Part shown: piece by piece, positions 1 to 64,000 of the stretch | How positions within the stretch are numbered: position 1 is the stretch's first letter | Layout: the number at the start of each line of letters is the position of its first letter | Assembly (NCBI RefSeq): GCF_013315695.1 | Contig: NZ_CP054355.1 | Reading direction: 5' to 3' (one strand) | Source: Escherichia coli | GTDB lineage: Bacteria > Pseudomonadota > Gammaproteobacteria > Enterobacterales > Enterobacteriaceae | DNA: 64,000 nt | Program-made: the position numbers and the translations under genes | Notes under the pieces: generated by a model | Databases searched by the model: none | What the model saw: only the letters and a program-made list of their open reading frames with translations | Told to the model about the DNA's origin: nothing

Positions 1-978
1 GTGGATAAGTCGTCCGGTGAGCTGGTGACACTGACACCAAACAATAACAACACCGTACAACCTGTGGCGCTGATGCGTCTGGGCGTCTTTGTACCTACCC
101 TTAAGTCACTGAAGAACAGTAAAAAAAATACACTGTCACGCACCGATGCCACGGAAGAACTGACGCGTCTTTCTCTGGCCCGTGCAGAAGGATTCGATAA
201 GGTTGAGATCACCGGCCCCCGGCTGGATATGGATAACGATTTCAAGACCTGGGTGGGGATCATTCATTCCTTTGCCCGCCATAACGTGATTGGTGACAAA
301 GTTGAACTGCCTTTTGTCGAGTTTGCAAAACTGTGTGGTATACCCTCAAGCCAGTCATCACGCAGGCTGCGTGAGCGCATCAGCCCTTCCCTGAAACGCA
401 TTGCCGGTACCGTGATCTCCTTTTCCCGCACCGATGAGAAGCACACCCGGGAATACATCACCCATCTGGTACAGTCAGCCTACTACGATACTGAACGGGA
501 TATTGTTCAGTTACAGGCTGATCCCCGCCTTTTTGAACTGTACCAGTTTGACAGAAAGGTCCTTCTTCAGCTTAAGGCGATTAATGCCCTGAAGCGACGG
601 GAGTCCGCCCAGGCACTTTACACCTTTATAGAGAGCCTGCCCCGGGATCCGGCACCGATATCGCTGGCGCGGCTGCGTGCACGCCTCAATCTGAAGTCTC
701 CTGTATTTTCCCAGAACCAGACGGTCAGACGGGCAATGGAGCAGTTGCGCGAGATTGGATATCTTGATTACACGGAGATCCAGCGGGGGCGGACAAAATT
801 CTTCTGTATTCACTACCGGCGTCCCCGGTTAAAAGCGCCGAATGATGAGAGTAAGGAAAATCAGTTGCCACCTTCACCTGCGGAAAAAATCAGTCCGGAG
901 ATGGCGGAGAAGCTTGCCCTGCTTGAAAAACTGGGCATCACGCTGGATGACCTGGAAAAACTCTTCAAATCCCGCTGA
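1..978 (+). CDS. repA: RepFIB-type plasmid replication initiator RepA (325 aa)
   Basis: ORF track 1..978 (GTG start at window edge); sequence recognised as IncFIB RepA ([17 protein letters not shown]...); iteron-like repeats immediately downstream. Confidence 0.85.
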
Positions 979-981
979 ACA

Positions 982-1152
982 TAAACTGTAGTCAGATAAG
1001 AGAGACTCTTTACTGACTACAGTTTATATTAACAGGTGCAGTGAGTGATGTGCTCACTGTAGTTTATATTCAGTTTCCTGCTGCACTGTCTGTGGCTGAG
1101 CTGCCATCTGCCTGTTCCTTACATAAAACACGGCTTACTCACTACAGTTTAT
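982..1152. repeat. RepFIB iteron-like repeats (ctgactacagtttat-type copies, one inverted)
   Basis: Copies of a ~15-20 bp motif read directly at about 982-996 (inverted), 1012-1030, 1054-1070 and 1137-1152. Confidence 0.5.
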
Positions 1153-1220
1153 CTACCTGCTATAGCTTATGTTATGCCTGTTCTGCTTACCTCCGCTTAT
1201 ATAAGGAAGAGCGTATGCTG

Positions 1221-1961
1221 TCACTTCAGGGGAGGCAGTGTACGCAGGATCTCTGCAGCATCGCGCCCGTCACCTGTGAAAGGCACTGCCAGCGTGGCAG
1301 CCATATCCAGCGCAAAAACTCTGGTATAAACCTCCATCGAACGTGGATCCCTGTGACCAGCCAGTGCCTGGATGACTTTCCGGGGCTGGCGGTGATAGAG
1401 CATGTGCATGATATAGCTGTGCCGGAAGGTATGTGGTGTGACCGGAATCGAAAAATGCACGCCGTCAGCTTCAGCCCGCTTCACCGCCTGTTTCAGCCAG
1501 TTGCGCATTGTCTCATCCGTGACCGGCCATAACGGCTCCCGCCGGCGGGGCCGGGTGGTGATCATCCAGCTTTCCATCTGCCTGACATAGCTTATATCTG
1601 TCAGCGGAACCAGGCGCACTTCATCTTTTGGCGGGCGTCCGCGTCGCGCACGCACTTTTTCGGACAGGATCCGCACAAACGGTCTTACTCCATCCAGGTC
1701 AAATGATTCCGGCGTCAGCATCCGGGCTTCGCCAATACGCATTCCGGTATTCCAGAGGGTGGCGAACAGCATATGGTGACGCTGATCCGGCATATAGAAA
1801 AGAAGGGCACTCACTTCCGGGGCCAGCAGGTAGGCCGGTGTGGCCCCCGTGGAAGTGGCCATTCTTCTCAGGGAGAGCGCTGTTGCAAAATCCACCCCCG
1901 GCGCAATGGGTAACAGGGAGACGCGTTCTGGTGAATTCTGCAGGGGAATGACATTGTTCAT
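1221..1961 (-). CDS. int: Tyrosine site-specific recombinase (phage integrase family) associated with RepFIB
   Basis: 246-aa ORF with C-terminal R...HxxR...Y catalytic-type motifs (HTFRHSY, GHRD...Y); position next to RepFIB as in F-like plasmids. Confidence 0.75.
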
Positions 1962-2341
1962 GAGTTATTTTTCACGTAGCACACGCACTGTTTATGGATA
2001 CAGGTATTCTGACCTGAACGCCCGGATCCTTCCACGACAATAAATCGCAGCGCGCGGATCCTTTTGTTTGATTATCACGCATTATTGCGGGTAAAACCAA
2101 ATGCGTAAAGGCGCATTTTGCCGCAGGGATCCCGTCTTAAGCCAGTCATGGTGCGGGCTGAGAGCTGGTTTACCGTTTTTGGGAGAATTGGGGTAATGCC
2201 AGGAACAGGCAGATACGGAGAAAAATCCTGCAGATAACCTTCTACGACAACTGAAGGTGTCTGACGCCATATTCTTAGCTACTTCTCAGTTTTAAGGCGG
2301 CTTAGTCACAACATAAGGTTATGCATAATAAGCATATTTTA

Positions 2342-2361
2342 TTATGTTATGTTATGTTATG
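2342..2361. repeat. Pentanucleotide tandem repeat (TTATG)x4
   Basis: Read directly: ttatgttatgttatgttatg in an AT-rich intergenic region. Confidence 0.6.
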
Positions 2362-2577
2362 GTCTTGTTCATGCATGAACTGTTATCTATTCAGTCACTT
2401 TTAACGTTTTATATCATACTGCATATGACACAATCATCTTCTATATTCAGATTAAAAATATTATGACGACGATCAAATAAATTTAGTGAAATCATTACTT
2501 ACAATAATATGTTTATGACATAATTTATCAAAAATATCCGACAACCTTCCTGAAAGGTTACTGCGAGGAGTCAAACA

Positions 2578-2640
2578 ATGAAGTGTAATAACTTATTCAC
2601 TCTTTTTTATGCTCTCTTTATAGCAAAACCAGGAAGTTAA
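2578..2640 (+). CDS. Putative 20-codon small ORF (MKCNNLFTLFYALFIAKPGS) preceded by GAGGAG Shine-Dalgarno
   Basis: Manual reading: GAGGAG about 8 nt upstream of ATG; stop TAA abuts the ATG of the following membrane-protein ORF; below ORF-track size cutoff. Confidence 0.25.
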   Translation: MKCNNLFTLFYALFIAKPGS

Positions 2641-2641
2641 A

Positions 2642-3811
2642 ATGAATCAGAAGTGGAAGACGCTAATAGTTTCAGTATTAACACCATCAAGTATTATATC
2701 AGGGATTGCGTTGATAGTTCTCTGGGGATATTTCAGTCGTCTGGATCGACTTGATATTTTCTTTGATGTGATGAATATTAAAAGCATCTTGGTATTGGTT
2801 TGTTGTACAACTATTCTATCATTGATTATGATCATTTTTATTTTTTTTATAACATCTTTTTTTATACCAATAGTTATTCCTTATGATATAAAAAATCTTC
2901 CTGCTTACAATAAGATTCAGGGTAATTTTTTATCTGTAATGATGTTATCTGGCCTCTTCCCCATGGCCTTTATATACGTGTTATACTGTGCATTTGATTT
3001 TGACCAGAGTGTTAAAGATAACTCTGGCTGGTTATCTATTTTAAGTATAGGAGTACTAATAGTTGTTATTTCAGCCATAATAAACACGAGGTATCTTGAA
3101 TATGACTTATCGTTTAAAAATAATAGAATGAAACTGTTGAGACGTGTTCAGATCTATCTTGTCATTCCGTTGTCTATTGCTTTACTGGTGCATCTTCAGG
3201 TAATTCCACTGGAGATGGTTTTTAGGAATATTGAAACTTCAGATAAGAGTATTAATTTCAAAGTGATAGCTGAACTGGCTTTCATGTCATATTTTATTTT
3301 TATTCTGACAATACTTCCCGGCCTCATTTATCTAAAAATGAATCCACAGCATAAACTTTCTAAAAGAATTAGTTCTGCATTTGTCGCATCCTTGATGATA
3401 TTATTAGTTATATCGACTCAAATAACCGTATTACCAGTAATTTTTACCCATTCAGTTATTAAGCTCTCAGGTATAAGTGACTTCAAAATACATAGCTACA
3501 TTATTAAAACAAGTGAATATCCGGAGGAGTTTTTTTCCAATGCAGTATGGGGTAAAAAAAATATAAAACCGGGGGAATATTACTCTGTGCAGGCTGTTTC
3601 TATGTTTACGACAAACCAGTTTATTCTCCTTTGTCCCAAGGATATTATAAGGTTTTATCGGGAAAGCTGGAAGTTCGACCTGCTTAATGTAGACTTCGAT
3701 ACAAATACCAGGAAGAAACTCCAGGAAGAAGCAGCATATTGCGTACCAATTTCTGCAATATCTGTAAAACGATGGGATATGCCTCTTCAGGGCTCGAAAC
3801 CCTCAAATTAG
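2642..3811 (+). CDS. Hypothetical polytopic inner-membrane protein (about 8 predicted TM helices plus about 120-aa C-terminal soluble domain)
   Basis: ORF track 389 aa; long hydrophobic stretches; AT-rich codon usage; no family recognised. Confidence 0.5.
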   Translation: MNQKWKTLIVSVLTPSSIISGIALIVLWGYFSRLDRLDIFFDVMNIKSILVLVCCTTILSLIMIIFIFFITSFFIPIVIPYDIKNLPAYNKIQGNFLSVMMLSGLFPMAFIYVLYCAFDFDQSVKDNSGWLSILSIGVLIVVISAIINTRYLEYDLSFKNNRMKLLRRVQIYLVIPLSIALLVHLQVIPLEMVFRNIETSDKSINFKVIAELAFMSYFIFILTILPGLIYLKMNPQHKLSKRISSAFVASLMILLVISTQITVLPVIFTHSVIKLSGISDFKIHSYIIKTSEYPEEFFSNAVWGKKNIKPGEYYSVQAVSMFTTNQFILLCPKDIIRFYRESWKFDLLNVDFDTNTRKKLQEEAAYCVPISAISVKRWDMPLQGSKPSN

Positions 3812-3889
3812 AAGGCCGCTCGTGCGACTGTATTAGATAGTAATGCGGTATGGAAAAATAGTGATGGCAAGATGAACTTGACTTGGCTA

Positions 3890-4141
<252 letters not shown>

Positions 4142-4657
4142 TTATTTCCGAACCTCGCCCTTGCCTGCGTAACCATCCGTCGCCCCCATCCTGTTTTCAG
4201 ACTGCGGAAAAAGGCAAGTTTTTATCCCCCCACAGAGATTCAATCATATATCGCGTGTTTTGGAAGTGACAGTTCTTATTCCTGAGAATACTGCATGTGC
4301 AACACACTCGGCATCCATCGATACCACTTTTATCTCCAATAGGCAGGATAAAAAACAAGACTGTGAATTAAAGTAATCGGCAAATGAATGAGTTAGAAGA
4401 TACTGAAAATGAATCAAGGACTAACCCCGTAGGGAATGAAAATAATAAAAGAACATCTTGTTTTTATTTTAATGAATGAGCATGTTCTTTTATATTAATA
4501 ACAAAACCTATCATTAAACAAAATGATGAATGACAGAGTTTTCTTTAAAATAGCTTATATTATCTTACAGTAGCTGACATAGTGCAATATAAATTATCAG
4601 CTATGCCATAACGGCTTAGCAGTGTCTAAGCGTAAGAATCAAGACTTCAGTTACAGT

Positions 4658-4873
4658 TTACTCACGGTAGAAATATTTAAGAGCACTAACAATACTGTGT
4701 GTATAGTTTAGTTTTTTTAGGCATAGGCAAAAATAACTAATGGAAACATTGTTCCTTTCACAACTTTCTTGCTTTGAATAACCATCAACCAAATACTCCT
4801 TAAGAGCCATGATGTTTTTTTTACTTCTGATTGGTGATATTTCAATTAAAAGTGAAAAGTGTTCTCCATTCAT
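4658..4873 (-). CDS. PapB/FaeB/PefB-family fimbrial operon regulator (orphan)
   Basis: ORF 4658..4930; segment EHFSLLIEISPIRSKKNIMALKEYLVDGYSKQESCERNNVSISYF parallels PapB (HFFLLIGISSIHSDRVILAMKDYLVGGHSRKEVCEKYQMNNGYF); likely start at internal Met. Confidence 0.55.
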   Translation of the reverse strand: MNGEHFSLLIEISPIRSKKNIMALKEYLVDGYSKQESCERNNVSISYFCLCLKKLNYTHSIVSALKYFYRE

Positions 4874-5454
4874 ACATGATTGAATTAGCTCTGTATTAAA
4901 GTTATTTCTTGGATAGGGGGAGGGAGTCATATATTATCTAACCTTATTTTTCTATTAAAGAATTGAAATAGAATAGACAGAAATGCTATTGGAGTAAGTA
5001 TTTGATAGTAGGTAATTTACGCTCCTATATAGACTATTGTTACTCATATAATATTTTGGGGTGGCTTATGTTGTGACAGCGCCAGTTGTTAAAAACGTTG
5101 TACCGTCATACGGGATAATATAGAACAACCAATAACGATTACTGGTCTATGACCACCGCCAGAGATACAGAAAAGCTTTATCTGTAATGAGCTCAACTAT
5201 ATATCCCGTCAACTGCTGGTTCAGAGCGTTGTCGTAAAAATCCTGTGCAAATAAATTAGTCATATATCAAGCCATTTACGCGGTAACTGGCAGGTCTGAA
5301 ATTTAACCTCCTGACGATGCAGGCTTGCATACATCCATAGTTTTACTTTGGTATGTGACTCTAAGTATGTAGATCATCAGTCCGGCATGGAACGCTGTTT
5401 TGACCCGCTAAAATCCTTACGGAAAAGTAAGGATGTGGATTTGCCCCTATATTT

Positions 5455-5568
5455 CCAGTCATCGGTTCGTCTGAGAATGACGTGCAACTGCGCACGCGAC
5501 ACCCGGAGACAACGGCTGACTAAGCTTACTCCCCATCCCCGGGCAATAAGGGCGCGTGCGCTATCCAC
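5455..5568 (-). pseudogene. insD: IS2 insD 5' fragment (truncated transposase OrfB)
   Basis: [38 protein letters not shown] then unrelated sequence. Confidence 0.7.
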
Positions 5569-5891
5569 TTTTTTGCACGCCCATATTCAACGGCTTCTTT
5601 AAGGAGTTCATTTTCCATCGTTTTTTTGCCGAGCAGGCGCTGGAGTTCTTTAATCTGCTTCATGGCAGCAGCAAGTTCAGAGGCAGGAACGACCTGTTCT
5701 CCTGCGGCCACAGCAGTAAGACTTCCCTCCTGGTATTGCTTGCGCCAGAGAAATAACTGGCTGGCTGCCACACCGTGTTGCCGGGCAACAAGGGAGACCG
5801 TCATTCCCGGTTCAAAGCTCTGCTGAACAATAGCGATCTTTTCCTGTGTAGTACGCCGTCTGCGTTTCTCCGGTCCTAAGACATCAATCAT
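5526..5891 (-). CDS. insC: IS2 transposase OrfA (InsC)
   Basis: Protein [56 protein letters not shown]... matches IS2 InsC. Confidence 0.85.
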
Positions 5892-6132
5892 CTGTTCTCC
5901 AATGACTAGTCTAAAAACTAGTATTAAGACTATCACTTATTTAAGTGATATTGGTTGTCTGGAGATTCAGGGGGCCAGTCTAAATTCCGTATTGCTGGTT
6001 CTTTATCGGTAGAAAAATCAATATCCATAGCATCGGTCGCAGGCGCTGATACATTGCAGAGCGACCGGGTATTAGAGTCGCTATTCACTGGTTATCACTG
6101 AACGCTGCGTGATCAGGGTTGCATTAATAAAA

Positions 6133-6152
6133 TGATATGTTATAACATATCA
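6133..6152. promoter_or_regulatory. Perfect 20-bp palindrome tgatatgttataacatatca, candidate Fur-like operator upstream of heme receptor gene
   Basis: Read directly; perfect dyad symmetry, AT-rich hexamers resembling Fur-box repeats; 21 bp upstream of ORF start. Confidence 0.35.
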
Positions 6153-6172
6153 ATATTAACATATATTTTCGC

Positions 6173-8143
6173 ATGTATATGAACGTAATCAGAAACGTCA
6201 TTTGTACATTAATCATACTCCCGATAGGGTTACAGGCAGAGACCAGTCATTCTTCTATGGCTAAAGATACAATCACCGTTGTCGCGACAGGAAATCAGAA
6301 CACGGTATTTGAAACGCCGTCAATGGTCAGTGTCGTCACGAATGACACGCCATGGAGTCAGAATGCGGTCACATCAGCCGGCATGCTGAAAGGTGTTGCC
6401 GGTCTCAGCCAGACTGGTGCAGGACGGACCAATGGGCAGACCTTTAATCTACGCGGCTATGACAAAAGCGGGGTACTTGTTCTTGTTGACGGCATCCGTC
6501 AACTCAGTGACATGGCAAAAAGCAGTGGCACTTATCTGGATCCGGCACTCGTCAAACGTATCGAAGTTGTCCGCGGACCAAACTCCAGTCTGTACGGCAG
6601 TGGCGGGCTGGGAGGTGTTGTGGACTTCAGAACTGCCGATGCAGCAGATTTCCTTCCCCCCGGAGAGACAAACGGTTTAAGTCTGTGGGGAAATATCGCC
6701 AGTGGTGACCACAGCACAGGCTCGGGGCTCACCTGGTTCGGTAAAACCGGAAAAACAGATGCGCTCCTTTCTGTCATTATGCGTAAAAGAGGTAATATCT
6801 ATCAAAGTGATGGTGAGCGCGCACCTAACAAGGAAAAACCTGCAGCCCTGTTTGCGAAAGGCTCTGTCGGTATAACAGACAGTAACAAAGCAGGTGCCAG
6901 CTTGCGTCTCTACCGGAATAACACCACTGAACCGGGCAATCCCACTCAGACACATGGTGACAGCGGCCTGCGTGACAGAAAAACAGTACAAAATGACGTA
7001 CAGTTCTGGTACCAGTACGCTCCTGTGGATAACAGCCTCATCAATGTAAAGTCAACTTTATATCTCAGTGATATCACTATCAAGACAAACGGTCACAACA
7101 AAACGGCAGAATGGAGAAACAACAGAACCTCCGGTGTTAATGTTGTCAACAGGAGTCATACTCTGATTTTTCCGGGAGCCCATCAGTTAAGTTATGGCGC
7201 TGAATATTACCGTCAGCAGCAGAAGCCAGAAGGCTCTGCCACACTATATCCGGAAGGAAACATTGACTTTACATCGTTGTATTTCCAGGATGAAATGACA
7301 ATGAAAAGCTACCCGGTTAACATTATCGTCGGTTCCCGCTATGACCGGTACAAGAGCTTCAATCCCCGTGCCGGAGAACTGAAAGCCGAACGCCTGTCCC
7401 CAAGGGCGGCGATTTCAGTCTCACCGACAGACTGGCTGATGATGTACGGCTCCATATCCTCTGCATTCCGTGCCCCCACAATGGCAGAAATGTACAGGGA
7501 TGATGTACATTTTTACCGCAAGGGTAAACCCAATTACTGGGTACCTAACCTTAATCTGAAACCAGAAAATAACATTACCCGTGAGATTGGCGCAGGTATT
7601 CAACTGGACGGCCTGCTTACAGGCAATGATCGGCTGCAGTTGAAAGGCGGATATTTCGGAACGGATGCCAGAAACTATATTGCCACGCGCGTGGATATGA
7701 AACGGATGCGTTCTTATTCTTATAATGTATCCCGGGCCCGTATCTGGGGATGGGATATGCAGGGAAATTACCAGTCTGATTATTTTGACTGGATGCTTTC
7801 TTATAACCGCACGGAAAGTATGGATGCCAGCAGCAGGGAATGGCTGGGCTCCGGCAATCCTGACACACTCATCAGTGACATCAGTATACCTGTTGGTCAT
7901 GGAGGAGTTTCTGCCGGATGGCGTGCTGAACTTTCGGCAGCAGCCACGCATGTGAAAAAAGGCGATCCCCATCAGGCTGGCTATGCCGTACATTCCTTTT
8001 CACTGTCTTATAAGCCTGTAAGTGTTAAAGGCTTTGAGGCATCAGTGACTCTGGATAATGCCTTCAACAAGCTTGCCATGAATGGCAAAGGAGTGCCGCT
8101 TTCAGGCAGAACTGTCAGTCTTTATACCCGTTATCAGTGGTAA
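6173..8143 (+). CDS. TonB-dependent outer-membrane heme/hemoglobin receptor (ChuA/ShuA family)
   Basis: 656 aa; N-terminal TonB-box-like DTITVVA; blocks YGAEYYRQQQKPEG, SAFRAPTMAEMY, YWVPNLNLKPE and C-terminal YQW closely parallel ChuA. Confidence 0.8.
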   Translation: MYMNVIRNVICTLIILPIGLQAETSHSSMAKDTITVVATGNQNTVFETPSMVSVVTNDTPWSQNAVTSAGMLKGVAGLSQTGAGRTNGQTFNLRGYDKSGVLVLVDGIRQLSDMAKSSGTYLDPALVKRIEVVRGPNSSLYGSGGLGGVVDFRTADAADFLPPGETNGLSLWGNIASGDHSTGSGLTWFGKTGKTDALLSVIMRKRGNIYQSDGERAPNKEKPAALFAKGSVGITDSNKAGASLRLYRNNTTEPGNPTQTHGDSGLRDRKTVQNDVQFWYQYAPVDNSLINVKSTLYLSDITIKTNGHNKTAEWRNNRTSGVNVVNRSHTLIFPGAHQLSYGAEYYRQQQKPEGSATLYPEGNIDFTSLYFQDEMTMKSYPVNIIVGSRYDRYKSFNPRAGELKAERLSPRAAISVSPTDWLMMYGSISSAFRAPTMAEMYRDDVHFYRKGKPNYWVPNLNLKPENNITREIGAGIQLDGLLTGNDRLQLKGGYFGTDARNYIATRVDMKRMRSYSYNVSRARIWGWDMQGNYQSDYFDWMLSYNRTESMDASSREWLGSGNPDTLISDISIPVGHGGVSAGWRAELSAAATHVKKGDPHQAGYAVHSFSLSYKPVSVKGFEASVTLDNAFNKLAMNGKGVPLSGRTVSLYTRYQW

Positions 8144-8149
8144 CAAATC

Positions 8150-8941
8150 ATGATGAAAAATACAGGTTATATCTTAGCTCTTTGTCTGACAGCATCGGGG
8201 CATGTCCTGGCCCACGATGTCTGGATTACAGGTAAACAGGCAGAGAACAACATTACCGCAGAGATTGGTTATGGTCATAATTTCCCCTCAAAGGGCACAA
8301 TTCCTGACAGAAGGAATTTCTTTGAAAATCCCCGGATTTATAACGGGAAAGAGACAATAACACTGAAGCCAGCGTCCACGGATTATGTCTATAAAACTGA
8401 GTCTGCAAGCAAAGATAATGGCTACGTTTTGTCAACATATATGAAACCGGGATACTGGTCGAGAACCTCTTCAGGATGGAAACCGGTCAGCCGGGAGGGC
8501 AGAAATGATGTGGCTTACTGTGAGTTTGTCACTAAATATGCGAAATCTTTTATTCCTGGTGAACAGCAGATGCCAGCACAACTCTATCAGTCTCCAACGG
8601 GGCATGAGCTTGAAATCATTCCGTTATCCGATATAAGTCGTTTCAGTGAAGATGTGAAGCTGAAAGTCCTGTATAAAACGTCCCCGCTCGCCGGAGCTAT
8701 CATGGAGCTTGACTCGGTCAGTTATCTGAAATCATCCCGTCATACTCATGCAGTTGAGCACAAACATCCTGTTCATAAAGCAGAACTCACCTTTGTAACT
8801 AATGAGGATGGTATCGTCACAGTACCTTCTCTTCATATTGGACAGTGGCTGGCGAAAGTCCAAAATAAGAAAAGTTTTCAGGACAAAAGCCTGTGTGATG
8901 AAACTGTCGATGTGGCAACTTTAAGTTTCTCCCGAAATTAA
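8150..8941 (+). CDS. Secreted/periplasmic protein, possibly DUF4198-like partner of TonB-dependent receptor
   Basis: 263 aa with signal peptide and mature start AHDVWI; 6 bp downstream of receptor gene; family assignment from memory only. Confidence 0.4.
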   Translation: MMKNTGYILALCLTASGHVLAHDVWITGKQAENNITAEIGYGHNFPSKGTIPDRRNFFENPRIYNGKETITLKPASTDYVYKTESASKDNGYVLSTYMKPGYWSRTSSGWKPVSREGRNDVAYCEFVTKYAKSFIPGEQQMPAQLYQSPTGHELEIIPLSDISRFSEDVKLKVLYKTSPLAGAIMELDSVSYLKSSRHTHAVEHKHPVHKAELTFVTNEDGIVTVPSLHIGQWLAKVQNKKSFQDKSLCDETVDVATLSFSRN

Positions 8942-9003
8942 CAATACTATTCCCTGCCCTGAAATTGTAAGCGTGCAGCAAGAACCGTATTGACGGGGAT
9001 GTG

Positions 9004-9522
9004 TTATTCAGTCGGCAGTGCTACGCGCCAGGGGAGCAGTTCGCCGACCCGGTTTATCGGCCAGTCGGCTATGACGTCAAGGACATAGCGGAGGTAGCTT
9101 TCTGGCTCCACTCCGTTCAGTTTGCACGTCCCGATCAGGCTGTACAGCAGCGCTCCCCGCTCTCCTCCATGATCCGAACCGAAGAACAGGTAGTTTTTGC
9201 GGCCCAGACTGACCATCCGCAACGCATTTTCAGCGATGTTATTGTCCGCCTCAGCCCAGCCATCATCTGCATAGTACGTCAGCGCCGGCCACTGGTTCAG
9301 GGCGTATGCGAACGCTTTCGCCAGTTCTGAGTGTCGCGACAGGGTTTTCATCTTTTCACGCAGCCAGCTTTCCAGGGATTTCAGCAGCGGTTTCGTTTTC
9401 AACTGACGTTCGGCAAGGCGCTGCTCCGCCGTCATTCCCCTTATCTCTGCCTCGATGGCGTACAGTTCGCCGATCCGTTTCAGCGCTTCCTCCGTCAGGG
9501 CTGACGGGGTGCGAACGTGCAC
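9004..9522 (-). pseudogene. IS66-family transposase (orfC) C-terminal part
   Basis: Contains ...[10 protein letters not shown]...[42 protein letters not shown]... continuing the frame broken by IS100. Confidence 0.75.
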
Positions 9523-9547
9523 ATCGTGGATTTTACGGCGGGCGTGA

Positions 9548-12502
<2,955 letters not shown>

Positions 12503-12550
12503 ACCGGGTATATTACCAGGCTCATTCAGCGTCGACCAGGATAAAGAGGC

Positions 12551-12898
12551 TTACAACATAGTCAGGGACGTAAGCAGTCTTTTAGGCTGCCGCCAGTCGA
12601 TACCTTCCAGCAGCATCGCCAGCTGTGCCGGTGTGAGGAACACTTTGCCATCCCGGGCTGACGGCCAGGCGAAGCGGCCGCGCTCCAGCCGTTTGGTCAG
12701 CAGACACAGTCCATCGCCGGTAGACCAGAGGAGCTTTACCTGACTGCCATTACGCCCACGGAAGATAAAAACGTGACCTGACATCGGATCGTCTTTCAGC
12801 GTCGTCTGCACCTTTGCCGCCAGGCCGTTGAAGCCGTTTCTCATATCGGTGATGCCAGCGACCAGCCAGATCTTTGTCCCTGATGGTAATGGGATCAA
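12551..12898 (-). CDS. IS66-family OrfB (TnpB accessory protein)
   Basis: 115 aa MIPLPSGTKIWLVAGITDMRNGFNGLAAKVQ...; typical IS66 orfB. Confidence 0.8.
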   Translation of the reverse strand: MIPLPSGTKIWLVAGITDMRNGFNGLAAKVQTTLKDDPMSGHVFIFRGRNGSQVKLLWSTGDGLCLLTKRLERGRFAWPSARDGKVFLTPAQLAMLLEGIDWRQPKRLLTSLTML

Positions 12899-13299
12899 CG
12901 TTTGAGCTCCCGTATCAGCAGGTTCAGGATATTTTCGCTGATGGCACCATTCAGACGGAGTGATCCGTGCCGGAACGTCACTTCACAGCTGATATTGAGT
13001 GATTCAGGTGTCGCAGCAGCTACAGGTTGTGACCGGGGGGAGGTTGTAGGGACAACATCTTCGGCATCAAGTGTTATCGGGAGCAGCTCAGGCACGTTGT
13101 TTTCTGTTGTTGAAGGAGGACGTAGTTTTCCTTCGCGCCAGTACTGGCGCCACTTGAACAGCAAATTATCGTTGATCCCATGCTCACGAGCGAGTTGCGC
13201 TACGGAGATCTCTGGTCGATGCGAGAGTTCAACCATTTTGATTTTGAACTCAACGGGATAATTAGGGCTTTTTTTACGCACTGCGGTTAATGATTTCAT
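12895..13299 (-). CDS. IS66-family OrfA (accessory protein)
   Basis: 134 aa; overlaps orfB by 4 nt as in IS66 elements. Confidence 0.8.
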   Translation of the reverse strand: MKSLTAVRKKSPNYPVEFKIKMVELSHRPEISVAQLAREHGINDNLLFKWRQYWREGKLRPPSTTENNVPELLPITLDAEDVVPTTSPRSQPVAAATPESLNISCEVTFRHGSLRLNGAISENILNLLIRELKR

Positions 13300-13378
13300 G
13301 GATAGCGTCCACCATATTTGGTGTCCACTATTCTCTCAGGAATTTCAGGATCTGCCAGACGGTGCTGAGACGACGCTT

Positions 13379-31389: not shown

Positions 31390-32662
31390 ACAGCACCTCC
31401 ACAGGATACAGCCGGGCAATCCGCCGGGCCGGGAACCAGGTGCCGATCAACGCAATCAGTACCGCAATCACCAGTACGCACGGCACCACAATCCAGGCAA
31501 AATTAAGCGGCGCGTCGAAGAGCATGACGCCAATCGCTTTCGCCAGCCCCCACCCGGCAATACATCCCAGCGCACCGCCAGCCAGCCCGCTGGACGCCGC
31601 TTCCAGGTAGAACAGCAGCATAATTTGCCACTGTCGCGCACCCAGCGCTTTCATCAAACCGATCTCTTTGGCGCGTTCCATAATGGTGCTGGTCATCAGC
31701 GAGGCGATCCCCATTGCGGAAGCCACCAGCGCCGCGACGGTAACGACCGCCATCAGCAACTGAATTTTATCGATCACCACCCCTTCGGACGCCGCGACCT
31801 GCCATACCGGGCGCACTTCCGCACCGGAAATCGCCTCTTCCAGCTGATGCGCGATCGACGACACATAGGCCGTGCAATACCAGAGGTCGTACTCTTCGGC
31901 ATTGAGCGCGTCCAGGTTTTCCCGCGCGCGGCGGGACAGTTCGTTTTCCGGCACCGTCAGCGCCGAGACGCGAATCGCCTGCACTTTTCCGGGGAGCCCC
32001 AGCAGGTGCTGTACCGTGCTTAGCGGCATCACCAGTTGGTTATCTTCATCGCCGCCGCTGGAGAGGATACCGCTGACGGTGACCTGCACTGCTTCGCCTT
32101 CGGTACGTAATGTCAGCTTATCACCGGGTTTCCAGCCCATTTGCCGCGCCAGCGCGTGCCCGACTAAGGTCTGCGGCTCTGCGCCTGCGGGTTCCTGCGG
32201 CCAGTCGCCGGTCACCTGCCAGTATGGGCTGACCGTTTTCTGCCCCGTCTCATATCCCTCTTCATCAGGAATATCCACTGGCTGACTGAAGAAAGTGCCC
32301 AGAATCCGCACTGGTTCTCCCTCCACGCTGGCTTCGCCGCCGAGCATCGGCGCAAACCCGACAATGTTGTTTCGCCAGAAGATATCTTTGATGTTCGGCA
32401 GCTCGGCTTCATCAAGAAAATCCTGACCGGAAAGCGGATTACTGCTCTCACTAAACAGCGCGGGCAGCGCAGCCTGTCCGGCGGGTTCAATCAAAATGTT
32501 CGCACCATAAGACTTCAGCTCTCTGGACATTTTGTCGCCGATATCAATGGACACCGCCAGCAGCGCCGAGATCAGGCTGGAGGCCAGAAAAACGGTGATT
32601 ATCGCCAGCACTTTGCGGCGTAAATTGCGCCCCCAGGATTGTCGTAACATCCGCCACAGCAT
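31379..32662 (-). CDS. ABC transporter permease (FtsX-like)
   Basis: 427 aa, same architecture as neighbour. Confidence 0.75.
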   Translation of the reverse strand: MLWRMLRQSWGRNLRRKVLAIITVFLASSLISALLAVSIDIGDKMSRELKSYGANILIEPAGQAALPALFSESSNPLSGQDFLDEAELPNIKDIFWRNNIVGFAPMLGGEASVEGEPVRILGTFFSQPVDIPDEEGYETGQKTVSPYWQVTGDWPQEPAGAEPQTLVGHALARQMGWKPGDKLTLRTEGEAVQVTVSGILSSGGDEDNQLVMPLSTVQHLLGLPGKVQAIRVSALTVPENELSRRARENLDALNAEEYDLWYCTAYVSSIAHQLEEAISGAEVRPVWQVAASEGVVIDKIQLLMAVVTVAALVASAMGIASLMTSTIMERAKEIGLMKALGARQWQIMLLFYLEAASSGLAGGALGCIAGWGLAKAIGVMLFDAPLNFAWIVVPCVLVIAVLIALIGTWFPARRIARLYPVEVLYGR

Positions 32663-32664
32663 GA

Positions 32665-34044
32665 TTATTCCTCCCTCATGTCGGCAGGAACAAACTGCTC
32701 CGGCGTTTCACGGAAGCGTTCATAGTTAGCCTCTGACGAGAAGAACCAGGTCTTGCCGCCATAGCTGTATTTGTAATCGGCTGAGGTATTGGTCAACGTT
32801 GAACCATCGACCGGATCGGTCACTTTAATAGTCATGACCGTCGAGAAGTAGTTCACCCCTGTCGCCAGTTCTTTACCGGGGATCACCAGCTCTTTTTCAT
32901 CATTGTGCCAGTTTTCAATCGGCACCGGGTTACAGCCACCGGCCTTGCCGATAGACGGAATAAAAATATGCACTCCGCAGGCGACGCAGATAACCTGATT
33001 GCCCTCCATGACATAACCCTGATCGCCGCACAGCAGGCAGGCGTCGAACACCACGCCAAAACGCAGCTTGTCGGGATAGCGGTTAATCACGAAGAAGCGC
33101 ACCGCTTTGCCATCGTCCGCCACCCAGACGAAACGATGCAGTTTACCGTCACGAAGCTGTTCAACCGGCAGGCGCACCATGCCATCGCTCCCCAGCGTTA
33201 CGGGCACGGCTTCAGAGAGTTGCGGCGGCTGCGAGGCCACTTTATCCCACCACAGTTGGCCTGCGATAACGACCACCGCGCAGCCGATTGTGACCAACCA
33301 CAGCCGCAAAGCGTTGCGACGCTGCGCCAGCGCCAGACGGTGAGCAATCGGTTCTTCGGTTTCCCGCGTCTGTCGAAAAGCCCGCAACAGCGCCGGAAGC
33401 CAGCACAGCGCCAGGGCCAGCAGCAGCGCGGCTCCCGCCCAGTTATACAGCGCCGTGTTATTTGTGACTTTCGCCACGAAGCTCAGCAGTGATTTTCCCA
33501 GCGGAACAACCTGTAATTTCATCAGCAACAACAGCAGGTTGCCGCTCAGCGGCAGCCAGATCATCACCAGCAGAATCAGCGTTAACGGCCAGTACAGGCC
33601 GCGAATACGCCGCAGCAGCATCGCGCAGAGTACGCCCGCCAGACAGAGGATCGCAAAAGCGAGAACGACGGCCGTCAGGTTTAACAGCAGGTCAGTATTC
33701 AGCACATGCGTACTGGTCAGCCCGCCCAGATTAGGGTCCAGCGCCCAATGGCGGGCAGCGCCGAAAATCAGAATCCCCTGCCACAGATAGCGGATACGCG
33801 TTGAAGCCCACCAGAAACTGAGGACAAACAGCAGCGATACCATGACCTCCGCCCCAACCAGCAGCAGTTGTACCGGTTGGCTGCCGTGAATAAACAGTCC
33901 CGCCAGCACGCCGGCAATCAGCCCGGTCAGCAGCGTCCAGGTCAGCGGACGTAAAGAGGGAGGATCGTTTCGACTCCAGAGAACACCGGAAAGAAGCGCA
34001 ATGCAGAAAAAGACCTGTAGCGTCGTGACGAAAAAGTAACTCAT
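32665..34044 (-). CDS. Polytopic membrane protein with Cys-rich C-terminal periplasmic domain (Fet/cFtr cluster component)
   Basis: 459 aa; multiple TM helices then CLLCGD...CVACG motif. Confidence 0.6.
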   Translation of the reverse strand: MSYFFVTTLQVFFCIALLSGVLWSRNDPPSLRPLTWTLLTGLIAGVLAGLFIHGSQPVQLLLVGAEVMVSLLFVLSFWWASTRIRYLWQGILIFGAARHWALDPNLGGLTSTHVLNTDLLLNLTAVVLAFAILCLAGVLCAMLLRRIRGLYWPLTLILLVMIWLPLSGNLLLLLMKLQVVPLGKSLLSFVAKVTNNTALYNWAGAALLLALALCWLPALLRAFRQTRETEEPIAHRLALAQRRNALRLWLVTIGCAVVVIAGQLWWDKVASQPPQLSEAVPVTLGSDGMVRLPVEQLRDGKLHRFVWVADDGKAVRFFVINRYPDKLRFGVVFDACLLCGDQGYVMEGNQVICVACGVHIFIPSIGKAGGCNPVPIENWHNDEKELVIPGKELATGVNYFSTVMTIKVTDPVDGSTLTNTSADYKYSYGGKTWFFSSEANYERFRETPEQFVPADMREE

Positions 34045-34147
34045 AACTTCGACTCTGTACGGCGGGTTGAATTAAGCGACGGGCATATGATCGGTCTGAC
34101 CAACGCGCCAGAAGGGGGAATCCTCCTGGCGCGTTGGTTAGTCGGTT

Positions 34148-34678
34148 TTAGTTCAGACCGACATATTTAAACTCGTAGCTCACATCAAACGGTTTCCACC
34201 AGCGGCCTACGCCTGTTTCGCTGTCAGTATGGCGATGCATCCCGGCTTTTGACGGCGGTTCAATGTGGTAGGTCACTTTATAGTTGCCCACGCCCATCAT
34301 TTTGATGTTCGCGCCATAGTGCGGGCCATCGCTGGCAACCATCGGCATGAAGGTGCCTTCCTGTTTTTCGCCCGTGTCGTTGTTGACCAGGGTGTAGCTG
34401 ATGGTCAGGTACGGGATCCATTCCCCTGCGCCAAAGCCGTTTTTATTGCCTTCTACAGCGTGGATATCCGCTTCAAGGTGAACATCGGCTTTTGCTGCCG
34501 GTAAGCCCATGCCGCGCGGTTCCATATCAATCGGTTGCAGGTAAACGGCCGCCAGCTCCATTTCATTCATGGTGACAGGCTCGCCTGCCGGGTACTCTTT
34601 AAAAGCAAACGCGGCTGGCGCAATGAAAATGCTGGCCATCACTGCGCTGGCAATCAGGGTTTTCTTCATGGTCATCAA
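34148..34678 (-). CDS. fetP: P19/FetP-family periplasmic iron-binding protein
   Basis: 176 aa with signal peptide; immediately downstream of FTR1-family permease as in FetMP / cFtr1-P19 systems. Confidence 0.7.
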   Translation of the reverse strand: MMTMKKTLIASAVMASIFIAPAAFAFKEYPAGEPVTMNEMELAAVYLQPIDMEPRGMGLPAAKADVHLEADIHAVEGNKNGFGAGEWIPYLTISYTLVNNDTGEKQEGTFMPMVASDGPHYGANIKMMGVGNYKVTYHIEPPSKAGMHRHTDSETGVGRWWKPFDVSYEFKYVGLN

Positions 34679-34715
34679 ACGTATCCTCTCGTCTAAAACA
34701 ACGGCTATACAACGA

Positions 34716-36662
34716 TTATGGGTTATTTTTTATCGTCTCCCCGGGAACCGCGCTTTTGCGCCGCATCACCCACAGCGCCACCAGCGCCGCGAGCAGCAAT
34801 ACGACCTGCGGTAACAACGTTTCCACGTAGGGATAAATCCCCAGCCAGCTGATTTCAGGGAAGCCGTTAATCAACGTAGGCTGGAACAGTTTGCCTTCCA
34901 CCAGTTCCAGAACGCCTTTGCCCGCAAAGACGAAGGCCATCAGATACATGAAACTGCCGGTAAACATAAAGAAGGGTTTCAGCGGCAGGCGCACCACTGA
35001 GTAACGCATCACCAGCCAGGCGAGCAGCAGCACCACGCAGCCAATCACAAAACCGGCGCCAATCGCCATATGGCCGGATACCGTGTTTGCATCGCCAATC
35101 AGAGCGTAATAGAACAGCACCGTTTCCGCCCCTTCGCGGTACACCGCCAGGAAGCTGGTCAGCCATAGTCCGACCAGGGAGCCTCGCGACAGGGAATGAG
35201 ACAGTTTGCCTTCCAGCCAGGCTTTCCAGTGGCGCGCTTCCACTTTGGACAGCAGCCAGTAACTCATAAAGAACAGCATCACGACGGCAATCAGCATCGT
35301 TATGCCTTCCAGCAGTTCACGGCTGGCGCCGGAGTTAGTAAACAGCATCTGGAAGATAGCGGCGGTGATGACGCTGGCGATCAGCGCCACAATTACCGAC
35401 TGACGAATAAGCGGCAGCTTATCCTGATGGTTGTTTTTCACCATGTAGGCCACGATTGCCGCAACAATCAGCAGCGCTTCCAGCCCCTCGCGCACGATGA
35501 TCATCAGACTATAGAGCAGCAGACTCCACTGGGTTTCTTCGCCTTCGCCCAGCATCGTCACGGCTTTTTGCAGATCCTGCGCCAGCGCGCTGGCCTCTGC
35601 ATTCAGGCGCTCAACCGGCTGACCGGCCTTCATCAGACTGACCAGGCGGGTAAAATACGCCTCCAGCGTGGTTTTAAATGCCGAATCGCGAGAGCCGATT
35701 TTGTTTTCCATGCCGCTGGCTTCGAAGCGGTCGAAGTAGGTATCCTGGATATCCAGAATCGCATTCTTCGCATCGCCGCCCTGATAGCGCGCTATCGCGT
35801 CCTGAATGCTCTGGTTAATTCCCGTCGTCACCTCAGCCCAGTCGGTGCGGTTATTTCCCTCGTCCGCCGCCGGAATGTTGTCTGCGCTTTGCGCTGCGGC
35901 AACCTGCTGATCGTCACGGGTGGTTGGCAAGCCGGGTAAGATATCCTCGATATCCTGTAGCAGCGTAGTGACCTGATAGGAGACATCGTTGAGATGGTCA
36001 GGTTGCGCGGTCAGCGCAATCAGGGATGAGAATTGTTGGTTAATGGAGGCGGCATCTTTTGCAGAACGGTTTTGTCTGAGGGACATCTCCATCTCAGAGT
36101 TTTTAAAGCCCTGATAGTGCGCCTGTTGAACGTGCTGACTGGCAACGCTGTAATTCCCGGCCTGATATTCAGTGACCGCCTGCGCCAGCAGATCGTCGAT
36201 CGTCCTGAAACTCTCCTGCCAGTGAACGGCAATGTCGTCCCTGGACAGCGCGTTGTGCTGCTCTTCGGCCACCAGACGATGTCCGCCATCCAGCACCGGT
36301 TCCACTTCGCGCAGTGCGGCTTTCAGCCAGTCAATGCGCGCCTGGACGTCAGCGAGCGGTTTTTTCTCGCCAATCATTCGACGGATCTCGCCGAATGCGC
36401 TCTCCATCTCGTAACTTTTGCGCGCGGAAATGTTGATGCGGATCGGCCCTTCCAGGTTCTCGAACACCTCAAAATAGGCCATTTGTACCGTGCGGCGCGC
36501 CTCGTCGGCATGCTGTTGCTGATAAAGTTCCGCTGTTTTATCAAGACGTTGCTCGATATCTTCAATCAAAGGCGCATAATTCGTCGACGCCCAGACACTC
36601 ATGCTTATAAACAAGCCAAAGAGAGTAACCAACAAAGAGTTACGGAAGTTACGCACGTGCAC
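34716..36662 (-). CDS. fetM: FTR1-family iron permease with large N-terminal periplasmic domain (FetM-like)
   Basis: 648 aa; REGLE motif (IVREGLEALLIVAAIVAY) typical of FTR1 permeases. Confidence 0.8.
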   Translation of the reverse strand: MHVRNFRNSLLVTLFGLFISMSVWASTNYAPLIEDIEQRLDKTAELYQQQHADEARRTVQMAYFEVFENLEGPIRINISARKSYEMESAFGEIRRMIGEKKPLADVQARIDWLKAALREVEPVLDGGHRLVAEEQHNALSRDDIAVHWQESFRTIDDLLAQAVTEYQAGNYSVASQHVQQAHYQGFKNSEMEMSLRQNRSAKDAASINQQFSSLIALTAQPDHLNDVSYQVTTLLQDIEDILPGLPTTRDDQQVAAAQSADNIPAADEGNNRTDWAEVTTGINQSIQDAIARYQGGDAKNAILDIQDTYFDRFEASGMENKIGSRDSAFKTTLEAYFTRLVSLMKAGQPVERLNAEASALAQDLQKAVTMLGEGEETQWSLLLYSLMIIVREGLEALLIVAAIVAYMVKNNHQDKLPLIRQSVIVALIASVITAAIFQMLFTNSGASRELLEGITMLIAVVMLFFMSYWLLSKVEARHWKAWLEGKLSHSLSRGSLVGLWLTSFLAVYREGAETVLFYYALIGDANTVSGHMAIGAGFVIGCVVLLLAWLVMRYSVVRLPLKPFFMFTGSFMYLMAFVFAGKGVLELVEGKLFQPTLINGFPEISWLGIYPYVETLLPQVVLLLAALVALWVMRRKSAVPGETIKNNP

Positions 36663-36674
36663 ACCGCCAAAGAA

Positions 36675-36693
36675 TGCAAATGATAATTATTAT
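36675..36693. promoter_or_regulatory. Fur box-like site in fetM promoter region
   Basis: gcaaatgataattattatc matches Fur consensus at 16 of 19 positions; 13 bp upstream of fetM start. Confidence 0.5.
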
Positions 36694-36948
36694 CATATCT
36701 TTTTGTCGCGTTGTACATGACCTGGATCATAAAAATGTCAGCAGACGACAAGTTATGTAAATTTATTTCATCAAATCGTGATGAACACACACATTATGCG
36801 TTGATAAAAGGGACGTTATCTCCCTGTTTTTCTCATGGAATTAACGGCAAGGCAGGCGCGGTAACAGAGGAATAAATCCCCCTGCCGACAGTGATATTAT
36901 TCATTATCGGCAGGCAGAAATAAAACGCGTTATTGCGTACAGCAATAT

Positions 36949-37710
36949 TCAAAGATTAAGGTTATTTCGATCGCTGGCAAGACGCTGTAAGAATTGACCA
37001 TATCCCTGCGGCCCCATCCAGTAGTTAATACTTTTCTCAACGCCGGTTGATGTCAACGTCGCACCGGAAATACCGTCAACGGTATATTCATCGGCATGTT
37101 CAGGTTTATCCTGTACTATTTTCAATGCAGGATGTCCGCTGTTATCTAATAATCGTTTCCCTGGCCACTGTTTGCGCCAGTTGGCGTCTTCCACCCTAGC
37201 CCCCAGAAACGGCGTTTCCCGTTGCTGATAATAATACAGATTTCTCACCGTACGACCGTCCAGCCCCAGAGCAAGAAACGCATGCATCATGGATTTCGCG
37301 CCCTTACCGGTAACTGGAATGATAACCTGCTGAATTTCATTATTTTTATCTTTCACAAAGAACACATCCGCCACCGTACAGCGCTGACGAACCTGCGCTG
37401 GGTCGCGTTCAGGGGCAAGTTTTTCACACTTCTGCCGCGCGGTGTCCGCGCTGCTGCCAGCCACCAGTTCGCCGGAATCTAAATTAACATGGCGTTGAAT
37501 AATATAACGATGATAGAGCGTTTCGACTGATTTTTTATCCTGGGTCTCTGATTTCATCAGGCCCGCAGCGTGTAAAATTGCCGCCTGTTTTTCCTCCTCT
37601 GTCGGCTCCGTCATTTCTCCCTGGAACAGCATAAACCATGCCGCCGCCGCAACAAAAATAAGGACACAAAGCACCATCATTGATGCAACAATAATTTTAC
37701 CCTTGCGCAT
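36949..37710 (-). CDS. FMN-binding domain protein (NqrC/RnfG-like, flavinylation motif DGISGATLTS)
   Basis: ORF 36949..37764, likely start MRKGKIIV with TM anchor; S/TGAT motif near C-terminus. Confidence 0.6.
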   Translation of the reverse strand: MRKGKIIVASMMVLCVLIFVAAAAWFMLFQGEMTEPTEEEKQAAILHAAGLMKSETQDKKSVETLYHRYIIQRHVNLDSGELVAGSSADTARQKCEKLAPERDPAQVRQRCTVADVFFVKDKNNEIQQVIIPVTGKGAKSMMHAFLALGLDGRTVRNLYYYQQRETPFLGARVEDANWRKQWPGKRLLDNSGHPALKIVQDKPEHADEYTVDGISGATLTSTGVEKSINYWMGPQGYGQFLQRLASDRNNLNL

Positions 37711-37946
37711 TGAATTGTTATCCCTGTCAAAATGGAAATCGAAAAAATCGCCTGAACGTATCACAGACTTTCATTCAATTAAAACAGATATGCCATTATC
37801 AATTCAGGTTTGCAACGTCAGGCAGCGGTAAAAAATAATAACTGGCGTCGGTAAAAAAGCAGCAAAAATAACAGAAAACACGCTCTCCGCTCGTTTTACA
37901 CATCCTTACAATGGGTTAAAAAATGCCGGGTTTCCCCGGCACGCTA

Positions 37947-38453
37947 TCAAAACATGGCTGCCCGCCACAGACGTAACTTCATGCCCCAGTAGCTGGTCCA
38001 GCCGCTGGTCGTAGTTACCACCTGCCCCTTCGACACCACCACCAGCGTTGGCGTGACGCTGATTTCCCAGTTTCGTGATATCTCACCGCCGCTATCATTC
38101 ACGACGGGGAACGTCACCCTTTTACGCGATAACCAGCGGGAAACCTCCCCGTCATTACCGGAACGCAGCGCGATGGTCATGACGCTCTCCCCTTCCGACT
38201 GCAAACGGGCGACATCCGGCGTGGTGAAACGGCAGATACCGCACCAGCTCGCCCAGAAGTAGAGCAGCACCGGGCGTTCTTCACTGATCGACGCCAGCGT
38301 TACGGTTTCCCCGTCCAGCGTATGCAGCGGCGTGCTGTCAAACATGGCCGGCATCTGCGGAGAACGCCAGACATCCAGCAGGATTATCACGCCAGCCAGC
38401 AGAACCAGTAAGATCGCGCCTTCACGCAGCCAGCGGCGCAGTTTACTGAGCAT
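37947..38453 (-). CDS. Membrane-anchored TlpA/ScsD-like thioredoxin
   Basis: 168 aa; N-terminal TM; WASWCGICR active site. Confidence 0.65.
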   Translation of the reverse strand: MLSKLRRWLREGAILLVLLAGVIILLDVWRSPQMPAMFDSTPLHTLDGETVTLASISEERPVLLYFWASWCGICRFTTPDVARLQSEGESVMTIALRSGNDGEVSRWLSRKRVTFPVVNDSGGEISRNWEISVTPTLVVVSKGQVVTTTSGWTSYWGMKLRLWRAAMF

Positions 38454-38613
38454 GGGCCACCGCCAGTTTTTCTTTCACCACCGCCTCAAGGGTCTCCCAC
38501 GATACCGCGCCGGGGATCATCTCGTCGCCAATGATGGTTGCCGGCGTCCCCTGAACGCCAACCAGCCGGGCGAGTTGCAGATTGGTGCTCAACGTCTCCA
38601 TGCTTTTCTCATC
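38443..38613 (-). pseudogene. DsbA/ScsC-like oxidoreductase, C-terminal fragment; 5' end replaced by a Tn3-family-like repeat
   Basis: ORF 38443..38670; native part ...GVQGTPATIIGDEMIPGAVSWETLEAVVKEKL; upstream codons derive from the 38-bp repeat. Confidence 0.5.
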
Positions 38614-38651
38614 GGGGTCAGTTTGGATATAGAGAATTATTGTACTATAAG
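38614..38651. repeat. Tn3-family-like 38-bp terminal repeat (GGGG...TAAG)
   Basis: ggggtcagtttggatatagagaattattgtactataag; copy of the repeat at 24293..24329. Confidence 0.45.
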
Positions 38652-39207
38652 GACTTCCCCGGCATGTCAACGCCGGTGTTTACGGTTTCTGTCTGCACTA
38701 TAGTAAAAAAATAAAGGGGAGAGACTGCGGTACTATAAACGATCATGATGAATCGTCATCGATTCGGACCCTGATGAAAGACGCTCGTGAGGCTCTAGTT
38801 CGTTAGTCGGGTACACTTGCCCTGTACAATAAGCAGATATACCTCACGGGGTCTAACCCTTTATCATCAACGAGTTGCAGATCAGATGGTCATACAGCTT
38901 TGTACTTTAGCTGGCTGAGTACAACCTGAAATCATCACCGTAATGCAATGATGCCCAGCACAGTCTTGCATTTTTGGCAGCGATGGCAACAACAGCGCGC
39001 CAGTATCCTCTGCGTTCGACCAGTGAGCAGACCCAACGACTGAATAAATCAGTCCTTTTCTCCGCCCCGATCAGTACCGAGCGGGCACCCTGAACCAGAA
39101 GTGTTCTCAGATACGAATCGCCAGCTTTCGTTATCCTGCCAAGCTTCGACTTTCCGCCGCTGCTGTACTGCGATGGTGTCAGTCCCAGCCAGGCTGCCAG
39201 CTGGGGC
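38652..39207 (-). mobile_element. IS110/IS1111-family element fragment (3' part, IS5075/IS4321-like), truncated by IS26
   Basis: C-terminal transposase segment ...ANFATVPQLAAWLGLTPSQYSSGGKSKLGRITKAGDSYLRTLLVQGARSV...; adjacent to a Tn3-family IR, the usual target of this IS group. Confidence 0.45.
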
Positions 39208-39571
39208 ACTGTTGCAAAGTTAGCGATGAGGCAGCCTTTTGTCTTATTCAAAGGCCTTACATTTCAAAAACTCTGCTTACCAGGCGCATTTCGCCCAGGG
39301 GATCACCATAATAAAATGCTGAGGCCTGGCCTTTGCGTAGTGCACGCATCACCTCAATACCTTTGATGGTGGCGTAAGCCGTCTTCATGGATTTAAATCC
39401 CAGCGTGGCGCCGATTATCCGTTTCAGTTTGCCATGATCGCATTCAATCACGTTGTTCCGGTACTTAATCTGTCGGTGTTCAACGTCAGACGGGCACCGG
39501 CCTTCGCGTTTGAGCAGAGCAAGCGCGCGACCATAGGCGGGCGCTTTATCCGTGTTGATGAATCGCGGGAT
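39208..39571 (-). mobile_element. IS26 fragment (right end with 3' part of transposase)
   Basis: IR ggcactgttgcaaa at 39208; reading frame gives ...QIPRFINTDKAPAYGRALALLKREGRCPSDVEHRQIKYRNNVIECDHGKLKR...RLVSRVFEM, identical in pattern to IS26 Tnp C-terminus. Confidence 0.8.
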
Positions 39572-39606
39572 CTGGGCTCCGTTTGGGAAACGGAAAATAT
39601 TGTACG

Positions 39607-42594
39607 TTAAGGCTGTTTTTTGTACTGACTGACATCAACTGCTCGCAAAGGACGATACTTCCCTTCAGCCAGCTTCTTATTGTTTTTCCAGATATAGTCC
39701 CCTGTCAGATTAATGTGCTCCCAGCCCAGCGGAGACAAATGTGACAACAATTGCTCATTAATATGTAGCCCTTTCTTTTTCAGCAGGTTAATGGCGTTTT
39801 CTATATATACGGTATTCCACAAAGTGATTGCGGCAGTGAGCAGCGTAAGCCCACTGGCGCGGTAACTCTGGTTTTCAATACCACGATCCCTTATTTCTCC
39901 CAGACGATGCATGAAGACAGCTCTGGCAAGGGCATTCCGGGCTTCCCCTTTGTTCAGACCTGCCTGAACCCTACGACGAAGCGCCGGATCGCGGAACCAG
40001 TCCAGCATGAACAGTGTTCGCTCAATACGACCAATTTCTCTTAACGCCTTAGCAAGGCCATTCTGTTTCGGATAACTGGTCAATTTTTTCAGCATCAGAG
40101 AAGCGGTCACTGTTCCCTGTTTTATTGAGGTCGCCAGTCTCAGAATTTCATTCCAGTGTATTTTTATCTCTTTGATATTCAGGGGGGTTGTGGAGATAAT
40201 TGACTGTAGAGCAGGATAGTTATCAGCTTTACCTTGAATAAACAAACGTTTGTCATGCAGATCCCGGATCCTTGGGGCAAAAGCGAATCCCAGCAGATGC
40301 ATTAGTGCAAAAACATGCTCCGTGAAACCTGCTGTATCGGTGTAATGTTCCGTTATATCAAGGTCACTTTCGTGATACAGAAGACCATCAAGTACGTGGG
40401 TGGAATCACGAACACGACTGATTACTTTGGTATAAAACGGACTATATTGATCTGAGATATGCGTATAAAACTGCACCCCAGGTTCCTGACCGTACTTCAA
40501 ATTAACCTGACCGGCATAGCGCCCATGACTGCCAACCCTAAAATTCTGGCCGTCAGAGGATGAGGTGGAACCGTCTCCCCATAATGCCGCCAGCGGTCGT
40601 GACTTCTGGGCATTAACCAGTTCTGCCAGTGCAGCAGAGTACGTTTCATCACGGATGTACCATGCTTGTATGTTTTCCAGCGAAGCTCGTGTGGTTCCCG
40701 GACAGGACTCTGCCATTTTTTCCAACCCTAGATTGATGCCGTCCGCCAGGATAGTGGTTAGTAGTAAACGATTATCCTGAGGACGGATTAGCGGATTCTT
40801 AAGATGAGTAAAATGTCGCGAGAAGGCAGTCCATCGCTCGACTTCATCAAGTATCTCTGTAATTTTGGGGTGCGGTAGCATGTTGTAAATCAGGTCGGCC
40901 AGGGGAGAGACTGTTGAAGGAACGCTGTTATCCAGTGGGGTGATCTTTACACCTTTATCTGAAATATCCACATCAGGAAGCTCCCCTGCGACAGCCATTG
41001 CGTTAACTTCCTCCAGACGGGAGGCCAGTAGAGTCAGTCTGGCATTAAGATAAGCCCCGCATTCTGTGCCAACAGGTAAATTTAATAGGTTATTATTTAA
41101 TAACTTTTCGAAATCATCGTTAGGCATAAGATAATCATCAAAGTTTTTGTAGCGCCGGGAGCCCCTGACCCAGATATCACCCGCCCGCAGCGCCCCCTTT
41201 AGCTCATTCATTGCGCAAATTTCATAGTATTGTCGGTCAATGCCTGAGGGGGTGACCACCATCTTTCTCCAGCTCTCAGGAATGAAATCCAGTGGTGCCG
41301 ATGCAGGAACCTTTCGTAGCTGTTTACGGTACATATCACGAATAGTTTCAAGGGCATCATTAAGCGGCAACGCTGCCGAAGTGGCTCTCAGTTGCAGGGC
41401 CGATAGAAAACGAAAAGAATATTTGCGCAATGTACTGAATTTTTCGGTAATAAGATGAAGCGGCTCAAAATTATCCTTACGTGCAAGAAGCTTTGTTTCC
41501 TCCAGACTGGCGACAAAATCGTCCCACGGTAACACTCGTTCAATAGCAGACAGAGGATCTTCGCCTGCATTGCGTGCATCCAGGATAGCCTGGCCAACAG
41601 AAACATACTGACGTAACTTTTGCTGTATCAACTTGCCCGTTTTCTGAAGACGCTCAGCCTGCTGATGTTTTGCCCGACTGAACATGCTGCCTAGAATACG
41701 TTCATGCAGTTCTATAATTTCATCAATGATTGTGGCTCTGGCCTCAGTCAGTACACAGACCATCGTTGCGTATCGACGAGCAGGGGAAAAATCAGCCAGA
41801 TCGCGACTGCTCATTTTGCGGCCCTCACGCGCGAGTTTCAGCAATCGGTTCTGGTGAACGGTTCTCTCCACTCCTTCCGGCAGCGCCAGAGCTTCAATAG
41901 CGTTAAGGCGGTCAATGTGTTGCAGGACATTCTTTCCATTGATTTTCCCTGGAGGTTGAAGCAGCCACGTCAAACGGGATATTTGTTTTTCATTTGTCAC
42001 CAACAGGGCATCAAGCGCAGATTTATGCGTGATATCAAGGTGCGCATTCAGCGTTGTATACACCGTTTTATCACCCAGTGTCATTGCTTCTGCACAGGTA
42101 CGTTCCAGAACATCAATGCCTGGAATAATAATTCGCTGTTGATGCAGGTACTTTAGTAACTCCTCTGCGATAAGTATGCCTCTGTCCGTTCTGGTAGACA
42201 GAGGGAGCAGATGCCGGATACATTCTTTCTGAAGTGCACCGTTAAAGGCTTTCAGTTCAAGATATCGATAAAGTTCCCTCATATGCTCACGTCTGGTGGT
42301 ATCACGACCGGAAACGTATTCCTGCCAAAGTTCTGCTGATAACTTAAGTCGAGCGCCAATGGTTTTTAGCAATTTTGCGGGTGGGGATGATTTTTTATCC
42401 GGGGCAAACCCAATACTTTTCAGATAACAGAGAAGAACGGCAAAACCAAACCGGCTGGCAGGTTTACGGTGAGCATTGATAATTGCCAGATCCTGCTCAC
42501 TGAAATACGTCATTCGAGTCAGTGTTAACTCATCGTCTGGCAATGCCAGTAATGATTCTCTTTCCGATAGAGAAAGAATCTGCCTCCTTGCCAT
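39607..42594 (-). CDS. tnpA: Tn3-family transposase TnpA
   Basis: 995 aa; C-terminal DDE region typical of Tn3 family; ends inside IR. Confidence 0.9.
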   Translation of the reverse strand: MARRQILSLSERESLLALPDDELTLTRMTYFSEQDLAIINAHRKPASRFGFAVLLCYLKSIGFAPDKKSSPPAKLLKTIGARLKLSAELWQEYVSGRDTTRREHMRELYRYLELKAFNGALQKECIRHLLPLSTRTDRGILIAEELLKYLHQQRIIIPGIDVLERTCAEAMTLGDKTVYTTLNAHLDITHKSALDALLVTNEKQISRLTWLLQPPGKINGKNVLQHIDRLNAIEALALPEGVERTVHQNRLLKLAREGRKMSSRDLADFSPARRYATMVCVLTEARATIIDEIIELHERILGSMFSRAKHQQAERLQKTGKLIQQKLRQYVSVGQAILDARNAGEDPLSAIERVLPWDDFVASLEETKLLARKDNFEPLHLITEKFSTLRKYSFRFLSALQLRATSAALPLNDALETIRDMYRKQLRKVPASAPLDFIPESWRKMVVTPSGIDRQYYEICAMNELKGALRAGDIWVRGSRRYKNFDDYLMPNDDFEKLLNNNLLNLPVGTECGAYLNARLTLLASRLEEVNAMAVAGELPDVDISDKGVKITPLDNSVPSTVSPLADLIYNMLPHPKITEILDEVERWTAFSRHFTHLKNPLIRPQDNRLLLTTILADGINLGLEKMAESCPGTTRASLENIQAWYIRDETYSAALAELVNAQKSRPLAALWGDGSTSSSDGQNFRVGSHGRYAGQVNLKYGQEPGVQFYTHISDQYSPFYTKVISRVRDSTHVLDGLLYHESDLDITEHYTDTAGFTEHVFALMHLLGFAFAPRIRDLHDKRLFIQGKADNYPALQSIISTTPLNIKEIKIHWNEILRLATSIKQGTVTASLMLKKLTSYPKQNGLAKALREIGRIERTLFMLDWFRDPALRRRVQAGLNKGEARNALARAVFMHRLGEIRDRGIENQSYRASGLTLLTAAITLWNTVYIENAINLLKKKGLHINEQLLSHLSPLGWEHINLTGDYIWKNNKKLAEGKYRPLRAVDVSQYKKQP

Positions 42595-42760
42595 ATAGTT
42601 ATCCTTGTTAATTATTTAGTACGTTATTTTTGATGAAAAGGTTATTGCATAAGGGTACACCCTGATGCGAGATATAAAATGTGACCTCATACAAATAATG
42701 ACATAACCTATATGCGATAGAATATATGCAACAACCTAAATGCGACAATGCGGTGAAAAA
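42595..42760. promoter_or_regulatory. Probable res site and divergent promoters between tnpA and tnpR
   Basis: Position only, by analogy with Tn3-family organisation. Confidence 0.35.
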
Positions 42761-43402
42761 ATGTTCATCAGAGCTTATTTAAGGGCGTCAACAGAAGATC
42801 AGTTTGCAGATCGAGCAAAAGAGATGCTGGAACAGTTCGTCCAAGAACGGGGGCATAAAATTGCCAGTTATTATCGGGAGAACATAAGCGGTACAAAACT
42901 TGACCGTCCGGAACTGAAACGCTTACTGATGGACAGTCACCGTAATGATATTTTGCTGGTCGAGCAGATAGACCGCCTGACCCGACTGAGTAACAGCGAC
43001 TGGATAACGCTGAAAAAGCAGATAGAACAACACGAACTGCGGATTGTCAGTCTGGATGTTCCAACATCATGGCAAGCCCTGTCAGATAAAGATCCTTCAC
43101 AATCAGATCCGATTACCCGCGCAGTGATAACTGCAATAAATAATATGCTTATAGACCTGATGGCCGCGATGTCGCATAAGGACTGGCTGAGTCGTCGCCA
43201 ACGCCAAAAACAGGGAATTGAACGAGCTCATACGTTGGGTAAATACCGGGGAAAACAGGCCGATCAGGAACGTCATCAGAAAGTGTTGTACTACAGACAA
43301 GTAAAAAAACTCAGCATTAGAGAAACAGCAGATGCAACGGGCTACAGCACTTCGCAGGTTTGTCGCATTCAGGCTCTCTATAAAGAGGTTAAACCTGATT
43401 AA
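42761..43402 (+). CDS. tnpR: Serine recombinase / resolvase TnpR
   Basis: ORF 42740..43402, likely start MFIRAYLRAS; serine recombinase N-terminal catalytic pattern and C-terminal HTH. Confidence 0.85.
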   Translation: MFIRAYLRASTEDQFADRAKEMLEQFVQERGHKIASYYRENISGTKLDRPELKRLLMDSHRNDILLVEQIDRLTRLSNSDWITLKKQIEQHELRIVSLDVPTSWQALSDKDPSQSDPITRAVITAINNMLIDLMAAMSHKDWLSRRQRQKQGIERAHTLGKYRGKQADQERHQKVLYYRQVKKLSIRETADATGYSTSQVCRIQALYKEVKPD

Positions 43403-43450
43403 AAAACAGCCTTAACGTACAATATTTTCCGTTTCCCAAACGGAGCCCTG

Positions 43451-43845
43451 CTAGCCTTTTCGTAATCATGCCATTGGAGATCATCTGGATTGATGTTAGG
43501 CATGACGTCTTGGCTGTAAAGCAAAAAATCAAGTGAGTCATCCATGATCTTCTCAAAACGCTTACTGCGGTTGTTTCTGTCACTAATAGAGCCCGCCTGA
43601 TACCACCTTTCCGACAACTGCCGATATCGAAGGAAGTGCTCATCCTCTTTCAGTTGATGAAACTGGTTCCTGATTTGTGCATCAAGCCGAATTGCCAGAC
43701 CAGTAAAATCAGGTAACACAACCTTATGAGGGGCATTTTTGGGAGAAATCAGAGAAATGAATTCAGAAACCTGCATATCCTTGCTCTGAGGCCCGTAACG
43801 TTTATCAGAGCGGCGGGTGCCAATAAAAAAGCTTTCAATCGTCAT
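43451..43845 (-). CDS. Hypothetical protein (about 130 native codons, 3' end fused into Tn3-family IR)
   Basis: ORF 43399..43845 continues into the IR, so the native C-terminus is probably lost. Confidence 0.3.
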
Positions 43846-43883
43846 GATTTACCATATTAATCAGTATGTTACTCATTTATGTG

Positions 43884-44057
43884 TGTATGAGGTTACATGT
43901 AGTACAGATGTAAAACCGGCGTAAGCCGGTGCGTTCGTCCGAAATAACCAATCCGTTCGTCCAGTTCAATGGCTGCTATCAGGTTCTGCTCCGCAATGTA
44001 TTCACGAATGCGCTTCCTGTCCTGGCTGGCCAGCATGGTCCAGAATATCTCCATCAT
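43884..44057 (-). pseudogene. ParE/RelE-family toxin gene, truncated after about 45 codons
   Basis: Manual translation MMEIFWTMLASQDRKRIREYIAEQNLIAAIELDERIGYFG... then unrelated sequence and stop; ATG overlaps antitoxin stop (ATGA). Confidence 0.45.
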
Positions 44058-44323
44058 TTACCGGCAACCTTCCTGCTCATTTCATCTCGCCATGCTGCAG
44101 CAGAGGATTCGACCATGTCATGGGGAAGTACATCGCCGTGCTCGAGTTGCTGACGTCCTGCCTCAACCTGGTCACGGAACCAGGTATTATGCTGCCGTTC
44201 AACGGTCTGACGCATAAAATCCCGGATTAACTGAGAGCCATTACGGTCCATGCTTTTTGCAGCGGCCATAAAAGCATCCTTCAGTTCAGCGTCGATTCTT
44301 AAACTCATATTAACCTGTGCCAT
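44054..44323 (-). CDS. Ribbon-helix-helix antitoxin (ParD/RelB-like)
   Basis: 89 aa MAQVNMSLRIDAELKDAFMAAAKSMDRNGSQLIRDFMRQTVER...; upstream of and overlapping the toxin fragment. Confidence 0.55.
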   Translation of the reverse strand: MAQVNMSLRIDAELKDAFMAAAKSMDRNGSQLIRDFMRQTVERQHNTWFRDQVEAGRQQLEHGDVLPHDMVESSAAAWRDEMSRKVAGK

Positions 44324-45236
44324 TTATCACCTCGTCATTACTACGTATATACACAGTATATAACGATTCAGACATCGTCACCAGGATATGCCGCGTCAGC
44401 GGCATGGAAGGCGGCACGCTGTGGTTACATGTGATACCGGAGTAAAACCGCCGAAGCCCGGCGTCAGCCGATACTGATTGATAGATTTCACCTTACCCAT
44501 CCCCAGCCCTGCCAGACCATACCCGCTTTCAGCCATGAGAGAGCTTCTGTGCGCGGTCGGAGTGGTCCCGACGAGGGTTTACCCGAAGTCGGGGCGTATC
44601 TCCGCGTTAGCGGGCCGTGAGGGCCGCTTACGAGCGTGTACTGAGAACTTCCAGCGAGAAGACTGACAGCGATGATGATGTAGTTACAACATTCATAATT
44701 AAAAGCGACTCTGTTCCGGCCCTTCGGGCCGGGGCGGGGCCGCTTTTCAGTTATGAGGGAGGGGCTTTGTTGTTTCGGTTCTGCGCTGGACCGGGGTTTT
44801 CCTGGTGGTTGTATTTGAGTGTTGTAACTAAAATGGCTCCGGTCGGGGCCCGCCGCTTGCGGTGGGAGGTGCATATCTGTCTGTCCACAGGACAGGCAAT
44901 GAACAGGTTTTCTTTTTAAATGAATGTAATTAAGTAGTTTAAAGGAGATATAAACAGGTGTTTAAAAGATACATTGCACCCTGTAACGCTGGCGGCTGGC
45001 GCTTTATGAGGTGAACGGTTGTAACCTTATCGGGAAGTCCCTTGCAGTTTAATGTGGATAAGCACAATTACCCGTCTGTGAGGCGTATTTTGTATTAAAA
45101 ACAGGGGGAACCGGATGCACCTGAAGGTGGATGGTGAGGTTATTTTTTGTATGTGGTGCTGATTTTTTGTGCACTGGCGGGCTTCAGGCGTGCGGAAGCC
45201 TCCGGCGCGTGCCGGATTATTCTGAGGAGGTCACTT

Positions 45237-46094
45237 TCAGGGGGAAGCTGTAGCCAGCCGGCTGTAATTGCGGTTACGTGACAGAATCATGCGCTCCTTC
45301 ACACGACGCTCCACTTCGCGTTTTACCGTCTCACCATTAGCAGTAAAGCGCCCTTCCGAGATTTCACGCGTCAGCTGCCGTTTCACCAGGGTGACGATAT
45401 CCTGACGTTCCCTGTTCGCATCACGACGCGCACGGGCACGTTTTATTCCACGGGACTTAAGCTCTGTCTGGTAACTGCGGAAACGCTCACGCACAAAACG
45501 CCAGGCTTTCGCTATTAGTTCATCCATACCCAGGGTATCCAGCCCCTGTTTTTTGCGCTGTCTGTTTTCCCATTCAACACGACTGCGGCGCGCAGCTGCC
45601 ACTGCATCCTCAGACACATCAAGGGCAGCAAACAGAGCCGGTGTGAACGTGATATCGGTCGGAATGTAGCACCCGATAAGCGGGTCATATTCCGTCTGGT
45701 AGGTAATCAACCCCAGCTCTGACAGGAACGTCAGGGCACGGGTGGCACGAGTGATGGAGAGTTTTCCTGCACCGGACTCTGTCGCCAGTCCGCACTCAAT
45801 GGCCAGCGTGGTGATGGAGCACTGGACGCGGTTGGCCAGCGGGTCATAGTGGAAACACAGCCCCTGCAGGAGCGCATCAATAGCCCGTCGACGCAGCACC
45901 GGTGGCATGCGTCGACGCAGACCACGCGAACGGGCATGCGCCACATGAATGGCGAAATCAAAACGGGAGGTGAAGCCCACCGCCTTTTCCATCAGTTTTT
46001 CGCAGAACTTCAGCGTTCCGGCACCTTTACGGGGTGTAAACACCGGATTCGGGTTCTTTACCTGGCGGTAATACGTTTGGTGAAGATCAGTCAC
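45237..46094 (-). CDS. repA1: IncFII (RepFIIA) replication initiator RepA1
   Basis: ORF 45237..46106; ...[64 protein letters not shown]... matches R100/R1 RepA1. Confidence 0.9.
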
Positions 46095-46231
46095 ACCATC
46101 CTGCACTTATGTTGCACAGAAGGAGTGAGCACAGAAAGAAGTCTTGAACTTTTCCGGGCATATAACTATACTCCCCGCATAGAGCAACAGCTTCTATGCA
46201 GTTTCTTGTTAGCCCCGGTAATCTTTCCTAC

Positions 46232-46330
46232 TCGCCAAAGTTGAAGAAGATTATCGGGGTTTTCGCTTTTCTGGCTCCTGTAAATCCACATCAGAACCAG
46301 TTCCCTGCCACCTTACGGCGTGGCCAGCCA
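46232..46330 (+). ncRNA. copA: CopA antisense RNA region of the IncFII replicon (approximate)
   Basis: Leader sequence gttgaagaagattatcggggttttcgcttttctggctcctgtaaatccacatcagaaccagttccctgccaccttacggcgtggccagccac recognised as the CopA/CopT target region; boundaries and strand inferred. Confidence 0.4.
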
Positions 46331-46405
46331 CAAAATTCCTTAAACGATCAGCAATCTATCACGCACACCAGAAACAGGCAAGAATGTGATGTCGCTACAT
46401 TTTAG

Positions 46406-46654
46406 TTAGCTAAAAGCACTCTTCTGCTTTATCAGTTCGGCAATCATCTCAGCCTGGGTAACGCCCTCAGCTTCACACATCACCTGCAATTGCGCTTTTA
46501 ACGCAGCAGGAATGAACACTCTGAGTTCTTTATGTGTAGCTCGTTTTCTTGCCAGGGATGCCTGCTGACGTTCTGCAAGCGTCAGAGGATTACCTTTTCT
46601 GTATGCTCGCTTTGTACCTGATGAGGAAGTCACTGCATTTTCTGTCTGCGACAT
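46406..46654 (-). CDS. repA2: IncFII copy-number repressor RepA2 (CopB)
   Basis: 82 aa basic protein directly upstream of the repA1 control region. Confidence 0.8.
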
Positions 46655-46810
46655 CTCGCCTCCTCAATACTCAAACAGGGATCGTTTCGCAGAGGATACT
46701 ACAGTTTTTTGAAATCAGCGACTTGAGAATTGTGACGAAGATCTGTGTTGGCGCACAAATCAACGGGGATTACTGTCGTTTAATGTGATTTAAACTGTGA
46801 AATAGTATGG

Positions 46811-46895
46811 TTTTCAGTTATGGAAACGCCGGGAGCGGGGAAAACTTGCTTTTTCCCGTTTCCGGGGTTGGACAACTGAGCAACGCGAAGGCGTC
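46811..46895. repeat. Conserved about 85-bp element, copy A (gttttca..ggaaacgccgggag...ccggggttggacaac.gagcaacgcga.ggcgtcagc) followed by hairpin
   Basis: About 75 percent identical by eye to 59537..59620; both copies lie just 3' of a minus-strand gene. Confidence 0.6.
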
Positions 46896-47484
46896 AGCTA
46901 CGATGTTCCGGGGACTGCTGATCAGCCCCTGTTGTATTCAGCCATTCTCCGGTCATCTGCAGCAGTTTTCTGGCATCGTGGCTTCTGAGCAACGGAATAC
47001 CAGCCTGCCTCAGAACCTCTTCCAGAAGAATATCCCGGCGTCTGCGTTCCGGTCGTAAATGGCTGGCATCATCCAGCTCTACTGCTGCAACAATACTGAA
47101 CGAACGCCGCTCAACGATAACCACATCAACATGCCACTGAGACACCATCCTGAATAACTGCCACCACTGGCGTGATCGTGGCCGGATATTCCCGTTCAGC
47201 TGGACGATATCCGCGACCCGTACCTGCGGACACAGATACCACCGCTTCATATCCACAATTCTGAACAGTCCTTTCATAAAACTGACTTCCCTTTCTGTCA
47301 GCAGCGTCTTCTGACGTTGCCAGTATTCACCGCCGGACAGTATTCGCTCTGCATCACCGGTCCGTATACCTGCCGCATGCAACTGCATCAGCAAAGGAGA
47401 ATGCTGATTTACACTTCTGAGGATAATCCGGATAAGTAACGCTGCAATAATCAGAACAATGAGAATAAAAATAATCAGCTTCAT
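46894..47484 (-). CDS. Conserved IncF backbone protein with N-terminal TM helix (possibly DUF2726 nuclease-like)
   Basis: 196 aa ORF; position between repA2 and finO; family from memory only. Confidence 0.45.
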   Translation of the reverse strand: MKLIIFILIVLIIAALLIRIILRSVNQHSPLLMQLHAAGIRTGDAERILSGGEYWQRQKTLLTEREVSFMKGLFRIVDMKRWYLCPQVRVADIVQLNGNIRPRSRQWWQLFRMVSQWHVDVVIVERRSFSIVAAVELDDASHLRPERRRRDILLEEVLRQAGIPLLRSHDARKLLQMTGEWLNTTGADQQSPEHRS

Positions 47485-47521
47485 TGTTTATCTGCTCCTG
47501 GTAATTAATTATTCTGAATTA

Positions 47522-47731
47522 TTACCTTACATATTTCCATATCTCTTTTGGTATCCTGTCATATAACTTTCCGGTGATTAATTCCGCTAACCGGTGGTCT
47601 GCTGCTGAATTAAATGATTCACGTTCACTGGTTGATAAACTGTCTCTGTTTTTATGAATAATTTTTTCCAGCGTATTGACTGATGAACATCGCCGTAACT
47701 GATACAGCCATTCCTGTTTTGTTTTTGCCAT
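47522..47731 (-). CDS. Hypothetical protein (69 aa), IncF backbone
   Basis: ORF track only. Confidence 0.35.
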   Translation of the reverse strand: MAKTKQEWLYQLRRCSSVNTLEKIIHKNRDSLSTSERESFNSAADHRLAELITGKLYDRIPKEIWKYVR

Positions 47732-47776
47732 TTTTATTCCCGCTGAGAACAGATGAATGATAAGATTGCCAGCGCT

Positions 47777-48238
47777 TTATTTACGGTGTCTCCATATCCA
47801 GGGGGGAACCGGATCAGCATCTGACCAGAGCCCACGTTTTTGTTGTCTGGCTTCGTTCTGAAAGACAGGCAGCACGGGATCTGTGTTGTACTGCTCATAT
47901 ACCCAGGCAGCCCCGGCCCGGACCATAAACTGATTAACATTCATTCCGTCTGGTGCATAAACCTGCCCGAGAATACGGCCATAACGATCTCGCTGAAAAT
48001 ATGTGACGGTAACCGTTTTTCCTGCAACCAGTGATTTCATCATGTCCGTTGACCACCGGCCATAATCCTGTTTCTTTTCCGGTGCATCAATATTTACCAG
48101 CCTGATCCGCACCGCCTTCCGTGAGTCCATGACCTCGATGGTATCACCGTCCAGTACACGAACAACCCGTCCATGAATATCTGCAGACAATACCGGCCAT
48201 GAAAAGATAAATAATACCAGTGGAATATATTTCATCAT
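47777..48238 (-). CDS. nuc: Secreted thermonuclease (micrococcal nuclease family)
   Basis: ORF 47777..48334, likely start MMKYIPLV with signal peptide; ...LDGDTIEV...RIRLVNIDAPEK...YGR nuclease motifs. Confidence 0.7.
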   Translation of the reverse strand: MMKYIPLVLFIFSWPVLSADIHGRVVRVLDGDTIEVMDSRKAVRIRLVNIDAPEKKQDYGRWSTDMMKSLVAGKTVTVTYFQRDRYGRILGQVYAPDGMNVNQFMVRAGAAWVYEQYNTDPVLPVFQNEARQQKRGLWSDADPVPPWIWRHRK

Positions 48239-48826
48239 GTTATTCTCCATATCAGATAAATGGCACCTGTATTTCAGGCATCCTGAACATTGCAGCACAC
48301 AATGAATAACACCTTGTTTTGTGAAATAAATCACAAAATATAAAATCTCGACTTAATACGGAAAAAACTCTGTGCTACTCAGAACTGTACGGTCATACTG
48401 CCCGACCGGATATTAAAAAAAGCAAATCTCATGCATTATTCAGCCTTCTGAATCCCTGGAGTAATGAAGGCTGCTTTTTTCGTTACACCCTTCCCCGGCT
48501 GCGCCGGTGGCAGTGTTCAGCCCTTTTTCGGGCAAACTGCTGCCAGTCTGTCCGGGGCGCAACACCGGCAGCCCGTCGCCATGCTTCTGCCGCTTCCATC
48601 CAGCGTCCACTGACCTCCAGAATAACGGCCCGGCTTCCGGCACGCTGCCAGCGCCAGACCTGACCGTTCCGTGAACTGTTTCTGAATCCATTCATCTTTA
48701 TCACTCCTCTTTAACCCGTCAGTATTATGGTGTTAAATAATCTACTGAATTGGCTTCCTTTCGGGTACGGAAGTTATTTCCTTTTAAGCCTTATTTCCCT
48801 GCCTCCTCTCTGATGGAGGCTTTTTT

Positions 48827-49387
48827 TTATTTCTCATCAAGCACGGCCTGAAGTTCTGCCTTTATCCGGTTCTGGCGGCGGATTTTATCCAGACGCGCTG
48901 CCGCATACGCTTCCTCCTCCTGAGAAATATGCTCCGTCACATACCCTTCCGTGTCATACCGGCAGGCACCGGCTTTCATGGCACACAGATAGCTTTCTGA
49001 ACGGGTGATGGCCTTCAGCGCCCTGCGCAGTTTTTTATGCGAGAGCGGGATATTCCGCTGCGCCACGTCTTCCAGTAACACGTCCCGGATACCGCAGGCC
49101 AGAAGTCGGGGTGTGTCACCGTCAAATAATCCCGGCCACCAGGGTTTCAGGGTGTTCACGGCCTCATCCAGCGAGGGCAGGTTCAGATAAATGGACAGCG
49201 CCTGTCTGGCCTGCGCTTTTTTTGCTGTCAGCTCTGCTTCCCGGGCAGCCTTCTCCGCCAGTTTCTGCTTTTTCACCTTCCATTTTGGTGGCGTGGTGAC
49301 ATTGATGATGGTTTTCCGGCTCCGGGTCGGTGTTTCCCCTTCCGTTTTCCGTTTCAGTGTCAGTACCGGTCGTTTCTGCTCTGTCAT
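48827..49387 (-). CDS. finO: Fertility inhibition protein FinO (RNA chaperone), apparently intact
   Basis: 186 aa [40 protein letters not shown]... matches FinO. Confidence 0.85.
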
Positions 49388-49489
49388 GATTGCCCTGACC
49401 TTTGTGAAAATATGTCCTCCAGGTCGTTGAAACTACTCACTATGATATTAAGCTGACCTCAACGACCTCTGACATATTAATACCGACAA

Positions 49490-50350
49490 TTAAAGATGTT
49501 TTTTAAACCATTGCGTCTGTACTGCCGCCACACGTTCAAAAAACGCGCCTTCATAAATATCATAATGGCATGCGTCAGCTTCCTCGTATAATTCCTTAGT
49601 ACCAGAAGCAACAGCATCATATAAGGCTTTTCCCTGTTCTGGTGGATTAACACTATCCTGGCCGGCAATAACAATCAAAACTGGGCACTGTACTTTGGCT
49701 GCGCTCTCTGCCGGTTTATATTGCAACGTCTCCATAACCGTAAGGAAAGGTATTTTTATATCCATTTCAGGATACTGACCTTTTACCTTCTCGAAGAATA
49801 CCTTTGATTCATTATCACTCAGTACCCGGGTAACCCCCACAAACATCTCTTTCCCGGTGTTTTTCTTCTTCTCTGCCATTTTATTCAGCGTGGACAGAAA
49901 AGACGCTCTCTCCGATTCATTCATCTCTCCGGTAACCAGAACATCACCGTCAGCAAAAGCCAGCTGGCTGACAATACATTTTACGCGTTGGTCCTGCGCA
50001 GCTGCACTGAAGACATGCCCCCCTCCCAGCGATGTTCCCCATAACCCAATACGCTGATTATCAATACATTCCTGCTTTTCTGCCCAATTGATAACTGAAA
50101 TAATATCTTCGGTCTGCATTGCAGGAACCAGACGCCCTCGTTCTCCATCACTCTCACCGAATCCTCGATAATCAAAAGTAATCGTTGCGAATCCTGCTTC
50201 TGTAAAGGCATTCGCAAAGCAAGGGAGCAGAACATTCCTGATACCGCAAAACCCATGGCATAAGATAATCAAAGGATGTTTTATATTTCCTTCAGGAACA
50301 CGAAATGTCAGGGCAATACCTTCAGAGAGTTTGTGATCCGTAATTTTCAT
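49490..50350 (-). CDS. Alpha/beta hydrolase (dienelactone hydrolase-like)
   Basis: 286 aa; GxSxGG nucleophile elbow (GLWGTSLGGG); located between traX and finO. Confidence 0.6.
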   Translation of the reverse strand: MKITDHKLSEGIALTFRVPEGNIKHPLIILCHGFCGIRNVLLPCFANAFTEAGFATITFDYRGFGESDGERGRLVPAMQTEDIISVINWAEKQECIDNQRIGLWGTSLGGGHVFSAAAQDQRVKCIVSQLAFADGDVLVTGEMNESERASFLSTLNKMAEKKKNTGKEMFVGVTRVLSDNESKVFFEKVKGQYPEMDIKIPFLTVMETLQYKPAESAAKVQCPVLIVIAGQDSVNPPEQGKALYDAVASGTKELYEEADACHYDIYEGAFFERVAAVQTQWFKKHL

Positions 50351-50408
50351 AAATATCCTGTGTTATGTTGTTTATTAATAATCAGAATCAGCGTCAGTAT
50401 CATACCAG

Positions 50409-51155
50409 TCACAACGCCAGAACGCCCAGCACAGCCAGATGACAGGCGTAGAATACCGGGAAAAAATCCCCGGGCCAGAAACGGGGTAATGATTTTCCTG
50501 CACACGACACCAGACCAACGGTCAGCACCGTCATTACAAGACCGGCCACCGCCGCTGCATCACTGGAGGCAAGGTTAAGTGCCGGAATAACGGCCAGCAG
50601 GCATGCAAGCAGCGCCAGACGTTCCGCTCTGTCTTCCGCCCGGTACAGTCGGTAACTGACCGCCAGCATCAGCAGCCCGGCAATGCCGTAACTGGTGCCG
50701 GACAAAGGCCCCCACAGGGCCATCAGAAGAATGGCCGCTGCTGTACGCCACCCACTGCGCGTTTCACACCACGTCAGCACCTGTGCCGCCACTGCAAAGG
50801 CAAACAGGATATTCCCCTCATACCAGGGAAAGCCGGCCAGATAATATGCGAACTGGGCAATAATTCCCCATCCCCACAGCCGGTTAATGGCCGGTTGCCG
50901 GATATGCGCATGACGGGACAGATTCAGCCCCCACACCAGGGCAAACAGCGGAAAGGCTCCTCGCCCGGCCAGAAACATCCATTCCTGCTTCAGCTGGAAT
51001 ATCAGATTGATGTGGTCCAGTACCATCAGCACCAGCGCCACCGTTTTGATGATATCCCGCTGTCCGGGTGACCAGACCAGAAACGACTGCAACCAGGTAT
51101 CGGTCCGTGCAGCCAGTGAATCGTTACGTGTCGTGTTCGTGTTATCCGTTGTCAT
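50409..51155 (-). CDS. traX: F-pilin acetylase TraX
   Basis: ORF 50409..51626, real start at MTTDNTNTT; polytopic membrane protein at the position of traX after traI. Confidence 0.8.
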   Translation of the reverse strand: MTTDNTNTTRNDSLAARTDTWLQSFLVWSPGQRDIIKTVALVLMVLDHINLIFQLKQEWMFLAGRGAFPLFALVWGLNLSRHAHIRQPAINRLWGWGIIAQFAYYLAGFPWYEGNILFAFAVAAQVLTWCETRSGWRTAAAILLMALWGPLSGTSYGIAGLLMLAVSYRLYRAEDRAERLALLACLLAVIPALNLASSDAAAVAGLVMTVLTVGLVSCAGKSLPRFWPGDFFPVFYACHLAVLGVLAL

Positions 51156-51174
51156 CAGTGTTTGTCTTCCTGTA

Positions 51175-54100
51175 TCAGTCTCCGCCCAGGGTTTTCTCTT
51201 TCTGCAGGTCACGAACCATATCCCGCTCCATCTGCTGCAGACGCTCCTGCAGCAGATTTTCCCGGGCAACCTCCCGGACCGCTTCCCGCTCCCGTTGTGA
51301 TTCACGCAGCACACTCTCCGGCAGTGCGGTTTCCCGTTCAGATATGGCAGACCGGTCACGCTCCTGTCCGGCAATATCCCTGACAGCCAGCTCTGTTTTG
51401 CCATCCGGCAGGTCAGGTTTGTTCTCTGCCATTTTCCTGACAATTTCATCTGCGCGGCGTTCCGTTTCACGGCGGATGGCCTCTTCAGCCTGCCGCTGTG
51501 CCAGTACCTCTGCCGTGACCGGTTCGCCATTTCCGGCCCCCGGCTGGACGCTGTTATCCGGGATATCCCCCCACACGCGGCCACCGGTGATGGCACCGGG
51601 ATTCCACGGACGACCTTCACCGGCAATTCTCACCACCACACCGCTGTCAGGATTATCACGGGCAATCCGGACGCCATCCTGCATATTATCAGCCAGCAGG
51701 CTCTCTCCGTTACGGCTGCCCTGCAGGGCCACGAACTGCGCATCCCCGCTGCCTTTCACCCGTCCTTCACCACTGAATCCCCGCAGCCCGTTTCCGTCAT
51801 CCGTGGTCAGTGGGTTCAGCCAGATACCAGCTGACTTGCCGTTACGGTCAAACGCCGGCAGTGCCACATACGGCTGCGGATATTTACGTCCCGGTGCAAT
51901 AAACCGTGCAGGGCTGTCTCCCCCGGCCAGCCCTGCCTGACGGAGAACGGCACGGCCTGCCGCCACGTCCCGCAGTTCCCGTGCCGTACTGAACAGCCGC
52001 TGCGCATTCATGACCTCCCGGTCCGGTTTCGGCTCCAGCACATCGTGGGCAGTTCCTTTCTGTACGGCATTGTTAATGGCATCCGTCCAGCCCTGACGGT
52101 TATCGGTGTACACCTGCACATGCTGCTTCATACGCGACAGGGCCACGTAGGCTGACTCAAAGCCGGCCATCAGTTTCCGGTTACCTTCCGTGCCTTCAAG
52201 CGCGATGGCAAAGGTTTCACTCGCCCCCTGCGCACCGTGGGCGGTGATGGCATAAGCCAGGTCAATATGTTGCTCTGCCCGCTCCTGGCCGGGGCGAATC
52301 ACCCGGGTCTGCTGTCCGTCTGACAGCGTGACACTGTCACCGGAAACCGCTGTCACCGTCCAGACGCTGTTGGCCACATAACCGCGCTCCCGGTCACTCT
52401 TCGTGAAGCGCATCCGGTCGCCGGTCCCCACCCGGATTTTGTCCGGGGTGTACAGTGTGACACCTTCAGCCACCGCCTCCCGGGGCGAAATCAGCCGCGT
52501 GTTACCTTCCGCATCCTCCAGGGTTATCAGCCCGTCATCCTTGCTGATACCGGCAATCCGGTGATACACACTATCCACCAGGGCAAGGGCATCCGGGTTA
52601 TTCTCCCAGGTGGAGAGACGACGCAGCTCCCCGTCACGTATATTCGCTGTGTTCAGGACAGGCACCATGACCTGCTCTTTCCCCAGCTCACCGGCCTTTT
52701 CCCGTGCATCATGAATCATGCTGTTCAGTACGCGCCGGTCCTCATTCAGGTGCGTGACAATCAGCGTCTGCTCCCGTGCTTCCGGTGTCCTGCCGGTATA
52801 GTCGCGGACAATGGCTTCATACAGTGTCATGGGGACATCCGGAAAAGTCTCACCTTTCAGCATCGCCTTCTGCTGCGCTTCTGCCAGTTTCGCTTCCTGG
52901 CTGTGACTGAACTCCGTCACGGAGTGCTCCGGTGCCCATGCGCCCTCCTGACGGGGAACCTGAGACGGTTTCACACTCTCAAGCCCGGACAGTGCCCTTT
53001 CCACATCCCGGTTAATCAGGCTGTATACCGCCTCCCGCAGTTCCGGCGTCTGACGCACAATCTCCTTCATGATGACCACATCGGCAGCACTGCGCGTCTG
53101 CTGGAGACGGAAAGGCTGACCGGGCGCGATGGCCTGCAGCTGGTCCGTGTCACCACTGGCCACGGCACGACCGCCACCGGCCGCAATCAGGGCGTATGCC
53201 CGTGCCATGTCGGTATTGCCCACCATTGAGCTCTCATCGAGCAGGAACAGCGTGTTGCTGAAATCCGGCGTTTCTCCGCTGCGCTGCTGCAGCTGCGTGT
53301 CATGCAGAAAGGACGCCAGCGTCTGTGCATCCACGCCGGCGCTGCGCATCTCACCGACCGCACGGTGCGTGGGCCCCAGCCCCACAACTCGGGGACGCTC
53401 ACTCGCCGGCAGCATGTTCACGGCTGACATCACCGCCCGGAACTGTGTGGTCTTACCCACACCGGCATAACCCTGTACCACCGTGAAACGGTCGGACGTT
53501 TCCAGTATCATACGGGTGGCGGCACGCTGTCCCGACGTTAACGTCTCCATGAGTTCGCCGGGTACTCTCTCCATCAGCGGCGTGACCGCCTCCTTACCTT
53601 CGAGAATATGGCGAAGAATACTTTTTTCTGCCTCATACGACGCACGGGAAACCAGCAGGCCTGTGCCATAGCCTTTTGCCACATCCACATACAGTAAGTC
53701 ACCGCGTTTTATCTGCGCATTGATTTCCCCTCCCAGTTCAGTAAAACCGGTTCCTTCTGCAGCAAACGACTTCGCCTCTGTCAGCAGGTCCACCATGCTG
53801 AAGGCCAGGTTTTTACTTTCCAGCACAGGAAGGGCCAGATGAATGGCCTGCTGTGCCGGCGTGTGCAGCCCGGTTTTCTGCAGACTGATAGCGGTTTCCA
53901 GCGATGTCTCACCGGCCCGCGCCTTTATCTGCTCAGAAACCACCGTAAAGGAGGGATGGCGGGCAAGTTTTTCCGCAGTACGGGTTTCATCCAGTGAGGA
54001 ATACAGCCGGACATCACGACCGCTGCGGGCCAGACCGTTCAGGGTGGCGTTGTCCATTGCCATCTGTGTGACGGAGGCAAACACCGTCGCACTGTCACTG

Positions 54101-56445
54101 ACGGAATGCCCGGGCGTTTCCACCCAGCCGTTCTCCAGCTTCAGTGCCGTGAACGGTGAATCAGCCACAGGCAGGGTGGCCGGTTCAGCCCGCCCCGGCA
54201 CAACAACCGTCATCGCATCTTCACTGACGGATGCCACCTGCAGGCGGTCACCGCCGGAGACGCGGAGTCCGGGAATTTTCCCTGTCACCCTCAGTCGCTC
54301 GCCGTCTGCCACCGGCATTTTTTCCGGCCGGAACAGCGACCAGCTGCTGTCCAGGGAGGAAATACGCACCACCTGCGTTTCGCCCTGCGCATCCCGCAGG
54401 GTCAGGCTGTGACTCTGCGCCGTCACCCGGTCGATAACATAGCGGTCATGACTGCGTGTCTCCGGGTTCCACTGCTCCATCACCATCCCCGGTCGGTACA
54501 TATCCCGCAGATAACGGCTCCGGCTGTCCAGCCAGACCGGTGACAGGGCGGTCATGGTCACCTCCGGGTGTCCGAGCACGCCCTGTGTTTTCAGCTCACT
54601 GCGAATGGCCTGTGTCAGTATGGCCTGTTCCCGTACCCCGCTGACCTGTGCCACGCTCTCTTCTCCGGCTTTCACGCTGGCCGCAAAATCTCCGGCCAGC
54701 CGGTCATAGCGGACATTCCGGTCCGGTTCACTGATGATGGTTGCCGGTCGCTGTTCTCCGCCCTGCCAGCGATACGTGTTCACCCCGGTATCCTTCATGG
54801 CCATCAGCGCACTGCCTGTACCGGTTCGCTGCCCGCTGTCGGTTATCAGGACCTGTACGTTATGACGTGCGGCACCGTCCAGCAGGGTTAACGTCTCTTT
54901 CAGGGAGAGTTTTTCGCCCTGGTCGACGATAACAGTACTGCCCGGCGTGAAGACCATGCCCTCCTGCAGCTGACGACGTCCGGTTATCAGCTCACCGGAC
55001 AGCCGTTCATCCTGCTTCAGGTTCATCTGCGAGCGACGGTCAGCAGCGATAATCTGCACCTCCCGCCCCTGCTCCCGGGCCATCATGACCAGTTCAGCCA
55101 CCCGCTCACGCTGCCCGGCTGCACCGCCCTGCCCGGACACAATGGCCAGCGACGGACGGTCCTGTGCCAGAACACTGACCGCATCGCTGTAACCAGCCGT
55201 CCGGGGGACACTTTTCTCCGGATGTACGGTCACCCGGTTCTGTTTCATGATGTCACGACTGAGTGCCCGGACGGACAGCTCATCGAGCACATGAATTCCT
55301 GATGTGAACAGCCCCTTCTCACGGTCGAGGGGGATAAGCTGCTCACGGCTGATGGCCTCATCGATACCGGCGCGTGCCCGTTCAATCACACCATTTTCCG
55401 GCGGCAGTATGCCGACCGTCCTGGCCAGCACGTCCGTATACGTGAACTGCACTTTTCGTTCACTTAATCCGGCAATCGCCTGTGTCACCGCCTGCTGCAC
55501 ATCCGGCCCGTCCTGTGAAGCAGGCCCGGGCGCCTGCGTGCGGATCTCCGCACGCTGATCCGCCGCGTCACGATATGCCCGGATGTCGAACCCGGTTTCC
55601 TTCAGCGTCTGCATCCATTCAGCCATTCTGATTTCCGGATCGACGTGCTGTTTGGATTTACGCGTATCCAGTGCCGCCACATCCCGGGATTTCAGCGAGG
55701 CGTCTTCCCCGACGGCCTCCCGGATAGCCTGTGAGCGTCCGGAAAAGGCCTCCACCGGTACGCCCGGCATCTCCCACATACCGTGCTTACCCACCACTTC
55801 GGTTTCATAGCCCAGCGCCTCAACCTGCTCTTTCAGTTTTTCCCGGTAGAGCCTGCCAAAGGCAATCTGATTAGCGTACACATTCTCAATGAACCCCGTT
55901 TTCCCCACTTTGTCACTGCTCAGTGTCTTCCACTCACCGTTATGCTGCGTGACATTAGCCACCACCGCATGCGTGTGTAACTGTGGTTCCTGATCGCGAC
56001 TGGTGTCGTGGTTAAACAGTGCCATCACCAGATTACCGGTCAGCACCGTTTCTGACTGTCCGTCCGTCATCACCCGTGTGGAGGCCAGCGCCTCCACCTG
56101 ACGAACAGCAAAGTCCACGGCCTGGTTATGTGCATCAATCAGGCGCTTATCGCCACCTAACATGGCCATCATGGAGACACTTTTGGGGGCGGAGAAGGTC
56201 AGGTCGTAGCCGGGACGATGCTTATTACTGCCATCCTGCATGCGGCTTAGATCCGCTCCGTCCGGCAGCCTTCCCTCCAGAAGACGGGTAAAAACATCCT
56301 TATCGACACTGCCCTGCAGTCCCAGCTGTTCAGCCCCCCTGCCGGCCCAGCGTTCTCCCATGCTGCCCAGTACATAGTAATTATCCTTGTCGGTATAATA
56401 GTTACCGGCACTTCCGGCCGATCTGACCTGCGCGATACTCATCAT
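51175..56445 (-). CDS. traI: Relaxase/helicase TraI
   Basis: 1756 aa; N-terminal relaxase, helicase Walker motifs; F TraI length and sequence pattern. Confidence 0.95.
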   Translation of the reverse strand: MMSIAQVRSAGSAGNYYTDKDNYYVLGSMGERWAGRGAEQLGLQGSVDKDVFTRLLEGRLPDGADLSRMQDGSNKHRPGYDLTFSAPKSVSMMAMLGGDKRLIDAHNQAVDFAVRQVEALASTRVMTDGQSETVLTGNLVMALFNHDTSRDQEPQLHTHAVVANVTQHNGEWKTLSSDKVGKTGFIENVYANQIAFGRLYREKLKEQVEALGYETEVVGKHGMWEMPGVPVEAFSGRSQAIREAVGEDASLKSRDVAALDTRKSKQHVDPEIRMAEWMQTLKETGFDIRAYRDAADQRAEIRTQAPGPASQDGPDVQQAVTQAIAGLSERKVQFTYTDVLARTVGILPPENGVIERARAGIDEAISREQLIPLDREKGLFTSGIHVLDELSVRALSRDIMKQNRVTVHPEKSVPRTAGYSDAVSVLAQDRPSLAIVSGQGGAAGQRERVAELVMMAREQGREVQIIAADRRSQMNLKQDERLSGELITGRRQLQEGMVFTPGSTVIVDQGEKLSLKETLTLLDGAARHNVQVLITDSGQRTGTGSALMAMKDTGVNTYRWQGGEQRPATIISEPDRNVRYDRLAGDFAASVKAGEESVAQVSGVREQAILTQAIRSELKTQGVLGHPEVTMTALSPVWLDSRSRYLRDMYRPGMVMEQWNPETRSHDRYVIDRVTAQSHSLTLRDAQGETQVVRISSLDSSWSLFRPEKMPVADGERLRVTGKIPGLRVSGGDRLQVASVSEDAMTVVVPGRAEPATLPVADSPFTALKLENGWVETPGHSVSDSATVFASVTQMAMDNATLNGLARSGRDVRLYSSLDETRTAEKLARHPSFTVVSEQIKARAGETSLETAISLQKTGLHTPAQQAIHLALPVLESKNLAFSMVDLLTEAKSFAAEGTGFTELGGEINAQIKRGDLLYVDVAKGYGTGLLVSRASYEAEKSILRHILEGKEAVTPLMERVPGELMETLTSGQRAATRMILETSDRFTVVQGYAGVGKTTQFRAVMSAVNMLPASERPRVVGLGPTHRAVGEMRSAGVDAQTLASFLHDTQLQQRSGETPDFSNTLFLLDESSMVGNTDMARAYALIAAGGGRAVASGDTDQLQAIAPGQPFRLQQTRSAADVVIMKEIVRQTPELREAVYSLINRDVERALSGLESVKPSQVPRQEGAWAPEHSVTEFSHSQEAKLAEAQQKAMLKGETFPDVPMTLYEAIVRDYTGRTPEAREQTLIVTHLNEDRRVLNSMIHDAREKAGELGKEQVMVPVLNTANIRDGELRRLSTWENNPDALALVDSVYHRIAGISKDDGLITLEDAEGNTRLISPREAVAEGVTLYTPDKIRVGTGDRMRFTKSDRERGYVANSVWTVTAVSGDSVTLSDGQQTRVIRPGQERAEQHIDLAYAITAHGAQGASETFAIALEGTEGNRKLMAGFESAYVALSRMKQHVQVYTDNRQGWTDAINNAVQKGTAHDVLEPKPDREVMNAQRLFSTARELRDVAAGRAVLRQAGLAGGDSPARFIAPGRKYPQPYVALPAFDRNGKSAGIWLNPLTTDDGNGLRGFSGEGRVKGSGDAQFVALQGSRNGESLLADNMQDGVRIARDNPDSGVVVRIAGEGRPWNPGAITGGRVWGDIPDNSVQPGAGNGEPVTAEVLAQRQAEEAIRRETERRADEIVRKMAENKPDLPDGKTELAVRDIAGQERDRSAISERETALPESVLRESQREREAVREVARENLLQERLQQMERDMVRDLQKEKTLGGD

Positions 56446-58670
56446 CAGAAATCATCTCCCGGCTCAACATCCTCCCCACGCTCCCGGTGCACATTAATGT
56501 TCACCTCTTCACGACGCTGCATCTGCTGCTGGATGTCCGGATGATTTTCCTGTTGCCATGCCTCATAAGCGGCCATATCCACCACTTCACCGGATTCACT
56601 GATCCCGGGTGGCAGTTGCTGTTCCATCTCTTCTTCCGGTTTCATTTTCAGCTCCTGCTCGATCCCCCCTGCCGGAACACTCACACCTGCATCTGACTTC
56701 TTATCATTGATGACAGAAGACACTGGCTGTTGTGGCTGTTGTGGCTGTTGTGGCTGTTGTGGCTGTTGTGGCTGTTGTGGCTGTTGTGGCTGTTGTGGCT
56801 GTTGTGGCTGTTGTGGCTGTTCAGCCTGAGTCACATCTTCTCCGGAGGCAACCTCCGGTTCAAAGAGGCTGGCCATCTGACGACCTTCTGCTTCCCTTGC
56901 GGCAAGTACGGCACTCAGACGGTTCTCCATTTCCGGGTTGATGTCACGCGGAATAAACTCCGGAGCGACCTTCGGTCGTGCCTGATATTTCAGAGAGAGT
57001 TTGACTGCCGGATACGGTCCGGGCAGAGTGACATAGCAGGTCAGATCCGGCAGAGACTGAATGTCGGAATAACTGACCAGCGTCTGACGCTCCATATCCT
57101 TACCGGTCGATACCCCGTCACGTACCGGGTCAGCACCGTAGGAATACTGCTCGCTGGCTTTCAGGTGCTCTTTCTCACCAATCTCACCGGCAGCGAACTC
57201 TGCAATCTTATGGCTCGGGGAACGGAAAAAAGCACGGGTGTTCATGACGTCAAACAGCGTGGCCGCCGCTTTCTCACCGTAGATATCTTCCAGCTGGGCA
57301 TAGGACTGGATACCAAACACATAACAGCCACCGAACTTACGGGCTTCCGGCAGGATCTCCACCAGGTCCGGCAGTTTGTGTAACGTGGGTAACTCGTCAC
57401 AGAAAAACCACACACGACGGTTACGGTTTTCTCCCATTGCCAGCAGACCACGAATGGCAATGGACAGCCACATGGAGATCACCGGCTTCAGGGAGGCATG
57501 GGTGTCGGCGTTCGACGAAATAAACAGCCAGCCGTTTTTCTGATCTTCCCGGACACCACGCATCCAGTCACGGATGGTAAAAGACTCACCGTTATGCTCA
57601 ATCCCCTGCAGGTAACGGATGGCTTTCACGTAGTTGGTCAGCACAGCACGGATGGAAATCGCCGTTTTCTCAATTTTCTCTTCCACCAGGTTGGCTGCCG
57701 GTGAATTACGCAGGAAGGTACGCAGTTTTTCAATTTTGATGGAAAGCAGTGTGTCCACCAGTTTGCTGTAGCTGCGGTTGGGGTCATTACGCATCAGGTA
57801 CGCCGCTTCCGCAAAAATGGTACGTCCTGAACCCTGCCAGAACGGGTCCTCTTTTGTACCCATAGGGATCAGAGTATTTGCGGTATTATCAAAATCCGGC
57901 TGTGTCAGGCACTCCTTCCACAAATCCCATGCGGCACAGCGGGCATCCAGCGGATTCAGGATTTTATCGATGGAGGGATCATAGTAACTTTTAACAAATT
58001 CCCCTGAACGGTCATAAATCACCACCATATCACCGCGCTGACGGGCATAGTTGGCCAGACGACGGATAACCTCCGACTTACCGGCCCCGACCGTGCCGTG
58101 CAGACAGAAGTTCTGGATTTCGGAATCCCGGATAATCGGCAGGTCGCCAATCCGGATATCGGAGTCCTTGCCGTCTTTTTTCAGCATCCGGGCCACTTCT
58201 TTCGGGTTATCCGTCAGCTGACGCCCGCCGGTCACCTCATTTTCACTCTGCTGTTTCCCCTGATGCCCCAGAATCCAGGAGACAACAAAGAAGGTGATCA
58301 GGCAAATAACCAGGGCCACGACAGACGCCAGAACGAATGCAGACCATAGCTGCTCTCCGCACCAGATCATATATTTATCATGCAGTACCTGGGCAGCGTT
58401 CATCCGGAAGGTTTTGCCGTAATACTGGATCTCATAGACCGGCTGGGATTTTATTAAATCCCGCATGCCTTCCAGTGACGTACACCACCAGTAAATACAG
58501 CCGTTGATAAACGTCTGCCAGCTTATTTTTACCCATAAGACCAGACCAATGAGGATCCAGAAAAAAATAAACAGGCAGTAAAGCATGATATTGGCGATCT
58601 GGCTGAACATGCGGATACGCATGGACGCAATCTGACCGCCCTGGGTCATATCCTTTGCGTTAAAACTCAT
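56445..58670 (-). CDS. traD: Type IV coupling protein TraD
   Basis: 741 aa; N-terminal TM helices, Walker A, C-terminal QQP repeats. Confidence 0.95.
56725..56818. repeat. Tandem 9-bp repeat (ggctgttgt, about 10 copies) encoding QQP repeats within traD
   Basis: Read directly; in-frame within traD. Confidence 0.85.
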
Positions 58671-58720
58671 GATGAAACTCCGGGAAAATCTGGAACAGGG
58701 CAGAAAAGGATGATGTGGGG

Positions 58721-59458
58721 TTAATTCACAGAAACAGACCAGGTGTACCCTGTATGCCGGTGGTGATGCCCGCCTGCAGTCCTGCCGGAAGAGACCTTCT
58801 CTGTAACAATGTCAGTCAGGCGCAATACTTCAGACCAGTCACTCCCATGCGGAAACTGGATCTGAATAAAAAGGCGTACCCGTTCACGGTGATCCAGAAC
58901 TGTGTCCGGTTCATAAAAACGGCCACTGTCAGGAGAAACACAGGACGTTTTATTGATGAGATCATACTTATCGGCAGGAGACTGCGATGAAATCGCCCAG
59001 GTGATATTCTCCGCCTGGTGGCCATCAATACGACTGCTCCCCGGCGTCCATGCAATTTCCTGCGCACTCGCCACGATGATCTCCCTGGAAACTTCAGCCA
59101 GCTTTCTGGGTGTACAGAATACCGGTGCCAGCACACACAGGGACAACAAATTACAGCTGACCGCCTCCGGTTTAAGCAAATTGCTCCCGGATTTTTCAGG
59201 AAAAGATATTTTTGTCAGTATTTCAGTTAATTCCTTATGCCTGAGAGAATTAATAAAGTACATGATAAGCATCATGAGAAACAATATAACAATAAGCCCT
59301 CCGATAACCACTAAAAGGTCAGTATCAATATTATTGCTGTACAGATAGTCTTTAGTGGTCACTGTATTATCCTGTATCACCGGGGGGTATTCAGTTACAG
59401 GCTTCTCAGTAAATTGATTATTCTCACCAACATATTCAGCGATATTGTCTGATGTCAT
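58721..59458 (-). CDS. Hypothetical single-pass membrane protein inserted between traT and traD
   Basis: ORF 58721..59524, probable start [10 protein letters not shown]; one TM helix ([22 protein letters not shown]); no family recognised. Confidence 0.4.
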
Positions 59459-59536
59459 AATGACTTTCTCCGGAAGATCCCGGCTTCGCCGGCAACACTT
59501 CACGGTCGCACAAAGAATTTGCACAACCGCTCAGTG

Positions 59537-59620
59537 TTTTCATATTTATTTCGGAAACGCCGGGAGGTGACAAAATTTATTTTGTTACATCCCGGGGTTG
59601 GACAACGAGCAACGCGAGGC
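59537..59620. repeat. Conserved about 85-bp element, copy B, followed by hairpin ggaggc..gcctcc
   Basis: See copy A at 46811..46895; lies just 3' of traT. Confidence 0.6.
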
Positions 59621-59660
59621 GTCAGCAAGGAGGCCGGTCAGATCAGCCTCCTGACGAGGT

Positions 59661-60392
59661 TCAGAGAATATTTGCGATTGATTTGGCCAGTTGGTCTTCG
59701 AGAACAGGCTTCGCCTCTTCAAATTTCAGGTTAACCTTGTTCGCATTTGAAACCACACGGGTCTGGTATTTATGCTGGTTACCTGTTTCAGTACTGGTCT
59801 GAATTTTCGCACCTGATGTGCCCTGACGCAGGGCGGCAACATTATCCGTTGTCACCGTTGCCTTAGTACGCTCTGCAATCTGTACATCCGTGATCATGGT
59901 ATAGTTCACATCTTCCACCATCGCATCTGCAGCCATACCCACCAGACCAGCAGCAAGGCCTACACCGAGTGTGGCACCGGCAGAATTTGAGTTATAGCCG
60001 GTAATACCGGCACCTAACGCTGCACCAACAGCTGCGCCTTCATAACCACGGTTCAGCCATCCCTGAGACTCCCGCAGATCCATCTTATCAGCCTTCAGCA
60101 CATTCGCCTGAATCCAGTAGTAGGCTTTATCCGGAGAAGTCACCACCTGATATCCTTTTGCTTTCACAGCATCAGCAATTTTGCCCTGCAGCCCACTCAT
60201 GTCTTTATCAGACGTGTTTTTGATCTGCAGAAATACCGTGCGTTCGCTGGCGGGTTCAAGCCAGATGGTCTCACTCATCTGAGTCTTCACCTCAAGGTTA
60301 CGCTTCTTGATTGCTGTGCTCATCGCACCACACCCTGAAAGGGCCAGAGTGGAACTGACCAGTGCAACCATCATCAATTTTTTTGTTTTCAT
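59661..60392 (-). CDS. traT: Surface exclusion / serum resistance lipoprotein TraT
   Basis: 243 aa [47 protein letters not shown]... matches TraT. Confidence 0.9.
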
Positions 60393-60405
60393 CCAAAATA
60401 TCCTT

Positions 60406-60915
60406 TTAACTAACAGACTCTTTTTTGAATAGTCCTATTACTGAGGCTATAGCTGAGAGATTATAACGATTTATATCTATGGTATACACCAAGAAAAATA
60501 ATATGAATGTAATCATTAGTGCAAAAACATATAAGATAGAATGCATAAACGAAACCATAGAAAAAACAATCAAAAACAACAAAATATATGTCTTACTCTT
60601 AGAATACATAAAATTTATTATTTTTGAATCCTTTCTGAAACTATCAGGAATCGCAAGGTATAACATCATTCCATTTGTAATAGCCACAAAAAGCAGGAAC
60701 CCCATCATTCCACTAGCACATATATCAAAGCCAACATCCCTGACATCACTTTTAACCGATACTAAACGCAGAAAAGTTGGCCATAATAAAACCCATAAAA
60801 ACACATAAGTTCCCGGCTTTATGACTTGTAATAATGATGGGATATTAACACCCTCTACAGAGAGTACCTCCTTTAGTTTCTGCATCTCCATTTTTATATC
60901 ATAGTGAGTGATCAT
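60406..60915 (-). CDS. traS: Entry exclusion inner-membrane protein TraS
   Basis: 169 aa hydrophobic, AT-rich, between traG and traT. Confidence 0.6.

Positions 60916-64000: not shown

Follow-up and report, generated by a model that had tools for sequence, protein, structure and literature searches.

The question raised by this locus is whether a short, perfect tandem repeat lying upstream of a membrane protein gene acts as a switch, i.e., whether slippage within it phase-varies a neighboring gene, or whether it is simply a stretch of plasmid DNA that changes in length. The repeat lies in a 64,000-nucleotide stretch of contig NZ_CP054355.1 (the window), which derives from an Escherichia coli IncF virulence/resistance plasmid, and the array adjoins RepFIB. 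Read directly, TTATGTTATGTTATGTTATG at positions 2342-2361 consists of exactly four TTATG units between CATATTTTA on the left and GTCTTGTT on the right, with no partial unit on either side and GTCTTG following the array. Tandem Repeats Finder reports the same interval with a period of 5, 4.0 copies, 100% matches, and TTATG as the unit. No second perfect period-5 run reaches 20 nt anywhere in the 64 kb, and when perfect short-unit repeats of 15 nt or more are considered, a 9-mer array in TraD is the sole addition. When the whole window was simulated with Markov models, 300 times at first order and 300 times at second order, no run comparable to the TTATG array appeared, nor did one in 2,000 + 2,000 simulations of the AT-rich islet in which the array lies (2290-5300); with none in 4,600 composition-matched simulations, (TTATG)x4 is not a chance feature. 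The sequence-only reading had described a fourfold TTATG repeat a little over 200 bp upstream of a small ORF and a membrane protein gene, and both the repeat and the distance are borne out: 216 bases separate the array from the ATG of a 20-aa ORF (position 2578), and 280 from the ATG of a 389-aa ORF (position 2642).

The array is intergenic, with a tyrosine-recombinase/62-aa ORF pair on the - strand to one side and an AT-rich + strand module to the other. RepFIB repA (1-978, + strand) is adjoined by the tyrosine recombinase gene int (1221-1961, - strand, with a match to the Pfam Phage_integrase family), which lies 380 bp from the array. The 62-aa ORF (2082-2270, - strand), whose ATG is 72 bp left of the array, is of doubtful reality; searches for family matches returned none, and it is possibly a spurious gene. 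Many records name it a "serine/threonine protein kinase," a name that is almost certainly spurious. On its other side, the array sits about 50 bp inside the left edge of the AT-rich islet (2290-5300), in which GC is 0.26-0.44 vs. about 0.5-0.6 on either side. The islet contains the array, the 20-aa ORF, the 389-aa membrane protein gene, IS remnants, and an orphan PapB-family regulator, after which comes a TonB-dependent receptor. The 20-aa ORF (MKCNNLFTLFYALFIAKPGS; 2578-2640, + strand) is preceded by GAGGAG, and its stop lies 1 nt ahead of the next start codon. The regulator (4658-4930, - strand; Pfam PapB, E = 1e-32) has no fimbrial operon alongside it, and a 27-bp imperfect tandem repeat of 2.2 copies (4443-4501) lies in AT-rich DNA just beyond the 3' end of its gene. 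In one relative with a 2-copy array (L012), a complete fimbrial operon lies across repA and includes a PapB/FocB-family regulator of its own, and no regulator is annotated at the position matching 4658-4930 of the window. Both pUTI89 and plasmids of the ST131/ST1193 type share the gene layout of the window. The module is present in 1,257 of the 5,426 complete E. coli genomes (~23%) and in 1,198 PLSDB plasmids, some of them from Klebsiella, Salmonella, and Shigella.

To compare copy number among related plasmids, crafted 90- and 95-nt queries (35-nt flanks with four or five units between them) were searched against all 5,426 complete E. coli genomes, which gave about 1,245 records, these being database records rather than independent events. 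The commonest allele has three units (~716 records), and four units were found in 52 records from assemblies of many laboratories and countries. Two units occur in ~50 records, five in seven (the sources examined were from three cities in China, New Zealand, and Malawi), and six in a single record, a chicken isolate from Nigeria. A further 418 records, which make up an 87%-identical lineage, have TCATG+TTATG in place of the array. No allele of more than six units was seen in the census, and only 8 of the ~1,245 records have five or six. The 35-nt flanks are identical in more than 800 full-length matches, and every length difference between alleles is made up of whole 5-bp units in an otherwise conserved context, as seen in the alignment of four representatives: the window (four units), CP088357 (three), pGE3 (two), and p123 from the 87% lineage (TCATG+TTATG). 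Comparison across isolates had been named beforehand as the check on this repeat, with an invariant copy number as what would count against it; since copy number varies from two to six units, that objection fails. The tract is a real length polymorphism, i.e., a polymorphic microsatellite (VNTR) with conserved flanks, and the allele distribution 3 >> 4 > 5 > 6 is what stepwise slippage would produce. A literature search for the TTATG repeat sequence found no relevant paper, and the tract is a previously undescribed plasmid microsatellite of a well-known type. Many of the records are long-read assemblies, which are indel-prone, so one could attribute the length differences to sequencing or assembly error. 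Against this, the differences are always exact multiples of 5 bp while the surrounding sequence is otherwise the same, and both the 4-copy allele (52 assemblies) and the 5-copy allele (seven records) were recovered repeatedly. Moreover, the alleles are tied to haplotypes, the 5- and 6-copy alleles occurring on one haplotype only and the 2-copy allele on divergent lineages only, an association that effectively refutes an artefactual origin, which we regard as extremely improbable.

The haplotypes that carry each allele were compared at 124 variable sites over window positions 1-9000 in 14 closely related sequences, i.e., the window and 13 fetched loci; a second comparison, covering 1900-5000, also took in the 2-copy loci and another two 4-copy loci. 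The backgrounds that carry four copies number at least five, namely those of the window, pAVS0655-A, OZ043764, pMB9635_1, and the UPEC132 plasmid, and for most of them a 3-copy counterpart exists. For instance, pMB9635_1 with four copies and an ST1193 plasmid with three are the same at 123 of the 124 sites. When the array allele (three or four units) was set against the nearest right-hand SNP, 3161 G/A (Val174Ile in the 389-aa protein), in a four-gamete test, all four classes were found: 3+G in 7 records, 4+A in 9, 4+G in ~43, and 3+A in ~700. One haplotype, that of the 4-copy plasmid pAVS0655-A, is common to all seven records with five copies and the only record with six; four of these records show no flanking differences in 13.7 kb, and the remainder have identical protein alleles. 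That the 5- and 6-unit alleles sit on a 4-unit haplotype, and that longer alleles are rarer, fits stepwise expansion with instability rising with length.

The presence of the 4-copy allele on at least five flanking haplotypes implies that either slippage recurs or the region recombines, and it could reflect a raised mutation rate or selection. The haplotype pattern matches the prediction of recurrent slippage, with recombination as an alternative source. The region is mosaic: most of the other 4-copy plasmids are set apart from the window by a 38-SNP tract in int (1455-2172), and in the UPEC132 plasmid one haplotype gives way to another somewhere between 2172 and 2370. In a region of this kind, recurrent slippage and recombination are indistinguishable with these sequences. 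The recombination tract at 1455-2172 ends about 170 bp left of the array, and the window's int and upstream region are identical to those of pUTI89-like plasmids (L010 and L015).

The sequence-only reading had further placed the repeat in a promoter region, where slipped-strand phase variation might act. The part of this proposal that concerns slippage stands, in that whole-unit alleles of two to six units occur on several haplotypes, but a promoter location and a phase-varying action are not supported, and no sigma-70-like + strand site overlaps or abuts the array. In a consensus scan, no + strand promoter-like site was found between 2271 and 2577, and the scan of 1900-4000 overall gave 8 matches vs. 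8.3 expected, i.e., the background level. A position-weight scan of synthetic alleles with two to six units returned the same weak + strand candidates for every allele; these start at least 30 bp downstream of the array and score no better than background. The best sigma-70-like match in the intergenic region, which is a consensus match only, is TTGATA-N16-TATTAT (10/12) on the - strand at 2504-2531, and a transcript from this predicted promoter would cross the array, running from 2531-2504 towards the 62-aa ORF and int. A weak - strand pair, TTCATG-N17-CATAAT, spans the array when it has two copies but is lost at three or more. A literature search found no transcription start site map for the array locus. 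In a DFI-seq promoter-trap study of UTI89, the UTI89_P046/P047 promoter window was among the differentially recovered regions, with a signal that sits at the study's cut-off (PMC5404293). From the common annotation name only, we infer that UTI89_P046 is the 62-aa ORF, in which case the P046/P047 promoter window would contain the pUTI89 array, which has three units. Under PhasomeIt-type criteria, a pentanucleotide tract is potentially phase-variable at five or more units and "transcriptional" if no more than 200 bp from an ATG; the window tract falls narrowly short of both, with four units and 216/280 bp to the ATGs (PMC5953494).

We also considered whether the array is read as protein or as structured RNA. 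A coding role was rejected: in the 87% lineage, frameshifts disrupt both the 35-40-aa ORF that starts at the array ATGs and the "leader" ORF of 20 aa, and the array ATGs have no Shine-Dalgarno sequence. The frameshift shortens the 20-aa ORF to 14 aa in that lineage, so this ORF is probably not a conserved peptide. A known structured RNA was likewise rejected, as no Rfam match at E <= 1 was retrieved from 1900-6200 on either strand.

The DNA on either side of the array is more suggestive. To the left lies the perfect palindrome TTATGCATAA (2319-2328), with the left ATGCAT, and 5 bp to the right of the array lies the perfect 14-bp palindrome GTTCATGCATGAAC (2367-2380), with an ATGCAT core; the motif TYATGCATRA occurs twice in the 64 kb, both times flanking the array. 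In addition, an inverted copy of two units, CACAACATAA (2307-2316), which is complementary to TTATGTTATG at 9/10 positions, is located 25 bp left of the array. Both ATGCAT palindromes are unchanged in the 87% lineage, positions 2361-2400 have 97.5% identity to that lineage vs. 80-88% further right, and no part of the intergenic region is better conserved between the two lineages than the 40-80 bp on each side of the array. The conserved flanks and palindromes hint at a functional site whose geometry the array alters, and judging from their sequence the ATGCAT palindromes look like operator sites. Every extra unit places them 5 bp further apart, i.e., half a helical turn, which gives centre-to-centre distances of 40, 45, 50, 55, or 60 bp for two to six units. 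It is possible that the array would have a modulatory role by way of the two palindromes.

The same 87% lineage carries an insert of ~750 bp that splits int and the 62-aa ORF from the array region, which indicates that it is the islet module, rather than int, with which the array travels. In L004 (NZ_CP023378.1) this insert spans 2229-2976, falls between window positions ~2178 and ~2203, is bounded by a ~25-bp direct repeat (TTTGGGAGAA.TGGGGTAATGCC), and seems to encode a small ParD-like antitoxin-type ORF; the 389-aa gene of L004 is cut by IS1. In PLSDB, the intergenic region had no DNA homologues beyond a distance of 85% identity.

Phase variation based on simple sequence repeats (SSRs) is rare in E. 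coli, which weighs against reading the array as a true contingency locus. In such a locus, TTATG slippage would alter the spacing between the two palindromes, or between an upstream element and a promoter, and would thereby switch or adjust either the transcription of the module formed by the 20-aa ORF and the 389-aa gene or the leftward transcript towards the 62-aa ORF and int. A copy number that spans two to six, the existence of all four combinations of three or four units with SNP 3161, the conserved flanks and palindromes, a downstream membrane protein of the typical phase-variable class, the weak - strand pair across the 2-copy array, and the DFI-seq hint of promoter activity in the UTI89 region (with its inferred mapping; PMC5404293) would all be in keeping with this. 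However, the range is confined to 2-6 units with a mode of 3, the window's four units lie below the cut-off of five (PMC5953494), and no strong promoter match is present at or beside the tract, with predictions overall at the background level. Nor do the palindrome spacings form a clear in-phase/out-of-phase series. The alleles are stable over hundreds of records, as with the 3-copy allele, and with visible mosaicism recombination alone can account for the haplotypes. On balance, we find a contingency locus unlikely. The more specific proposal, in which the tract would be a slippage-driven rheostat on widespread ExPEC IncF plasmids (pUTI89-like, ST131/ST1193-type), with palindrome spacing setting expression of the 7-TM protein, as an uncharacterised product of horizontal acquisition, or of the divergent recombinase transcript, appears distinctly unlikely. 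If it were true, E. coli would offer one of few examples of contingency regulation based on an SSR.

The pentamers might instead be protein-binding units in their own right, such that copy number would set the number of putative binding sites, whether as arm-type/accessory sites for the neighbouring tyrosine recombinase or as sites for a nucleoid or PapB-like regulator. TTATG/CATAA in both orientations is clustered in 2307-2361 (the array, the copy at 2307-2316, and within TTATGCATAA), the gene for a tyrosine recombinase is close by, and the inner parts of the Xer-type binding arms of dif and cer read ...CATAA / TTATG.... Nevertheless, a scan with the Xer consensus GGTGCGYAYAA-N6-8-TTATGKTAAAT (11-bp XerC arm, 6-8 bp spacer, 11-bp XerD arm) stayed at chance level, and an Xer/cer-type site at the array was rejected, the best local score of 15/22 being equal to that of shuffled sequence (15-17). 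The 87% lineage speaks against binding units as well, with the insert parting int from the array region and only TCATG+TTATG left in place of the array, and the integrase that neighbours the Lelliottia homologue of the 389-aa protein is unrelated. Altogether we judge it very unlikely that the pentamers serve as binding units. Elsewhere in the window, a cer-like site at 17484-17511 (+ strand) scores 21/22 (GGTACGTACAA-CGGGAG-TTATGGTAAAT) and is presumably the plasmid's multimer-resolution site.

The explanation that we consider probable is ordinary replication slippage in non-coding, AT-rich plasmid DNA, with little or no phenotypic consequence. TTATG units would be gained and lost whole as replication slips, and the length changes would be neutral or nearly so, which would make the tract a marker of plasmid lineage (VNTR) rather than an on/off switch. 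Any effect would be a modest modulation, brought about as each unit turned the DNA upstream, with the left ATGCAT palindrome in it, through half a helical turn relative to whatever promoter stands right of the array. Overall, the description that fits the tract best is that of an ordinary microsatellite with mild instability.

This reading can be set beside known systems. Polymorphic short tandem repeats are used as typing markers (VNTR/MLVA loci) in E. coli and other enterobacteria, and the TTATG tract resembles these in its conserved flanks, its discrete series of units, and its lineage-inherited alleles with occasional stepwise change. It differs from them in being plasmid-borne, in its very short unit and narrow range, and in being undescribed as a marker. 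Intergenic SSRs that do mediate phase variation include the TAAA tract upstream of nadA in Neisseria meningitidis, the TA tract between the -35 and -10 of hifA/hifB in Haemophilus influenzae, and the 7-bp repeats upstream of hmw1A/hmw2A. The TTATG tract shares with these a perfect, short, non-coding tandem repeat upstream of a membrane-protein gene and whole-unit differences between isolates. In contrast to them, it has only two to six units with a mode of three, the start codons are more than 200 bp away, it is neither between nor beside a predicted + strand -35/-10 pair, and its host is E. coli. A pentanucleotide tract of four copies, as in the window, is also found in H. influenzae hsdM, where (GACGA)4 is reported to phase-vary at a high rate and ranges from one to four units among strains, as summarised in PMC2651432 with reference to Zaleski et al. 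2005; going by that account, four units are no absolute bar to switching. The hsdM tract, however, forms part of a coding sequence and works through frameshifts (PMC2651432), whereas the TTATG tract is non-coding, so that a change of unit number has no obvious all-or-none consequence.

As a marker, the tract offers a small and cheap length polymorphism of two to six units with which the very common ExPEC IncFIB plasmids can be subdivided, and it illustrates the speed at which pentanucleotide tracts of three to four units drift. If its length alleles changed expression of the 389-aa gene, it would matter more, as the module is carried by nearly a quarter of complete E. coli genomes.

The gene proposed to be under the control of the array (2642-3811, + strand) encodes a 389-aa orphan membrane protein for which about seven TM helices are predicted; its C-terminal domain, ~115 aa long, contains two Cys residues that are invariant. 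Searches against Pfam, NCBIfam, and PADLOC retrieved no matches, and a Foldseek search of the PDB with its AlphaFold model (pLDDT 74.5) gave none at E <= 0.001. All of its homologues are annotated as hypothetical and almost all are from Enterobacterales, one match of 60% identity being labelled Vibrio parahaemolyticus. Among them are homologues on a metagenome contig (69%), in Lelliottia and Enterobacter (60%), on an E. marmotae IncFII plasmid (53%), in Xenorhabdus (34%), and on E. coli chromosomes (25%). Upstream of the 53-69% homologues (Lelliottia, the metagenome contig, and E. marmotae), the TTATG repeat is absent, and these upstream regions have no similarity to the intergenic region of the window; the array is recent and local to the IncFIB version. 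A conserved module of int and membrane gene was considered and rejected, as the integrase beside the Lelliottia homologue is of unrelated type. The E. marmotae homologue (L021) lies beside SMODS/SLATT (CBASS-like) genes.

Two further tandem repeats in the window lie within coding sequence. The TraD array at 56724-56821 is a perfect 9-nt repeat, TGGCTGTTG x10.9, which on the - strand encodes the (QQP)x10 tract of TraD (ORF 56445-58670); in F-type TraD this region is known to be variable. An 18-bp imperfect repeat of 2.8 copies (33378-33429) lies within a 459-aa membrane-protein ORF (32665-34044, - strand), where it codes for a leucine/alanine-rich TM stretch.

Follow-up and report, generated by a model that had tools for sequence, protein, structure and literature searches.

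The explanation that best fits this part of the plasmid, and which we regard as rather probable, is that a self-contained cargo gene for a seven-transmembrane-helix (7-TM) protein of a mobile, uncharacterised family happens to be preceded by a chance small open reading frame (ORF). Judging from sequence comparisons, the small ORF is most likely an incidental frame in an AT-rich 5' leader or promoter region, and neither a leader peptide nor a partner peptide.

The window (the whole stretch of DNA analysed, 64,000 nucleotides) starts with the RepFIB initiator gene (repB, 1-978) of an F-type Escherichia coli plasmid, and second in line is a tyrosine recombinase gene (int, 1221-1961, minus strand). 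Many complete plasmids are identical to the window across the stretch that comprises RepFIB, int and the membrane-protein gene. According to the composition profile, GC content is 0.29-0.33 over approximately 2250-3600, as compared to 0.50-0.59 in repB and int, and the membrane-protein gene itself has a GC content of 0.34, against 0.49 in the remainder of the first 12 kb. These values agree with the suggestion, made in an earlier note on this DNA, that the gene lies in an AT-rich islet of foreign origin. The islet and its right edge contain the following features.

2250-3650, no strand: AT-rich islet (GC approximately 0.29-0.34), with the leader and the greater part of the membrane-protein gene (composition profile)
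2565-2570, plus strand: GAGGAG, a Shine-Dalgarno (SD)-like hexamer located 7 nt 5' of the small-ORF ATG at 2578 (sequence)
2578-2640, plus strand: 20-codon ORF, product MKCNNLFTLFYALFIAKPGS, judged incidental and non-conserved (sequence, allele comparison and shuffles)
2631-2636, plus strand: AGGAAG, the large gene's own SD, 5 nt 5' of its ATG at 2642 and inside the small ORF, near its 3' end (sequence)
2642-3811, plus strand: 389-aa membrane-protein gene, RefSeq WP_001072359.1, "hypothetical protein" (ORF, RefSeq and dN/dS)
4037-4212, minus strand: IS3-family transposase remnant, just past the right edge of the islet (RefSeq annotation of an identical plasmid)

The GAGGAG hexamer, the 20-codon ORF, its TAA close to the next ATG and the 389-aa ORF had all been pointed out in the earlier note, and they are indeed present at these positions. 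The TAA occupies 2638-2640, and a single base separates it from the ATG of the 389-aa ORF. RefSeq annotates the 389-aa ORF and leaves the small ORF without annotation.

A 1.8-kb stretch of this locus is found in 1259 of the 5426 complete E. coli genomes, where it is nearly always plasmid-borne, and at least 80% of it is covered in 1194 of them (approximately 22%). As for Klebsiella, 1005 records matched the longer query, and only 44 did so when the query consisted of the leader and the 5' end of the gene; the remaining Klebsiella matches presumably correspond to the 3' end of the longer query, which includes the IS3 remnant, and not to the 389-aa gene.

The 389-aa ORF is a genuine gene, whose product is under purifying selection (dN/dS of 0.29 against an allele encoding a 90%-identical protein). 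Our family searches covered 5.8 billion and 1.84 billion proteins, and the family that they recovered is modest in size: 89 clusters at an identity of 90%, and 113 representatives when clustered at 50%. Its largest cluster consists of intact proteins (1893 member sequences), and full-length members are nearly all 370-425 aa long, with a single architecture. Searching genomes with a profile built on an 18-sequence alignment returned six genome loci. Named members belong to Enterobacterales and the structure-level matches include Pseudomonas; across both, the full-length architecture and the invariant residues are kept down to approximately 20% identity. Four residues (P226, G277, C331, and C367) are invariant among 50 diverse homologs.

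Known families provide no match for this protein. At E <= 1, it retrieves nothing from NCBIfam, PADLOC, or PHROGs, and its sole line in Pfam is DUF6338, with E = 1; likewise, none of the 50 diverse family members has a Pfam match at E <= 0.001. The PDB contains neither an informative sequence match nor a fold match, and literature searches on the protein accessions found nothing. Relatives were found neither in deposited phage genomes (INPHARED; tblastn against 50,697 phage records) nor in a pattern scan of IMG/VR. The large protein thus belongs to no described family, as the earlier note had proposed when describing it as a large polytopic membrane protein, and its own family is uncharacterised and gammaproteobacterial.

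An AlphaFold2 model based on the 18-sequence alignment (pLDDT 74.6) divides the protein into two parts.

2642-3442, plus strand: membrane domain (residues 1-267), with seven predicted TM helices and a predicted cytoplasmic N-terminus (hydropathy, loop charges and AlphaFold2 helices)
3443-3808, plus strand: C-terminal domain (residues 268-389), predicted to form a small beta-barrel plus helices and to be periplasmic, which contains the invariant G277, C331 and C367

Loops rich in K and R alternate as expected from the positive-inside rule, when hydropathy and the model are taken together. We thus infer that the protein has seven TM helices with the N-terminus inside, and that residues from approximately 268 to 389 are located in the periplasm. 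In this C-terminal domain of approximately 120 residues, C331 and C367 probably form a disulfide.

Family members are found as solitary AT-rich cargo on plasmids, conjugative elements, satellite-like islands and in prophage moron slots. In 13 of the 13 loci, the gene is solitary and its GC content lies 5-21 points under that of its surroundings. On IncFIB plasmids, including the window, it adjoins RepFIB and int. On plasmid-like contigs of Enterobacter and Lelliottia, it is divergent from another Xer-like recombinase gene, whose product is 22-24% identical to the IncFIB recombinase in the catalytic region. An IncFII plasmid of E. marmotae carries it beside SMODS and SLATT (CBASS-type) genes and a ParE toxin gene, and another plasmid carries it together with ParA, RES and H-NS genes. 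In integrative and conjugative elements (ICEs) of Xenorhabdus, the gene lies directly 3' of TraG_N and is followed by a reverse transcriptase gene, with a type I restriction subunit nearby. A further copy belongs to the cargo of an ICE (locus L027), where it adjoins a divergent colicin-M-domain gene which has its own YebF/Cmi-type partner. The gene is also found 3' of the primase in a P4-like integrase-AlpA-primase island and, in a P2-like prophage, on the strand opposite to the late genes, with the tail-sheath gene on one side and the tail-fibre-assembly gene on the other (P0100, 27% identical). One homolog lies near a Tlde1-domain fragment. Finally, there are a few chromosomal sites, and several chromosomal contexts show no evident link with defence. 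Accessory and defence hotspots have been described within P2 late genes and in the interval between the P4 primase and att (preprint 10.64898/2026.02.27.708500).

Two other ways of accounting for the neighbouring recombinases can be set aside. The locus is not an integron cassette, as these recombinases score 36-77 bits against integron-integrase cut-offs of 265 and 435, and are generic Xer-like enzymes. Nor is there a conserved module of int and membrane-protein gene, given the low identity, indicated above, of the recombinases in E. coli and in Enterobacter/Lelliottia.

A first parallel, in terms of location, is provided by fun(Z) of phage P2, which sits in the Z region between FI (tail sheath) and G (tail-fibre assembly), on the opposite strand (PMC3091744). 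Fun(Z) excludes T5, among other phages, by a mechanism that is unknown (PMC8594841). P0100 fills the exact fun(Z) slot of its P2-like prophage, in the same orientation and as a solitary AT-rich gene. However, Fun(Z) is 528 aa long, as compared to 389 aa here, and the window copy is borne by a plasmid and not by a prophage. Homology to P2 Fun(Z) (AAD03288.1) was rejected, as hhalign gave a probability of 0.1% and E = 0.62.

A second parallel concerns the solitary inner-membrane exclusion proteins of plasmids, ICEs and prophages, namely F TraS, SXT/R391 Eex, T4 Imm, P22 SieA, and HK97 gp15. In F-like and SXT elements, the exclusion genes sit directly after traG, and one homolog of the 389-aa protein directly follows traG of an ICE. 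However, TraS, Eex, Imm, SieA, and gp15 are, by their usual description, much smaller, and they have no periplasmic domain of 120 residues. Both traS and traT are already present on F-type plasmids. The large protein resembles Fun(Z), TraS, and Eex in lifestyle only.

Because family members are repeatedly placed in exclusion or defence slots of unrelated mobile elements, our best guess for the 389-aa protein is a protective role at the envelope, by exclusion or defence, although this guess is tentative and, taken alone, less likely than not. The islet (2250-3811) is most likely a horizontally acquired single-gene cassette, with an AT-rich leader (28% GC) that is probably silenced by H-NS and with its own SD (AGGAAG), and the 7-TM protein would present, from the inner membrane, a disulfide-stabilised domain of beta-barrel and helices to the periplasm. 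Our guess is that this domain would act at the envelope to protect the cell carrying the mobile element, through superinfection or entry exclusion, anti-phage action or anti-toxin action. At the level of the whole family, it is conceivable, if somewhat speculative, that its members are undescribed single-gene determinants of envelope exclusion or defence, i.e. a moron shuttled by plasmids, ICEs, and P4-like and P2-like elements, and maybe switched by homopolymer slippage. Arguing against the functional guess are the lack of homology in PADLOC, PHROGs and Pfam, the lack of a fold match, the lack of a relation to Fun(Z) and the lack of homologs in deposited phage genomes and IMG/VR, as well as the chromosomal contexts with no evident defence link and the frequent frameshift alleles described below.

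Another type of protection is also worth considering. IncFIB plasmids are often colicin plasmids, and the membrane protein could be an orphan that confers immunity to a toxin with a periplasmic target (a colicin-M-like toxin or a T6SS cell-wall effector), instead of acting in phage or entry exclusion. The predicted periplasmic domain on a polytopic anchor would fit such a role, as would the two homologs located beside the Colicin_M-domain gene and near the Tlde1-domain fragment, respectively. Like the known immunity proteins PmiA, BmiA, and Cmi, the protein would then act in the inner membrane and protect against a toxin acting in the periplasm. PmiA, however, is approximately 137 aa long, carries a D[T/S]xGxP motif in addition to four TM helices, and is encoded on the same strand downstream of its toxin gene, while BmiA has three TM helices and Cmi has a YebF domain (PMC5277000). 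PmiA and BmiA (approximately 137 aa, 3-4 TM helices) are unrelated to the 389-aa, 7-TM protein, and the colicin-M-domain gene of locus L027 already adjoins a YebF-domain (Cmi-type) gene, so that colicin M immunity of the PmiA type was rejected. Moreover, the remaining contexts that we inspected show no toxin gene together with the family member, and the 6 kb downstream of the 389-aa gene in the window include no annotated ColM gene. We therefore consider immunity against such a toxin unlikely.

One may also ask whether the 389-aa gene lacks a function and is a decaying hitchhiker on IncFIB plasmids. Four A/T runs of at least 7 nt are present in it, as compared to 0.77 expected (p approximately 0.008), and they can be related to truncated or altered alleles as follows.

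2841-2848, plus strand: T8 tract; frameshift alleles forming two N-terminally altered clusters (P0029 and P0067) appear to map here or to the neighbouring T7 tract (2857-2863)
3530-3561, plus strand: T7 (3530-3536) and A8 (3554-3561) tracts, where +/-1 slippage would lead to the common 304-aa and 307-aa products (simulation compared with clusters P0035, P0032 and P0033)

The sizes of the abundant truncated clusters (products of 304, 307, 254, and 282 aa) agree with +/-1 slippage, and simulated slippage matches the 304- and 307-aa products exactly. Either the gene is truly inactivated or phase-variable in these frameshift alleles, or the frameshifts are errors in the sequencing of homopolymers. 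Their frequency suggests that the gene is dispensable in many lineages, and the fact that large clusters of truncated products match +/-1 slippage in A/T tracts, or IS1 insertion, is what would be expected from decay. However, a dN/dS of 0.29, and an architecture and invariant residues retained to approximately 20% identity, are difficult to reconcile with functionless DNA; in addition, the intact cluster is the largest one and some of the frameshifts are perhaps sequencing errors. Decay of a functionless gene is thus quite improbable.

We now turn to the small ORF, which the earlier note had interpreted as a possible leader-peptide control element. In its arrangement, it does look like leader peptides and upstream ORFs (uORFs) such as trpL, ermCL/catA86 and coupled uORFs, i.e. 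an SD-led short ORF followed almost without a gap by a larger gene of the same orientation. If it were a real, lineage-specific translated uORF, it would couple or tune the membrane protein in alleles that are at least 96% identical. Consistent with this, GAGGAG lies 7 nt before the ATG, a single nucleotide separates the stop codon from the downstream ATG, and the small ORF spans the downstream SD, so translating ribosomes would affect initiation. The comparison of alleles, however, does not support such a role.

Using the leader and the 5' end of the gene as a query, we obtained 1319 records of PLSDB plasmids, in which the upstream region falls into two main allele classes (798 records with at least 95% identity and 510 with 80-90%). 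Only alleles whose DNA is at least 96% identical keep the small ORF intact; in a 96% variant, it has one Thr-to-Ser change. In the second class (approximately 87% identical; 510 of the 1319 records, or approximately 39%; loci L011 and L031), a 1-nt deletion frameshifts the small ORF. Its product is then MKCYNSFSFFMFSL, 14 unrelated codons that end in a stop located 18 nt 5' of the large-gene ATG, and the SD is weakened from GAGGAG to GAAGAG. In the same class, the large gene is intact and encodes the 90%-identical protein used for the dN/dS estimate above. The persistence of a shorter ATG-led ORF in this class could be counted in favour of a uORF, but frame, length, peptide, stop and SD all differ between the two main alleles. 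The leader has diverged by approximately 13%, plus indels, between the two classes. As this is close to the synonymous divergence of the gene (dS of 0.16), it points to neutral drift.

The same conclusion emerges from more distant relatives. Upstream sequences are unalignable in Enterobacter hormaechei (69% protein identity), Lelliottia/E. chuandaensis (60%), E. marmotae (53%), Xenorhabdus (34%) and in the homologs at 32% and 29-22% identity, and at none of these levels (69, 60, 53, 34, 32, and 29-22%) is there an ORF abutting the homolog on its 5' side. Comparison of homolog neighbourhoods, which the earlier note had recommended and on which it had let its own idea depend, thus shows homologs without an upstream small ORF. 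A leader peptide is expected to be conserved in position and frame 5' of orthologs, and a partner peptide to be conserved along with the large subunit; neither pattern is observed.

The leader RNA itself also lacks the features of regulatory leaders. It folds no better than shuffled sequences (minimum free energy of -19.7 kcal/mol, against -21.5 +/- 3.3; z = +0.55), no terminator-like site was found between 2578 and 2642, and Rfam gave no match across 2000-4300. With this z value and the blank Rfam search, a structured RNA leader or a known RNA family was rejected. Unlike leader peptides and uORFs, the small ORF already differs in frame, length and sequence from one main allele to the other, and the locus has no alternative hairpins, terminator or diagnostic codon run. 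In addition, the large gene has its own SD, and most homologs have an equivalent purine-rich site before the start codon (AGGAGA, GAGGGAA, AAGGAAA, AAGGAGGG), so that coupling to the small ORF is unneeded. A different form of control, namely a fimS-like invertible promoter switched by the neighbouring recombinase, was also rejected: the inverted repeats that we found are all short, imperfect and AT-rich, and orientation does not vary, as 1174 of the 1319 plasmid records align in one place over 80% or more of the query, with a single piece in each match listed at that coverage.

Finally, the presence of an SD-led small ORF is not above chance expectation. Counting ATG-initiated ORFs of 20-40 codons with GGAG or GAGG located 5-13 nt upstream, we found 12 in the window, as compared to 23 +/- 5 in dinucleotide shuffles, and at least one SD-led ORF of 20-40 codons occurs in 27% of the shuffles restricted to the islet. 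Given this chance frequency, the SD of the downstream gene, the differences between main alleles and the absence of the ORF in distant homologs, we consider a translated uORF very improbable, and the leader-peptide interpretation is not retained.

The other role envisaged in the earlier note, a small hydrophobic partner subunit of the KdpF/AcrZ type, is hardly credible: although the 20-residue product is somewhat apolar and encoded next to the large gene in the same orientation, it is frameshifted in approximately 39% of the plasmids, whose large gene stays intact under purifying selection, it has no equivalent at any homologous locus and is effectively refuted by this non-conservation, and the hydrophobicity ascribed to it proves to be moderate only (mean Kyte-Doolittle value of 0.64), its longest apolar run being approximately 11 residues (LFTLFYALFIA), which is too short for a membrane helix, as a membrane span needs about 18 residues or more.

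As the ideas of a leader peptide and of a partner peptide both fail, the locus reveals no new regulatory element. The 389-aa gene, on the other hand, ranks among the most frequent cargo genes of IncFIB plasmids that lack annotation, with no Pfam family and no structural relative, and its relatives occupy slots where mobile elements keep exclusion or defence genes. A function assigned to it would concern a protein carried by a considerable fraction of the clinical plasmids of E. coli.

Directly upstream of the GAGGAG hexamer that precedes the 20-codon ORF lies a perfect 6-bp inverted repeat, AACCTT-N5-AAGGTT (window positions 2543-2559). In the second major allele class of the membrane-protein gene and its leader (~87% allele), this repeat has decayed to AATCTT/AAGGTT and, on the strength of this sequence degradation, it is probably not functional. 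In plasmids of this class, an additional ~770 nt, missing from the window, also separates the int-side small ORF from the leader of the membrane-protein gene:

L031/L032 (~87% allele class), 3211-4001, extra sequence
window, 2270-2280, corresponding interval

As the gene table of L031/L032 skips locus tags across this extra sequence, pseudogenes may be present within it.

A tyrosine recombinase adjoins the membrane-protein gene, in divergent orientation, in two separate lineages, as listed below for the window and for three loci carrying homologs of the 389-aa protein:

window, 1221-1961 (-), tyrosine recombinase
L014, 2303-3280 (-), tyrosine recombinase
L002, 4762-5760 (-), tyrosine recombinase
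L015, 6764-7906 (-), tyrosine recombinase

Identity between the recombinases of the two lineages is only 22-24%, and both are generic Xer-like enzymes. No inverted repeats pointing to an invertible switch were found beside the membrane-protein gene. The pairing could mark a site of recurrent insertion, or the plasmid backbones could have brought the two genes together by coincidence.

Two homologous loci call for comment. In the P2-like prophage that holds the Z-slot family member (L022), baseplate gene V and tail-completion gene S are separated by an AAA_15/AAA_21 ATPase gene and a 187-aa gene (12894-14634), a PARIS/Gabija-like pair that occupies a second moron slot. A 26%-identical homolog lies on a 9-kb contig (L019, JAIJJM010000061.1) binned as a Collinsella (Actinomycetota) MAG. 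As all other named source organisms of homologs are gammaproteobacteria, this contig is probably mis-binned.

Other features of the window include an orphan, AT-rich (GC ~0.31) PapB-like gene ("adhesin biosynthesis transcription regulatory family"), with IS remnants on both sides and no adjoining fimbrial operon, and, flanked by transposase fragments, a gene for a TonB-dependent haem/haemoglobin receptor with a DUF4198 gene behind it:

4658-4930 (-), PapB-like gene
6173-8941 (+), receptor and DUF4198 genes

The latter pair has the appearance of an iron-uptake cargo module of the kind typically found on pUTI89/pRS218-type plasmids. Six Rfam matches were recorded elsewhere in the window:

14054-14170 (-), Rfam match
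25087-25203 (+), Rfam match
46179-46268 (+), Rfam match
48402-48586 (+), Rfam match
53520-53596 (+), Rfam match
62933-63018 (+), Rfam match

They comprise two ALIL pseudoknots, which are frameshift elements of IS3-family transposases, the CopA antisense RNA of an IncFII replicon, and three further antisense RNAs (AS-pc02, AS-traI, and AS-traG).

Within the 389-aa gene itself, four A/T homopolymer runs of at least 7 nt are observed, versus 0.77 expected from composition:

window, 2841-2848, A/T run
window, 2857-2863, A/T run
window, 3530-3536, A/T run
window, 3554-3561, A/T run

The truncated products that form large clusters in the databases (282, 254, 304, and 307 aa) match the expected outcome of +/-1 slippage at these runs, and could represent phase variation, gene decay or sequencing artefact.

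Follow-up and report, generated by a model that had tools for sequence, protein, structure and literature searches.

The regulator gene described here is an already published orphan of IncF plasmids, real and functional and not new: it corresponds to the papB/pefB paralogue designated "OrfG" in plasmid pMB2 (Monarrez and Okeke, 2020; PMC7734786; BMC Res Notes 13:565). We propose, with moderate confidence, that this orphan of pMB2/pUTI89-type IncF (FIA/FIB) plasmids, kept intact by selection, acts in trans on the chromosome of its host, chiefly by driving the type 1 fimbrial (fim) system to OFF. Our analysis of a 64-kb stretch of Escherichia coli plasmid DNA (the window) supports the identity, fold, orphan status, selection and distribution of the gene. 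To the published account it adds the prevalence of the gene, the purifying selection acting on it, the boundaries of the module in which it resides, its unlinking from a neighboring membrane-protein gene and its kinship with TosR-like proteins, as well as flanks free of adhesin remnants, the lack of a Pap-type GATC switch and a rarer locus variant with an AraC/VirF-like gene.

The corresponding coding sequence from plasmid pEco15-2 has the accession, WP_001322642.1, that a 2025 review of the PapB family gives for the "pMB2 PapB-family" protein, and the cloning primers used for the pMB2 gene (PMC7734786) are identical to window sequence at either end of the ORF (positions 4909–4927, minus strand, and 4661–4684, plus strand). 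In pMB2, the gene is flanked by mobility genes and has a G+C content below that of its surroundings; a 32-kb deletion that includes it leads to hyper-autoaggregation of DH5alpha and to a plasmid whose transfer is no longer detectable, and arabinose-induced over-expression of the cloned gene from pBAD, also in DH5alpha, tempers the hyper-autoaggregation (PMC7734786). The difference in aggregation between the parental and the deleted plasmid disappears in a host deleted for fim, and the authors themselves call their support for a direct link with fim indirect (PMC7734786). They also reported that the gene region is widespread on ExPEC plasmids, including those from ST131, and is often left unannotated (PMC7734786). 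The 2025 review counts OrfG as a PapB-family member that is non-fimbrial, closest to TosR, and lists the pUTI89 counterpart separately as Q1R1Z3. The coordinates of the locus in the window are given in Table 1.

Table 1. Features in and around the regulator locus of the window.
Feature	Position	Strand	Description
Membrane-protein gene, 389 aa	2642–3811	convergent with the regulator	Matches neither Pfam nor NCBIfam
3′ flank of the regulator module	3835–4657	−	Non-coding, no recognisable gene remnant
Orphan papB/pefB paralogue	4658–4930	−	From the ORF list: ATG start, 90 aa; WP_001322642.1; "OrfG" of pMB2
Native 5′ region of the regulator	4931–5435	−	505 bp, 37% G+C; presumed promoter region
Internally deleted IS2	5436–5982	−	547 bp; blastn against IS2A of E. 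coli K-12 MG1655
Heme receptor gene	6173–8143

The deduced product matches the Pfam family PF03333 (PapB), of adhesin biosynthesis transcription regulatory proteins, over positions 15–91 of the 91 in the profile (E = 1.3e-32), with a score of 112.1 bits versus a gathering score of 29.4 bits. The first-pass annotation had recognized a PapB/PefB-like regulator and proposed an alignment with the family as the way to check it; the protein does align, and FocB (PDB 3m8j) is the only solved structure with a sequence match to it (E = 2e-10). An AlphaFold2 model built from a 39-sequence alignment predicts four helices, with a mean pLDDT of 88.1, and the best fold matches of this model in the PDB are the two FocB chains of 3m8j (TM 0.81–0.83, 35% identity and rmsd 1.8 Å over 79 columns), followed by far weaker matches to KorA. 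The assignment to the PapB family is therefore secure, because the Pfam match and the similarity to FocB in both sequence and modelled fold coincide. The stretch around the regulator has 32% G+C, and the PapB match is far above the chance expectation for such a composition.

The domain with the PapB/FocB fold spans residues ~19–90, preceded by ~18 N-terminal residues that are variable, and the identity to PapB and FocB is ~29–35%. Residues R61 and C65 from PapB are needed for DNA binding, and F83 contributes to fim switching (PMC7734786); in the 39-sequence alignment, and following the correspondence established in the same work, the equivalents of R61 and C65 in the regulator are K53 and C57. 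The lysine is also present in TosR-like members of the family, and C57 is, along with F25, L28, S36, L47, V48, G50, Y66 and Y88, invariant or nearly so across the 39 members compared. Additionally, the regulator has a Leu at the position of PapB L82 and an Asn at that of F83. The product is a small protein with the FocB fold and probably binds DNA.

We designate the regulator an orphan because no adhesin operon adjoins it or lies elsewhere in the window. Tblastn comparisons using proteins from a Salmonella plasmid that has an intact operon with a PapB-like gene at its head found no K88-type pilin, usher, chaperone, either of two minor subunits or PapI-type protein in the 64-kb window (all E > 1). 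Pfam scans assigned its large ORFs to RepFIB, a tyrosine recombinase, a heme-type TonB-dependent receptor with a DUF4198 protein, IS elements, a group II intron, cjrABC-senB, an iron-transport cluster, Tn3, RepFII and tra genes. These scans agree with the annotation of pEco15-2 (NZ_CP047712.1; 99.96% identity to positions 1–12000 of the window), which includes no adhesin genes. Likewise, OEP, ABC, MFP or RTX genes neither adjoin the regulator nor occur in the 64-kb window, which also lacks tosC/tosB/tosD-like type I secretion genes, and over this whole window the regulator is not at the head of an adhesin operon. The earlier observation that no pilin, usher or chaperone genes follow the regulator on either strand is thus upheld. 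Plasmid pEco15-2 is also the best match in PLSDB for the first 12 kb of the window; the second half of the window matches tra/RepFII regions at 96–98%.

A Pap-type phase switch, operated by PapB and PapI with Lrp and Dam, includes a divergent papI gene and two GATC sites ~100 bp apart. Between positions 4065 and 5835 there is a single GATC (5372), with no GATC pair and no divergent papI-type gene, and the lack of paired sites rules out a Pap-type Dam/Lrp switch at the regulator. A 65-aa ORF found upstream in two related loci (L002 and L005) was considered as a PapI-like partner and discarded: it does not resemble PapI, and in the window a stop codon interrupts it.

The first-pass annotation had also contemplated that a fimbrial operon had been deleted from beside the regulator. 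For the immediate neighborhood we reject this possibility: blastx comparisons of the flanks (3812–4657 and 4931–5435) with proteins from K88-like, Longus, tos-like and Afa/Dr loci revealed no pilin, usher, chaperone or OEP remnant, the only hits being spurious ORFs in the orthologous place of related loci, and tblastn of the whole window was empty, as described above. Additionally, no adhesin operon is found beside the gene in any of three locus variants (see below), and the operons headed by the nearest paralogues are of the tos-like type I secretion kind, not chaperone-usher ones. The loss of a more distant adhesin cargo from the plasmid backbone is possible, since some sibling plasmids contain tos-like and Afa/Dr operons 10–25 kb away.

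A word-indexed protein search retrieved orthologues only, and paralogues were reached with an exhaustive HMMER search of 1.84 billion representatives; this yielded no more than 139 proteins at E ≤ 0.001, among which the TosR-like proteins are nearest to the orphan by both HMMER score and identity. The nearest non-orthologues (P0022, P0023 and P0024) are each encoded directly upstream of a TolC-like OEP gene, which in the case of P0023 is followed by ABC and MFP genes, as in the tosRCBD arrangement; these three proteins and the 100-aa protein from L020 share 43–49% identity with the orphan along the full length and 58–59% in the core. Another homolog, P0025, is part of an operon of the K88-like kind. 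In a neighbor-joining tree of 91 columns computed without CFT073 TosR, the grouping of the orphan with the TosR-like proteins is weak (bootstrap 38%), although in agreement with the 2025 review.

A plasmid backbone shared with the window, containing the orphan, was found in L018–L021 and in 29 PLSDB records, such as the UPEC132 plasmid NZ_CP040454.1. These sibling plasmids carry a complete tos-like operon coding for a TosR-like protein (100 aa, with 59% identity to the orphan across 66 residues), TolC-like, ABC, HlyD-like and RTX-type proteins and a LuxR/GerE regulator, and, divergent from it, an Afa/Dr-type chaperone-usher operon. Both operons are absent from the window and are located ~10–25 kb from the orphan, past the heme receptor and a group II intron; in the 29 sibling plasmids, the tos-like operon is 10–20 kb from it. 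The 5′ regulatory region of the Afa/Dr operon from UPEC132-type plasmids contains IS fragments and no afaA/afaF-like ORF.

The regulator sits in a low-G+C module of ~1.6 kb (~3835–5435), with a membrane-protein/integrase module on one side and a heme-receptor module on the other, and is less than 5 kb from RepFIB. This module is part of a larger, composite island (~2200–5300) with 30–33% G+C, versus 50% for the window. The native 5′ region is collinear with that of the IS2-free variant (L005/L020) up to the end of the IS2 at 5435, with 90.5% identity; a consensus scan yielded one sigma-70-like match in it (5077–5048, minus strand), with fewer sites in the scan than in shuffled sequences. From the 3′ flank, a stretch of 81 bp (3960–4040) is missing in pSCU-105-1. 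An Rfam search of positions 2000–6300 gave nothing at E ≤ 1, and notable repeats were likewise absent from this region.

An IS2 remnant had been noticed about 0.5 kb from the regulator, and blastn located it precisely, 505 bp upstream of the start codon. Nucleotides 1–529 from IS2A correspond to positions 5982–5454 of the window and nucleotides 1304–1331 to positions 5463–5436, with a CTGGA microhomology at the junction. The remnant retains both terminal repeats and an intact insC-like orfA (5526–5936, Pfam HTH_Tnp_1), followed by a truncated orfB; it is transcribed in the same direction as the regulator, towards the gene, and is not surrounded by a target duplication.

Comparison of homologous plasmids distinguished three variants of the locus, none of which has adhesin structural genes adjoining the regulator. 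Variant A, that of the window, is found in hundreds of plasmids and contains, in this order, the heme receptor, the mini-IS2 and the regulator. Variant B (L005, L018–L021) lacks the IS2 and has instead 780 bp of other, non-coding DNA with 33% G+C. Since these 780 bp lie exactly between the points where the IS2 ends in the window, variant A is best read as having derived from a B-like state by insertion of IS2 and loss of the 780 bp. In variant C (pSCU-105-1, pFII-FIB), homology to the window ends at 5412, and directly upstream of the regulator and in the same strand there is a gene for a 273-aa AraC/VirF/Rns-like protein (Pfam HTH_18/HTH_AraC) with 28% G+C; this variant was found in six plasmids at ≥95% identity and has a different TonB-dependent receptor or a SPATE beyond the regulator. 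The AraC/VirF-like gene was considered as a possible ancestral partner lost through the IS2 event; the 780 bp from variant B are unrelated and contain no AraC remnant. The 255 bp that the window and variant C have in common there are IS2 sequence only, with different outer flanks. The SPATE (an S6 peptidase) from pSCU-105-1 was discarded as a target, since fragments of IS2 and Tn3 stand between it and the regulator and pFII-FIB lacks it.

The 836-bp segment comprising the gene and its upstream region is present in 829 out of 5,426 complete E. coli genomes (~15%), in 864 places of which 860 are on plasmids, and 793 of the records are at least 99% identical; in PLSDB, ~786 plasmids contain an orthologue at ≥60% protein identity. 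Comparison with the diverged variant (L019/L020) gave a pN of 0.032 and a pS of 0.174. With respect to the L020 variant, residues 19–90 show six synonymous and one non-synonymous codon changes, and the first 18 residues show one and six, respectively; identity to this variant is 94% in the ORF, 90.5% in the 5′ flank and 89.6% in the 3′ flank. With hardly any non-synonymous change in residues 19–90 and less divergence in the ORF than in its flanks, these alignments show purifying selection on the PapB domain and speak against a decaying relic. A truncated allele (P0008, 68 aa, with the 3′ end and the membrane gene deleted) and two frameshifted ones (P0013 and P0021) were also found, so that the regulator is dispensable in some plasmids.

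Turning to function, the first-pass annotation had raised the possibility that the regulator was recruited to control other genes, perhaps the adjacent membrane protein. The first part agrees with the published tempering of hyper-autoaggregation and with the absence of the phenotype in a fim deletion host (PMC7734786); the second part did not hold, as detailed below. In the explanation that we prefer, the orphan would bind AT-rich regulatory DNA of adhesin loci, like PapB, SfaB and TosR, and would push the fim system to OFF by interfering with FimB switching, by raising fimE, or both. Cells receiving the plasmid would then show less fim-dependent autoaggregation, and the lower fimbriation might favor F-pilus function and conjugation, for example if F pili became unmasked. 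Judging solely by its orientation, the orfB-less IS2 could contribute to transcription of the regulator through read-through. Against this explanation, the published phenotype was obtained by over-expression from pBAD in DH5alpha, identity to PapB/FocB is no higher than ~29–35%, the position of PapB F83 is occupied by Asn, and truncated and frameshifted alleles occur. Additionally, the nearest relatives are TosR-like, and in one study a tosR mutant had normal expression of type 1 fimbriae and a defect in flagella (PMC10392849).

More tentatively, the orphan could be a plasmid "host-reprogramming" regulator, split from a TosR-like ancestor and kept beside RepFIB, because in each new host it adjusts surface structures encoded on the chromosome (type 1 fimbriae, possibly also flagella and further adhesins) to the benefit of plasmid transfer or carriage. 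The Afa/Dr operon lacking afaA/afaF in sibling plasmids might also be under its unlinked control. If true, it would be a widespread factor for plasmid-to-chromosome cross-talk in pandemic ExPEC lineages.

The main rival to fim as the chief target is a broader, TosR-like regulon. The orphan would then bind AT-rich DNA at many surface or acquired loci (flagella via flhDC, P/F1C fimbriae, curli, Ag43, iron uptake), perhaps countering H-NS, and its effect on fim-dependent aggregation would be one indirect outcome among others. This is conceivable, though we doubt it. It is consistent with the gene order around the nearest relatives that are not orthologues, each encoded immediately upstream of OEP(-ABC-MFP) genes, like tosR, with the position closest to TosR given to OrfG in the 2025 review, and with the binding of TosR to AT-rich DNA and its effects on pap, flagella and biofilm (literature including PMC10392849). 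However, the bootstrap of 38% in 91 columns lends the clade of the orphan and TosR-like proteins little weight, and the loss of the plasmid-dependent difference in aggregation upon deletion of fim points to this system as the main effector in that assay (PMC7734786).

Readings centered on plasmid neighbors or on a dead relic are less likely, because of the selection data, the module boundaries and the three locus variants. PapB-family proteins usually act on promoters close by, and the orphan has the membrane-protein gene on one side and the heme receptor gene on the other in both IS2-bearing and IS2-free variants, which would suit a regulator of the membrane protein or of the heme receptor/DUF4198 operon; similarly, an unlinked PapB-like regulator could serve the Afa/Dr operon from UPEC132-type plasmids, with IS fragments in the place of afaA/afaF, or the sibling tos-like operon. 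We nevertheless consider this regulation in cis or nearby improbable. The membrane-protein gene is convergent with the regulator, 846 bp apart, and occurs in ~1,298 plasmids versus ~786 with the regulator, with ~500 further plasmids carrying it without the regulator. It is at or beside a tyrosine recombinase gene, with no PapB-like gene, in three examples (pFUJ80155-2, pEC07-NDM-5 and an Enterobacter mcr-10 plasmid), and in the two from E. coli homology to the window stops at 3834, just past the stop codon of the membrane-protein gene. The membrane-protein gene is, therefore, a module separate from the regulator, and its proposal as the controlled gene is not sustained. As for the receptor, a copy of IS2 separates the upstream region of the regulator from the receptor promoter in the window, and the different TonB-dependent receptor or SPATE from variant C means that this adjacency is not conserved. 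Moreover, the window contains neither the tos-like nor the Afa/Dr operon, and the published phenotype was mapped to the chromosome (fim) and not to plasmid genes (PMC7734786).

It is very improbable that the gene is a functionless relic of a lost adhesin operon, hitch-hiking beside the RepFIB replicon: the lack of partner genes, the IS2 and other IS elements around it, the truncated and frameshifted alleles and a distance of less than 5 kb to RepFIB, compatible with passive carriage, are outweighed by the nearly complete restriction of changes in the PapB domain to synonymous ones, the better conservation of the ORF than of its flanks, the retention of all near-invariant family residues in a model predicted to fold confidently, flanks without trace of a deleted operon and a phenotype upon expression (PMC7734786).

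The orphan is carried by the dominant IncF plasmids of ExPEC lineages and, as indicated, by ~15% of complete E. coli genomes. A plasmid regulator that alters the adhesin programme of its host is a clear case of plasmid-chromosome cross-talk, and profiling of virulence or adhesins should include unlinked regulators besides structural operons, a point already made in the 2020 paper and the 2025 review.

Among known systems, OrfG from pMB2 is the same gene: the accession is shared, the primers match the ORF ends, and it has the same low-G+C setting between mobility genes on an IncF plasmid, with the heme receptor and "NikM" (DUF4198) next door. Nothing substantive differs, and the plasmid of the window is another member of the same group, with cjrABC-senB. 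PapB, SfaB and FocB belong to the same Pfam family and share the four-helix fold, with the Cys of PapB C65 kept in the orphan and R61 replaced by Lys; identity is ~35% to FocB over the aligned core, and 29% to PapB according to PMC7734786. Unlike these regulators, the orphan does not head a chaperone-usher operon and has neither a divergent papI-type gene nor a paired GATC/Lrp switch; it is also shorter (90 aa), with an unrelated N-terminus. As for PapB and SfaB, an effect in trans on a behaviour dependent on type 1 fimbriae has been reported for it.

TosR, from the type I secretion/RTX adhesin operon tosRCBDAEF of UPEC, and its plasmid homologues are the closest relatives by score and identity (58–59% over the core); unlike TosR, the orphan has no adjoining OEP, ABC, MFP or RTX genes. 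The Longus/CS21 type IV pilus cluster on ETEC plasmids contains a PapB/FocB-family regulator that we take to be LngR (the record itself annotates the family only). It occupies the same plasmid position (RepFIB, int, PapB-like gene) and has an AraC-family partner, as the orphan has in variant C; however, the two proteins are 42% identical, the gene order is reversed (PapB-like, then HilD-like), and LngR heads a complete type IV pilus operon. Finally, PefB, from the pef operon of the Salmonella virulence plasmid, and the FaeB-like proteins from K88-type operons, for example those on pESI-like plasmids, are also plasmid-borne and are 45–49% identical to the orphan over the aligned part; unlike it, they head intact chaperone-usher operons and are accompanied by PapI-type partners (PefI and FaeA).

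The 389-aa membrane-protein gene that converges with the orphan PapB-family regulator gene is independent of the latter: it is found at or close to a tyrosine recombinase gene in approximately 1,298 plasmids, among them Enterobacter mcr-10 plasmids, with 61–69% identity. We found no Pfam or NCBIfam match for its product. The spacer that separates the two genes has approximately 39–44% G+C, above the remainder of the island, and includes an 81-bp stretch (window 3960–4040) that is missing from pSCU-105-1.

Coordinates of the features discussed, in the window and in the related plasmid loci (L-numbers)
Feature	Position	Strand	Plasmid or details
Multi-pass membrane protein, 389 aa	window 2642-3811	+	
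Internally deleted IS2	window 5436-5982		IS2 nt 1-529 fused to nt ~1304-1331
ORF, 205 aa, autotransporter beta-domain only	window 26022-26639	-	Pfam PF03797, E=2.8e-10
AraC/VirF/Rns-like regulator gene	L002 6456-7277		pSCU-105-1, NZ_CP051739.1
AraC/VirF/Rns-like regulator gene	L011 12001-12822		pFII-FIB, NZ_MN783745.1
Longus (CS21) type IV pilus cluster	L003 5785-10427		ETEC plasmid pWS1933D_83, NZ_CP035839.1
tos-like and Afa/Dr-type operons	L025 4737-22198; also L018-L021		UPEC132 plasmid, NZ_CP040454.1

The orphan itself exists as several alleles, exemplified by loci L007/L008 (protein P0002) and L005/L006 (P0008) and by proteins P0013 and P0021. These forms include a recombinant allele with an unrelated 5′ region, in which the first ca. 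22 residues differ and the C-terminal part is identical, frameshifted alleles, and a truncated allele of 68 aa accompanied by deletion of the membrane-protein gene and the 3′ end of the orphan. Beside the orphan, the window contains an IS2 element in place of 780 bp present in IS2-free relatives; this element preserves orfA and both terminal inverted repeats, has lost orfB through a deletion whose junction lies at a CTGGA microhomology, and is not surrounded by a 5-bp target duplication.

In PLSDB, 29 sibling IncFIA/FIB plasmids harbour two divergent operons that the window lacks: a tosRCBDA-E-like operon for type I secretion/RTX adhesin functions and an Afa/Dr-type chaperone-usher operon. IS fragments occupy the place of the upstream regulatory region of the Afa/Dr-type operon, and no afaA/afaF ORF was found upstream of it in these plasmids. 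The 205-aa ORF of the window probably represents what is left of the C-terminal end of an autotransporter gene, because it retains the beta-domain alone and lies between IS3-type (25129–26019) and IS5-type (26693–27673) transposase genes. The cjrABC-senB block (18283–24385) is situated between inverted IS/group II intron copies (13379–14509 and 24752–26061), and its orientation is opposite to that in the UPEC132-type plasmid; this arrangement suggests that recombination between the two copies inverted the block.

In six plasmids, a gene for an AraC/VirF/Rns-like regulator (273 aa; 28% G+C; 36–39% identity to VirF) immediately precedes the orphan on the same strand, and the AraC-like and PapB-like pair occurs there without structural genes. 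The Longus cluster of pWS1933D_83 starts with a PapB-family gene, whose product is 42% identical to that of the orphan, followed by a HilD/AraC-like gene. This PapB-family gene and the island of the orphan occupy the same place after the RepFIB integrase gene, and the site 3′ of the integrase gene seems to have received adhesin-regulator cargo repeatedly.

Follow-up and report, generated by a model that had tools for sequence, protein, structure and literature searches.

Within the window, by which we mean the whole 64,000-nucleotide stretch of Escherichia coli DNA that was analysed, two open reading frames on the plus strand follow a perfect palindrome and lie between insertion sequence remnants. 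The features of the locus and its flanks are as follows.

5526–5936, minus strand: IS2 TnpA, left flank, outside the operon (NF006928, 275.8 bits)
6119–6124, plus strand: putative –35 hexamer TTGCAT, tentatively assigned, within a conserved GGTTGCA island
6133–6152, no strand assigned: predicted Zur operator TGATATGTTATAACATATCA, a perfect 20-bp palindrome, 20/20 against TGWNAYRWTATAWYRTNWCA
6141–6146, plus strand: putative –10 hexamer TATAAC, tentatively assigned, inside the Zur box
6173–8143, plus strand: TonB-dependent receptor, ChuA/HemR family (Zur clade); open reading frame of 656 aa comprising a Plug domain and a TonB-dependent barrel domain
8150–8941, plus strand: DUF4198 protein (PF10670), predicted periplasmic metal binder; open reading frame of 263 aa
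8947–8965, plus strand: remnant of the operon terminator hairpin, severed by the end of an IS66-family element
9004–9522, minus strand: C-terminal fragment of an IS66-family transposase, right flank, outside the operon (NF033517, profile positions 243–385 of 387)

The second open reading frame starts 6 nt past the receptor stop codon. The conserved start codon of the receptor is probably that at 6179; in a Klebsiella allele the first receptor ATG is missing. The palindrome, the placement between an IS2 remnant and an IS66 element, and the position of the secreted-protein gene 6 bp beyond the receptor were all found as an initial annotation of the locus had described them. It had also reported that the usual heme utilisation partners were missing, and no heme-utilisation genes adjoined the receptor/DUF4198 pair in the window. 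The terminator reads CCTGCCCTG...CGGGCAGGG in chromosomal alleles, and the homology of the window ends after CCTGCCCTG, continuing as GTAAGCG.... The operon region was matched exactly by NZ_CP095138.1. Position-by-position agreement between that record and the window ends at 1455, and its annotation was therefore left aside for the remaining parts of the window.

The operator and promoter

TGATATGTTATAACATATCA was the longest palindrome in the window. Because a length of 20 bp was also reached in 3 of 50 mononucleotide shuffles, palindrome length is weak evidence, and the significant part is the match to the Zur motif. The sequence agreed at 20 of 20 positions with TGWNAYRWTATAWYRTNWCA, the two-dimer E. 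coli Zur operator motif obtained from structural work (Gilston 2014; PMC4219657), as did the K-12 znuA/C and zinT operators, which served as controls. It was the sole match without mismatches in the window, for which the composition-aware expectation is about 2e-4. A Fur box at the palindrome was considered and rejected, since the best match was 11/19, a background level attained equally well by 472 other sites in the window, whereas the cjrABC and FTR1 operons of the same window have Fur boxes of 16/19. The NikR operator GTATGA-N16-TCATAC was absent.

Eight diverged alleles all kept the Zur box at –40 to –47 relative to the ATG, even as the flanking sequence diverged. Plasmid boxes differed from those of CFT073 and Nissle at four positions, all of them degenerate in the motif. 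Orthologs from Salmonella, Providencia and one metagenome, with receptors 48–54% identical, carried TGTTATGTTATAAC-type Zur boxes at the same position. No Fur box was found upstream of any allele or ortholog, the best matches being 11–12/19 (background). The initial annotation had proposed a site for Fur or another repressor. That the palindrome serves as a repressor operator is almost certain; from these comparisons it is a predicted Zur (zinc) box and not a Fur box, and it is predicted not to bind Fur.

The Zur box spans the putative –10 hexamer TATAAC, which matches TATAAT at five of six positions and lies 16 nt after TTGCAT. At this putative –10, TATAACAT showed no variation across all alleles, and among 12 alleles GGTTGCA was one of just two conserved islands upstream of the receptor. 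TTGCAT is a weak match to the –35 consensus (3/6); the K-12 zinT promoter has the identical hexamer, followed by its Zur box. No Shine-Dalgarno sequence was evident for the operon. Together with the weak –35, this counts against reading the operon as a zinc system.

The receptor

By homology the receptor is a member of the ChuA/ShuA/HemR family. It scored 419.5 bits against the TIGR01785 TonB-hemin profile (cut-off 316.85), and residues 32–656 aligned full-length with ChuA and ShuA with E values of about 1e-164 to 1e-168. Identity to other enterobacterial heme-type receptors was 44–46%, the TonB box reads DTITVVA, and the protein forms a separate clade with those of Salmonella and Providencia. 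Two other candidate relatives were rejected: Hma (CFT073 c2482) was 28% identical over 174 aa only, with nothing past the plug domain, and the ZnuD family (NF038289) gave 44.6 bits against a cut-off of 950, in the plug region only. The receptor has no obvious His/Asp-rich surface loop, and this feature and the lack of ZnuD similarity beyond the plug both count against a zinc substrate.

Heme uptake by ChuA requires the plug residue His86, the H86A change crippling the protein, and loop-7 His420 is essential for heme extraction (PMC12241658). In the window protein the plug histidine is replaced by Lys116. This position was Lys or Ile in all five clade members (K, I, K and K in the others) and His in 6/6 aligned heme-type relatives. 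The loop-7 residue His446, equivalent to ChuA His420 and located between FRAP and NPNL, was invariant in 11/11 aligned sequences. The earlier description as a ChuA-family heme receptor was thus borne out as to family; the heme function is not supported, the plug histidine being missing. Conversely, the full-length ChuA/ShuA homology, the TIGR01785 score above cut-off and the retained His420 equivalent are observations that count against zinc.

The same three features speak for a functional receptor for heme and hemoglobin, which would make it the third heme transporter of E. coli after ChuA and Hma; its Zur control would then be incidental, and it would deliver heme to the chromosomal Chu system of the host. 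A clade-specific Met, located two positions ahead of the missing plug His, may serve as an alternative axial ligand, and Hagan and Mobley reportedly described Hma in 2009 as a heme receptor that works without canonical histidines, a precedent that counts for heme. We nevertheless regard this explanation as unlikely. The residue whose loss cripples ChuA is missing from every clade member, and no allele or ortholog has a Fur box, although the window's iron systems have one. The conserved partner belongs to a family of metal-ion binders rather than being a heme-binding or heme-degrading protein, and a heme ABC transporter or oxygenase was linked in none of the loci examined.

A rather improbable variant is that the receptor transports a zinc-porphyrin (Zn-protoporphyrin or a Zn-coproporphyrin-type zincophore) and not heme or free Zn2+. 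Such a substrate would explain why the porphyrin-binding loop His is kept and the plug ligand changed. In this case a heme-type gate under Zur control would let E. coli pirate zinc, and the DUF4198 protein would take the metal in the periplasm.

The DUF4198 partner and the distribution of the module

The exported partner, which had been described as of uncertain family, is a predicted periplasmic metal-binding protein of the DUF4198 family, the two characterised members of which bind Zn and Ni ions. The 263-aa sequence scored 94.1 bits against PF10670 (cut-off 34) and matched Zcp (9MHI) with an E value of 3e-23. An AF2 model (pLDDT 91.5) gave TM-scores of 0.75/0.85 to Zn-Zcp (9MHL) and 0.66/0.79 to Ni-IsDUF4198 (9GCB), the latter having been missed by sequence and profile searches of the PDB and matched by fold alone. 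Zcp, N. gonorrhoeae NGO1049, is a Zur-regulated periplasmic zinc-capture protein of this family that binds Zn, Co, Ni and Cu (PMC12663993). IsDUF4198 of Ideonella sakaiensis binds Ni2+ with a Kd of 18 nM via His1 and His18 and also binds Zn, and its family has been reported beside TonB receptors and NikR (PMC12537917).

Cleavage of the signal peptide was predicted by a rule-based method after Ala21, between VLA and HDVW, which would place His22 at the mature N-terminus. A second histidine, H43 in GYGH, lies at mature position 22, and its equivalence to IsDUF4198 His18 is putative. H22 was found in 67 of 68 relatives and H43 in 61 of 68; C124 and C249 are also conserved. A His-rich loop (residues 197–212) was present in all examined partners of Zur-clade receptors and is otherwise uncommon, occurring in 16/68 relatives overall. 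The zinc triad of Zcp, H29/H31/H142, is replaced by Q/E/E. The missing triad counts against a zinc role, as does the preference for Ni, in IsDUF4198, of the site that the two proteins would share.

These residues bear on the possibility of a nickel/cobalt uptake module, whose receptor would import Ni or Co to supply hydrogenases or other enzymes. The window protein keeps both the predicted N-terminal His and the His at mature position 22, its model matches 9GCB, and the N-terminal-His site of IsDUF4198, from a family that neighbours TonB receptors and NikR, binds Ni best. Such a module is nonetheless quite improbable: the operator is a predicted Zur box and a NikR site is absent, IsDUF4198 binds Zn as well and Zcp accepts all four metals, and zinc is indicated by the His-rich loop and by the ZigA-like GTPase encoded beside chromosomal copies.

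Of 5426 complete E. coli genomes, 1192 (22%) carried the receptor/DUF4198 pair, and all relatives examined had the two genes side by side. At least 80% of the module was found in 1123 genomes, and some records hold truncated copies. Sites numbered 823 on plasmids and 425 on chromosomes, so that the remark that such receptors are usually chromosomal provides no contrast for this module. Carriers include major pathogenic E. coli lineages, the module being found on pUTI89/senB-type and ST131 F plasmids and, in CFT073 and Nissle 1917, within the iro island. In the chromosomal copies (CFT073, Nissle) the next gene encodes a COG0523 GTPase whose best family match is ZigA. No Zur box precedes this gene, the best site matching 13 of 22 scored positions of the 23-mer consensus, and the GTPase is tied to the operon by position only. 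A scan with the DUF4198 alignment of one genome per species matched no relative, and the distribution was therefore drawn from protein databases and E. coli genomes.

Values of dN/dS were 0.12–0.18 for the receptor and spanned 0.09–0.31 for both genes, indicating that both are under purifying selection. It is thus very improbable that the pair is inert cargo, a chromosomal-island fragment trapped between IS elements on a plasmid, no longer expressed or useful and with the palindrome as a relic: the IS2 and IS66 remnants directly on both sides, the loss of the terminator and of the downstream GTPase gene, and the truncated copies in some records fit such a history, but both reading frames are intact and selected, the module is largely complete in over a thousand genomes, and the operator on the plasmid fits the motif perfectly and is conserved across alleles.

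A proposed zinc-starvation operon

We favour, with a probability of about 0.6 and on the strength of the sequence, of allele and ortholog comparisons and of the characterised relatives, the reading that the two genes form an operon for a Zur-repressed metal acquisition system that is switched on by zinc starvation, the metal likely being zinc. With ample zinc, a pair of Zn-loaded Zur dimers would occupy the 20-bp operator at 6133–6152 and, since the putative –10 hexamer lies within it, block RNA polymerase. Under zinc scarcity, such as that imposed by host calprotectin, Zur would leave the operator and one mRNA would be made for both proteins. The receptor, a ChuA-family TonB-dependent outer-membrane transporter minus the plug heme-ligand histidine, would use energy from TonB-ExbBD to bring a zinc species through the outer membrane. 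The DUF4198 protein would be exported to the periplasm and capture the metal by its N-terminal-histidine site and His-rich loop. It may then buffer the metal or hand it to ZnuA/ZinT-ZnuBC.

The module is most likely a zinc-starvation uptake system that has so far gone uncharacterised. Searches by protein accession, by CFT073 locus tags and by pUTI89/zinc or Zur/uropathogenic terms found no paper on the receptor, subscription journals being outside their scope. E. coli is not known to possess a Zur-controlled outer-membrane transporter, and the reviewed Zur regulon comprises znuABC, zinT, two ribosomal paralogs and pliG, with no TonB-dependent receptor (PMC6103462). Annotations continue to describe the module as an iron or heme receptor, and papers on plasmids cite it as such (PMC4155114). 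If the proposed role is correct, it bears on the resistance of ExPEC to calprotectin-type nutritional immunity and on the reasons for the success of plasmids that carry the module. The receptor would then be expressed in the host as an antigen exposed at the cell surface, and the DUF4198 family would gain its first receptor-coupled role.

Among known systems, ChuA and ShuA, the heme-hemoglobin receptors of E. coli and Shigella (PDB 9DHE, 3FHH), and HemR-type receptors resemble the window protein in family, architecture, TonB box, FRAP/NPNL region and the His420 equivalent. They differ in having the plug His86 in place of Lys (Ile in one ortholog), a Fur box in place of a Zur box and chuS/TUV-type neighbours in place of a DUF4198 gene. 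Hma is likewise an accessory ExPEC TonB-dependent receptor lacking canonical heme-ligand histidines. The proposed logic, Zur derepression under zinc starvation, is that of ZnuD/TdfJ and other Zur-regulated zinc TonB-dependent transporters of Neisseria, Acinetobacter and Pseudomonas, although the window receptor lies outside the ZnuD family and is without a His/Asp-rich loop. ZnuD, too, is said to have been initially mistaken for a heme receptor.

The DUF4198 protein shares with Zcp (PDB 9MHI–9MHO) the fold, a periplasmic location, control by a Zur box and a conserved disulfide, these being predicted for the window protein. Zcp is encoded monocistronically and uses its His triad to bind Zn, whereas the protein described here has Q/E/E at those positions, the predicted N-terminal-His/GYGH site, the His-rich loop and predicted co-transcription with a receptor. 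With IsDUF4198 (PDB 9GCB) it shares the fold and, as predicted, would share an N-terminal His after cleavage and a second conserved His about 20 residues on; the two are 17% identical, and IsDUF4198 is linked to Ni/NikR rather than Zur, with no His-rich loop described. The operator is like those of the K-12 zinT and znuA/znuC promoters, all 20/20 to the common 20-bp motif, and the zinT promoter also shares the TTGCAT –35. Those promoters drive an ABC transporter and a periplasmic accessory protein, whereas the operon described here would place an outer-membrane transporter under the same type of operator.

Operator and plasmid setting

The window belongs to an IncF plasmid of pUTI89/senB type. 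Positions 5900-9000 recur with 100% identity on many F plasmids of E. coli and on some from Klebsiella. The initial annotation described a receptor gene, a downstream ORF, a palindrome and flanking IS sequences. All were found again in the window, and these observations were therefore correct.

Features of the module
6133-6152, perfect 20-bp palindrome TGATATGTTATAACATATCA, longest palindrome in the window
6173-8143, + strand, receptor ORF, 656 aa, Plug and TonB-dependent barrel domains
8150-8941, + strand, second ORF, 263 aa, signal peptide, 6 nt past the receptor stop codon
Flanks, IS2 TnpA to the left, IS66 transposase fragment to the right

The window's second longest palindrome is a perfect 18-bp repeat, ATTCTGCCATGGCAGAAT, at 26783-26800. 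A 90-aa ORF for a PapB/FocB-like fimbrial regulator (4658-4930, - strand) lies upstream of the IS2 remnant, and the same gene is found with the module in another plasmid allele (L019).

The palindrome had been proposed as a possible site for Fur or another repressor. Around the receptor promoter, the 19-bp Fur consensus was matched at 11/19 at best, a background level, since 472 sites across the window have this very score. By contrast, the palindrome matched 19/23 positions of the classical 23-bp Zur consensus, the top site of the entire window. It also fitted all 20 positions of the two-dimer Zur recognition pattern TGWNAYRWTATAWYRTNWCA, derived from the Zur-DNA crystal structure of Gilston et al. 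(PMC4219657), and was the sole such site in the window (composition-aware expectation about 2e-4 per window). The K-12 znuA/znuC and zinT operators, run through the same scanner as positive controls, scored 20/20, and the K-12 zinT promoter is laid out alike, with TTGCAT, about 9 nt and then the Zur box. As internal negative controls, the window's two real iron systems, cjrABC and an FTR1/FtrD operon, have 16/19 Fur boxes directly upstream. Judged by its sequence, the palindrome is a Zur operator rather than a Fur box, and the operon is very probably controlled by Zur.

Diverged copies were compared from the chromosomes of CFT073, Nissle and other E. coli strains, from further E. coli plasmids, from a second lineage of the species and from a Klebsiella variant. 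All have a box of 18-20/20, 40-47 nt ahead of the start codon. The intergenic DNA around it has diverged, except for GGTTGCA (putative -35) and TATAACAT, which comprises the box core and putative -10. The plasmid and CFT073/Nissle boxes differ at four positions, all four degenerate in the motif. Orthologs from Salmonella enterica, Providencia and a metagenomic contig have TGTTATGTTATAAC-type Zur boxes, and no Fur box, directly upstream; the Salmonella site AAAATGTTATGTTATAACATTTC matches 20/22 scored positions of the classical Zur consensus.

In Klebsiella pneumoniae (L002-L005) the pair is 83%/80% identical to the window version, has a 19/20 box (TTTTACGTTATAACATTACA) and adjoins speF/potE-like genes and IS elements on contigs of 165-198 kb, possibly virulence plasmids. 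At 6157-6164, 14 nt downstream of the copy inside the Zur box, the half-site TAACATAT appears a third time and pairs with the left arm as an 85% inverted repeat (6130-6142/6157-6169). It is not conserved in the other alleles, and could be an additional Zur contact or merely AT-rich sequence.

Elsewhere in the window, a strong 16/19 Fur box (GGTAATGATAATCATTTAC, 18524-18542) lies directly upstream of cjrABC-senB (18577-23952), which encodes ChaN-like and TonB-like proteins, a 753-aa receptor and a senB-like ORF; a heme-binding-type lipoprotein and second TonB homolog are thus present about 10 kb from the module. Another 16/19 box (36676-36694; TGATAATTATTATCA core 14/14) is just upstream of a Fur-type iron uptake operon (34716-36662, - strand), with an FTR1-family permease gene and an FtrD-like/YHS gene downstream. 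A third Fur-like site (16/19, 15730-15748) precedes ORF 14724-15335 (- strand), for which no Pfam match was found.

The receptor

The receptor scored 419.5 bits against TIGR01785, the TonB-dependent heme/hemoglobin receptor family (cut-off 316.85), and aligned full-length to ChuA (9DIR/9DHE) and ShuA (3FHH) with E values of about 1e-164 to 1e-168. Identity with Hma was rejected, CFT073 c2482 being only 28% identical, over the plug. The closest receptors beyond E. coli and Klebsiella are from Salmonella enterica (51% identical) and Providencia (48%); the ortholog on the metagenomic contig is 54% identical. The ordinary heme receptors found in Citrobacter, Serratia and Yersinia share 44-46% identity with it. 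The receptor falls in a separate clade within the ChuA family.

Five clade members were aligned with six heme-type receptors. The loop-7 histidine (ChuA His420, window His446) is invariant in all 11. The plug histidine (ChuA His86, motif GTDTGHLN) is present in 6/6 heme-type receptors, whereas the clade has Lys, Lys, Ile, Lys and Lys, in SDMAKSSG and its variants. ChuA needs both histidines, and hemoglobin-dependent growth is severely reduced by H86A (PMC12241658). Two residues before the lost histidine, the clade has a Met of its own that could in principle be a substitute ligand, so heme transport by the window receptor is conceivable. Of the proposed ChuA-family heme receptor, the family homology stands, but plug His86 is absent and the box is of the Zur type. 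We consider a Zur-controlled heme receptor unlikely.

In the Klebsiella allele (L002 4016) ACG replaces the initial ATG and the gene begins at the codon corresponding to window 6179, so the true start is probably 6179 (MNVIRN...), not 6173. Neither ATG has a clear Shine-Dalgarno sequence ahead of it.

The DUF4198 partner

The downstream ORF, which the initial annotation called secreted and of uncertain family, belongs to DUF4198 (PF10670, 94 bits) and matched the N. gonorrhoeae zinc-capture protein Zcp (9MHI series; E 3e-23, or 1.6e-36 with a profile). Zcp, which is periplasmic and under Zur regulation, binds Co, Ni and Cu as well (PMC12663993). IsDUF4198 of Ideonella sakaiensis, the one further member that has been characterised, uses the N-terminal histidine and His18 to bind Ni2+ (Kd 18 nM) as well as Zn and Co (PMC12537917). 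With 68 relatives as input, AlphaFold2 gave a confident model (pLDDT 91.5, pTM 0.88), which matched Zn-Zcp (TM 0.75/0.85) and Ni-IsDUF4198 (TM 0.66/0.79), and no other structure above TM 0.3. Sequence and model identify the partner as a predicted metal-binding protein.

The Zcp His triad is replaced by Q, E and E. Predicted cleavage at VLA/HDVW would make His22 the mature N-terminus; His22 is kept in 67/68 relatives, the GYGH histidine (His43) in 61/68, and the cysteines of a Zcp-type disulfide in 61-62. The low-confidence loop 197-212 contains five histidines (RHTHAVEHKHPVH). A His-rich insert of this kind occurs in only 16/68 relatives, among them every examined partner of the ChuA-like clade. 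The conserved site probably corresponds to that of IsDUF4198, with its in vitro preference for Ni. No NikR site was found, and Ni/Co uptake is improbable.

In one E. coli lineage (L006-L009) the receptor is 96% identical to that of the window and the adjacent DUF4198 protein only 77% (dN/dS 0.16 and 0.31, respectively); the DUF4198 gene is mosaic or faster-evolving.

Distribution and proposed function

Of 5426 complete E. coli genomes, 1192 carry the module (80% of it or more in 1123), at 823 plasmid and 425 chromosomal places. With tblastn, the DUF4198 gene was detected in 738 plasmid records (705 Escherichia, 576 conjugative). Both genes are under purifying selection (dN/dS 0.09-0.31), and it is very improbable that the pair is inert cargo.

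In CFT073 and Nissle 1917 the module adjoins the iroBCDEN island. Chromosomal copies are followed by a COG0523 GTPase gene (L012 9118-10317; L015 47573-48772, CFT073 c1267) lacking a Zur box of its own. Its top family match is the zinc chaperone ZigA (187 bits, under the equivalog cut-off), and a transposon screen of CFT073 in systemic infection names c1267, as cobW, as a candidate fitness gene (PMC3855560). The plasmid copy has lost the GTPase gene to insertion of an IS66-family element, whose end interrupts the terminator hairpin of the operon.

The best-supported model, to which we assign a probability of roughly 60%, is zinc uptake. Zur would repress a bicistronic operon encoding an outer-membrane TonB-dependent transporter and a periplasmic metal-capture protein, which together would form a zinc-starvation acquisition module supplying the chromosomal ZnuABC/ZinT. 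Against this model, however, the receptor is a heme-receptor homolog unrelated to ZnuD, and the partner's conserved site is probably the Ni-preferring one.

Zur-controlled TonB-dependent zinc transporters are already known in other systems. A literature search covering few subscription journals found no publication on this receptor gene. Zinc capture by DUF4198 is known from elsewhere (PMC12663993), and the reviewed E. coli Zur regulon is without a ChuA-derived, DUF4198-coupled system (PMC6103462). In papers on plasmids, the gene appears under iron acquisition, as a heme/hemoglobin receptor (PMC4155114), and a recent ChuA study gives ChuA and Hma as the only known E. coli heme importers (PMC12241658).

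Follow-up and report, generated by a model that had tools for sequence, protein, structure and literature searches.

The minus-strand gene at positions 36949 to 37710 encodes, as judged from its sequence, a stand-alone copy of subunit C of the Na+-NQR pump, located beside the FetMP iron-uptake genes on plasmid DNA of Escherichia coli. The explanation that best covers the observations as a whole, held with moderate confidence, is that this orphan NqrC is flavinylated by the ApbE enzyme of the host and serves as a one-electron relay for the FetMP-FetABCDE system. The window, that is, the whole stretch of 64,000 nucleotides that was analysed, represents a pUTI89/pRS218-type IncF plasmid. The gene and the parts of its product that carry this reading are as follows.

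36949..37710, minus strand: gene for the orphan NqrC-like flavoprotein (open reading frame, RefSeq CDS on pUTI89, Pfam, NCBIfam and structure)
37627..37695, minus strand: predicted single N-terminal transmembrane anchor, about residues 6-28, preceded by M-R-K-G-K (Kyte-Doolittle, AlphaFold, NqrC layout)
37294..37299, minus strand: Ala138-Lys139, in place of the flavin-pocket Leu-Trp of canonical NqrC (alignment to V. harveyi)
37057..37077, minus strand: predicted flavinylation motif D212-G-I-S-G-A-T218, with the Thr218 codon at 37057-37059 (sequence, published motif, NqrC alignment)

The reading frame of 253 aa extends from an ATG at 37710 to a stop codon at 36949, and RefSeq places an identical CDS, with matching coordinates, on pUTI89 (locus pUTI89 P009 / pRS218_010). 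A longer product starting from a GTG at 37764 is unlikely, since the homologues align only from the ATG onwards and most of them open with MRKGK or MRKSK. The original prediction of an FMN-binding domain protein at this place is borne out by the frame itself and by its match to Pfam FMN_bind (PF04205; E = 4.9e-11, 43.6 bits, cut-off 22). A more specific assignment is indicated by the NCBIfam models of NqrC (NF003747, 388.5 bits with a cut-off of 336; TIGR01938, 182 bits with a cut-off of 144) and by the full-length match of V. cholerae NqrC (7xk3_C) to residues 3-245 (E = 5.7e-49). The AlphaFold model (pLDDT 83) superposes on the NqrC proteins of V. cholerae and V. harveyi, and its best Foldseek matches are all NqrC, with a target-normalised TM-score of 0.85 for 4u9s. 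These comparisons identify the protein as a full-length paralogue of Na+-NQR subunit C with the same predicted fold, which goes beyond the mere presence of an FMN-binding domain.

The likeness to the NqrC proteins of known structure (V. cholerae 7XK3 chain C and 4U9S; V. harveyi 4XA7) comprises about 38-40% full-length identity, target-normalised TM-scores of 0.81-0.85 and a common arrangement in which a lone N-terminal membrane helix leads into the FMN domain. The anchor is the sole Kyte-Doolittle maximum above 1.6 in the protein, and AlphaFold places a helix at residues 3-30, in agreement with the layout of canonical NqrC. Three positive charges stand before the anchor and an acidic stretch follows it; therefore, the predicted topology is N-in, C-out. 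In this model, the flavin domain would lie outside the cytoplasm, where ApbE acts.

The sequence DGISGATLTS had been proposed to be a site of covalent flavinylation by ApbE-type transferases, and this proposal agrees with the published ApbE motif, D-x-x-[S/T]-G-A-[S/T] (PMC12052999). When the window is translated in six frames, the seven-residue motif turns up a single time, with about 0.27 occurrences expected by chance. This one occurrence is not a chance match, since its Thr218 falls in the alignment on Thr225, the residue that is flavinylated in V. cholerae NqrC; the corresponding residue of V. harveyi is Thr229. Both groups of proteins share this threonine position within a common DG(I/L)SGATLTS motif, and the threonine is kept by 66 of 68 orphan-clade sequences and by all 24 canonical NqrC sequences. 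Thr218 is thus the predicted FMN attachment site.

The flavin pocket, on the other hand, has been remodelled. In V. harveyi NqrC, Leu149 and Trp150 line the isoalloxazine pocket (PMC4348036). Of the ten pocket residues compared (L149, W150, E176, T177, L180, G181, G227, A228, L230 and T231, in V. harveyi numbering), eight are kept in the plasmid protein, while L149 and W150 are replaced by A138 and K139. Ala-Lys stands at these positions in 68/68 orphan-clade sequences and in none of the 24 canonical ones, all of which have Leu-Trp. Together with Cys95 and Cys111, Ala138-Lys139 forms the set of clade-specific invariant residues. The orphan clade was told from canonical NqrC by such signature residues and by identity distributions, and its members score about half as high as canonical proteins on TIGR01938. 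The pocket change could mean weaker flavin binding instead of adaptation.

As for the transferase, the original prediction had noted that no ApbE-like ORF is visible in the window, had deduced dependence on a host enzyme and had proposed a search of the plasmid and host genome for apbE. Searches of the six frames of the window with E. coli ApbE/Ftp (tblastn and phmmer --max) found no such gene, the best E value being 0.7. When 72,556 plasmids were searched by tblastn, the best 30 matches included E. coli records only of 365 kb to 4.9 Mb, which look chromosomal or mis-filed, and none of plasmid size. Nor does E. coli rank with the ten commonest organisms of the ApbE plasmid matches, whereas about 800 E. 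coli plasmids carry the NqrC-like gene. Because 5421 of 5426 complete E. coli genomes have apbE on the chromosome and none has it on a plasmid, dependence on the host-chromosome ApbE for flavin attachment is well supported at the sequence level, and the earlier deduction holds. The host enzyme, Ftp/ApbE, flavinylates its own RnfG in vitro (PMC4767422), and the motifs of its substrates in E. coli are DQFTGAT and DGISQAT. The natural substrate of E. coli ApbE, RnfG/RsxG, which is the FMN subunit of Rnf/Rsx, belongs to the same domain family as the orphan protein and has a similar motif (DQFTGAT), but RsxG shows only 22% identity to it over 116 residues and is encoded within rsxABCDGE.

The genomic surroundings point to iron. 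The placement directly upstream of an iron permease operon, on which the original prediction relied, proved correct: the gene lies on the same strand as an FTR1-family permease gene, with a gap of 286 bp. Downstream follows an operon that has been characterised in uropathogenic E. coli as the FetMP system, and mature FetP is identical to PDB 3NRP/3NRQ except for the first aligned residue, beside the processing site. The neighbouring features are listed below.

37947..38453, minus strand: scsD-like membrane-anchored thioredoxin, the upstream neighbour, outside the conserved module (Pfam Redoxin/Thioredoxin)
37923-37942: terminator-like hairpin after the scsD-like gene (terminator scan)
34716..36662, minus strand: fetM, FTR1/ILT-family iron permease, with an uncertain start at 36662, 36656 or 36602 (Pfam FTR1, 1.1e-49; RefSeq 'FTR1 family protein')
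34148..34678, minus strand: fetP, P19-family periplasmic iron/copper-binding protein (Pfam Iron_transport, 6e-70)
32665..34044, minus strand: fetA/flsD, polytopic membrane protein with Cys-rich DUF2318 (FtrD-like) and YHS (Pfam FtrD-like, 2.5e-28; YHS, 6.2e-17)
29559..32662, minus strand: fetBCD/flsABC, with FtsX/MacB-type permeases at 31379-32662 and 30259-31389 and an ABC ATPase at 29559-30254 (Pfam FtsX, MacB_PCD and ABC_tran; RefSeq)
29087..29572, minus strand: fetE/flsT, TlpA-type thioredoxin-like lipoprotein, the last conserved gene of the module (Pfam Redoxin, 2e-18; RefSeq 'TlpA disulfide reductase family'; 22/22 loci)

This arrangement is conserved. In 22 of 22 species-level loci, one for each species-level genome holding the orphan clade, the gene directly precedes fetM-fetP-DUF2318-FtsX-FtsX-ABC-TlpA on the same strand; this count is inflated by shared descent, as the loci come from one family plus Sodalis. 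The flanks of the block differ between genera, and the gene stays at its 5' edge. A coupling to the Scs copper-stress genes was considered, as scsD is the upstream neighbour, and was rejected because it is only in Citrobacter and on the plasmids that scs genes adjoin the locus. Among complete E. coli genomes, 827 of 5426 (about 15%) carry the NqrC-like gene and 829 carry fetMP; the carriers are mostly pUTI89/pRS218-type virulence plasmids from urinary and meningitis strains. The gene is under purifying selection (dN/dS of 0.09-0.22). It is also the fastest-evolving gene of the module, with 49-76% identity as compared with 80-97% for FetM and FetP. It cannot be a core Fet component, because homologous Campylobacter Fet clusters function without an FMN protein and no orphan-clade signature was found in the Yersinia species genomes.

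Two features downstream of the gene bear on its regulation.

36873..36922, minus strand: stable hairpin just past the stop codon, possibly a terminator, whose U-rich tail is imperfect (RNA folding)
36676..36694, no strand assigned: putative Fur box that lies downstream of the NqrC-like gene and overlaps the promoter of fetM (16/19 matches to GATAATGATAATCATTATC)

The Fur box ranks in the top three of such sites in the window and overlaps promoter-like hexamers at 36717-36680 on the minus strand. A site at the same place, between the NqrC-like gene and fetM, is found in all 20 related loci, with 1-3 mismatches. Upstream of the NqrC-like gene, no Fur box above chance was found in the window or in 19 of 20 related loci (8/19 mismatches being the mode of shuffled sequence), and the exception is K. 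oxytoca. The hairpin folds with -30.6 kcal/mol (z = -4.6), and none of 200 shuffled sequences folds as well. Because the gene lies upstream of the Fur box, has no Fur box of its own and is followed by a hairpin, it probably forms a separate transcript that is not iron-regulated and looks monocistronic. In other words, it is probably situated outside the Fur-controlled fetM transcription unit, a point that the original prediction did not raise.

FMN-binding proteins in P19/FTR1 (FetMP-FetABCDEF) clusters have been described by Liu et al. 2018 (PMC6083913) and Meheust et al. 2021 (PMC8238504), where FMN-binding or thioredoxin-like proteins were proposed as the source of reducing power. Those clusters and the Fet locus alike combine an FMN_bind protein that is predicted to depend on ApbE with FTR1, P19, DUF2318, two FtsX proteins and an ABC ATPase. 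In the published clusters, extracytosolic reducing power for iron uptake was proposed, and the gene for the transferase often lies at another place in the genome. The published cases come mostly from Gram-positive bacteria, spirochaetes and Synergistetes, and their FMN protein is encoded by a seventh gene that replaces the thioredoxin. The enterobacterial locus, in contrast, has an NqrC-type FMN protein that is encoded by the first gene, outside the Fur-box promoter, and occurs alongside the TlpA thioredoxin; the remaining genes (FTR1, P19, DUF2318+YHS, FtsX, FtsX, ABC ATPase and thioredoxin-like) keep the same order in 22/22 loci. The FtrABCD system of Bordetella and Brucella resembles Fet in combining a P19-type protein and an FTR1 permease with dedicated redox accessories, and its P19 homologue, FtrA, is a clear relative of FetP of the window. 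The accessories of FtrABCD are the cupredoxin FtrB and the polyferredoxin FtrD, with no flavoprotein known among them. As FMN-binding proteins serving P19/FTR1 have already been published, the gain in knowledge is incremental. Enterobacterial genera are not mentioned in the available part of the Meheust 2021 supplement, and the flavoprotein goes unmentioned in the FetMP literature searched, which did not extend to Koch 2011. Literature searches on NqrC with FetMP and on the pUTI89 locus tags found no experimental work on the gene.

The proposed mechanism begins with a protein that would be held in the inner membrane by its one N-terminal helix, with the flavin domain in the periplasm. The chromosomally encoded periplasmic lipoprotein ApbE/Ftp would attach FMN to Thr218 via a phosphoester bond. 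The resulting flavoprotein would then most likely relay single electrons for the FetMP-FetABCDE (FetMP-Fls) iron uptake system encoded next to it. Its likeliest role would be to supply the electrons with which Fe(III) is reduced in the periplasm, whether it reduces the iron itself or returns the Cu/Fe site of FetP to the reduced state, and the reduced iron would be imported by FetM. The electrons would probably arrive via a partner in the membrane, with FetA, the Cys-rich DUF2318 protein, as one candidate. PMC7285068, through which Koch et al. 2011 is cited here second-hand, describes FetM as an Fe2+ transporter and FetP as a proposed Fe3+ reductase without a known electron source; the same account speaks against a role for the flavoprotein, as it attributes Fe(III) reduction to FetP itself. 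Fet accessory genes are required for the growth of C. jejuni under iron limitation. The hint at extracytoplasmic electron transfer to iron, contained in the original prediction, gains support from the identity of the operon as FetMP and from the synteny, and this link is qualified by the position of the gene upstream of the Fur box and by the remodelled flavin pocket.

Other functions were weighed against this proposal. It is extremely improbable that the annotation is correct and that the protein acts as subunit C of a working Na+-NQR, with Na+ efflux as stated for pRS218_010. The NqrC name is used by RefSeq, the pRS218 paper lists the gene under Na+ translocation, and the equivalog cut-offs of NCBIfam for NqrC are passed. 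However, the protein differs from pump subunits in lacking partners: neither the window nor pUTI89 has any other nqr gene, the 22 related loci lack nqrA, B, D, E and F, and a search of 5426 E. coli genomes for nqrA-D-like DNA found none, for which reason a real Na+-NQR in E. coli was rejected. A canonical homologue with 43% identity, by contrast, sits within nqrABCDEF-nqrM. The halved TIGR01938 scores of the orphan clade, its two replaced pocket residues and its own Cys95/Cys111 pair also separate it from the pump proteins. The genomic partner is an iron-uptake cluster in one case and a respiratory pump in the other. On this evidence from sequence and gene context, the database name appears to be wrong. 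An unlikely alternative is that the gene is a neighbour with no iron role. Its product might do general redox work in the periplasm, for instance together with the adjacent Scs thiol-disulfide genes or on some other substrate, or the gene might be a passenger that came with the island and is slowly decaying. Its apparent separate transcription outside the Fur-controlled promoter and its rapid evolution fit this view, as does its position between scsD and fetM on the plasmid and in Citrobacter, and the shared descent of the 22 loci weakens the synteny argument. Nevertheless, scs genes are absent nearby in Klebsiella, Raoultella, Superficieibacter, Phytobacter and Sodalis, whereas the Fet genes are always there, and the gene is fixed at the 5' edge of the module despite the variable flanks. 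Decay is further opposed by the low dN/dS, the near-invariant motif and the invariant Cys95, Cys111 and Ala138-Lys139.

The direction of electron flow can also be reversed in thought. In such a model, the flavoprotein would take electrons from the oxidation of Fe(II) at FetP/FetM and pass them to a membrane acceptor, making the system a ferroxidase-permease like yeast Fet3/Ftr1 and as proposed for FtrABCD; this seems quite improbable. FetM does belong to the FTR1 family of permeases, and the eukaryotic prototype of that family, Fet3p/Ftr1p, imports Fe(III) made by the coupled oxidase. The C. jejuni thioredoxins FetE and FetF act as oxidases in extracts, and their authors describe oxidation/reduction-based transport. 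Additionally, the FMN of pump NqrC both receives and passes single electrons (PMC4348036). Set against this are the assignments of FetM and FetP in PMC7285068 and the published readings of FMN-binding proteins in such clusters, which favour reduction (PMC6083913, PMC8238504); the sequence itself carries no indication of the direction.

Within the preferred reading, in which the flavoprotein delivers electrons for Fe(III) reduction, a bolder version may be put forward tentatively, although it is doubtful. The protein would be an exapted pump subunit in which the positively charged, opened pocket and the new cysteine pair make it the missing electron donor of FetMP. Electrons supplied by FetA would mimic the Fe-S to FMN step of NQR; alternatively, the protein might dock onto the homologous Rsx/Rnf or Nqr membrane core of the host. 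If this is true, a virulence plasmid would wire the NADH/ferredoxin power of its host to periplasmic Fe(III) reduction, borrowing the host ApbE in the process.

The gene accompanies FetMP in about 15% of complete E. coli genomes and is labelled as a Na+-pump subunit by databases and at least one paper, a label that its context contradicts. FetMP is thought to need iron redox chemistry, and a predicted periplasmic flavoprotein beside it is a candidate electron source that can be easily tested. The predicted flavinylation would provide a natural case of a plasmid gene product that needs a post-translational modification from the host chromosome. Moreover, the orphan protein would illustrate how an NQR subunit may be recruited to a different task.

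The window belongs to an E. coli IncF plasmid of the pUTI89/pRS218 type, on which the NqrC-like gene (P009 of pUTI89, pRS218_010 of pRS218) runs on the minus strand from an ATG at 37710 to a stop at 36949 and encodes 253 amino acids. The same coding sequence is annotated by RefSeq on pUTI89. Since the alignment of homologues starts at this ATG, with MRKGK or MRKSK opening most of them, initiation at the GTG at 37764, which would lengthen the protein, is unlikely. The 1.2-kb gene region occurs in 833 of 72,556 plasmid records, with an identity of at least 99% in 832. Seven genes follow downstream, on the same strand:

Gene 1, minus strand: FTR1-family permease
Gene 2, minus strand: P19-family protein
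Gene 3, minus strand: membrane protein with DUF2318 (FtrD-like) and YHS domains
Genes 4-5, minus strand: two FtsX/MacB-type permeases
Gene 6, minus strand: ABC ATPase
Gene 7, minus strand: TlpA-type thioredoxin lipoprotein

In its mature part, the P19 protein has the same sequence as FetP from uropathogenic E. coli F11 (PDB 3NRP), which identifies the locus as the previously characterised FetMP system together with the Fet/Fls accessory genes (PMC7285068, PMC10783030, PMC6083913). Annotations of the fetM start codon differ (36602 in RefSeq, 36656 in the pRS218 record, first GTG at 36662); the longer forms open with an apparent signal peptide (MHVRNFRNSLLVTLFGLFISMSVWAS), which would suit a FetM with a large periplasmic N-terminal domain. 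On the 5' side, the NqrC-like gene is preceded by an scsD-like thioredoxin gene and then by an scsC fragment (38443-38670, the C-terminal 75 amino acids of a DsbA-like protein) cut off next to insertion-sequence remnants. Fragments of an IS110-family and an IS26-type transposase (38907-39251, 39257-39451) lie beside it, and a complete Tn3-family transposase and resolvase (39607-42594, 42740-43402) further along. The IS26 counterpart on pUTI89 is intact, whereas it is fragmentary here, which marks the window as a rearranged variant.

The product had been described as an FMN-binding domain protein. The Pfam FMN_bind domain is indeed present (residues 140-231, E = 4.9e-11), but the protein is not merely a generic member, as it matches NqrC over its full length (NCBIfam NF003747, 388.5 bits; TIGR01938, 182 bits). 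The match to V. cholerae NqrC (7xk3_C) extends across residues 3-245 (E = 5.7e-49) and aligns Thr218 with Thr225 of that protein; a T225Y mutant entry is also among the matches. The AlphaFold model (pLDDT 83) superposes on NqrC crystal structures, best on 4u9s (target-normalised TM-score 0.85, rmsd 2.8 Å). The sole hydrophobic segment is N-terminal (about residues 6-28), with R2, K3 and K5 ahead of it and an acidic stretch behind, a pattern that predicts an N-in anchor with a periplasmic flavin domain, as in NqrC. Sites of note in the gene and ahead of fetM are as follows:

37057-37077, minus strand: flavinylation motif D212-G-I-S-G-A-T218, then L-T-S (from the sequence)
37294-37299, minus strand: Ala138-Lys139 codons
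37378-37380, minus strand: Cys111 codon
37426-37428, minus strand: Cys95 codon
36676-36694: Fur box before fetM, overlapping promoter-like hexamers

The original prediction of a flavinylation-type DGISGATLTS site is borne out, given that D212-G-I-S-G-A-T218 conforms to the ApbE recognition motif D-x-x-[S/T]-G-A-[S/T] (PMC12052999). Translation of all 64 kb in six frames yields this motif a single time (0.27 expected by chance), at the correct position inside the correct domain. No gene for ApbE (Ftp), the transferase that attaches FMN to the motif threonine, was detected in the window by tblastn and phmmer --max with E. coli ApbE (best E = 0.7), nor was apbE present within 10 kb in any of 22 related loci. 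By comparison, apbE was found in 5421 of 5426 complete E. coli genomes, on the chromosome every time and never on a plasmid. Among the 30 best tblastn matches of ApbE against all plasmids, the only E. coli records measure 365 kb to 4.9 Mb and look chromosomal or mis-filed, and E. coli was outside the ten commonest organisms. In vitro, E. coli RnfG is flavinylated by Ftp of the same species, a periplasmic lipoprotein (PMC4767422; PMC12052999) whose native substrate motifs (DQFTGAT in RsxG, DGISQAT in RsxD) are near DGISGAT. Taken together, these features make the proposed reliance of the predicted flavinylation on the host enzyme well supported at the sequence level. The earlier observation is real and its interpretation sound.

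A different role is implied by the annotation, in which the protein is a subunit of the Na+-translocating pump. The equivalog model NF003747 ('Na(+)-translocating NADH-quinone reductase subunit C') gives its best scores on the orphan clade, the stand-alone NqrC paralogues outside nqr operons; its cut-off is passed by the plasmid allele only, while other members pass only TIGR01938. The pump role is contradicted by genomic context: there are no other nqr genes in the window or on pUTI89, and a 4-kb Yokenella nqrA-D probe had no match in 5426 complete E. coli genomes. The nearest canonical homologue, located within nqrABCDEF-nqrM, shares 43% identity. Identity inside the orphan clade is 32-100% (median 56%), against 22-45% to canonical NqrC, and TIGR01938 scores are 147-185 bits against 265-313 bits. 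The protein is thus a member of a distinct orphan clade and no pump subunit. The name 'subunit C' lacks support from genomic context, yet it is already in the literature, where pRS218_010 was entered as "Na+ efflux (NqrC subunit)" (PMC4155114). A second, divergent E. coli allele (P0040, 58% identity) is carried by a 133-kb contig.

The clade also differs from canonical NqrC in its flavin pocket. Eight of the ten residues lining the pocket in V. harveyi NqrC (PMC4348036) are kept (E165, T166, L169, G170, G216, A217, L219 and T220). Leu149 and Trp150, the former being one face of the clamp about the isoalloxazine ring (PMC4348036), are replaced by Ala138 and Lys139, a change seen in 68/68 orphan-clade and 0/24 canonical sequences. 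The pocket would consequently be less enclosed and carry positive charge, so that the potential of the flavin and its exposure to soluble acceptors could change. Additionally, Cys95 (66/68) and Cys111 (67/68) form a pair found in none of the 24 canonical sequences; lying on neighbouring strands of the AlphaFold model, they may form a periplasmic disulfide.

Among 100,044 species, each represented by one genome, a scan located the orphan clade in 22 loci of Citrobacter, Klebsiella, Raoultella, Enterobacter, Phytobacter, Superficieibacter and Sodalis. The noted position directly 5' of the iron permease operon recurs in 22/22, on the same strand as fetM-fetP-fetA-FtsX-FtsX-ABC-TlpA, while the flanking genes vary from genus to genus; the gene therefore forms the 5' boundary of a module of eight conserved genes. 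Among E. coli genomes, 827 carry it and 829 carry fetMP, and a dN/dS of 0.09-0.22, with synonymous sites near saturation, indicates purifying selection. The adjacency of scs genes is limited to Citrobacter and plasmids, which suggests that the plasmid segment derives from a Citrobacter-like chromosome and argues against functional coupling to Scs. Only loci of the Citrobacter type and the plasmids have, just 3' of the TlpA gene, a gene (28577-29062) for a 161-amino-acid protein with weak helix-turn-helix matches; it does not accompany the module in Klebsiella, Raoultella or Superficieibacter, in support of the same origin.

The gene might, on another reading, be a neighbour without a role in iron, and several points speak against tight coupling to the module. 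A strong Fur box (1-3 mismatches of 19) separates it from fetM in 20/20 loci, while nothing above chance lies 5' of it in the loci examined except in Klebsiella oxytoca (L024, 9908-9926, 2 mismatches), the sole related locus with its own upstream box besides the one before fetM. With a stable hairpin just past its own stop codon (z = -4.6) and a terminator-like one after scsD, the gene is probably a monocistronic unit not regulated by Fur. It is also the fastest-evolving gene of the module. Campylobacter Fet clusters function without an FMN protein (PMC10783030, PMC6083913), and none of the Yersinia species genomes gave an orphan-clade match in the signature scan, which makes the gene accessory rather than core. 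Elsewhere in the window, a second good Fur box (16/19, 18524-18542) directly precedes ChaN-like haem-binding, TonB-like and TonB-dependent receptor genes and the senB region (18577-23952), the cjrABC-senB locus known from pUTI89, and positions 15730-15748 hold a third Fur-like site.

Set against that reading are the constant gene order and purifying selection, and we regard the following mechanism as the most likely one, with moderate confidence. The protein would be inserted with its domain facing the periplasm, host ApbE would join FMN to Thr218, and the flavin would relay single electrons in support of a redox step of FetMP uptake, most likely Fe(III) reduction or re-reduction of FetP. According to the summary in PMC7285068, Koch et al. 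proposed that FetP is an Fe3+ reductase and named no electron source. Electrons could reach the flavin from a partner in the membrane, for instance FetA, the Cys-rich DUF2318 protein; this would resemble the transfer from Fe-S to the FMN of NqrC within NQR. Within the same Fet system, electrons might instead flow in reverse, in a ferroxidase-type mechanism.

The NqrC-like protein goes unmentioned in the FetMP papers PMC7285068, PMC10783030 and PMC6083913. Liu et al. 2018 (PMC6083913) reported an FMN-binding protein as the seventh cluster gene in Actinobacteria, Firmicutes, Spirochaetes and Synergistetes and a thioredoxin in its place in Proteobacteria, either being proposed to supply reducing power. 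Meheust et al. 2021 (PMC8238504) counted an FMN-binding gene in 260 P19 clusters, mainly Gram-positive, and observed that such systems often depend on components encoded at other places of the genome. The gene is mis-annotated, and FMN-binding genes in P19 clusters are already known. It fits the same kind, but its product is enterobacterial and derives from NqrC, it comes first in the cluster and lies outside the Fur promoter, and its FMN protein coexists with the thioredoxin.

What the first reader, a model, noticed from the sequence alone, without database searches (positions are those of the whole stretch)
39572..43450. Minimal Tn3-family element with intact identical IRs and only tnpA/tnpR
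The element is about 3.9 kb with perfect 38-bp inverted repeats and no passenger genes, so it is potentially still mobile. It is flanked on one side by an IS26 fragment and on the other by a truncated hypothetical gene and a damaged toxin gene, consistent with insertion into a toxin-antitoxin region.
Basis: seen in the sequence. Interest (0 to 1): 0.35.

Follow-up and report, generated by a model that had tools for sequence, protein, structure and literature searches.

The report
Cryptic Tn3-family transposon, misplaced flanks
This is an ordinary but intact and evidently still-spreading 3.9-kb "cargo-free" Tn3-family transposon on an E. coli IncF virulence plasmid. This copy is not a simple insertion: it joins half of an IS26 to half of an unrelated gene.

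Summary
Window 39574-43448 (3875 bp) is a Tn3-family element with perfect terminal inverted repeats: the canonical 38 bp, with complementarity running to 48 bp. It has an uninterrupted 995-aa TnpA with the DDE triad, a divergent 213-aa serine resolvase, a res-like intergenic region, and no cargo.

It is very likely mobile. Thirteen other copies, 2-4 nt different from this one, lie at 13 different E. coli chromosomal and plasmid sites. Ten of them carry clean 5-bp, AT-rich target duplications.

The window copy has no target duplication (GATCT vs TGCTA). Its tnpA-proximal end abuts an internal point of IS26. Its tnpR-proximal end cuts a 307-aa hypothetical gene beside a yacA/truncated-yacB module. 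That toxin damage predates the element. Both ends were therefore joined to different targets, by intramolecular transposition with deletion, a cointegrate, or recombination between two copies.

The element is a mosaic. TnpA and the IRs are of a type found in E. albertii. A 0.7-kb res/tnpR patch is of TnEc1 type. TnEc1, the closest named element, has 76% TnpA identity, so this is an unnamed member of a well-known kind. Interest is low.

The parts
39574..43448 (.). Complete cargo-free Tn3-family transposon, 3875 bp
   Evidence: Perfect terminal IRs. Copies of identical length at 13 other sites.
39574..39621 (+). tnpA-proximal terminal inverted repeat: canonical 38 bp (39574-39611, ending ACGTTAAG) plus 10 further complementary bp. 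The tnpA stop codon lies inside it.
43401..43448 (-). tnpR-proximal terminal inverted repeat: 38-bp core at 43411-43448, identical to the other end
39607..42594 (-). tnpA, 995-aa DDE transposase. It is intact, with D681/D753/E884 aligned to the Tn4430 triad D679/D751/E881. Private substitutions A625E and A839T.
42595..42760 (.). tnpA-tnpR intergenic region, the inferred res site. It holds a 32-bp imperfect dyad at 42642-42673 (11/15 matches, centre AC at 42657-58) and four ATGNNA motifs at 14-bp spacing from 42698 to 42740, with further copies at 42665 and 42679.
   Evidence: The position between divergent tnpA and tnpR matches Tn3 (PMC7157771). Binding by TnpR is inferred, not shown.
42761..43402 (+). 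tnpR, 213-aa serine recombinase/resolvase (R8, S10, D71-R72-L73-T74-R75, C-terminal HTH)
42658..43362 (.). TnEc1-type patch inside the element, covering most of res and tnpR. The rest of the element is of the type found in E. albertii.
   Evidence: Informative sites: 89 TnEc1-type vs 11 here. Elsewhere the counts are 866 vs 34 and 19 vs 0 in favour of the E. albertii type.
39205..39573 (-). IS26 fragment, 369 of 820 bp, with one IR and the 3' part of tnp26. It is cut at an internal point exactly at the element end.
43449..43845 (-). Hypothetical gene with no Pfam match, 307 aa in intact plasmids, truncated to 132 N-terminal codons. The ORF runs on into the IR as far as 43399.
43893..44057 (-). 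yacB (ParE/RelE-type toxin) remnant. Homology to intact yacB ends at 43943. The damage predates the element.
44054..44323 (-). yacA antitoxin, intact, 89 aa

Best explanation
This is a cargo-free (cryptic) Tn3-family replicative transposon. The following mechanism is inferred from the family. TnpA binds the two identical 38-bp ends, nicks their 3' ends and joins them to a target cut with a 5-bp stagger. Replication then yields a cointegrate. The serine resolvase TnpR resolves it at the res site between the divergent tnpA and tnpR genes. The lineage is recently active in E. coli. The window copy has been through a second event: its two ends are joined to two unrelated targets, an internal point of IS26 and a hypothetical gene next to yacA. 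That is the signature of intramolecular replicative transposition with deletion of the intervening DNA. The same signature is left by a cointegrate, or by recombination between two copies, that fuses a pUTI89-like virulence module to a different IncFII/tra backbone. The element is also a recombinant. Its tnpA and IRs are of the type found in E. albertii, and about 0.7 kb of res and tnpR is of TnEc1 type.
For: Anatomy: perfect IRs. TnpA aligns end to end with the Tn3-family model and with Tn4430 TnpA (E 1e-202), with the DDE triad conserved. TnpR has a Resolvase domain and an HTH, with S10 and the DRLTR motif. Activity: all 13 other copies are 3875 bp and differ from the window copy by 2-4 nt. 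Ten of them have 5-bp duplications: TATAC, AATAC, TAATA, TGGGA, TTTTT, ATTAA, AGTAA, AGGAT, AACAG and TTTAA (80% A+T). They lie in chromosomes and plasmids, sometimes with two or more copies per strain. Rearrangement: the flanks are GATCT and TGCTA, with no duplication. Both junctions sit at the exact terminal nucleotides, so each was made by transposase strand transfer. The left flank is 99.97% identical to the pUTI89-like plasmid RCS93_pI and stops inside IS26. The right flank is 100% identical to a different plasmid type (L008) and only 94% identical to the pUTI89-like FII region. Loss of one duplication through intramolecular Tn3-family transposition, and plasmid exchange at the cargo-free Tn5403, are both documented (PMC5142620). 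Mosaic origin.
Against: No experiment shows that this copy moves. Its TnpA carries two private changes, and A625E falls in the conserved NxGLxKMA stretch. The res subsites are inferred from repeats only. The rest of IS26, the rest of the hypothetical gene and any second copy are absent from the 64-kb window. Deletion, cointegrate and two-copy recombination therefore cannot be told apart. The source record could not be retrieved.
Confidence: 0.85

Rival explanations
1. This copy is an immobile relic. It is structurally intact but disabled by its private TnpA substitutions, and it persists only as a passenger of the plasmid.
For: A625E and A839T occur only in this copy. All 13 sibling copies have A at both positions. 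The four more distant relatives have A at 839 and A or T at 625. Two of the window copy's three private nucleotide changes are non-synonymous. This copy has no target duplication.
Against: There are no stops or frameshifts, the DDE triad is intact and the IRs are perfect. This suggests the variant was copied after it acquired both changes. Its ends could also be mobilised in trans by a sibling TnpA.
Confidence: 0.2
2. IS26, not the Tn3-family element, made the odd junctions, through IS26-mediated deletion or cointegration.
For: IS26 repeatedly truncates this same region to varying extents (pTW14425, Salmonella plasmids, pUTI89-like plasmids). One IS26 insertion lies only 2 bp from the element's right junction.
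Against: IS26 acts through its own ends. Here the breakpoint is internal to IS26, at bp 369 of 820, and coincides exactly with the terminal nucleotide of the element IR. No IS26 sequence lies on the right side.
Confidence: 0.05
3. The cargo-free state is secondary: the element derives from a cargo-carrying relative by deletion of its passenger genes.
For: Relatives with 93-97% identical TnpA carry cargo between the tnpR stop and the IR. One has a radical SAM gene (6138 bp, L005) and one has TauE/SafE plus LysR (5234 bp, L012).
Against: The cargo differs between relatives, and in the minimal forms there is no scar between the tnpR stop and the IR. The window element, the E. albertii element and TnEc1 all go straight from the tnpR stop into the IR. 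Independent cargo gains are the simpler explanation.
Confidence: 0.1

Closest known systems
TnEc1 (Tn3-family, E. coli plasmids; named in NCBI annotation as 'Tn3-like element TnEc1 family transposase')
   Same: The layout is the same: about 3.85 kb, divergent tnpA and tnpR, no cargo, and a 5-bp duplication (ATACA in L011). TnpR is 97.7% identical. Window 42658-43362 is 92-99% identical in DNA. The IRs end in the same TTGTACGTTAAG.
   Different: TnpA is only 75.8% identical, and DNA identity across tnpA is 52-83%. The IRs differ at 8 of 38 positions, and TnEc1 starts GGGG rather than GGGC. NCBI does not give this element's transposase the TnEc1 name.
Unnamed 3875-bp element of E. albertii plasmid pESA134_2 and its cargo-bearing relatives (LT985265, K. 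michiganensis pJNQH491-2)
   Same: TnpA is 93-98% identical. The 38-bp IRs are identical or differ at one position. The gene order is the same.
   Different: Their res/tnpR segment is of a different type, 79-91% identical there. Two of them carry passenger genes.
Tn5403 and Tn1722 (cryptic Tn3-family transposons of Enterobacteriaceae)
   Same: They share the concept: Tn3-family elements without resistance genes that still reshape plasmids by transposition and homologous exchange (PMC5142620; PMC6140695).
   Different: No sequence comparison was done here. No Tn5403 annotation appeared among the listed TnpA relatives down to about 54% identity. That Tn5403 is a separate lineage is my recollection, not a test.
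Tn4430 (solved TnpA structures 7QD4-7QD8)
   Same: TnpA aligns over residues 3-985 with the DDE triad conserved. Tn4430 is also cargo-free.
   Different: Tn4430 uses the tyrosine recombinase TnpI and an irs site, with colinear genes. This element uses a serine resolvase with divergent genes.

Membership tests
Tn3 family of replicative transposons | Large (~1000 aa) TnpA with a Tn3-type DDE domain and a DUF4158 N-terminus | tested here: met
   PF01526 E 1e-147 over its full length. PF13700 E 1e-42. NF033527 scores 1146 bits against a cut-off of 500.
Tn3 family of replicative transposons | Conserved DDE catalytic triad | tested here: met
   D681, D753 and E884 align with Tn4430 D679, D751 and E881.
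Tn3 family of replicative transposons | Terminal inverted repeats of about 38 bp with a GGGG-type outer end and a TAAG inner end | tested here: met
   The 38-bp ends are identical, starting GGGC and ending ACGTTAAG. Complementarity extends to 48 bp.
Tn3 family of replicative transposons | 5-bp target-site duplication | tested here: not met
   This copy has GATCT on one side and TGCTA on the other. The feature is met by 10 of 13 sibling copies. The lineage therefore qualifies, and this copy is rearranged.
Tn3 family of replicative transposons | Cointegrate resolution module (site-specific recombinase plus res site) | tested here: inconclusive
   A serine recombinase with catalytic S10 and an HTH is present. 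A res-like dyad and repeats are present, but binding and resolution were not tested.
Tn3 family of replicative transposons | Replicative transposition through a cointegrate, and target immunity | not testable with these tools
   Only indirect support: two or more copies per strain in 2013C-3033, 21319 and GCA_043944085.1.
TnEc1 | TnpA and ends near-identical to the reference element | tested here: not met
   TnpA is 75.8% identical and the IRs differ at 8 of 38 positions. Only TnpR (97.7%) matches.
IS26-bounded pseudo-compound transposon | Two IS26 copies bracketing the segment | tested here: not met
   There is one IS26 end in the whole window and a single 369-bp fragment.
YacAB type II toxin-antitoxin module (context) | Intact toxin and antitoxin genes | tested here: not met
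   yacA is intact. yacB keeps about 37 of 92 codons. The same state occurs in plasmids without the element.

The most novel reading that the evidence does not exclude
The element copy is one junction of a plasmid fusion, either a fossil or unresolved cointegrate or a two-copy recombination. The fusion grafted the pUTI89-type iron-uptake/senB virulence module onto a different IncFII/tra backbone. A second copy with the same private TnpA allele would carry the reciprocal flanks elsewhere in the source genome. On this reading a cargo-free transposon drives backbone swapping of virulence plasmids.
Probability: 0.3. Interest if true: 0.35.

Novelty: new member of a known kind. Interest (0 to 1): 0.18.

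Why it matters
The importance is modest. Cargo-free Tn3-family elements are usually ignored in annotation, yet this one is spreading in E. coli: its exact TnpA is on 167 contigs. It creates portable homology and transposase-made junctions that can delete or fuse plasmid segments. Here the junction sits beside the IncFII replicon of a virulence plasmid. The element also gives a clean natural example of module exchange at or near res between two sibling transposons. None of this changes what is known about how the family works.

Tried and rejected
I first assumed that the gene right of the element was the DUF2726 gene and that the FII replicon had been deleted. BLAST against RCS93_pI showed that repA is still present at 45237-46106 and that the flank is a different hypothetical gene. 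I rejected that reading.

I searched for the source record or an identical junction. None was found in PLSDB, where the best full-length match is 94.8%. None was found in 5426 complete E. coli genomes. Exact-protein look-ups of the window TnpA and of the junction ORF also found nothing.

I searched the window for a second copy, the rest of IS26 and the rest of the hypothetical gene. All were absent.

I searched for an ancestor plasmid carrying both flanks with the intervening DNA. I found only IS26-truncated variants, none with the pUTI89-like left side.

A literature search for the IR sequences gave no hits. I could not consult ISfinder or TnCentral, so a registered name cannot be excluded.

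IS26 as the author of the junctions was rejected because the breakpoint is internal to IS26.
Full report
**Observation**

The reported feature is real. The repeat finder gives inverted arms at 39574-39621 and 43401-43448, 48 nt and 100% complementary. The canonical 38-bp end, GGGCTCCGTTTGGGAAACGGAAAATATTGTACGTTAAG, occurs exactly twice in the 64-kb window, once on each strand. None is expected by chance. Sibling copies of exactly this length with flanking duplications confirm the ends.

**Genes**

- tnpA (39607-42594, minus strand) is an uninterrupted 995-codon ORF.
- It matches the Tn3 DDE domain over its full length (PF01526, E 1e-147) and DUF4158.
- It matches the NCBIfam Tn3-transposase model over positions 2-954 of 954 at 1146 bits.
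- It aligns over residues 3-985 with the structurally solved Tn4430 TnpA, E about 1e-202.
- The Tn4430 catalytic triad D679/D751/E881 (PMC9579193) corresponds to D681, D753 and E884 here.
- tnpR runs divergently. NCBI annotation of identical copies starts it at the ATG at 42761, giving 213 aa.
- TnpR has a Resolvase catalytic domain and a C-terminal HTH, R8 and S10, and a DRLTR motif at residues 71-75.
- TnpR is only distantly similar to the gamma-delta, Tn3 and Bin3 recombinases, with E values from 1e-6 to 5e-4.
- There is no room for a passenger gene. The tnpA stop lies inside one IR, and the tnpR stop abuts the 48-nt complementary arm at the other end.

**Inferred res site**

The 166-bp tnpA-tnpR spacer (42595-42760) sits where Tn3 has res (PMC7157771). 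It contains a 32-bp imperfect dyad at 42642-42673, with 11 of 15 matches and a centre AC at 42657-58. It also contains ATGNNA motifs, four of them at exact 14-bp spacing from 42698 to 42740. That these bind TnpR is inference.

**Is it mobile?**

Thirteen other copies were recovered, all 3875 bp and 2-4 nt different from the window copy.
- E. coli 2013C-3033 has one in the chromosome between lsrK and lsrR and one in its plasmid.
- Strain 21319 has one in each of two plasmids.
- Nine further sites came from the exact-protein look-up. A tenth locus returned by that look-up, L021, is the same lsrK/lsrR site.

Ten of the 13 have perfect 5-bp duplications: TATAC, AATAC, TAATA, TGGGA, TTTTT, ATTAA, AGTAA, AGGAT, AACAG and TTTAA. 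Together these are 80% A+T. This fits the known size of the Tn3-family duplication and, from my own knowledge of the family, its preference for AT-rich targets. The consensus TnpA sequence is recorded on 167 contigs. The lineage is recently and repeatedly active.

The window copy itself differs from all siblings at three positions in tnpA. Two of these are non-synonymous. A625E lies in the conserved NxGLxKMA stretch, and the other is A839T. All siblings have A at both positions. The four more distant relatives have A at 839 and A or T at 625. Whether these changes matter is untested. This hints that the source genome has a second copy of the same allele.

**Surroundings**

The window copy has no target duplication. 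The left flank ends ...GGGATCT and the right flank starts TGCTA....

- Left flank:
  - The sequence is 99.97% identical to the pUTI89-like plasmid RCS93_pI up to an internal point of IS26.
  - Only 369 of the 820 bp of IS26 remain (39205-39573, one IR at 39205-39218).
  - The 24.5 kb to the left is 99.8% identical to the iron-uptake/senB virulence module of plasmids such as pCE10A.
- Right flank:
  - The sequence from 43449 to 44500 is 100% identical to a different set of IncF plasmids, for example NZ_CP027554.
  - In those plasmids it is part of an intact 307-aa hypothetical gene with no Pfam match.
  - In the window the gene keeps 132 codons. Next come a yacB toxin remnant of about 37 of 92 codons, intact yacA, and then the IncFII oriR/repA/CopA region.
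  - The yacB truncation is present in plasmids that lack the element, so the element did not cause it.
  - The pUTI89-like plasmids are only 94% identical across this FII region.

Both junctions fall on the terminal nucleotide of an IR, so each was made by transposase strand transfer, but into two different targets. IS26 cannot have made them, because the break is internal to IS26.

Three routes lead to this structure:
- intramolecular replicative transposition with deletion, which removes one flanking duplication, as documented for Tn1331 derivatives (PMC5142620);
- a cointegrate that was never cleanly resolved;
- recombination, homologous or by TnpR at res, between two copies in different contexts, comparable to the exchange described at Tn5403.

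The window holds no second copy, no remainder of IS26 and no remainder of the hypothetical gene. Neither junction exists in 5426 complete E. coli genomes. These routes therefore cannot be separated here.

**Relatives and classification**

- The closest named element is TnEc1:
  - It has the same cargo-free layout, 3854 bp, with duplication ATACA.
  - TnpR is 97.7% identical, but TnpA is only 75.8% identical.
  - The IRs differ at 8 of 38 positions.
- An unnamed 3875-bp element in E. albertii has 97.9% identical TnpA and identical 38-bp IRs.
- Two relatives carry cargo between tnpR and the IR. One has a radical SAM gene (6138 bp) and one has TauE/SafE plus LysR (5234 bp).
- TnpA is about 56% identical to the TnAs3 and ISPa38 transposases.

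A site-by-site comparison shows that the window element is a mosaic:
- 39574-42638 is E. albertii-type at 866 informative sites against 34;
- 42658-43362 is TnEc1-type at 89 sites against 11;
- 43363-43448 is E. albertii-type again at 19 sites against 0.

The left breakpoint lies between 42647 and 42657, with one conflicting site at 42640. It abuts the centre of the 32-bp dyad, so it is compatible with an exchange at res site I. Such exchange is described for other family members (PMC7157771), but it is not proven here. The right breakpoint (43358-43362) needs an ordinary homologous crossover.

**Verdict**

By the usual identity criteria it is a distinct and, as far as I could determine, unnamed member of the Tn3 family. 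Its sequence is already in public databases under generic annotation. There is strong comparative evidence of current mobility. And this copy marks a transposase-made rearrangement junction rather than a simple insertion. Interest is low, at 0.18.

Noticed in passing
window 13379-14506 and 24751-25878: A 1128-nt inverted pair (99%) of an IS3-family element. Each copy has an ALIL frameshift pseudoknot and an rve-domain ORF. The pair brackets about 10.2 kb that includes a TonB-dependent receptor and a ChaN-like haem-binding gene. It could be a composite unit or an inversion substrate.
   Followed up: partly
L009 (pTW14425_76.4k) 1097-1916 and 4002-4821; corresponds to window 43451-43458: IS26 has hit the same hypothetical gene 2 bp from the element's junction. 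The 8-bp target CTAGCCTT is present in inverted copies at two oppositely oriented IS26 copies, the signature of an IS26 intramolecular inversion. Two unrelated elements hit within 2 bp of each other, by coincidence or because the site is a hot spot.
   Followed up: partly
L005 5167-11304 (LT985265) and L012 1501-6734 (pJNQH491-2): Relatives of the element carry cargo inserted between the tnpR stop and the IR. One carries a radical SAM protein gene and the other a TauE/SafE sulfite exporter plus a LysR regulator.
   Followed up: partly
window 43888-43929 and 44420-44461: A 42-nt direct repeat (76% identity) containing a CCGGCG-N-GCCGG hairpin brackets the yacA/truncated-yacB segment. One copy lies about 14 bp from the point where homology to intact yacB ends (43943). 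It may mark the event that truncated the toxin.
   Followed up: no
window 38907-39251: A fragment of an IS110-family transposase gene runs directly into the IS26 end at 39205. This nested IS debris is also present in pUTI89-like plasmids.
   Followed up: no
window 1-978 and 45237-46268: The window opens inside a Rep3-type initiator gene. It also holds an IncFII repA with CopA antisense RNA, so the plasmid is multi-replicon. Rfam also finds the AS-traI, AS-traG and AS-pc02 antisense RNAs in the tra/leading region.
   Followed up: no
L006+L007 (2013C-3033 plasmid), L018, L020: Three other near-identical copies also lack target duplications (CACTA/TAATG, ATAAA/TCTGT, TTCTG/TATCT). Rearrangement at this element is therefore recurrent.
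   Followed up: partly
L002/L003 tnpR codon 74: The two copies in strain 21319 carry T74I inside the DRLTR active-site motif of TnpR. Both still have clean 5-bp duplications.
   Followed up: no

Follow-up and report, generated by a model that had tools for sequence, protein, structure and literature searches.

An intact yacA beside a truncated yacB and a clipped 307-codon gene: very probably a decayed yacAB module next to an IncFII replication origin

The yacAB genes of IncF and IncI plasmids form a widely distributed type II toxin–antitoxin module: yacA-like DNA is present in about 2,200 PLSDB plasmids and the canonical structure in about 1,700. In canonical plasmids yacA and yacB are followed by yacC, which encodes a 3'-5' exonuclease and is absent from the locus analysed here, part of a stretch of 64,000 nucleotides of Escherichia coli DNA (the window). 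Canonical YacB, a protein of 92 aa, matches the Pfam family ParE_toxin end to end (63 bits) and aligns with the solved ParE structure 5cw7 across residues 3–92 (E 9e-8). No paper was found that demonstrates addiction activity for the intact YacAB of E. coli plasmids, and any ‘loss of function’ described below therefore presupposes that the intact YacAB works. In the Shigella flexneri plasmids pWR100/pINV an intact orphan YacA (Orf176) lies beside an inactive YacB, an arrangement held to be non-functional (PMC5658099, PMC7354431, PMC9455713), and the concept of anti-addiction has been reviewed (PMC7354431).

The locus studied here comprises three genes, which an initial annotation had read as a ribbon-helix-helix (RHH) antitoxin gene retained beside a truncated ParE-like toxin gene and a hypothetical ORF. 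We consider it very probable that these genes are the yacAB type II toxin–antitoxin module of an IncF plasmid in a decayed state, reached through two successive rearrangements. The anatomy of the locus, its breakpoints, its recurrence in other plasmids and the C-terminal losses of its products are established. Its features, from the replication origin leftwards, are the following.

43399–44323, minus strand: the whole locus, directly downstream of the IncFII oriR.
44420–44461, minus strand: copy 1 of a leader repeat (hairpin, TTTTAC, 9 nt, ACATGTAACC), between oriR and yacA.
44339–44358: putative YacA operator, a 7-3-7 palindrome (minus-strand sequence TATATAC TGT GTATATA) immediately 5' of the yacA ribosome-binding site.
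44054–44323, minus strand: yacA, an intact ORF for an RHH antitoxin of 89 aa.
43893–44057, minus strand: hybrid toxin ORF of 54 codons, 38 native and 16 foreign, then a stop.
43944–44057, minus strand: yacB-derived part of the hybrid ORF, codons 1–38, corresponding to strand 1, helix 1 and part of helix 2 of ParE.
43893–43943, minus strand: the 16 foreign codons and stop, unrelated to canonical yacB or yacC and overlapping copy 2 of the leader repeat.
43888–43929, minus strand: copy 2 of the leader repeat, after the yacB breakpoint and before the 307-codon gene (ORF307).
43399–43845, minus strand: third ORF, 148 aa from 132 native and 16 read-through codons, with no Pfam or NCBIfam family match.
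43449–43845, minus strand: native 5' part of the ORF307 gene, 132 codons, with the 3' 175 codons missing.
43399–43448, minus strand: the 16 read-through codons and stop, inside a transposon end.

The antitoxin gene is indeed intact, as had been proposed, its 89-aa product matching the reference YacA WP_000079928.1 end to end with 88 of 89 residues the same (98.9%, tblastn E 3e-57) and a single A54E difference. The same DNA is annotated in other plasmids as ‘type II toxin-antitoxin system antitoxin YacA’, while matches of the ORF to the RHH_1 and RelB/DinJ profiles are weak and lie below the curated cut-offs. The 7-3-7 palindrome upstream of the gene is identical in canonical plasmids and, given that RHH antitoxins autoregulate, represents a candidate YacA operator. 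A simple scan of the sequence 5' of yacA for promoters gave no consensus sigma-70 site. The upstream region, palindrome included, has been kept in nearly canonical form, which suggests that the plasmid goes on producing YacA and that YacA still acts as repressor of its own promoter.

The toxin gene presents a very different state of preservation. Its ATG at 44057 overlaps the yacA stop in the ATGA configuration that the initial annotation had described, and its product aligns with canonical YacB only at residues 1–37 (97% identity, tblastn E 2e-20) and with the ParE_toxin profile only at positions 1–32 of 89, which bears out its description as a truncated ParE-like toxin. The frame had been said to end after about 57 codons where unrelated sequence begins; truncation by unrelated sequence holds, but the frame has 54 codons and the foreign sequence starts after codon 38 (43943/43942) rather than at the stop of the ORF, the last 16 codons being foreign. 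Aligned with the DNA of a canonical yacA-yacB-yacC plasmid, the window is 97–98% identical from upstream of yacA to 43943 and unrelated thereafter, and megablast homology to the approximately 1,700 canonical yacAB plasmids stops at the same position. Residues 38–92 of YacB are absent in all frames of the window (best tblastn E 0.21, in an unrelated place), so the toxin was cut by replacement of sequence and not by a frameshift; a sequencing frameshift that hides a full-length yacB is ruled out on the same ground. The coupled toxin gene does not encode a complete ParE/RelE fold, the β-sheet and the C-terminus being gone. Toxicity of the ParE type depends on these elements, and with their loss the killing of plasmid-free segregants by this locus would no longer be plausible.

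Searches of other plasmids show that the arrangement of yacA, truncated yacB and ORF307 is not new but is a recurrent and previously annotated variant, a circumstance that the initial annotation had missed. The exact breakpoint and the sequence beyond it are common to about 55 PLSDB plasmids, among them NZ_CP027554, CP088376 and pCoo (NC_007635), and RefSeq/PGAP marks the yacB of identical DNA as a pseudogene of 37 codons, ‘incomplete; missing C-terminus’, with an antitoxin and a hypothetical protein as its neighbours. NZ_CP027554 matches the window with 99.95–100% DNA identity across 43448–47422. In pCoo and one relative the same junction is found within flanks that are only about 94% identical, from which it follows that the event that created the junction is old and not a recent accident. 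The ORF307 gene lies directly behind this yacB breakpoint in essentially all plasmids that have it (55 against about 58 records), in keeping with the suggestion that the ORF was cargo brought in by the rearrangement.

The third ORF is itself only a 43% fragment, a point that had escaped the initial annotation. Down to 43448 its DNA is 100% identical to the first part of a gene of 924 bp found in NZ_CP027554 and other plasmids, the full product of which is the hypothetical protein WP_001415483.1 of 307 aa. What had been listed as a 130-codon ORF is thus a hypothetical ORF, as stated, but one made up of 132 native and 16 read-through codons that retains 43% of a 307-codon gene. In other plasmids a gene for a 126-aa HTH protein stands behind ORF307 and is followed by resistance-gene regions. 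The C-terminal part of ORF307 is missing from the whole window, including the sequence beyond the transposon. Because only 43% of the gene remains, it is very unlikely that the stub serves as functional cargo here. A different shortening is seen in pCoo (NC_007635.1, 2699–3397) and in NZ_LR883053.1 (399–1097), where ORF307 has about 94% DNA identity, is reduced to 232 aa and carries a divergent C-terminus; this version shows that ORF307 decays repeatedly while yacA stays intact.

The 3' limit of the ORF307 fragment is set by a transposon, the features of which are listed here together with its left flank.

39574–43448: Tn3-family transposon of 3,875 bp, with tnpA at 39607–42594 (minus strand) and tnpR at 42740–43402 (plus strand).
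43410–43448, minus strand: right terminal inverted repeat (IR) of 39 bp, an exact match to 39574–39612 (0 expected by chance).
39260–39573, minus strand: 3' fragment of an IS26 transposase gene abutting the left IR (tblastn with an IS26 Tnp query).

The two IRs are perfect 39-bp repeats of the form GGGCTCC...CGTTAAGG, which fits Tn3-type termini (about 38 bp, beginning GGGG or GGG and ending TAAG). The tnpA product of 995 aa contains DDE_Tnp_Tn3 (492 bits) and DUF4158 (146 bits) domains, and the tnpR product of 220 aa a resolvase domain (76 bits); the closest PLSDB relatives of the element are only 87–95% identical to it. Identity to the full-length ORF307 gene ends at 43448/43449, exactly at the end of the IR, so that the clipping of the ORF by a Tn3-family IR was correctly recognized. 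The pentamers flanking the element differ (GATCT at 39569–39573, TGCTA at 43449–43453) and there is no 5-bp target duplication. With IS26 sequence on the left flank and ORF307 on the right, this lack of a duplication indicates a secondary rearrangement, the present context of the element having arisen, in all appearance, through a later deletion or recombination and not through a simple insertion. In plasmid pEBM1 an intact IS26 at the same place aligns up to 39574. The right-hand transposon junction (43448/43449) is absent from PLSDB plasmids and from RefSeq complete E. coli genomes, and of the changes described only the cut by the Tn3-family element appears to be specific to this plasmid. 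To the left of the element, positions 14600–39574 hold an iron-uptake/senB-type virulence region (TonB-dependent receptor, FTR1 permease, ABC transporter and senB) which is 99.8% identical to pEBM1 and to the plasmid of E. coli O7:K1 CE10 (NC_017647.1) and which ends at the IS26 fragment interrupted by the Tn3-family element.

On the other side of the locus lies the replicon.

45237–46106: RepA (IncFII_repA) of the IncFII replicon beside the locus, with oriR between RepA and the locus.
46179–46268, plus strand: CopA antisense RNA (Rfam RF00042, 89.8 bits).

An Rfam scan of 42500–47500 returned the CopA RNA only, and none within 43451–44323. Two opposed Ter-like cores can be read by eye in the oriR region, ATGTTGTAACT at 44682–44692 on the minus strand and GTGTTGTAACTAAA at 44819–44832 on the plus strand, which we take to resemble the Tus-binding sites described for replicons of the R1/R100 type. 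The closest backbone relative, pMS20675C, has a gene for Hok/Gef and an ORF of 157 aa between copB and a DUF2726 gene (4213–5522), and positions 46300–46900 of the window are about 1 kb shorter than the matching stretch of that plasmid. No tblastn matches to Hok/Gef, CcdB, PemK or a second ParE were obtained in the 64 kb.

The sequence at the yacB breakpoint provides some indication of how the older junction might have formed. Over roughly the first 75 nt past the breakpoint the sequence consists, in this order, of a GC hairpin of 6 bp, TTTTAC, 9 nt and ACATGTAACC. The hairpin spans 43915–43930, extending 1 base past copy 2 of the leader repeat, and folds at −11.6 kcal/mol (z −2.2). Copies 1 and 2 of the leader form a 42-nt direct repeat of 76% identity, a terminator-like site at 44449–44463 overlaps copy 1, and the window contains the leader pattern exactly two times where 0.06 would be expected, with no further copies beyond these two. 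Copy 2 is moreover homologous, in an alignment with pCoo, to a leader that precedes an unrelated RHH-ParE pair of another IncF plasmid (CP056643.1, 2501–2553), and a short similarity spans the breakpoint, GGATTGGTTAT in yacB corresponding to GGACTGGTGAT in the CP056643 leader. This short similarity is compatible with a microhomology-assisted illegitimate recombination at the breakpoint. The leader may be a terminator/promoter leader shared by such modules, or a recombination-prone boundary; the motif is not conserved upstream of distant ORF307 homologues.

Taken together, the most probable history of the locus would involve an old first rearrangement in which illegitimate recombination fused codon 38 of yacB to a foreign segment that began with a toxin–antitoxin-type leader (the hairpin and the ACATGTAACC motif) and continued into the 307-codon gene, at the cost of the β-sheet and C-terminus of YacB and of yacC. 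A second rearrangement, confined to this plasmid, would then have brought the 3.9-kb Tn3-family element up to codon 132 of the 307-codon gene, the remainder of which would have been deleted by a transposon- or IS26-associated deletion or recombination. In the resulting locus yacA would still be transcribed from its own promoter with its palindromic operator, and YacA would be translated and repress itself with no cognate toxin left to neutralize, whereas the YacB hybrid peptide (54 aa) and the ORF307 stub (148 aa) presumably have no function. The persistence of YacA would be owed mainly to its position beside the replication origin and to its low cost. So interpreted, the locus reads as a known and already annotated yacAB variant with further, ordinary transposon-associated damage.

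A first alternative, close to the anti-addiction or regulatory role that the initial annotation had put forward, is that the orphan YacA has been kept by selection as an anti-addiction factor against the YacB of incoming or lost canonical yacAB plasmids of the IncF and IncI types, in which case its host could lose or exclude such plasmids without being killed. Cross-neutralization is chemically plausible given the one-residue difference from the canonical antitoxin, and canonical yacAB is very common, with its roughly 1,700 PLSDB plasmids. The adjacent ORF307 has been truncated repeatedly while yacA is intact, as it is in 10 of the 10 truncated-variant plasmids sampled. When these ten were aligned together with two canonical plasmids, the 12 yacA sequences showed 14 variable sites, 11 of them synonymous and three conservative replacements (A54E, H62R and V86I), a predominance of synonymous over replacement polymorphisms that could point to maintenance by selection and not by linkage alone. 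However, the dead yacB fragment has the same third-position bias (4/6 sites), and several of the yacA variants are shared with canonical alleles. These two observations argue that the variation in yacA has probably been imported from intact alleles by recombination, and the bias in the dead fragment means that the polymorphism does not distinguish between selection and hitch-hiking next to oriR. A plasmid with a closely related replicon also speaks against a need for the gene: in pEBM1, whose replicon is of the same kind, IS26 takes the place of all sequence from about 44381 leftwards, yacA included, so yacA is dispensable for replication. On balance we regard maintenance by selection for anti-addiction as unlikely. 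As a widespread natural orphan of a very common antitoxin, the gene nevertheless offers a convenient test case for anti-addiction among competing IncF plasmids.

A second alternative gives the leading part to ORF307, as a new soluble, pore-former-like toxic or anti-phage effector that was captured behind a toxin–antitoxin leader and replaced YacB, with YacA acting as regulator or anti-addiction factor. The family to which the protein belongs is rare and confined to mobile elements: it forms about 20 clusters among 5.8 billion proteins and has 60 representatives at E <= 1e-3 among 1.84 billion. Homologues are found in the backbone of an IncHI2 plasmid beside parA and near Ppl, on a Citrobacter plasmid beside colicin and CBASS genes, in an Aeromonas prophage between Q and a type I restriction system, in a P4-like island of Morganella, adjoining an AAA_15 ATPase, adjoining a caspase-like protease and hipBA and, with 50% identity, 49 nt downstream of a vapBC pair in Klebsiella variicola. 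Across these seven contexts the neighbours are mutually unrelated and no conserved partner gene is seen. ORF307 and 37 family members have no Pfam match, ORF307 has no PADLOC match and a single non-significant PHROGs match of unknown function (E 0.069), the 148-aa ORF of the window has no match in NCBIfam, a PDB sequence search with two ORF307 profiles found no match, and the literature search found no papers on WP_001415483. An AlphaFold model built from 37 sequences is all-alpha (pLDDT 80.7), with 25 conserved N-terminal residues that are modelled at low confidence, and ORF307 contains no hydrophobic segment of membrane-span length. The predicted fold comes closest, weakly and as a lead only, to pore-forming helical bundles of the JukB, PirB and Cry type; a Foldseek search of the model against the PDB gave nothing significant. 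JukB has been reported to form pores on the early-infection vesicle of jumbo phages (PMC13282480). JukB, the effector of the Juk anti-jumbo-phage system, the N-domain of PirB and domain I of Cry are all alpha-helical pore-forming bundles, and the comparison with them concerns full-length ORF307 only; sequence identity to JukB, PirB and Cry domain I is 5–9% and a profile-level match is absent. The Juk system furthermore has JukA as a sensor partner, whereas the ORF307 loci are without a JukA-like conserved partner. A capture of this kind is rated by us as very improbable, yet a full-length ORF307 copy from another plasmid would be a candidate for defence and toxin screening.

A related proposal is that ancestral yacA and the 307-aa protein were a functional pair in which the ParE toxin had been swapped for another effector under the control of YacA, the copy in the window being a broken one. 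The position of ORF307 immediately after yacA and the truncated yacB in some 55 plasmids, the homology of its leader to the leaders of RHH-ParE modules and the placing of the 50%-identity homologue behind vapBC would all agree with such a swap. A hairpin and T-run nevertheless stand between the yacB fragment and ORF307, the homologues on IncHI2 plasmids, in prophages and in the P4-like island are not accompanied by a YacA-like gene and have no conserved partner, no sequence-level link connects ORF307 to solved proteins, and 57% of the length of ORF307 is missing in the window; we hold a functional pair of this kind to be very improbable. Finally, the possibility that the truncated toxin is an artefact of a sequencing frameshift or mis-assembly masking a full-length yacB can be dismissed as next to nil, since similarity to residues 38–92 is lacking past 43943 in any frame and the same junction recurs in dozens of independently sequenced complete plasmids, as well as in pCoo with its flanks of 94% identity.

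The preferred reading, a yacAB module decayed through two rearrangements, makes the locus a textbook case of an addiction module that erodes through illegitimate recombination and transposon activity while its antitoxin survives. By itself the locus is of little importance; dozens of public plasmids already carry the same eroded allele, complete with annotation.

With canonical yacAB the locus shares the place downstream of the IncFII oriR, yacA, the promoter region and the palindrome (96–98% DNA identity) and the ATGA-coupled start of yacB, whereas yacB of the window ends as yacB at codon 38 and leader-like sequence and ORF307 replace the rest. Relative to the PaaA2-ParE2 and ParDE toxins (solved ParE structures 5cw7 and 5czf), the full fold is found in canonical YacB and only its N-terminal third in the window. 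The variant of about 55 plasmids carries the whole 307-codon gene, or the 232-codon version in pCoo, together with the downstream HTH gene, while in the window the 307-codon gene is cut at codon 132. In Shigella pWR100/pINV yacB was killed by a 2-nt insertion leading to a premature stop, whereas the yacB of the window lost its function, if the intact module has one, through replacement of its 3' two-thirds.

Follow-up and report, generated by a model that had tools for sequence, protein, structure and literature searches.

The window, that is, the whole 64,000-nt stretch of DNA analysed, harbours an IncFII replicon with the following parts:

46406–46654, minus strand: copB (repA2), 82 aa; 136 bits to NF010256 against a cut-off of 87, and 115 bits to Pfam PF10723
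46179–46268, plus strand: CopA antisense RNA; 89.8 bits to Rfam RF00042 against a gathering threshold of 60, full length (1–92)
46144–46172, plus strand: CopA promoter; TTGAAC, a 17 nt spacer and TATACT
46087–46161, minus strand: tap (repA6), leader peptide of 24 aa, 21 of which are identical to R100 Tap
45237–46094, minus strand: repA1, IncFII initiator of 285 aa with a GTG start; 579 bits to TIGR03474 against a cut-off of 446.9, and 619 bits to NF010313
44890–45080 (approximate), minus strand: oriR, with a DnaA box and an AT-rich stretch; boundaries inferred from what is known of the R1/R100 oriR

Assignment to IncFII is based on the family of the RepA1 initiator, a CopA RNA with its own promoter, the overlap of tap with repA1, the gene for CopB, and oriR. 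Both the parts and their order (copB, P-repA, CopT/CopA, tap, repA1, oriR) are the same as in the RepFIIA replicon of R100 (NR1) and R1, and RepA1 is identical to its R100 equivalent at 275 of 285 residues (96.5 %). The tap frame overlaps the GTG codon of repA1 (46094) by 8 nt, an arrangement of the translational-coupling type. On the opposite strand, the CopA promoter is the sole sigma-70-like consensus match within 44300–46900 and ends 7 nt ahead of the Rfam start of CopA, with the RNA itself folding into two stem–loops (z = −3.9). CopA is the copy-number and incompatibility determinant, its complement in the repA leader being termed CopT, whilst CopB is a transcriptional repressor of the repA promoter. 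Past the stop codon of repA1, the sequence reads as a DnaA box (TTATCCACA) at 45053–45061, 176 nt beyond the gene, followed by an AT-rich stretch; oriR is consequently located just outside the interval 45237–46654 in which the earlier note had placed its findings. The record NZ_CP069530.1 contains a 100 % identical stretch, and its RefSeq annotation provides the same IncFII gene coordinates, with tap entered as 'RepA leader peptide Tap'. The CopB protein (WP_000083839.1) is identical in NZ_CP069530.1 and in the microcin B17 plasmid p0.1229_2 (NZ_CP028322.1).

A second replicon, RepFIB, occupies the start of the window:

1–978, plus strand: RepFIB repA, initiator of 325 aa with a GTG start; 43 bits to Pfam Rep3_N
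981–1152: four iteron-like CTSACTRYAGTTTAT repeats, 3′ of RepFIB repA

This module is recognised as RepFIB by its Rep_3-type initiator and the iterons downstream of it. As no NCBIfam model matched the initiator, it was judged by direct comparison with plasmid F, to which it is identical at 323 of 325 residues (99.4 %) and 951 of 978 nt. The claim in the earlier note that RepFIB, at the window start, and RepFIIA reside on one molecule is borne out by this value together with the 275 of 285 residues shared by RepA1 and its R100 counterpart. Similarity to F extends past the gene, with window 1–2224 showing 93.5 % identity to F 37620–35356, and the neighbouring tyrosine recombinase is the same in both. 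Counted from the repA start, the first three repeats (offsets 981, 1013 and 1053) have counterparts in F at the same offsets, and further copies are found at 1180 and 1228 in F and at 1138 in the window. Three upstream repeats are also present, 155–213 nt ahead of repA, in F and in NZ_OZ040540.1, a 114-kb pUTI89-like plasmid that represents herein the IncFIB/FIIA plasmids pUTI89, pRS218 and pEC14_114. The corresponding position falls beyond the 5′ edge of the window, that edge being the GTG of RepFIB repA. Because position 1 coincides exactly with this codon, as is the case for several PLSDB records that likewise begin at the RepFIB repA start codon, the source record was probably rotated to start there, and the window probably covers the initial 64 kb of a circular plasmid that is longer than this. 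The record of NZ_OZ040540.1 also starts at RepFIB repA. A tblastn search with F RepE, RepA1 and RepFIB RepA detected no third replicon or rep paralogue in the window; RepE (FIA) is thus absent from it, whilst F possesses RepFIA (repE). Similarly, an Rfam scan of the window returned no RNAI or other replication-control RNA besides CopA.

Beyond the IncFII replicon, and again outside 45237–46654, lies finO, separated from traX by a further gene:

48827–49387, minus strand: finO, 186 aa, uninterrupted; 361 bits to NF010317 over 1–186 of 186, with Pfam FinO_N and ProQ/FinO domains
49490–50350, minus strand: 286-aa alpha/beta hydrolase gene, between traX and finO; 123 bits to Pfam Abhydrolase_1

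FinO is identical to that of R100 at 183 of 186 residues, and over residues 33–184 it departs little from the crystallised FinO 1DVO (E = 1e-95). Plasmid F has IS3 inserted in finO, and homology between the window and F accordingly breaks at window 48992–48995, continuing into F 1258 and F 99159, which is the position of IS3 in F finO; the window DNA runs on continuously over this point. The earlier note had regarded finO as intact, unlike that of F, and this stands, given a 186-aa product matched by NF010317 from end to end and an unbroken sequence at the IS3 site. Moreover, repA1, tap, copB, RepFIB repA and finO showed neither a frameshift nor a stop in the window sequence, the initiator repA1 and finO being the two genes for which the earlier note had named frameshifts as the test of its reading. 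The 286-aa hydrolase gene upstream of finO is presumably the 'orf286' of R6-5, a gene that van Biesen and Frost (1992) reportedly found to increase the amount of finO mRNA and to make repression stronger. It is shared by the window, R100 and the pUTI89-like plasmid, whilst F has no such gene between traX and finO; window 49389–50397 finds no match in either F or NZ_CP069530.1.

A full-length FinO with FinO_N and ProQ/FinO domains makes FinOP-repressed transfer a standard and reasonable prediction for this plasmid. In a comparison of 256 F-like plasmids, all classical group A members were finO+ with the exception of F, and F exceeds R1, R100 and pSLT in transfer by two to three orders of magnitude (PMC5102898). 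The gene sits at the distal end of the tra operon, and, if finP and traJ of the plasmid are intact, FinO would stabilise FinP and promote its pairing with traJ, so that transfer would be repressed as in R100 and unlike F. An Rfam scan for FinP RNA and the traJ 5′ UTR found neither in the window, as the window ends too early: the same models, used as a control, detect FinP and the traJ leader in R100 and in the pUTI89-like plasmid at approximately 34 kb from finO. By analogy, finP and traJ would be expected approximately 19 kb past the window end, beyond position 64000.

The visible part of the tra operon comprises its distal genes, with the proximal two thirds (traM-to-traH) lying beyond the window. 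Open frames of R100-like length are present for traX, traI (1756 aa), traD (741 aa), traT and traG (941 aa), and an open frame of 169 aa at 60406–60915 corresponds to traS. Compared with plasmid F, the tra genes are 90–97 % identical. At the DNA level, the traS region (60393–61003) is unmatched in F, R100 and the pUTI89-like plasmid, whereas the flanking traT and traG do match, traG being 90.9 % identical to that of the pUTI89-like plasmid; traS is, as judged by its sequence, a different entry-exclusion allele. The Rfam antisense RNAs AS-pc02, AS-traI and AS-traG are present at full length at 48402–48586, 53520–53596 and 62933–63018, respectively. These families were first described on the IncFII plasmid pHK01, and R100 also has all three, with AS-traI and AS-traG being found in the scanned part of the pUTI89-like plasmid.

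An intact finO could nevertheless be accompanied by transfer that is not FinOP-repressed, should finP or traJ be altered, or should tra be incomplete and the plasmid non-conjugative. This is unlikely, although finP, traJ and traM-to-traH are all located past the window end, and 50 of 200 group A F-like plasmids are without some essential transfer component (PMC5102898). The FII/tra segment also differs in lineage from the cargo, as seen from the identity of traG and the unmatched traS. Set against this, each of the visible genes traX, traI, traD, traT, traS and traG is full-length, and related plasmids with this backbone carry both FinP and the traJ 5′ UTR. Low, FinOP-repressed transfer remains the prediction.

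With regard to replication, all of the parts listed are present, intact and homologous to those of known replicons, and both modules would be expected to fire. The Rep_3-type initiator of RepFIB would bind iterons on both sides of its own gene. For the IncFII module, the copy-control scheme of R1 and R100 is established knowledge, and were it to operate here in the same way, RepA1 would be made only upon translation of the tap leader. CopA, by pairing with CopT in the leader, would block tap translation and so set the copy number, with CopB repressing the proximal repA promoter and RepA1 acting in cis on oriR just downstream. It is conceivable, but quite improbable, that only one of the replicons is active and that the other is a silent relic, in which case 'dual replicon' would describe gene content rather than function. 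Such decay has a precedent in F, which retains a copB–copA–tap remnant (RepFIC) that is truncated after tap (3850–3924) and followed by Tn3-family genes, with repA1 lost behind the transposon; additionally, the upstream origin repeats of RepFIB fall off the window edge. However, every visible part of both modules is intact and conserved, with RepA1 and RepFIB RepA retaining 96.5 and 99.4 % identity to R100 and F, respectively, CopA scoring above the Rfam threshold, a DnaA box being present, and neither a frameshift nor an IS insertion being found. The reading of two functional replicons is favoured.

The earlier note had further held that two replication systems broaden host range and stability. 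The idea recurs in the literature as a hypothesis on multireplicons at large (PMC7105883), and the window sequence neither supports nor refutes it. IncF plasmids, taking single- and multireplicon types together (1,118), have been classed as limited in host range, with 94 % found in Enterobacteriaceae (PMC7105883). According to published surveys, IncF plasmids more often have several replicons than one. Possession of several replicons and of an intact finO is the norm for F-like plasmids in nature, from which F deviates; the two replicons and the intact finO of the window are real and were correctly identified, and are already known.

The window is best understood, with a probability of about 0.9, as the opening 64 kb of an IncFIB/IncFII virulence plasmid of E. 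coli that is F-type (MOBF/MPF-F) and bears two replication modules and an intact finO. Its cargo of cjrABC–senB and iron-uptake genes is that of pUTI89/pRS218-like plasmids, with which it also shares its architecture, and window 1–38647 is 99.8–99.9 % identical to NZ_OZ040540.1. Gene order in the latter runs from RepFIB through cjrABC–senB, the iron-uptake cluster, the FII replicon, the hha to finO block and the hydrolase gene to tra. Because the same order is observed in this pUTI89-like plasmid, the dual-replicon layout is ancestral to the family. The outcome is mainly one of annotation, in that it places the molecule in the pUTI89/pRS218 family of IncFIB/IncFII F-type plasmids, with replicon alleles that are useful in plasmid typing and epidemiology. 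MOB-suite replicon labels, as given in PLSDB, were set aside and not used as evidence because they depart from classical nomenclature, R100 (NC_002134.1), the IncFII prototype, being labelled 'IncFIA'. The label of the pUTI89-like plasmid in the same scheme is 'IncFIA, IncFIB, IncFIC'.

Whilst the parts of the IncFII replicon are those of R100, the sequences that control it are in part not. R100 90571–74527 and window 44334–60393 are collinear, agree at 96.8 % identity and differ by no large indel. Upstream of copB, the two match completely (100 %) along approximately 150 nt. In a 50-nt sliding comparison with R100, the replicon is 88–100 % identical (as is the oriR stretch, taken in 50-nt steps) except for two divergent patches. 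The first of these covers the body of copB and approximately 50 nt after it (46358–46607, 46–64 % identical), whilst the second is within CopA/CopT (46159–46208, 32 of 50 nt). At the protein level, CopB is identical to R100 CopB at 49 of 84 residues (58 %). The approximately 50 nt past the copB stop, where the CopB-controlled promoter would be expected, agree with R100 at only 23 of 50 positions. Alignment of the CopA sequences reveals that stem–loop I and the spacer are unrelated to the version common to R100, F and the pUTI89-like plasmid, whereas stem–loop II is near-identical to that of R100 and different from the pUTI89-like allele. As CopB, CopA stem–loop I with the spacer, and the promoter region after copB all diverge from R100, the window carries an FII control allele different from that of R100. 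Such divergence in copA and copB is familiar allelic variation of IncFII replicon control regions. At an identity of at least 99 %, the allele (46100–46700) is found in approximately 10 records among the best >5000 PLSDB matches, and the occurrence of this uncommon copA/copB allele on a pUTI89-type plasmid is the only slightly unusual point of the molecule.

Past position 44381, identity to NZ_OZ040540.1 drops to 91–98 %, with copB and traS having no megablast match, and for this reason the FII/tra segment derives from another IncFII lineage than the cargo. The FII segment of the window is only 93.6 % identical to that of the pUTI89-like plasmid, with copB and CopA differing and traS and traG divergent. 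The closest match to window 43448–49388 is instead NZ_CP069530.1 (99.6 %), and no record in PLSDB or amongst complete E. coli genomes covers the whole window at ≥99 %. The best database matches thus form a mosaic, being pUTI89-like for 1–38.6 kb and NZ_CP069530.1 for 43.4–49.4 kb. Between cargo and oriR, the segment 38648–44380 is absent from pUTI89-like plasmids and contains IS fragments, a Tn3-family transposon and a yacA locus:

38907–39251: IS110-family transposase fragment
39205–39574: IS26 fragment
39607–42594, minus strand: Tn3-family transposase
42740–43402, plus strand: serine resolvase
43893–44057: truncated partner toxin ORF of yacA, 54 aa
44054–44323: yacA antitoxin

With its partner toxin ORF shortened to 54 aa, the yacA locus is probably a defunct toxin–antitoxin pair next to oriR.

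One tentative explanation, given somewhat less than even odds, is that the FII/tra backbone of a pUTI89-type plasmid was swapped by recombination for one with the uncommon copA/copB allele. In E. coli O18:H1 strain CFSAN067215, a pUTI89-like plasmid (NZ_CP028321.1) is accompanied by p0.1229_2, the CopB of which is that of the window and the copA region of which is 96.9 % identical. Because both plasmids are carried by this strain, the two FII control alleles would seem to be compatible, and such co-residence may provide a setting in which exchange of the FII segment could occur. If a swap did take place, it could alter incompatibility: F29-type pUTI89 plasmids would cease to exclude the plasmid, whereas R100-type plasmids, which share its CopA stem–loop II, might clash with it. 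The swapped FII/tra module would then be one more case of IncF plasmid mosaicism.

That the window is instead an assembly chimera, a pUTI89-like and a separate IncFII plasmid having been joined via IS/Tn3 repeats at 38.6–44.4 kb, is highly improbable: identity to the pUTI89-like plasmid does fall from 99.9 % (1–38647) to 91–98 % once 44381 is passed, IS fragments and a Tn3-family transposon occupy the DNA in between, and CFSAN067215 has both plasmid types as separate molecules, but in pUTI89-like plasmids a single molecule already combines RepFIB, the iron cluster, the FII replicon, finO and tra, arranged in this order, and homologous exchange of the FII/tra segment accounts for the pattern equally well. 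As pUTI89-like plasmids share the layout, the dual-replicon arrangement is therefore independent of the junction at 38.6–44.4 kb.

Within the cargo region, further differences from NZ_OZ040540.1 are apparent. The latter possesses a 2.26-kb group II intron (ltrA; 13715–15975) and a copy of ISEc10, and the window has neither, the respective positions being ~13711–13719 and the region of ~25.5–27.5 kb. Two inverted IS3-family copies, 98.7 % identical to each other, are located at 13711–14506 and 24751–25546, and each contains one ALIL frameshift pseudoknot (Rfam RF01497; 14054–14170 on the minus strand and 25087–25203 on the plus strand). The pair flanks the segment with colicin immunity, cjrABC and senB, in an arrangement that resembles a composite transposon.
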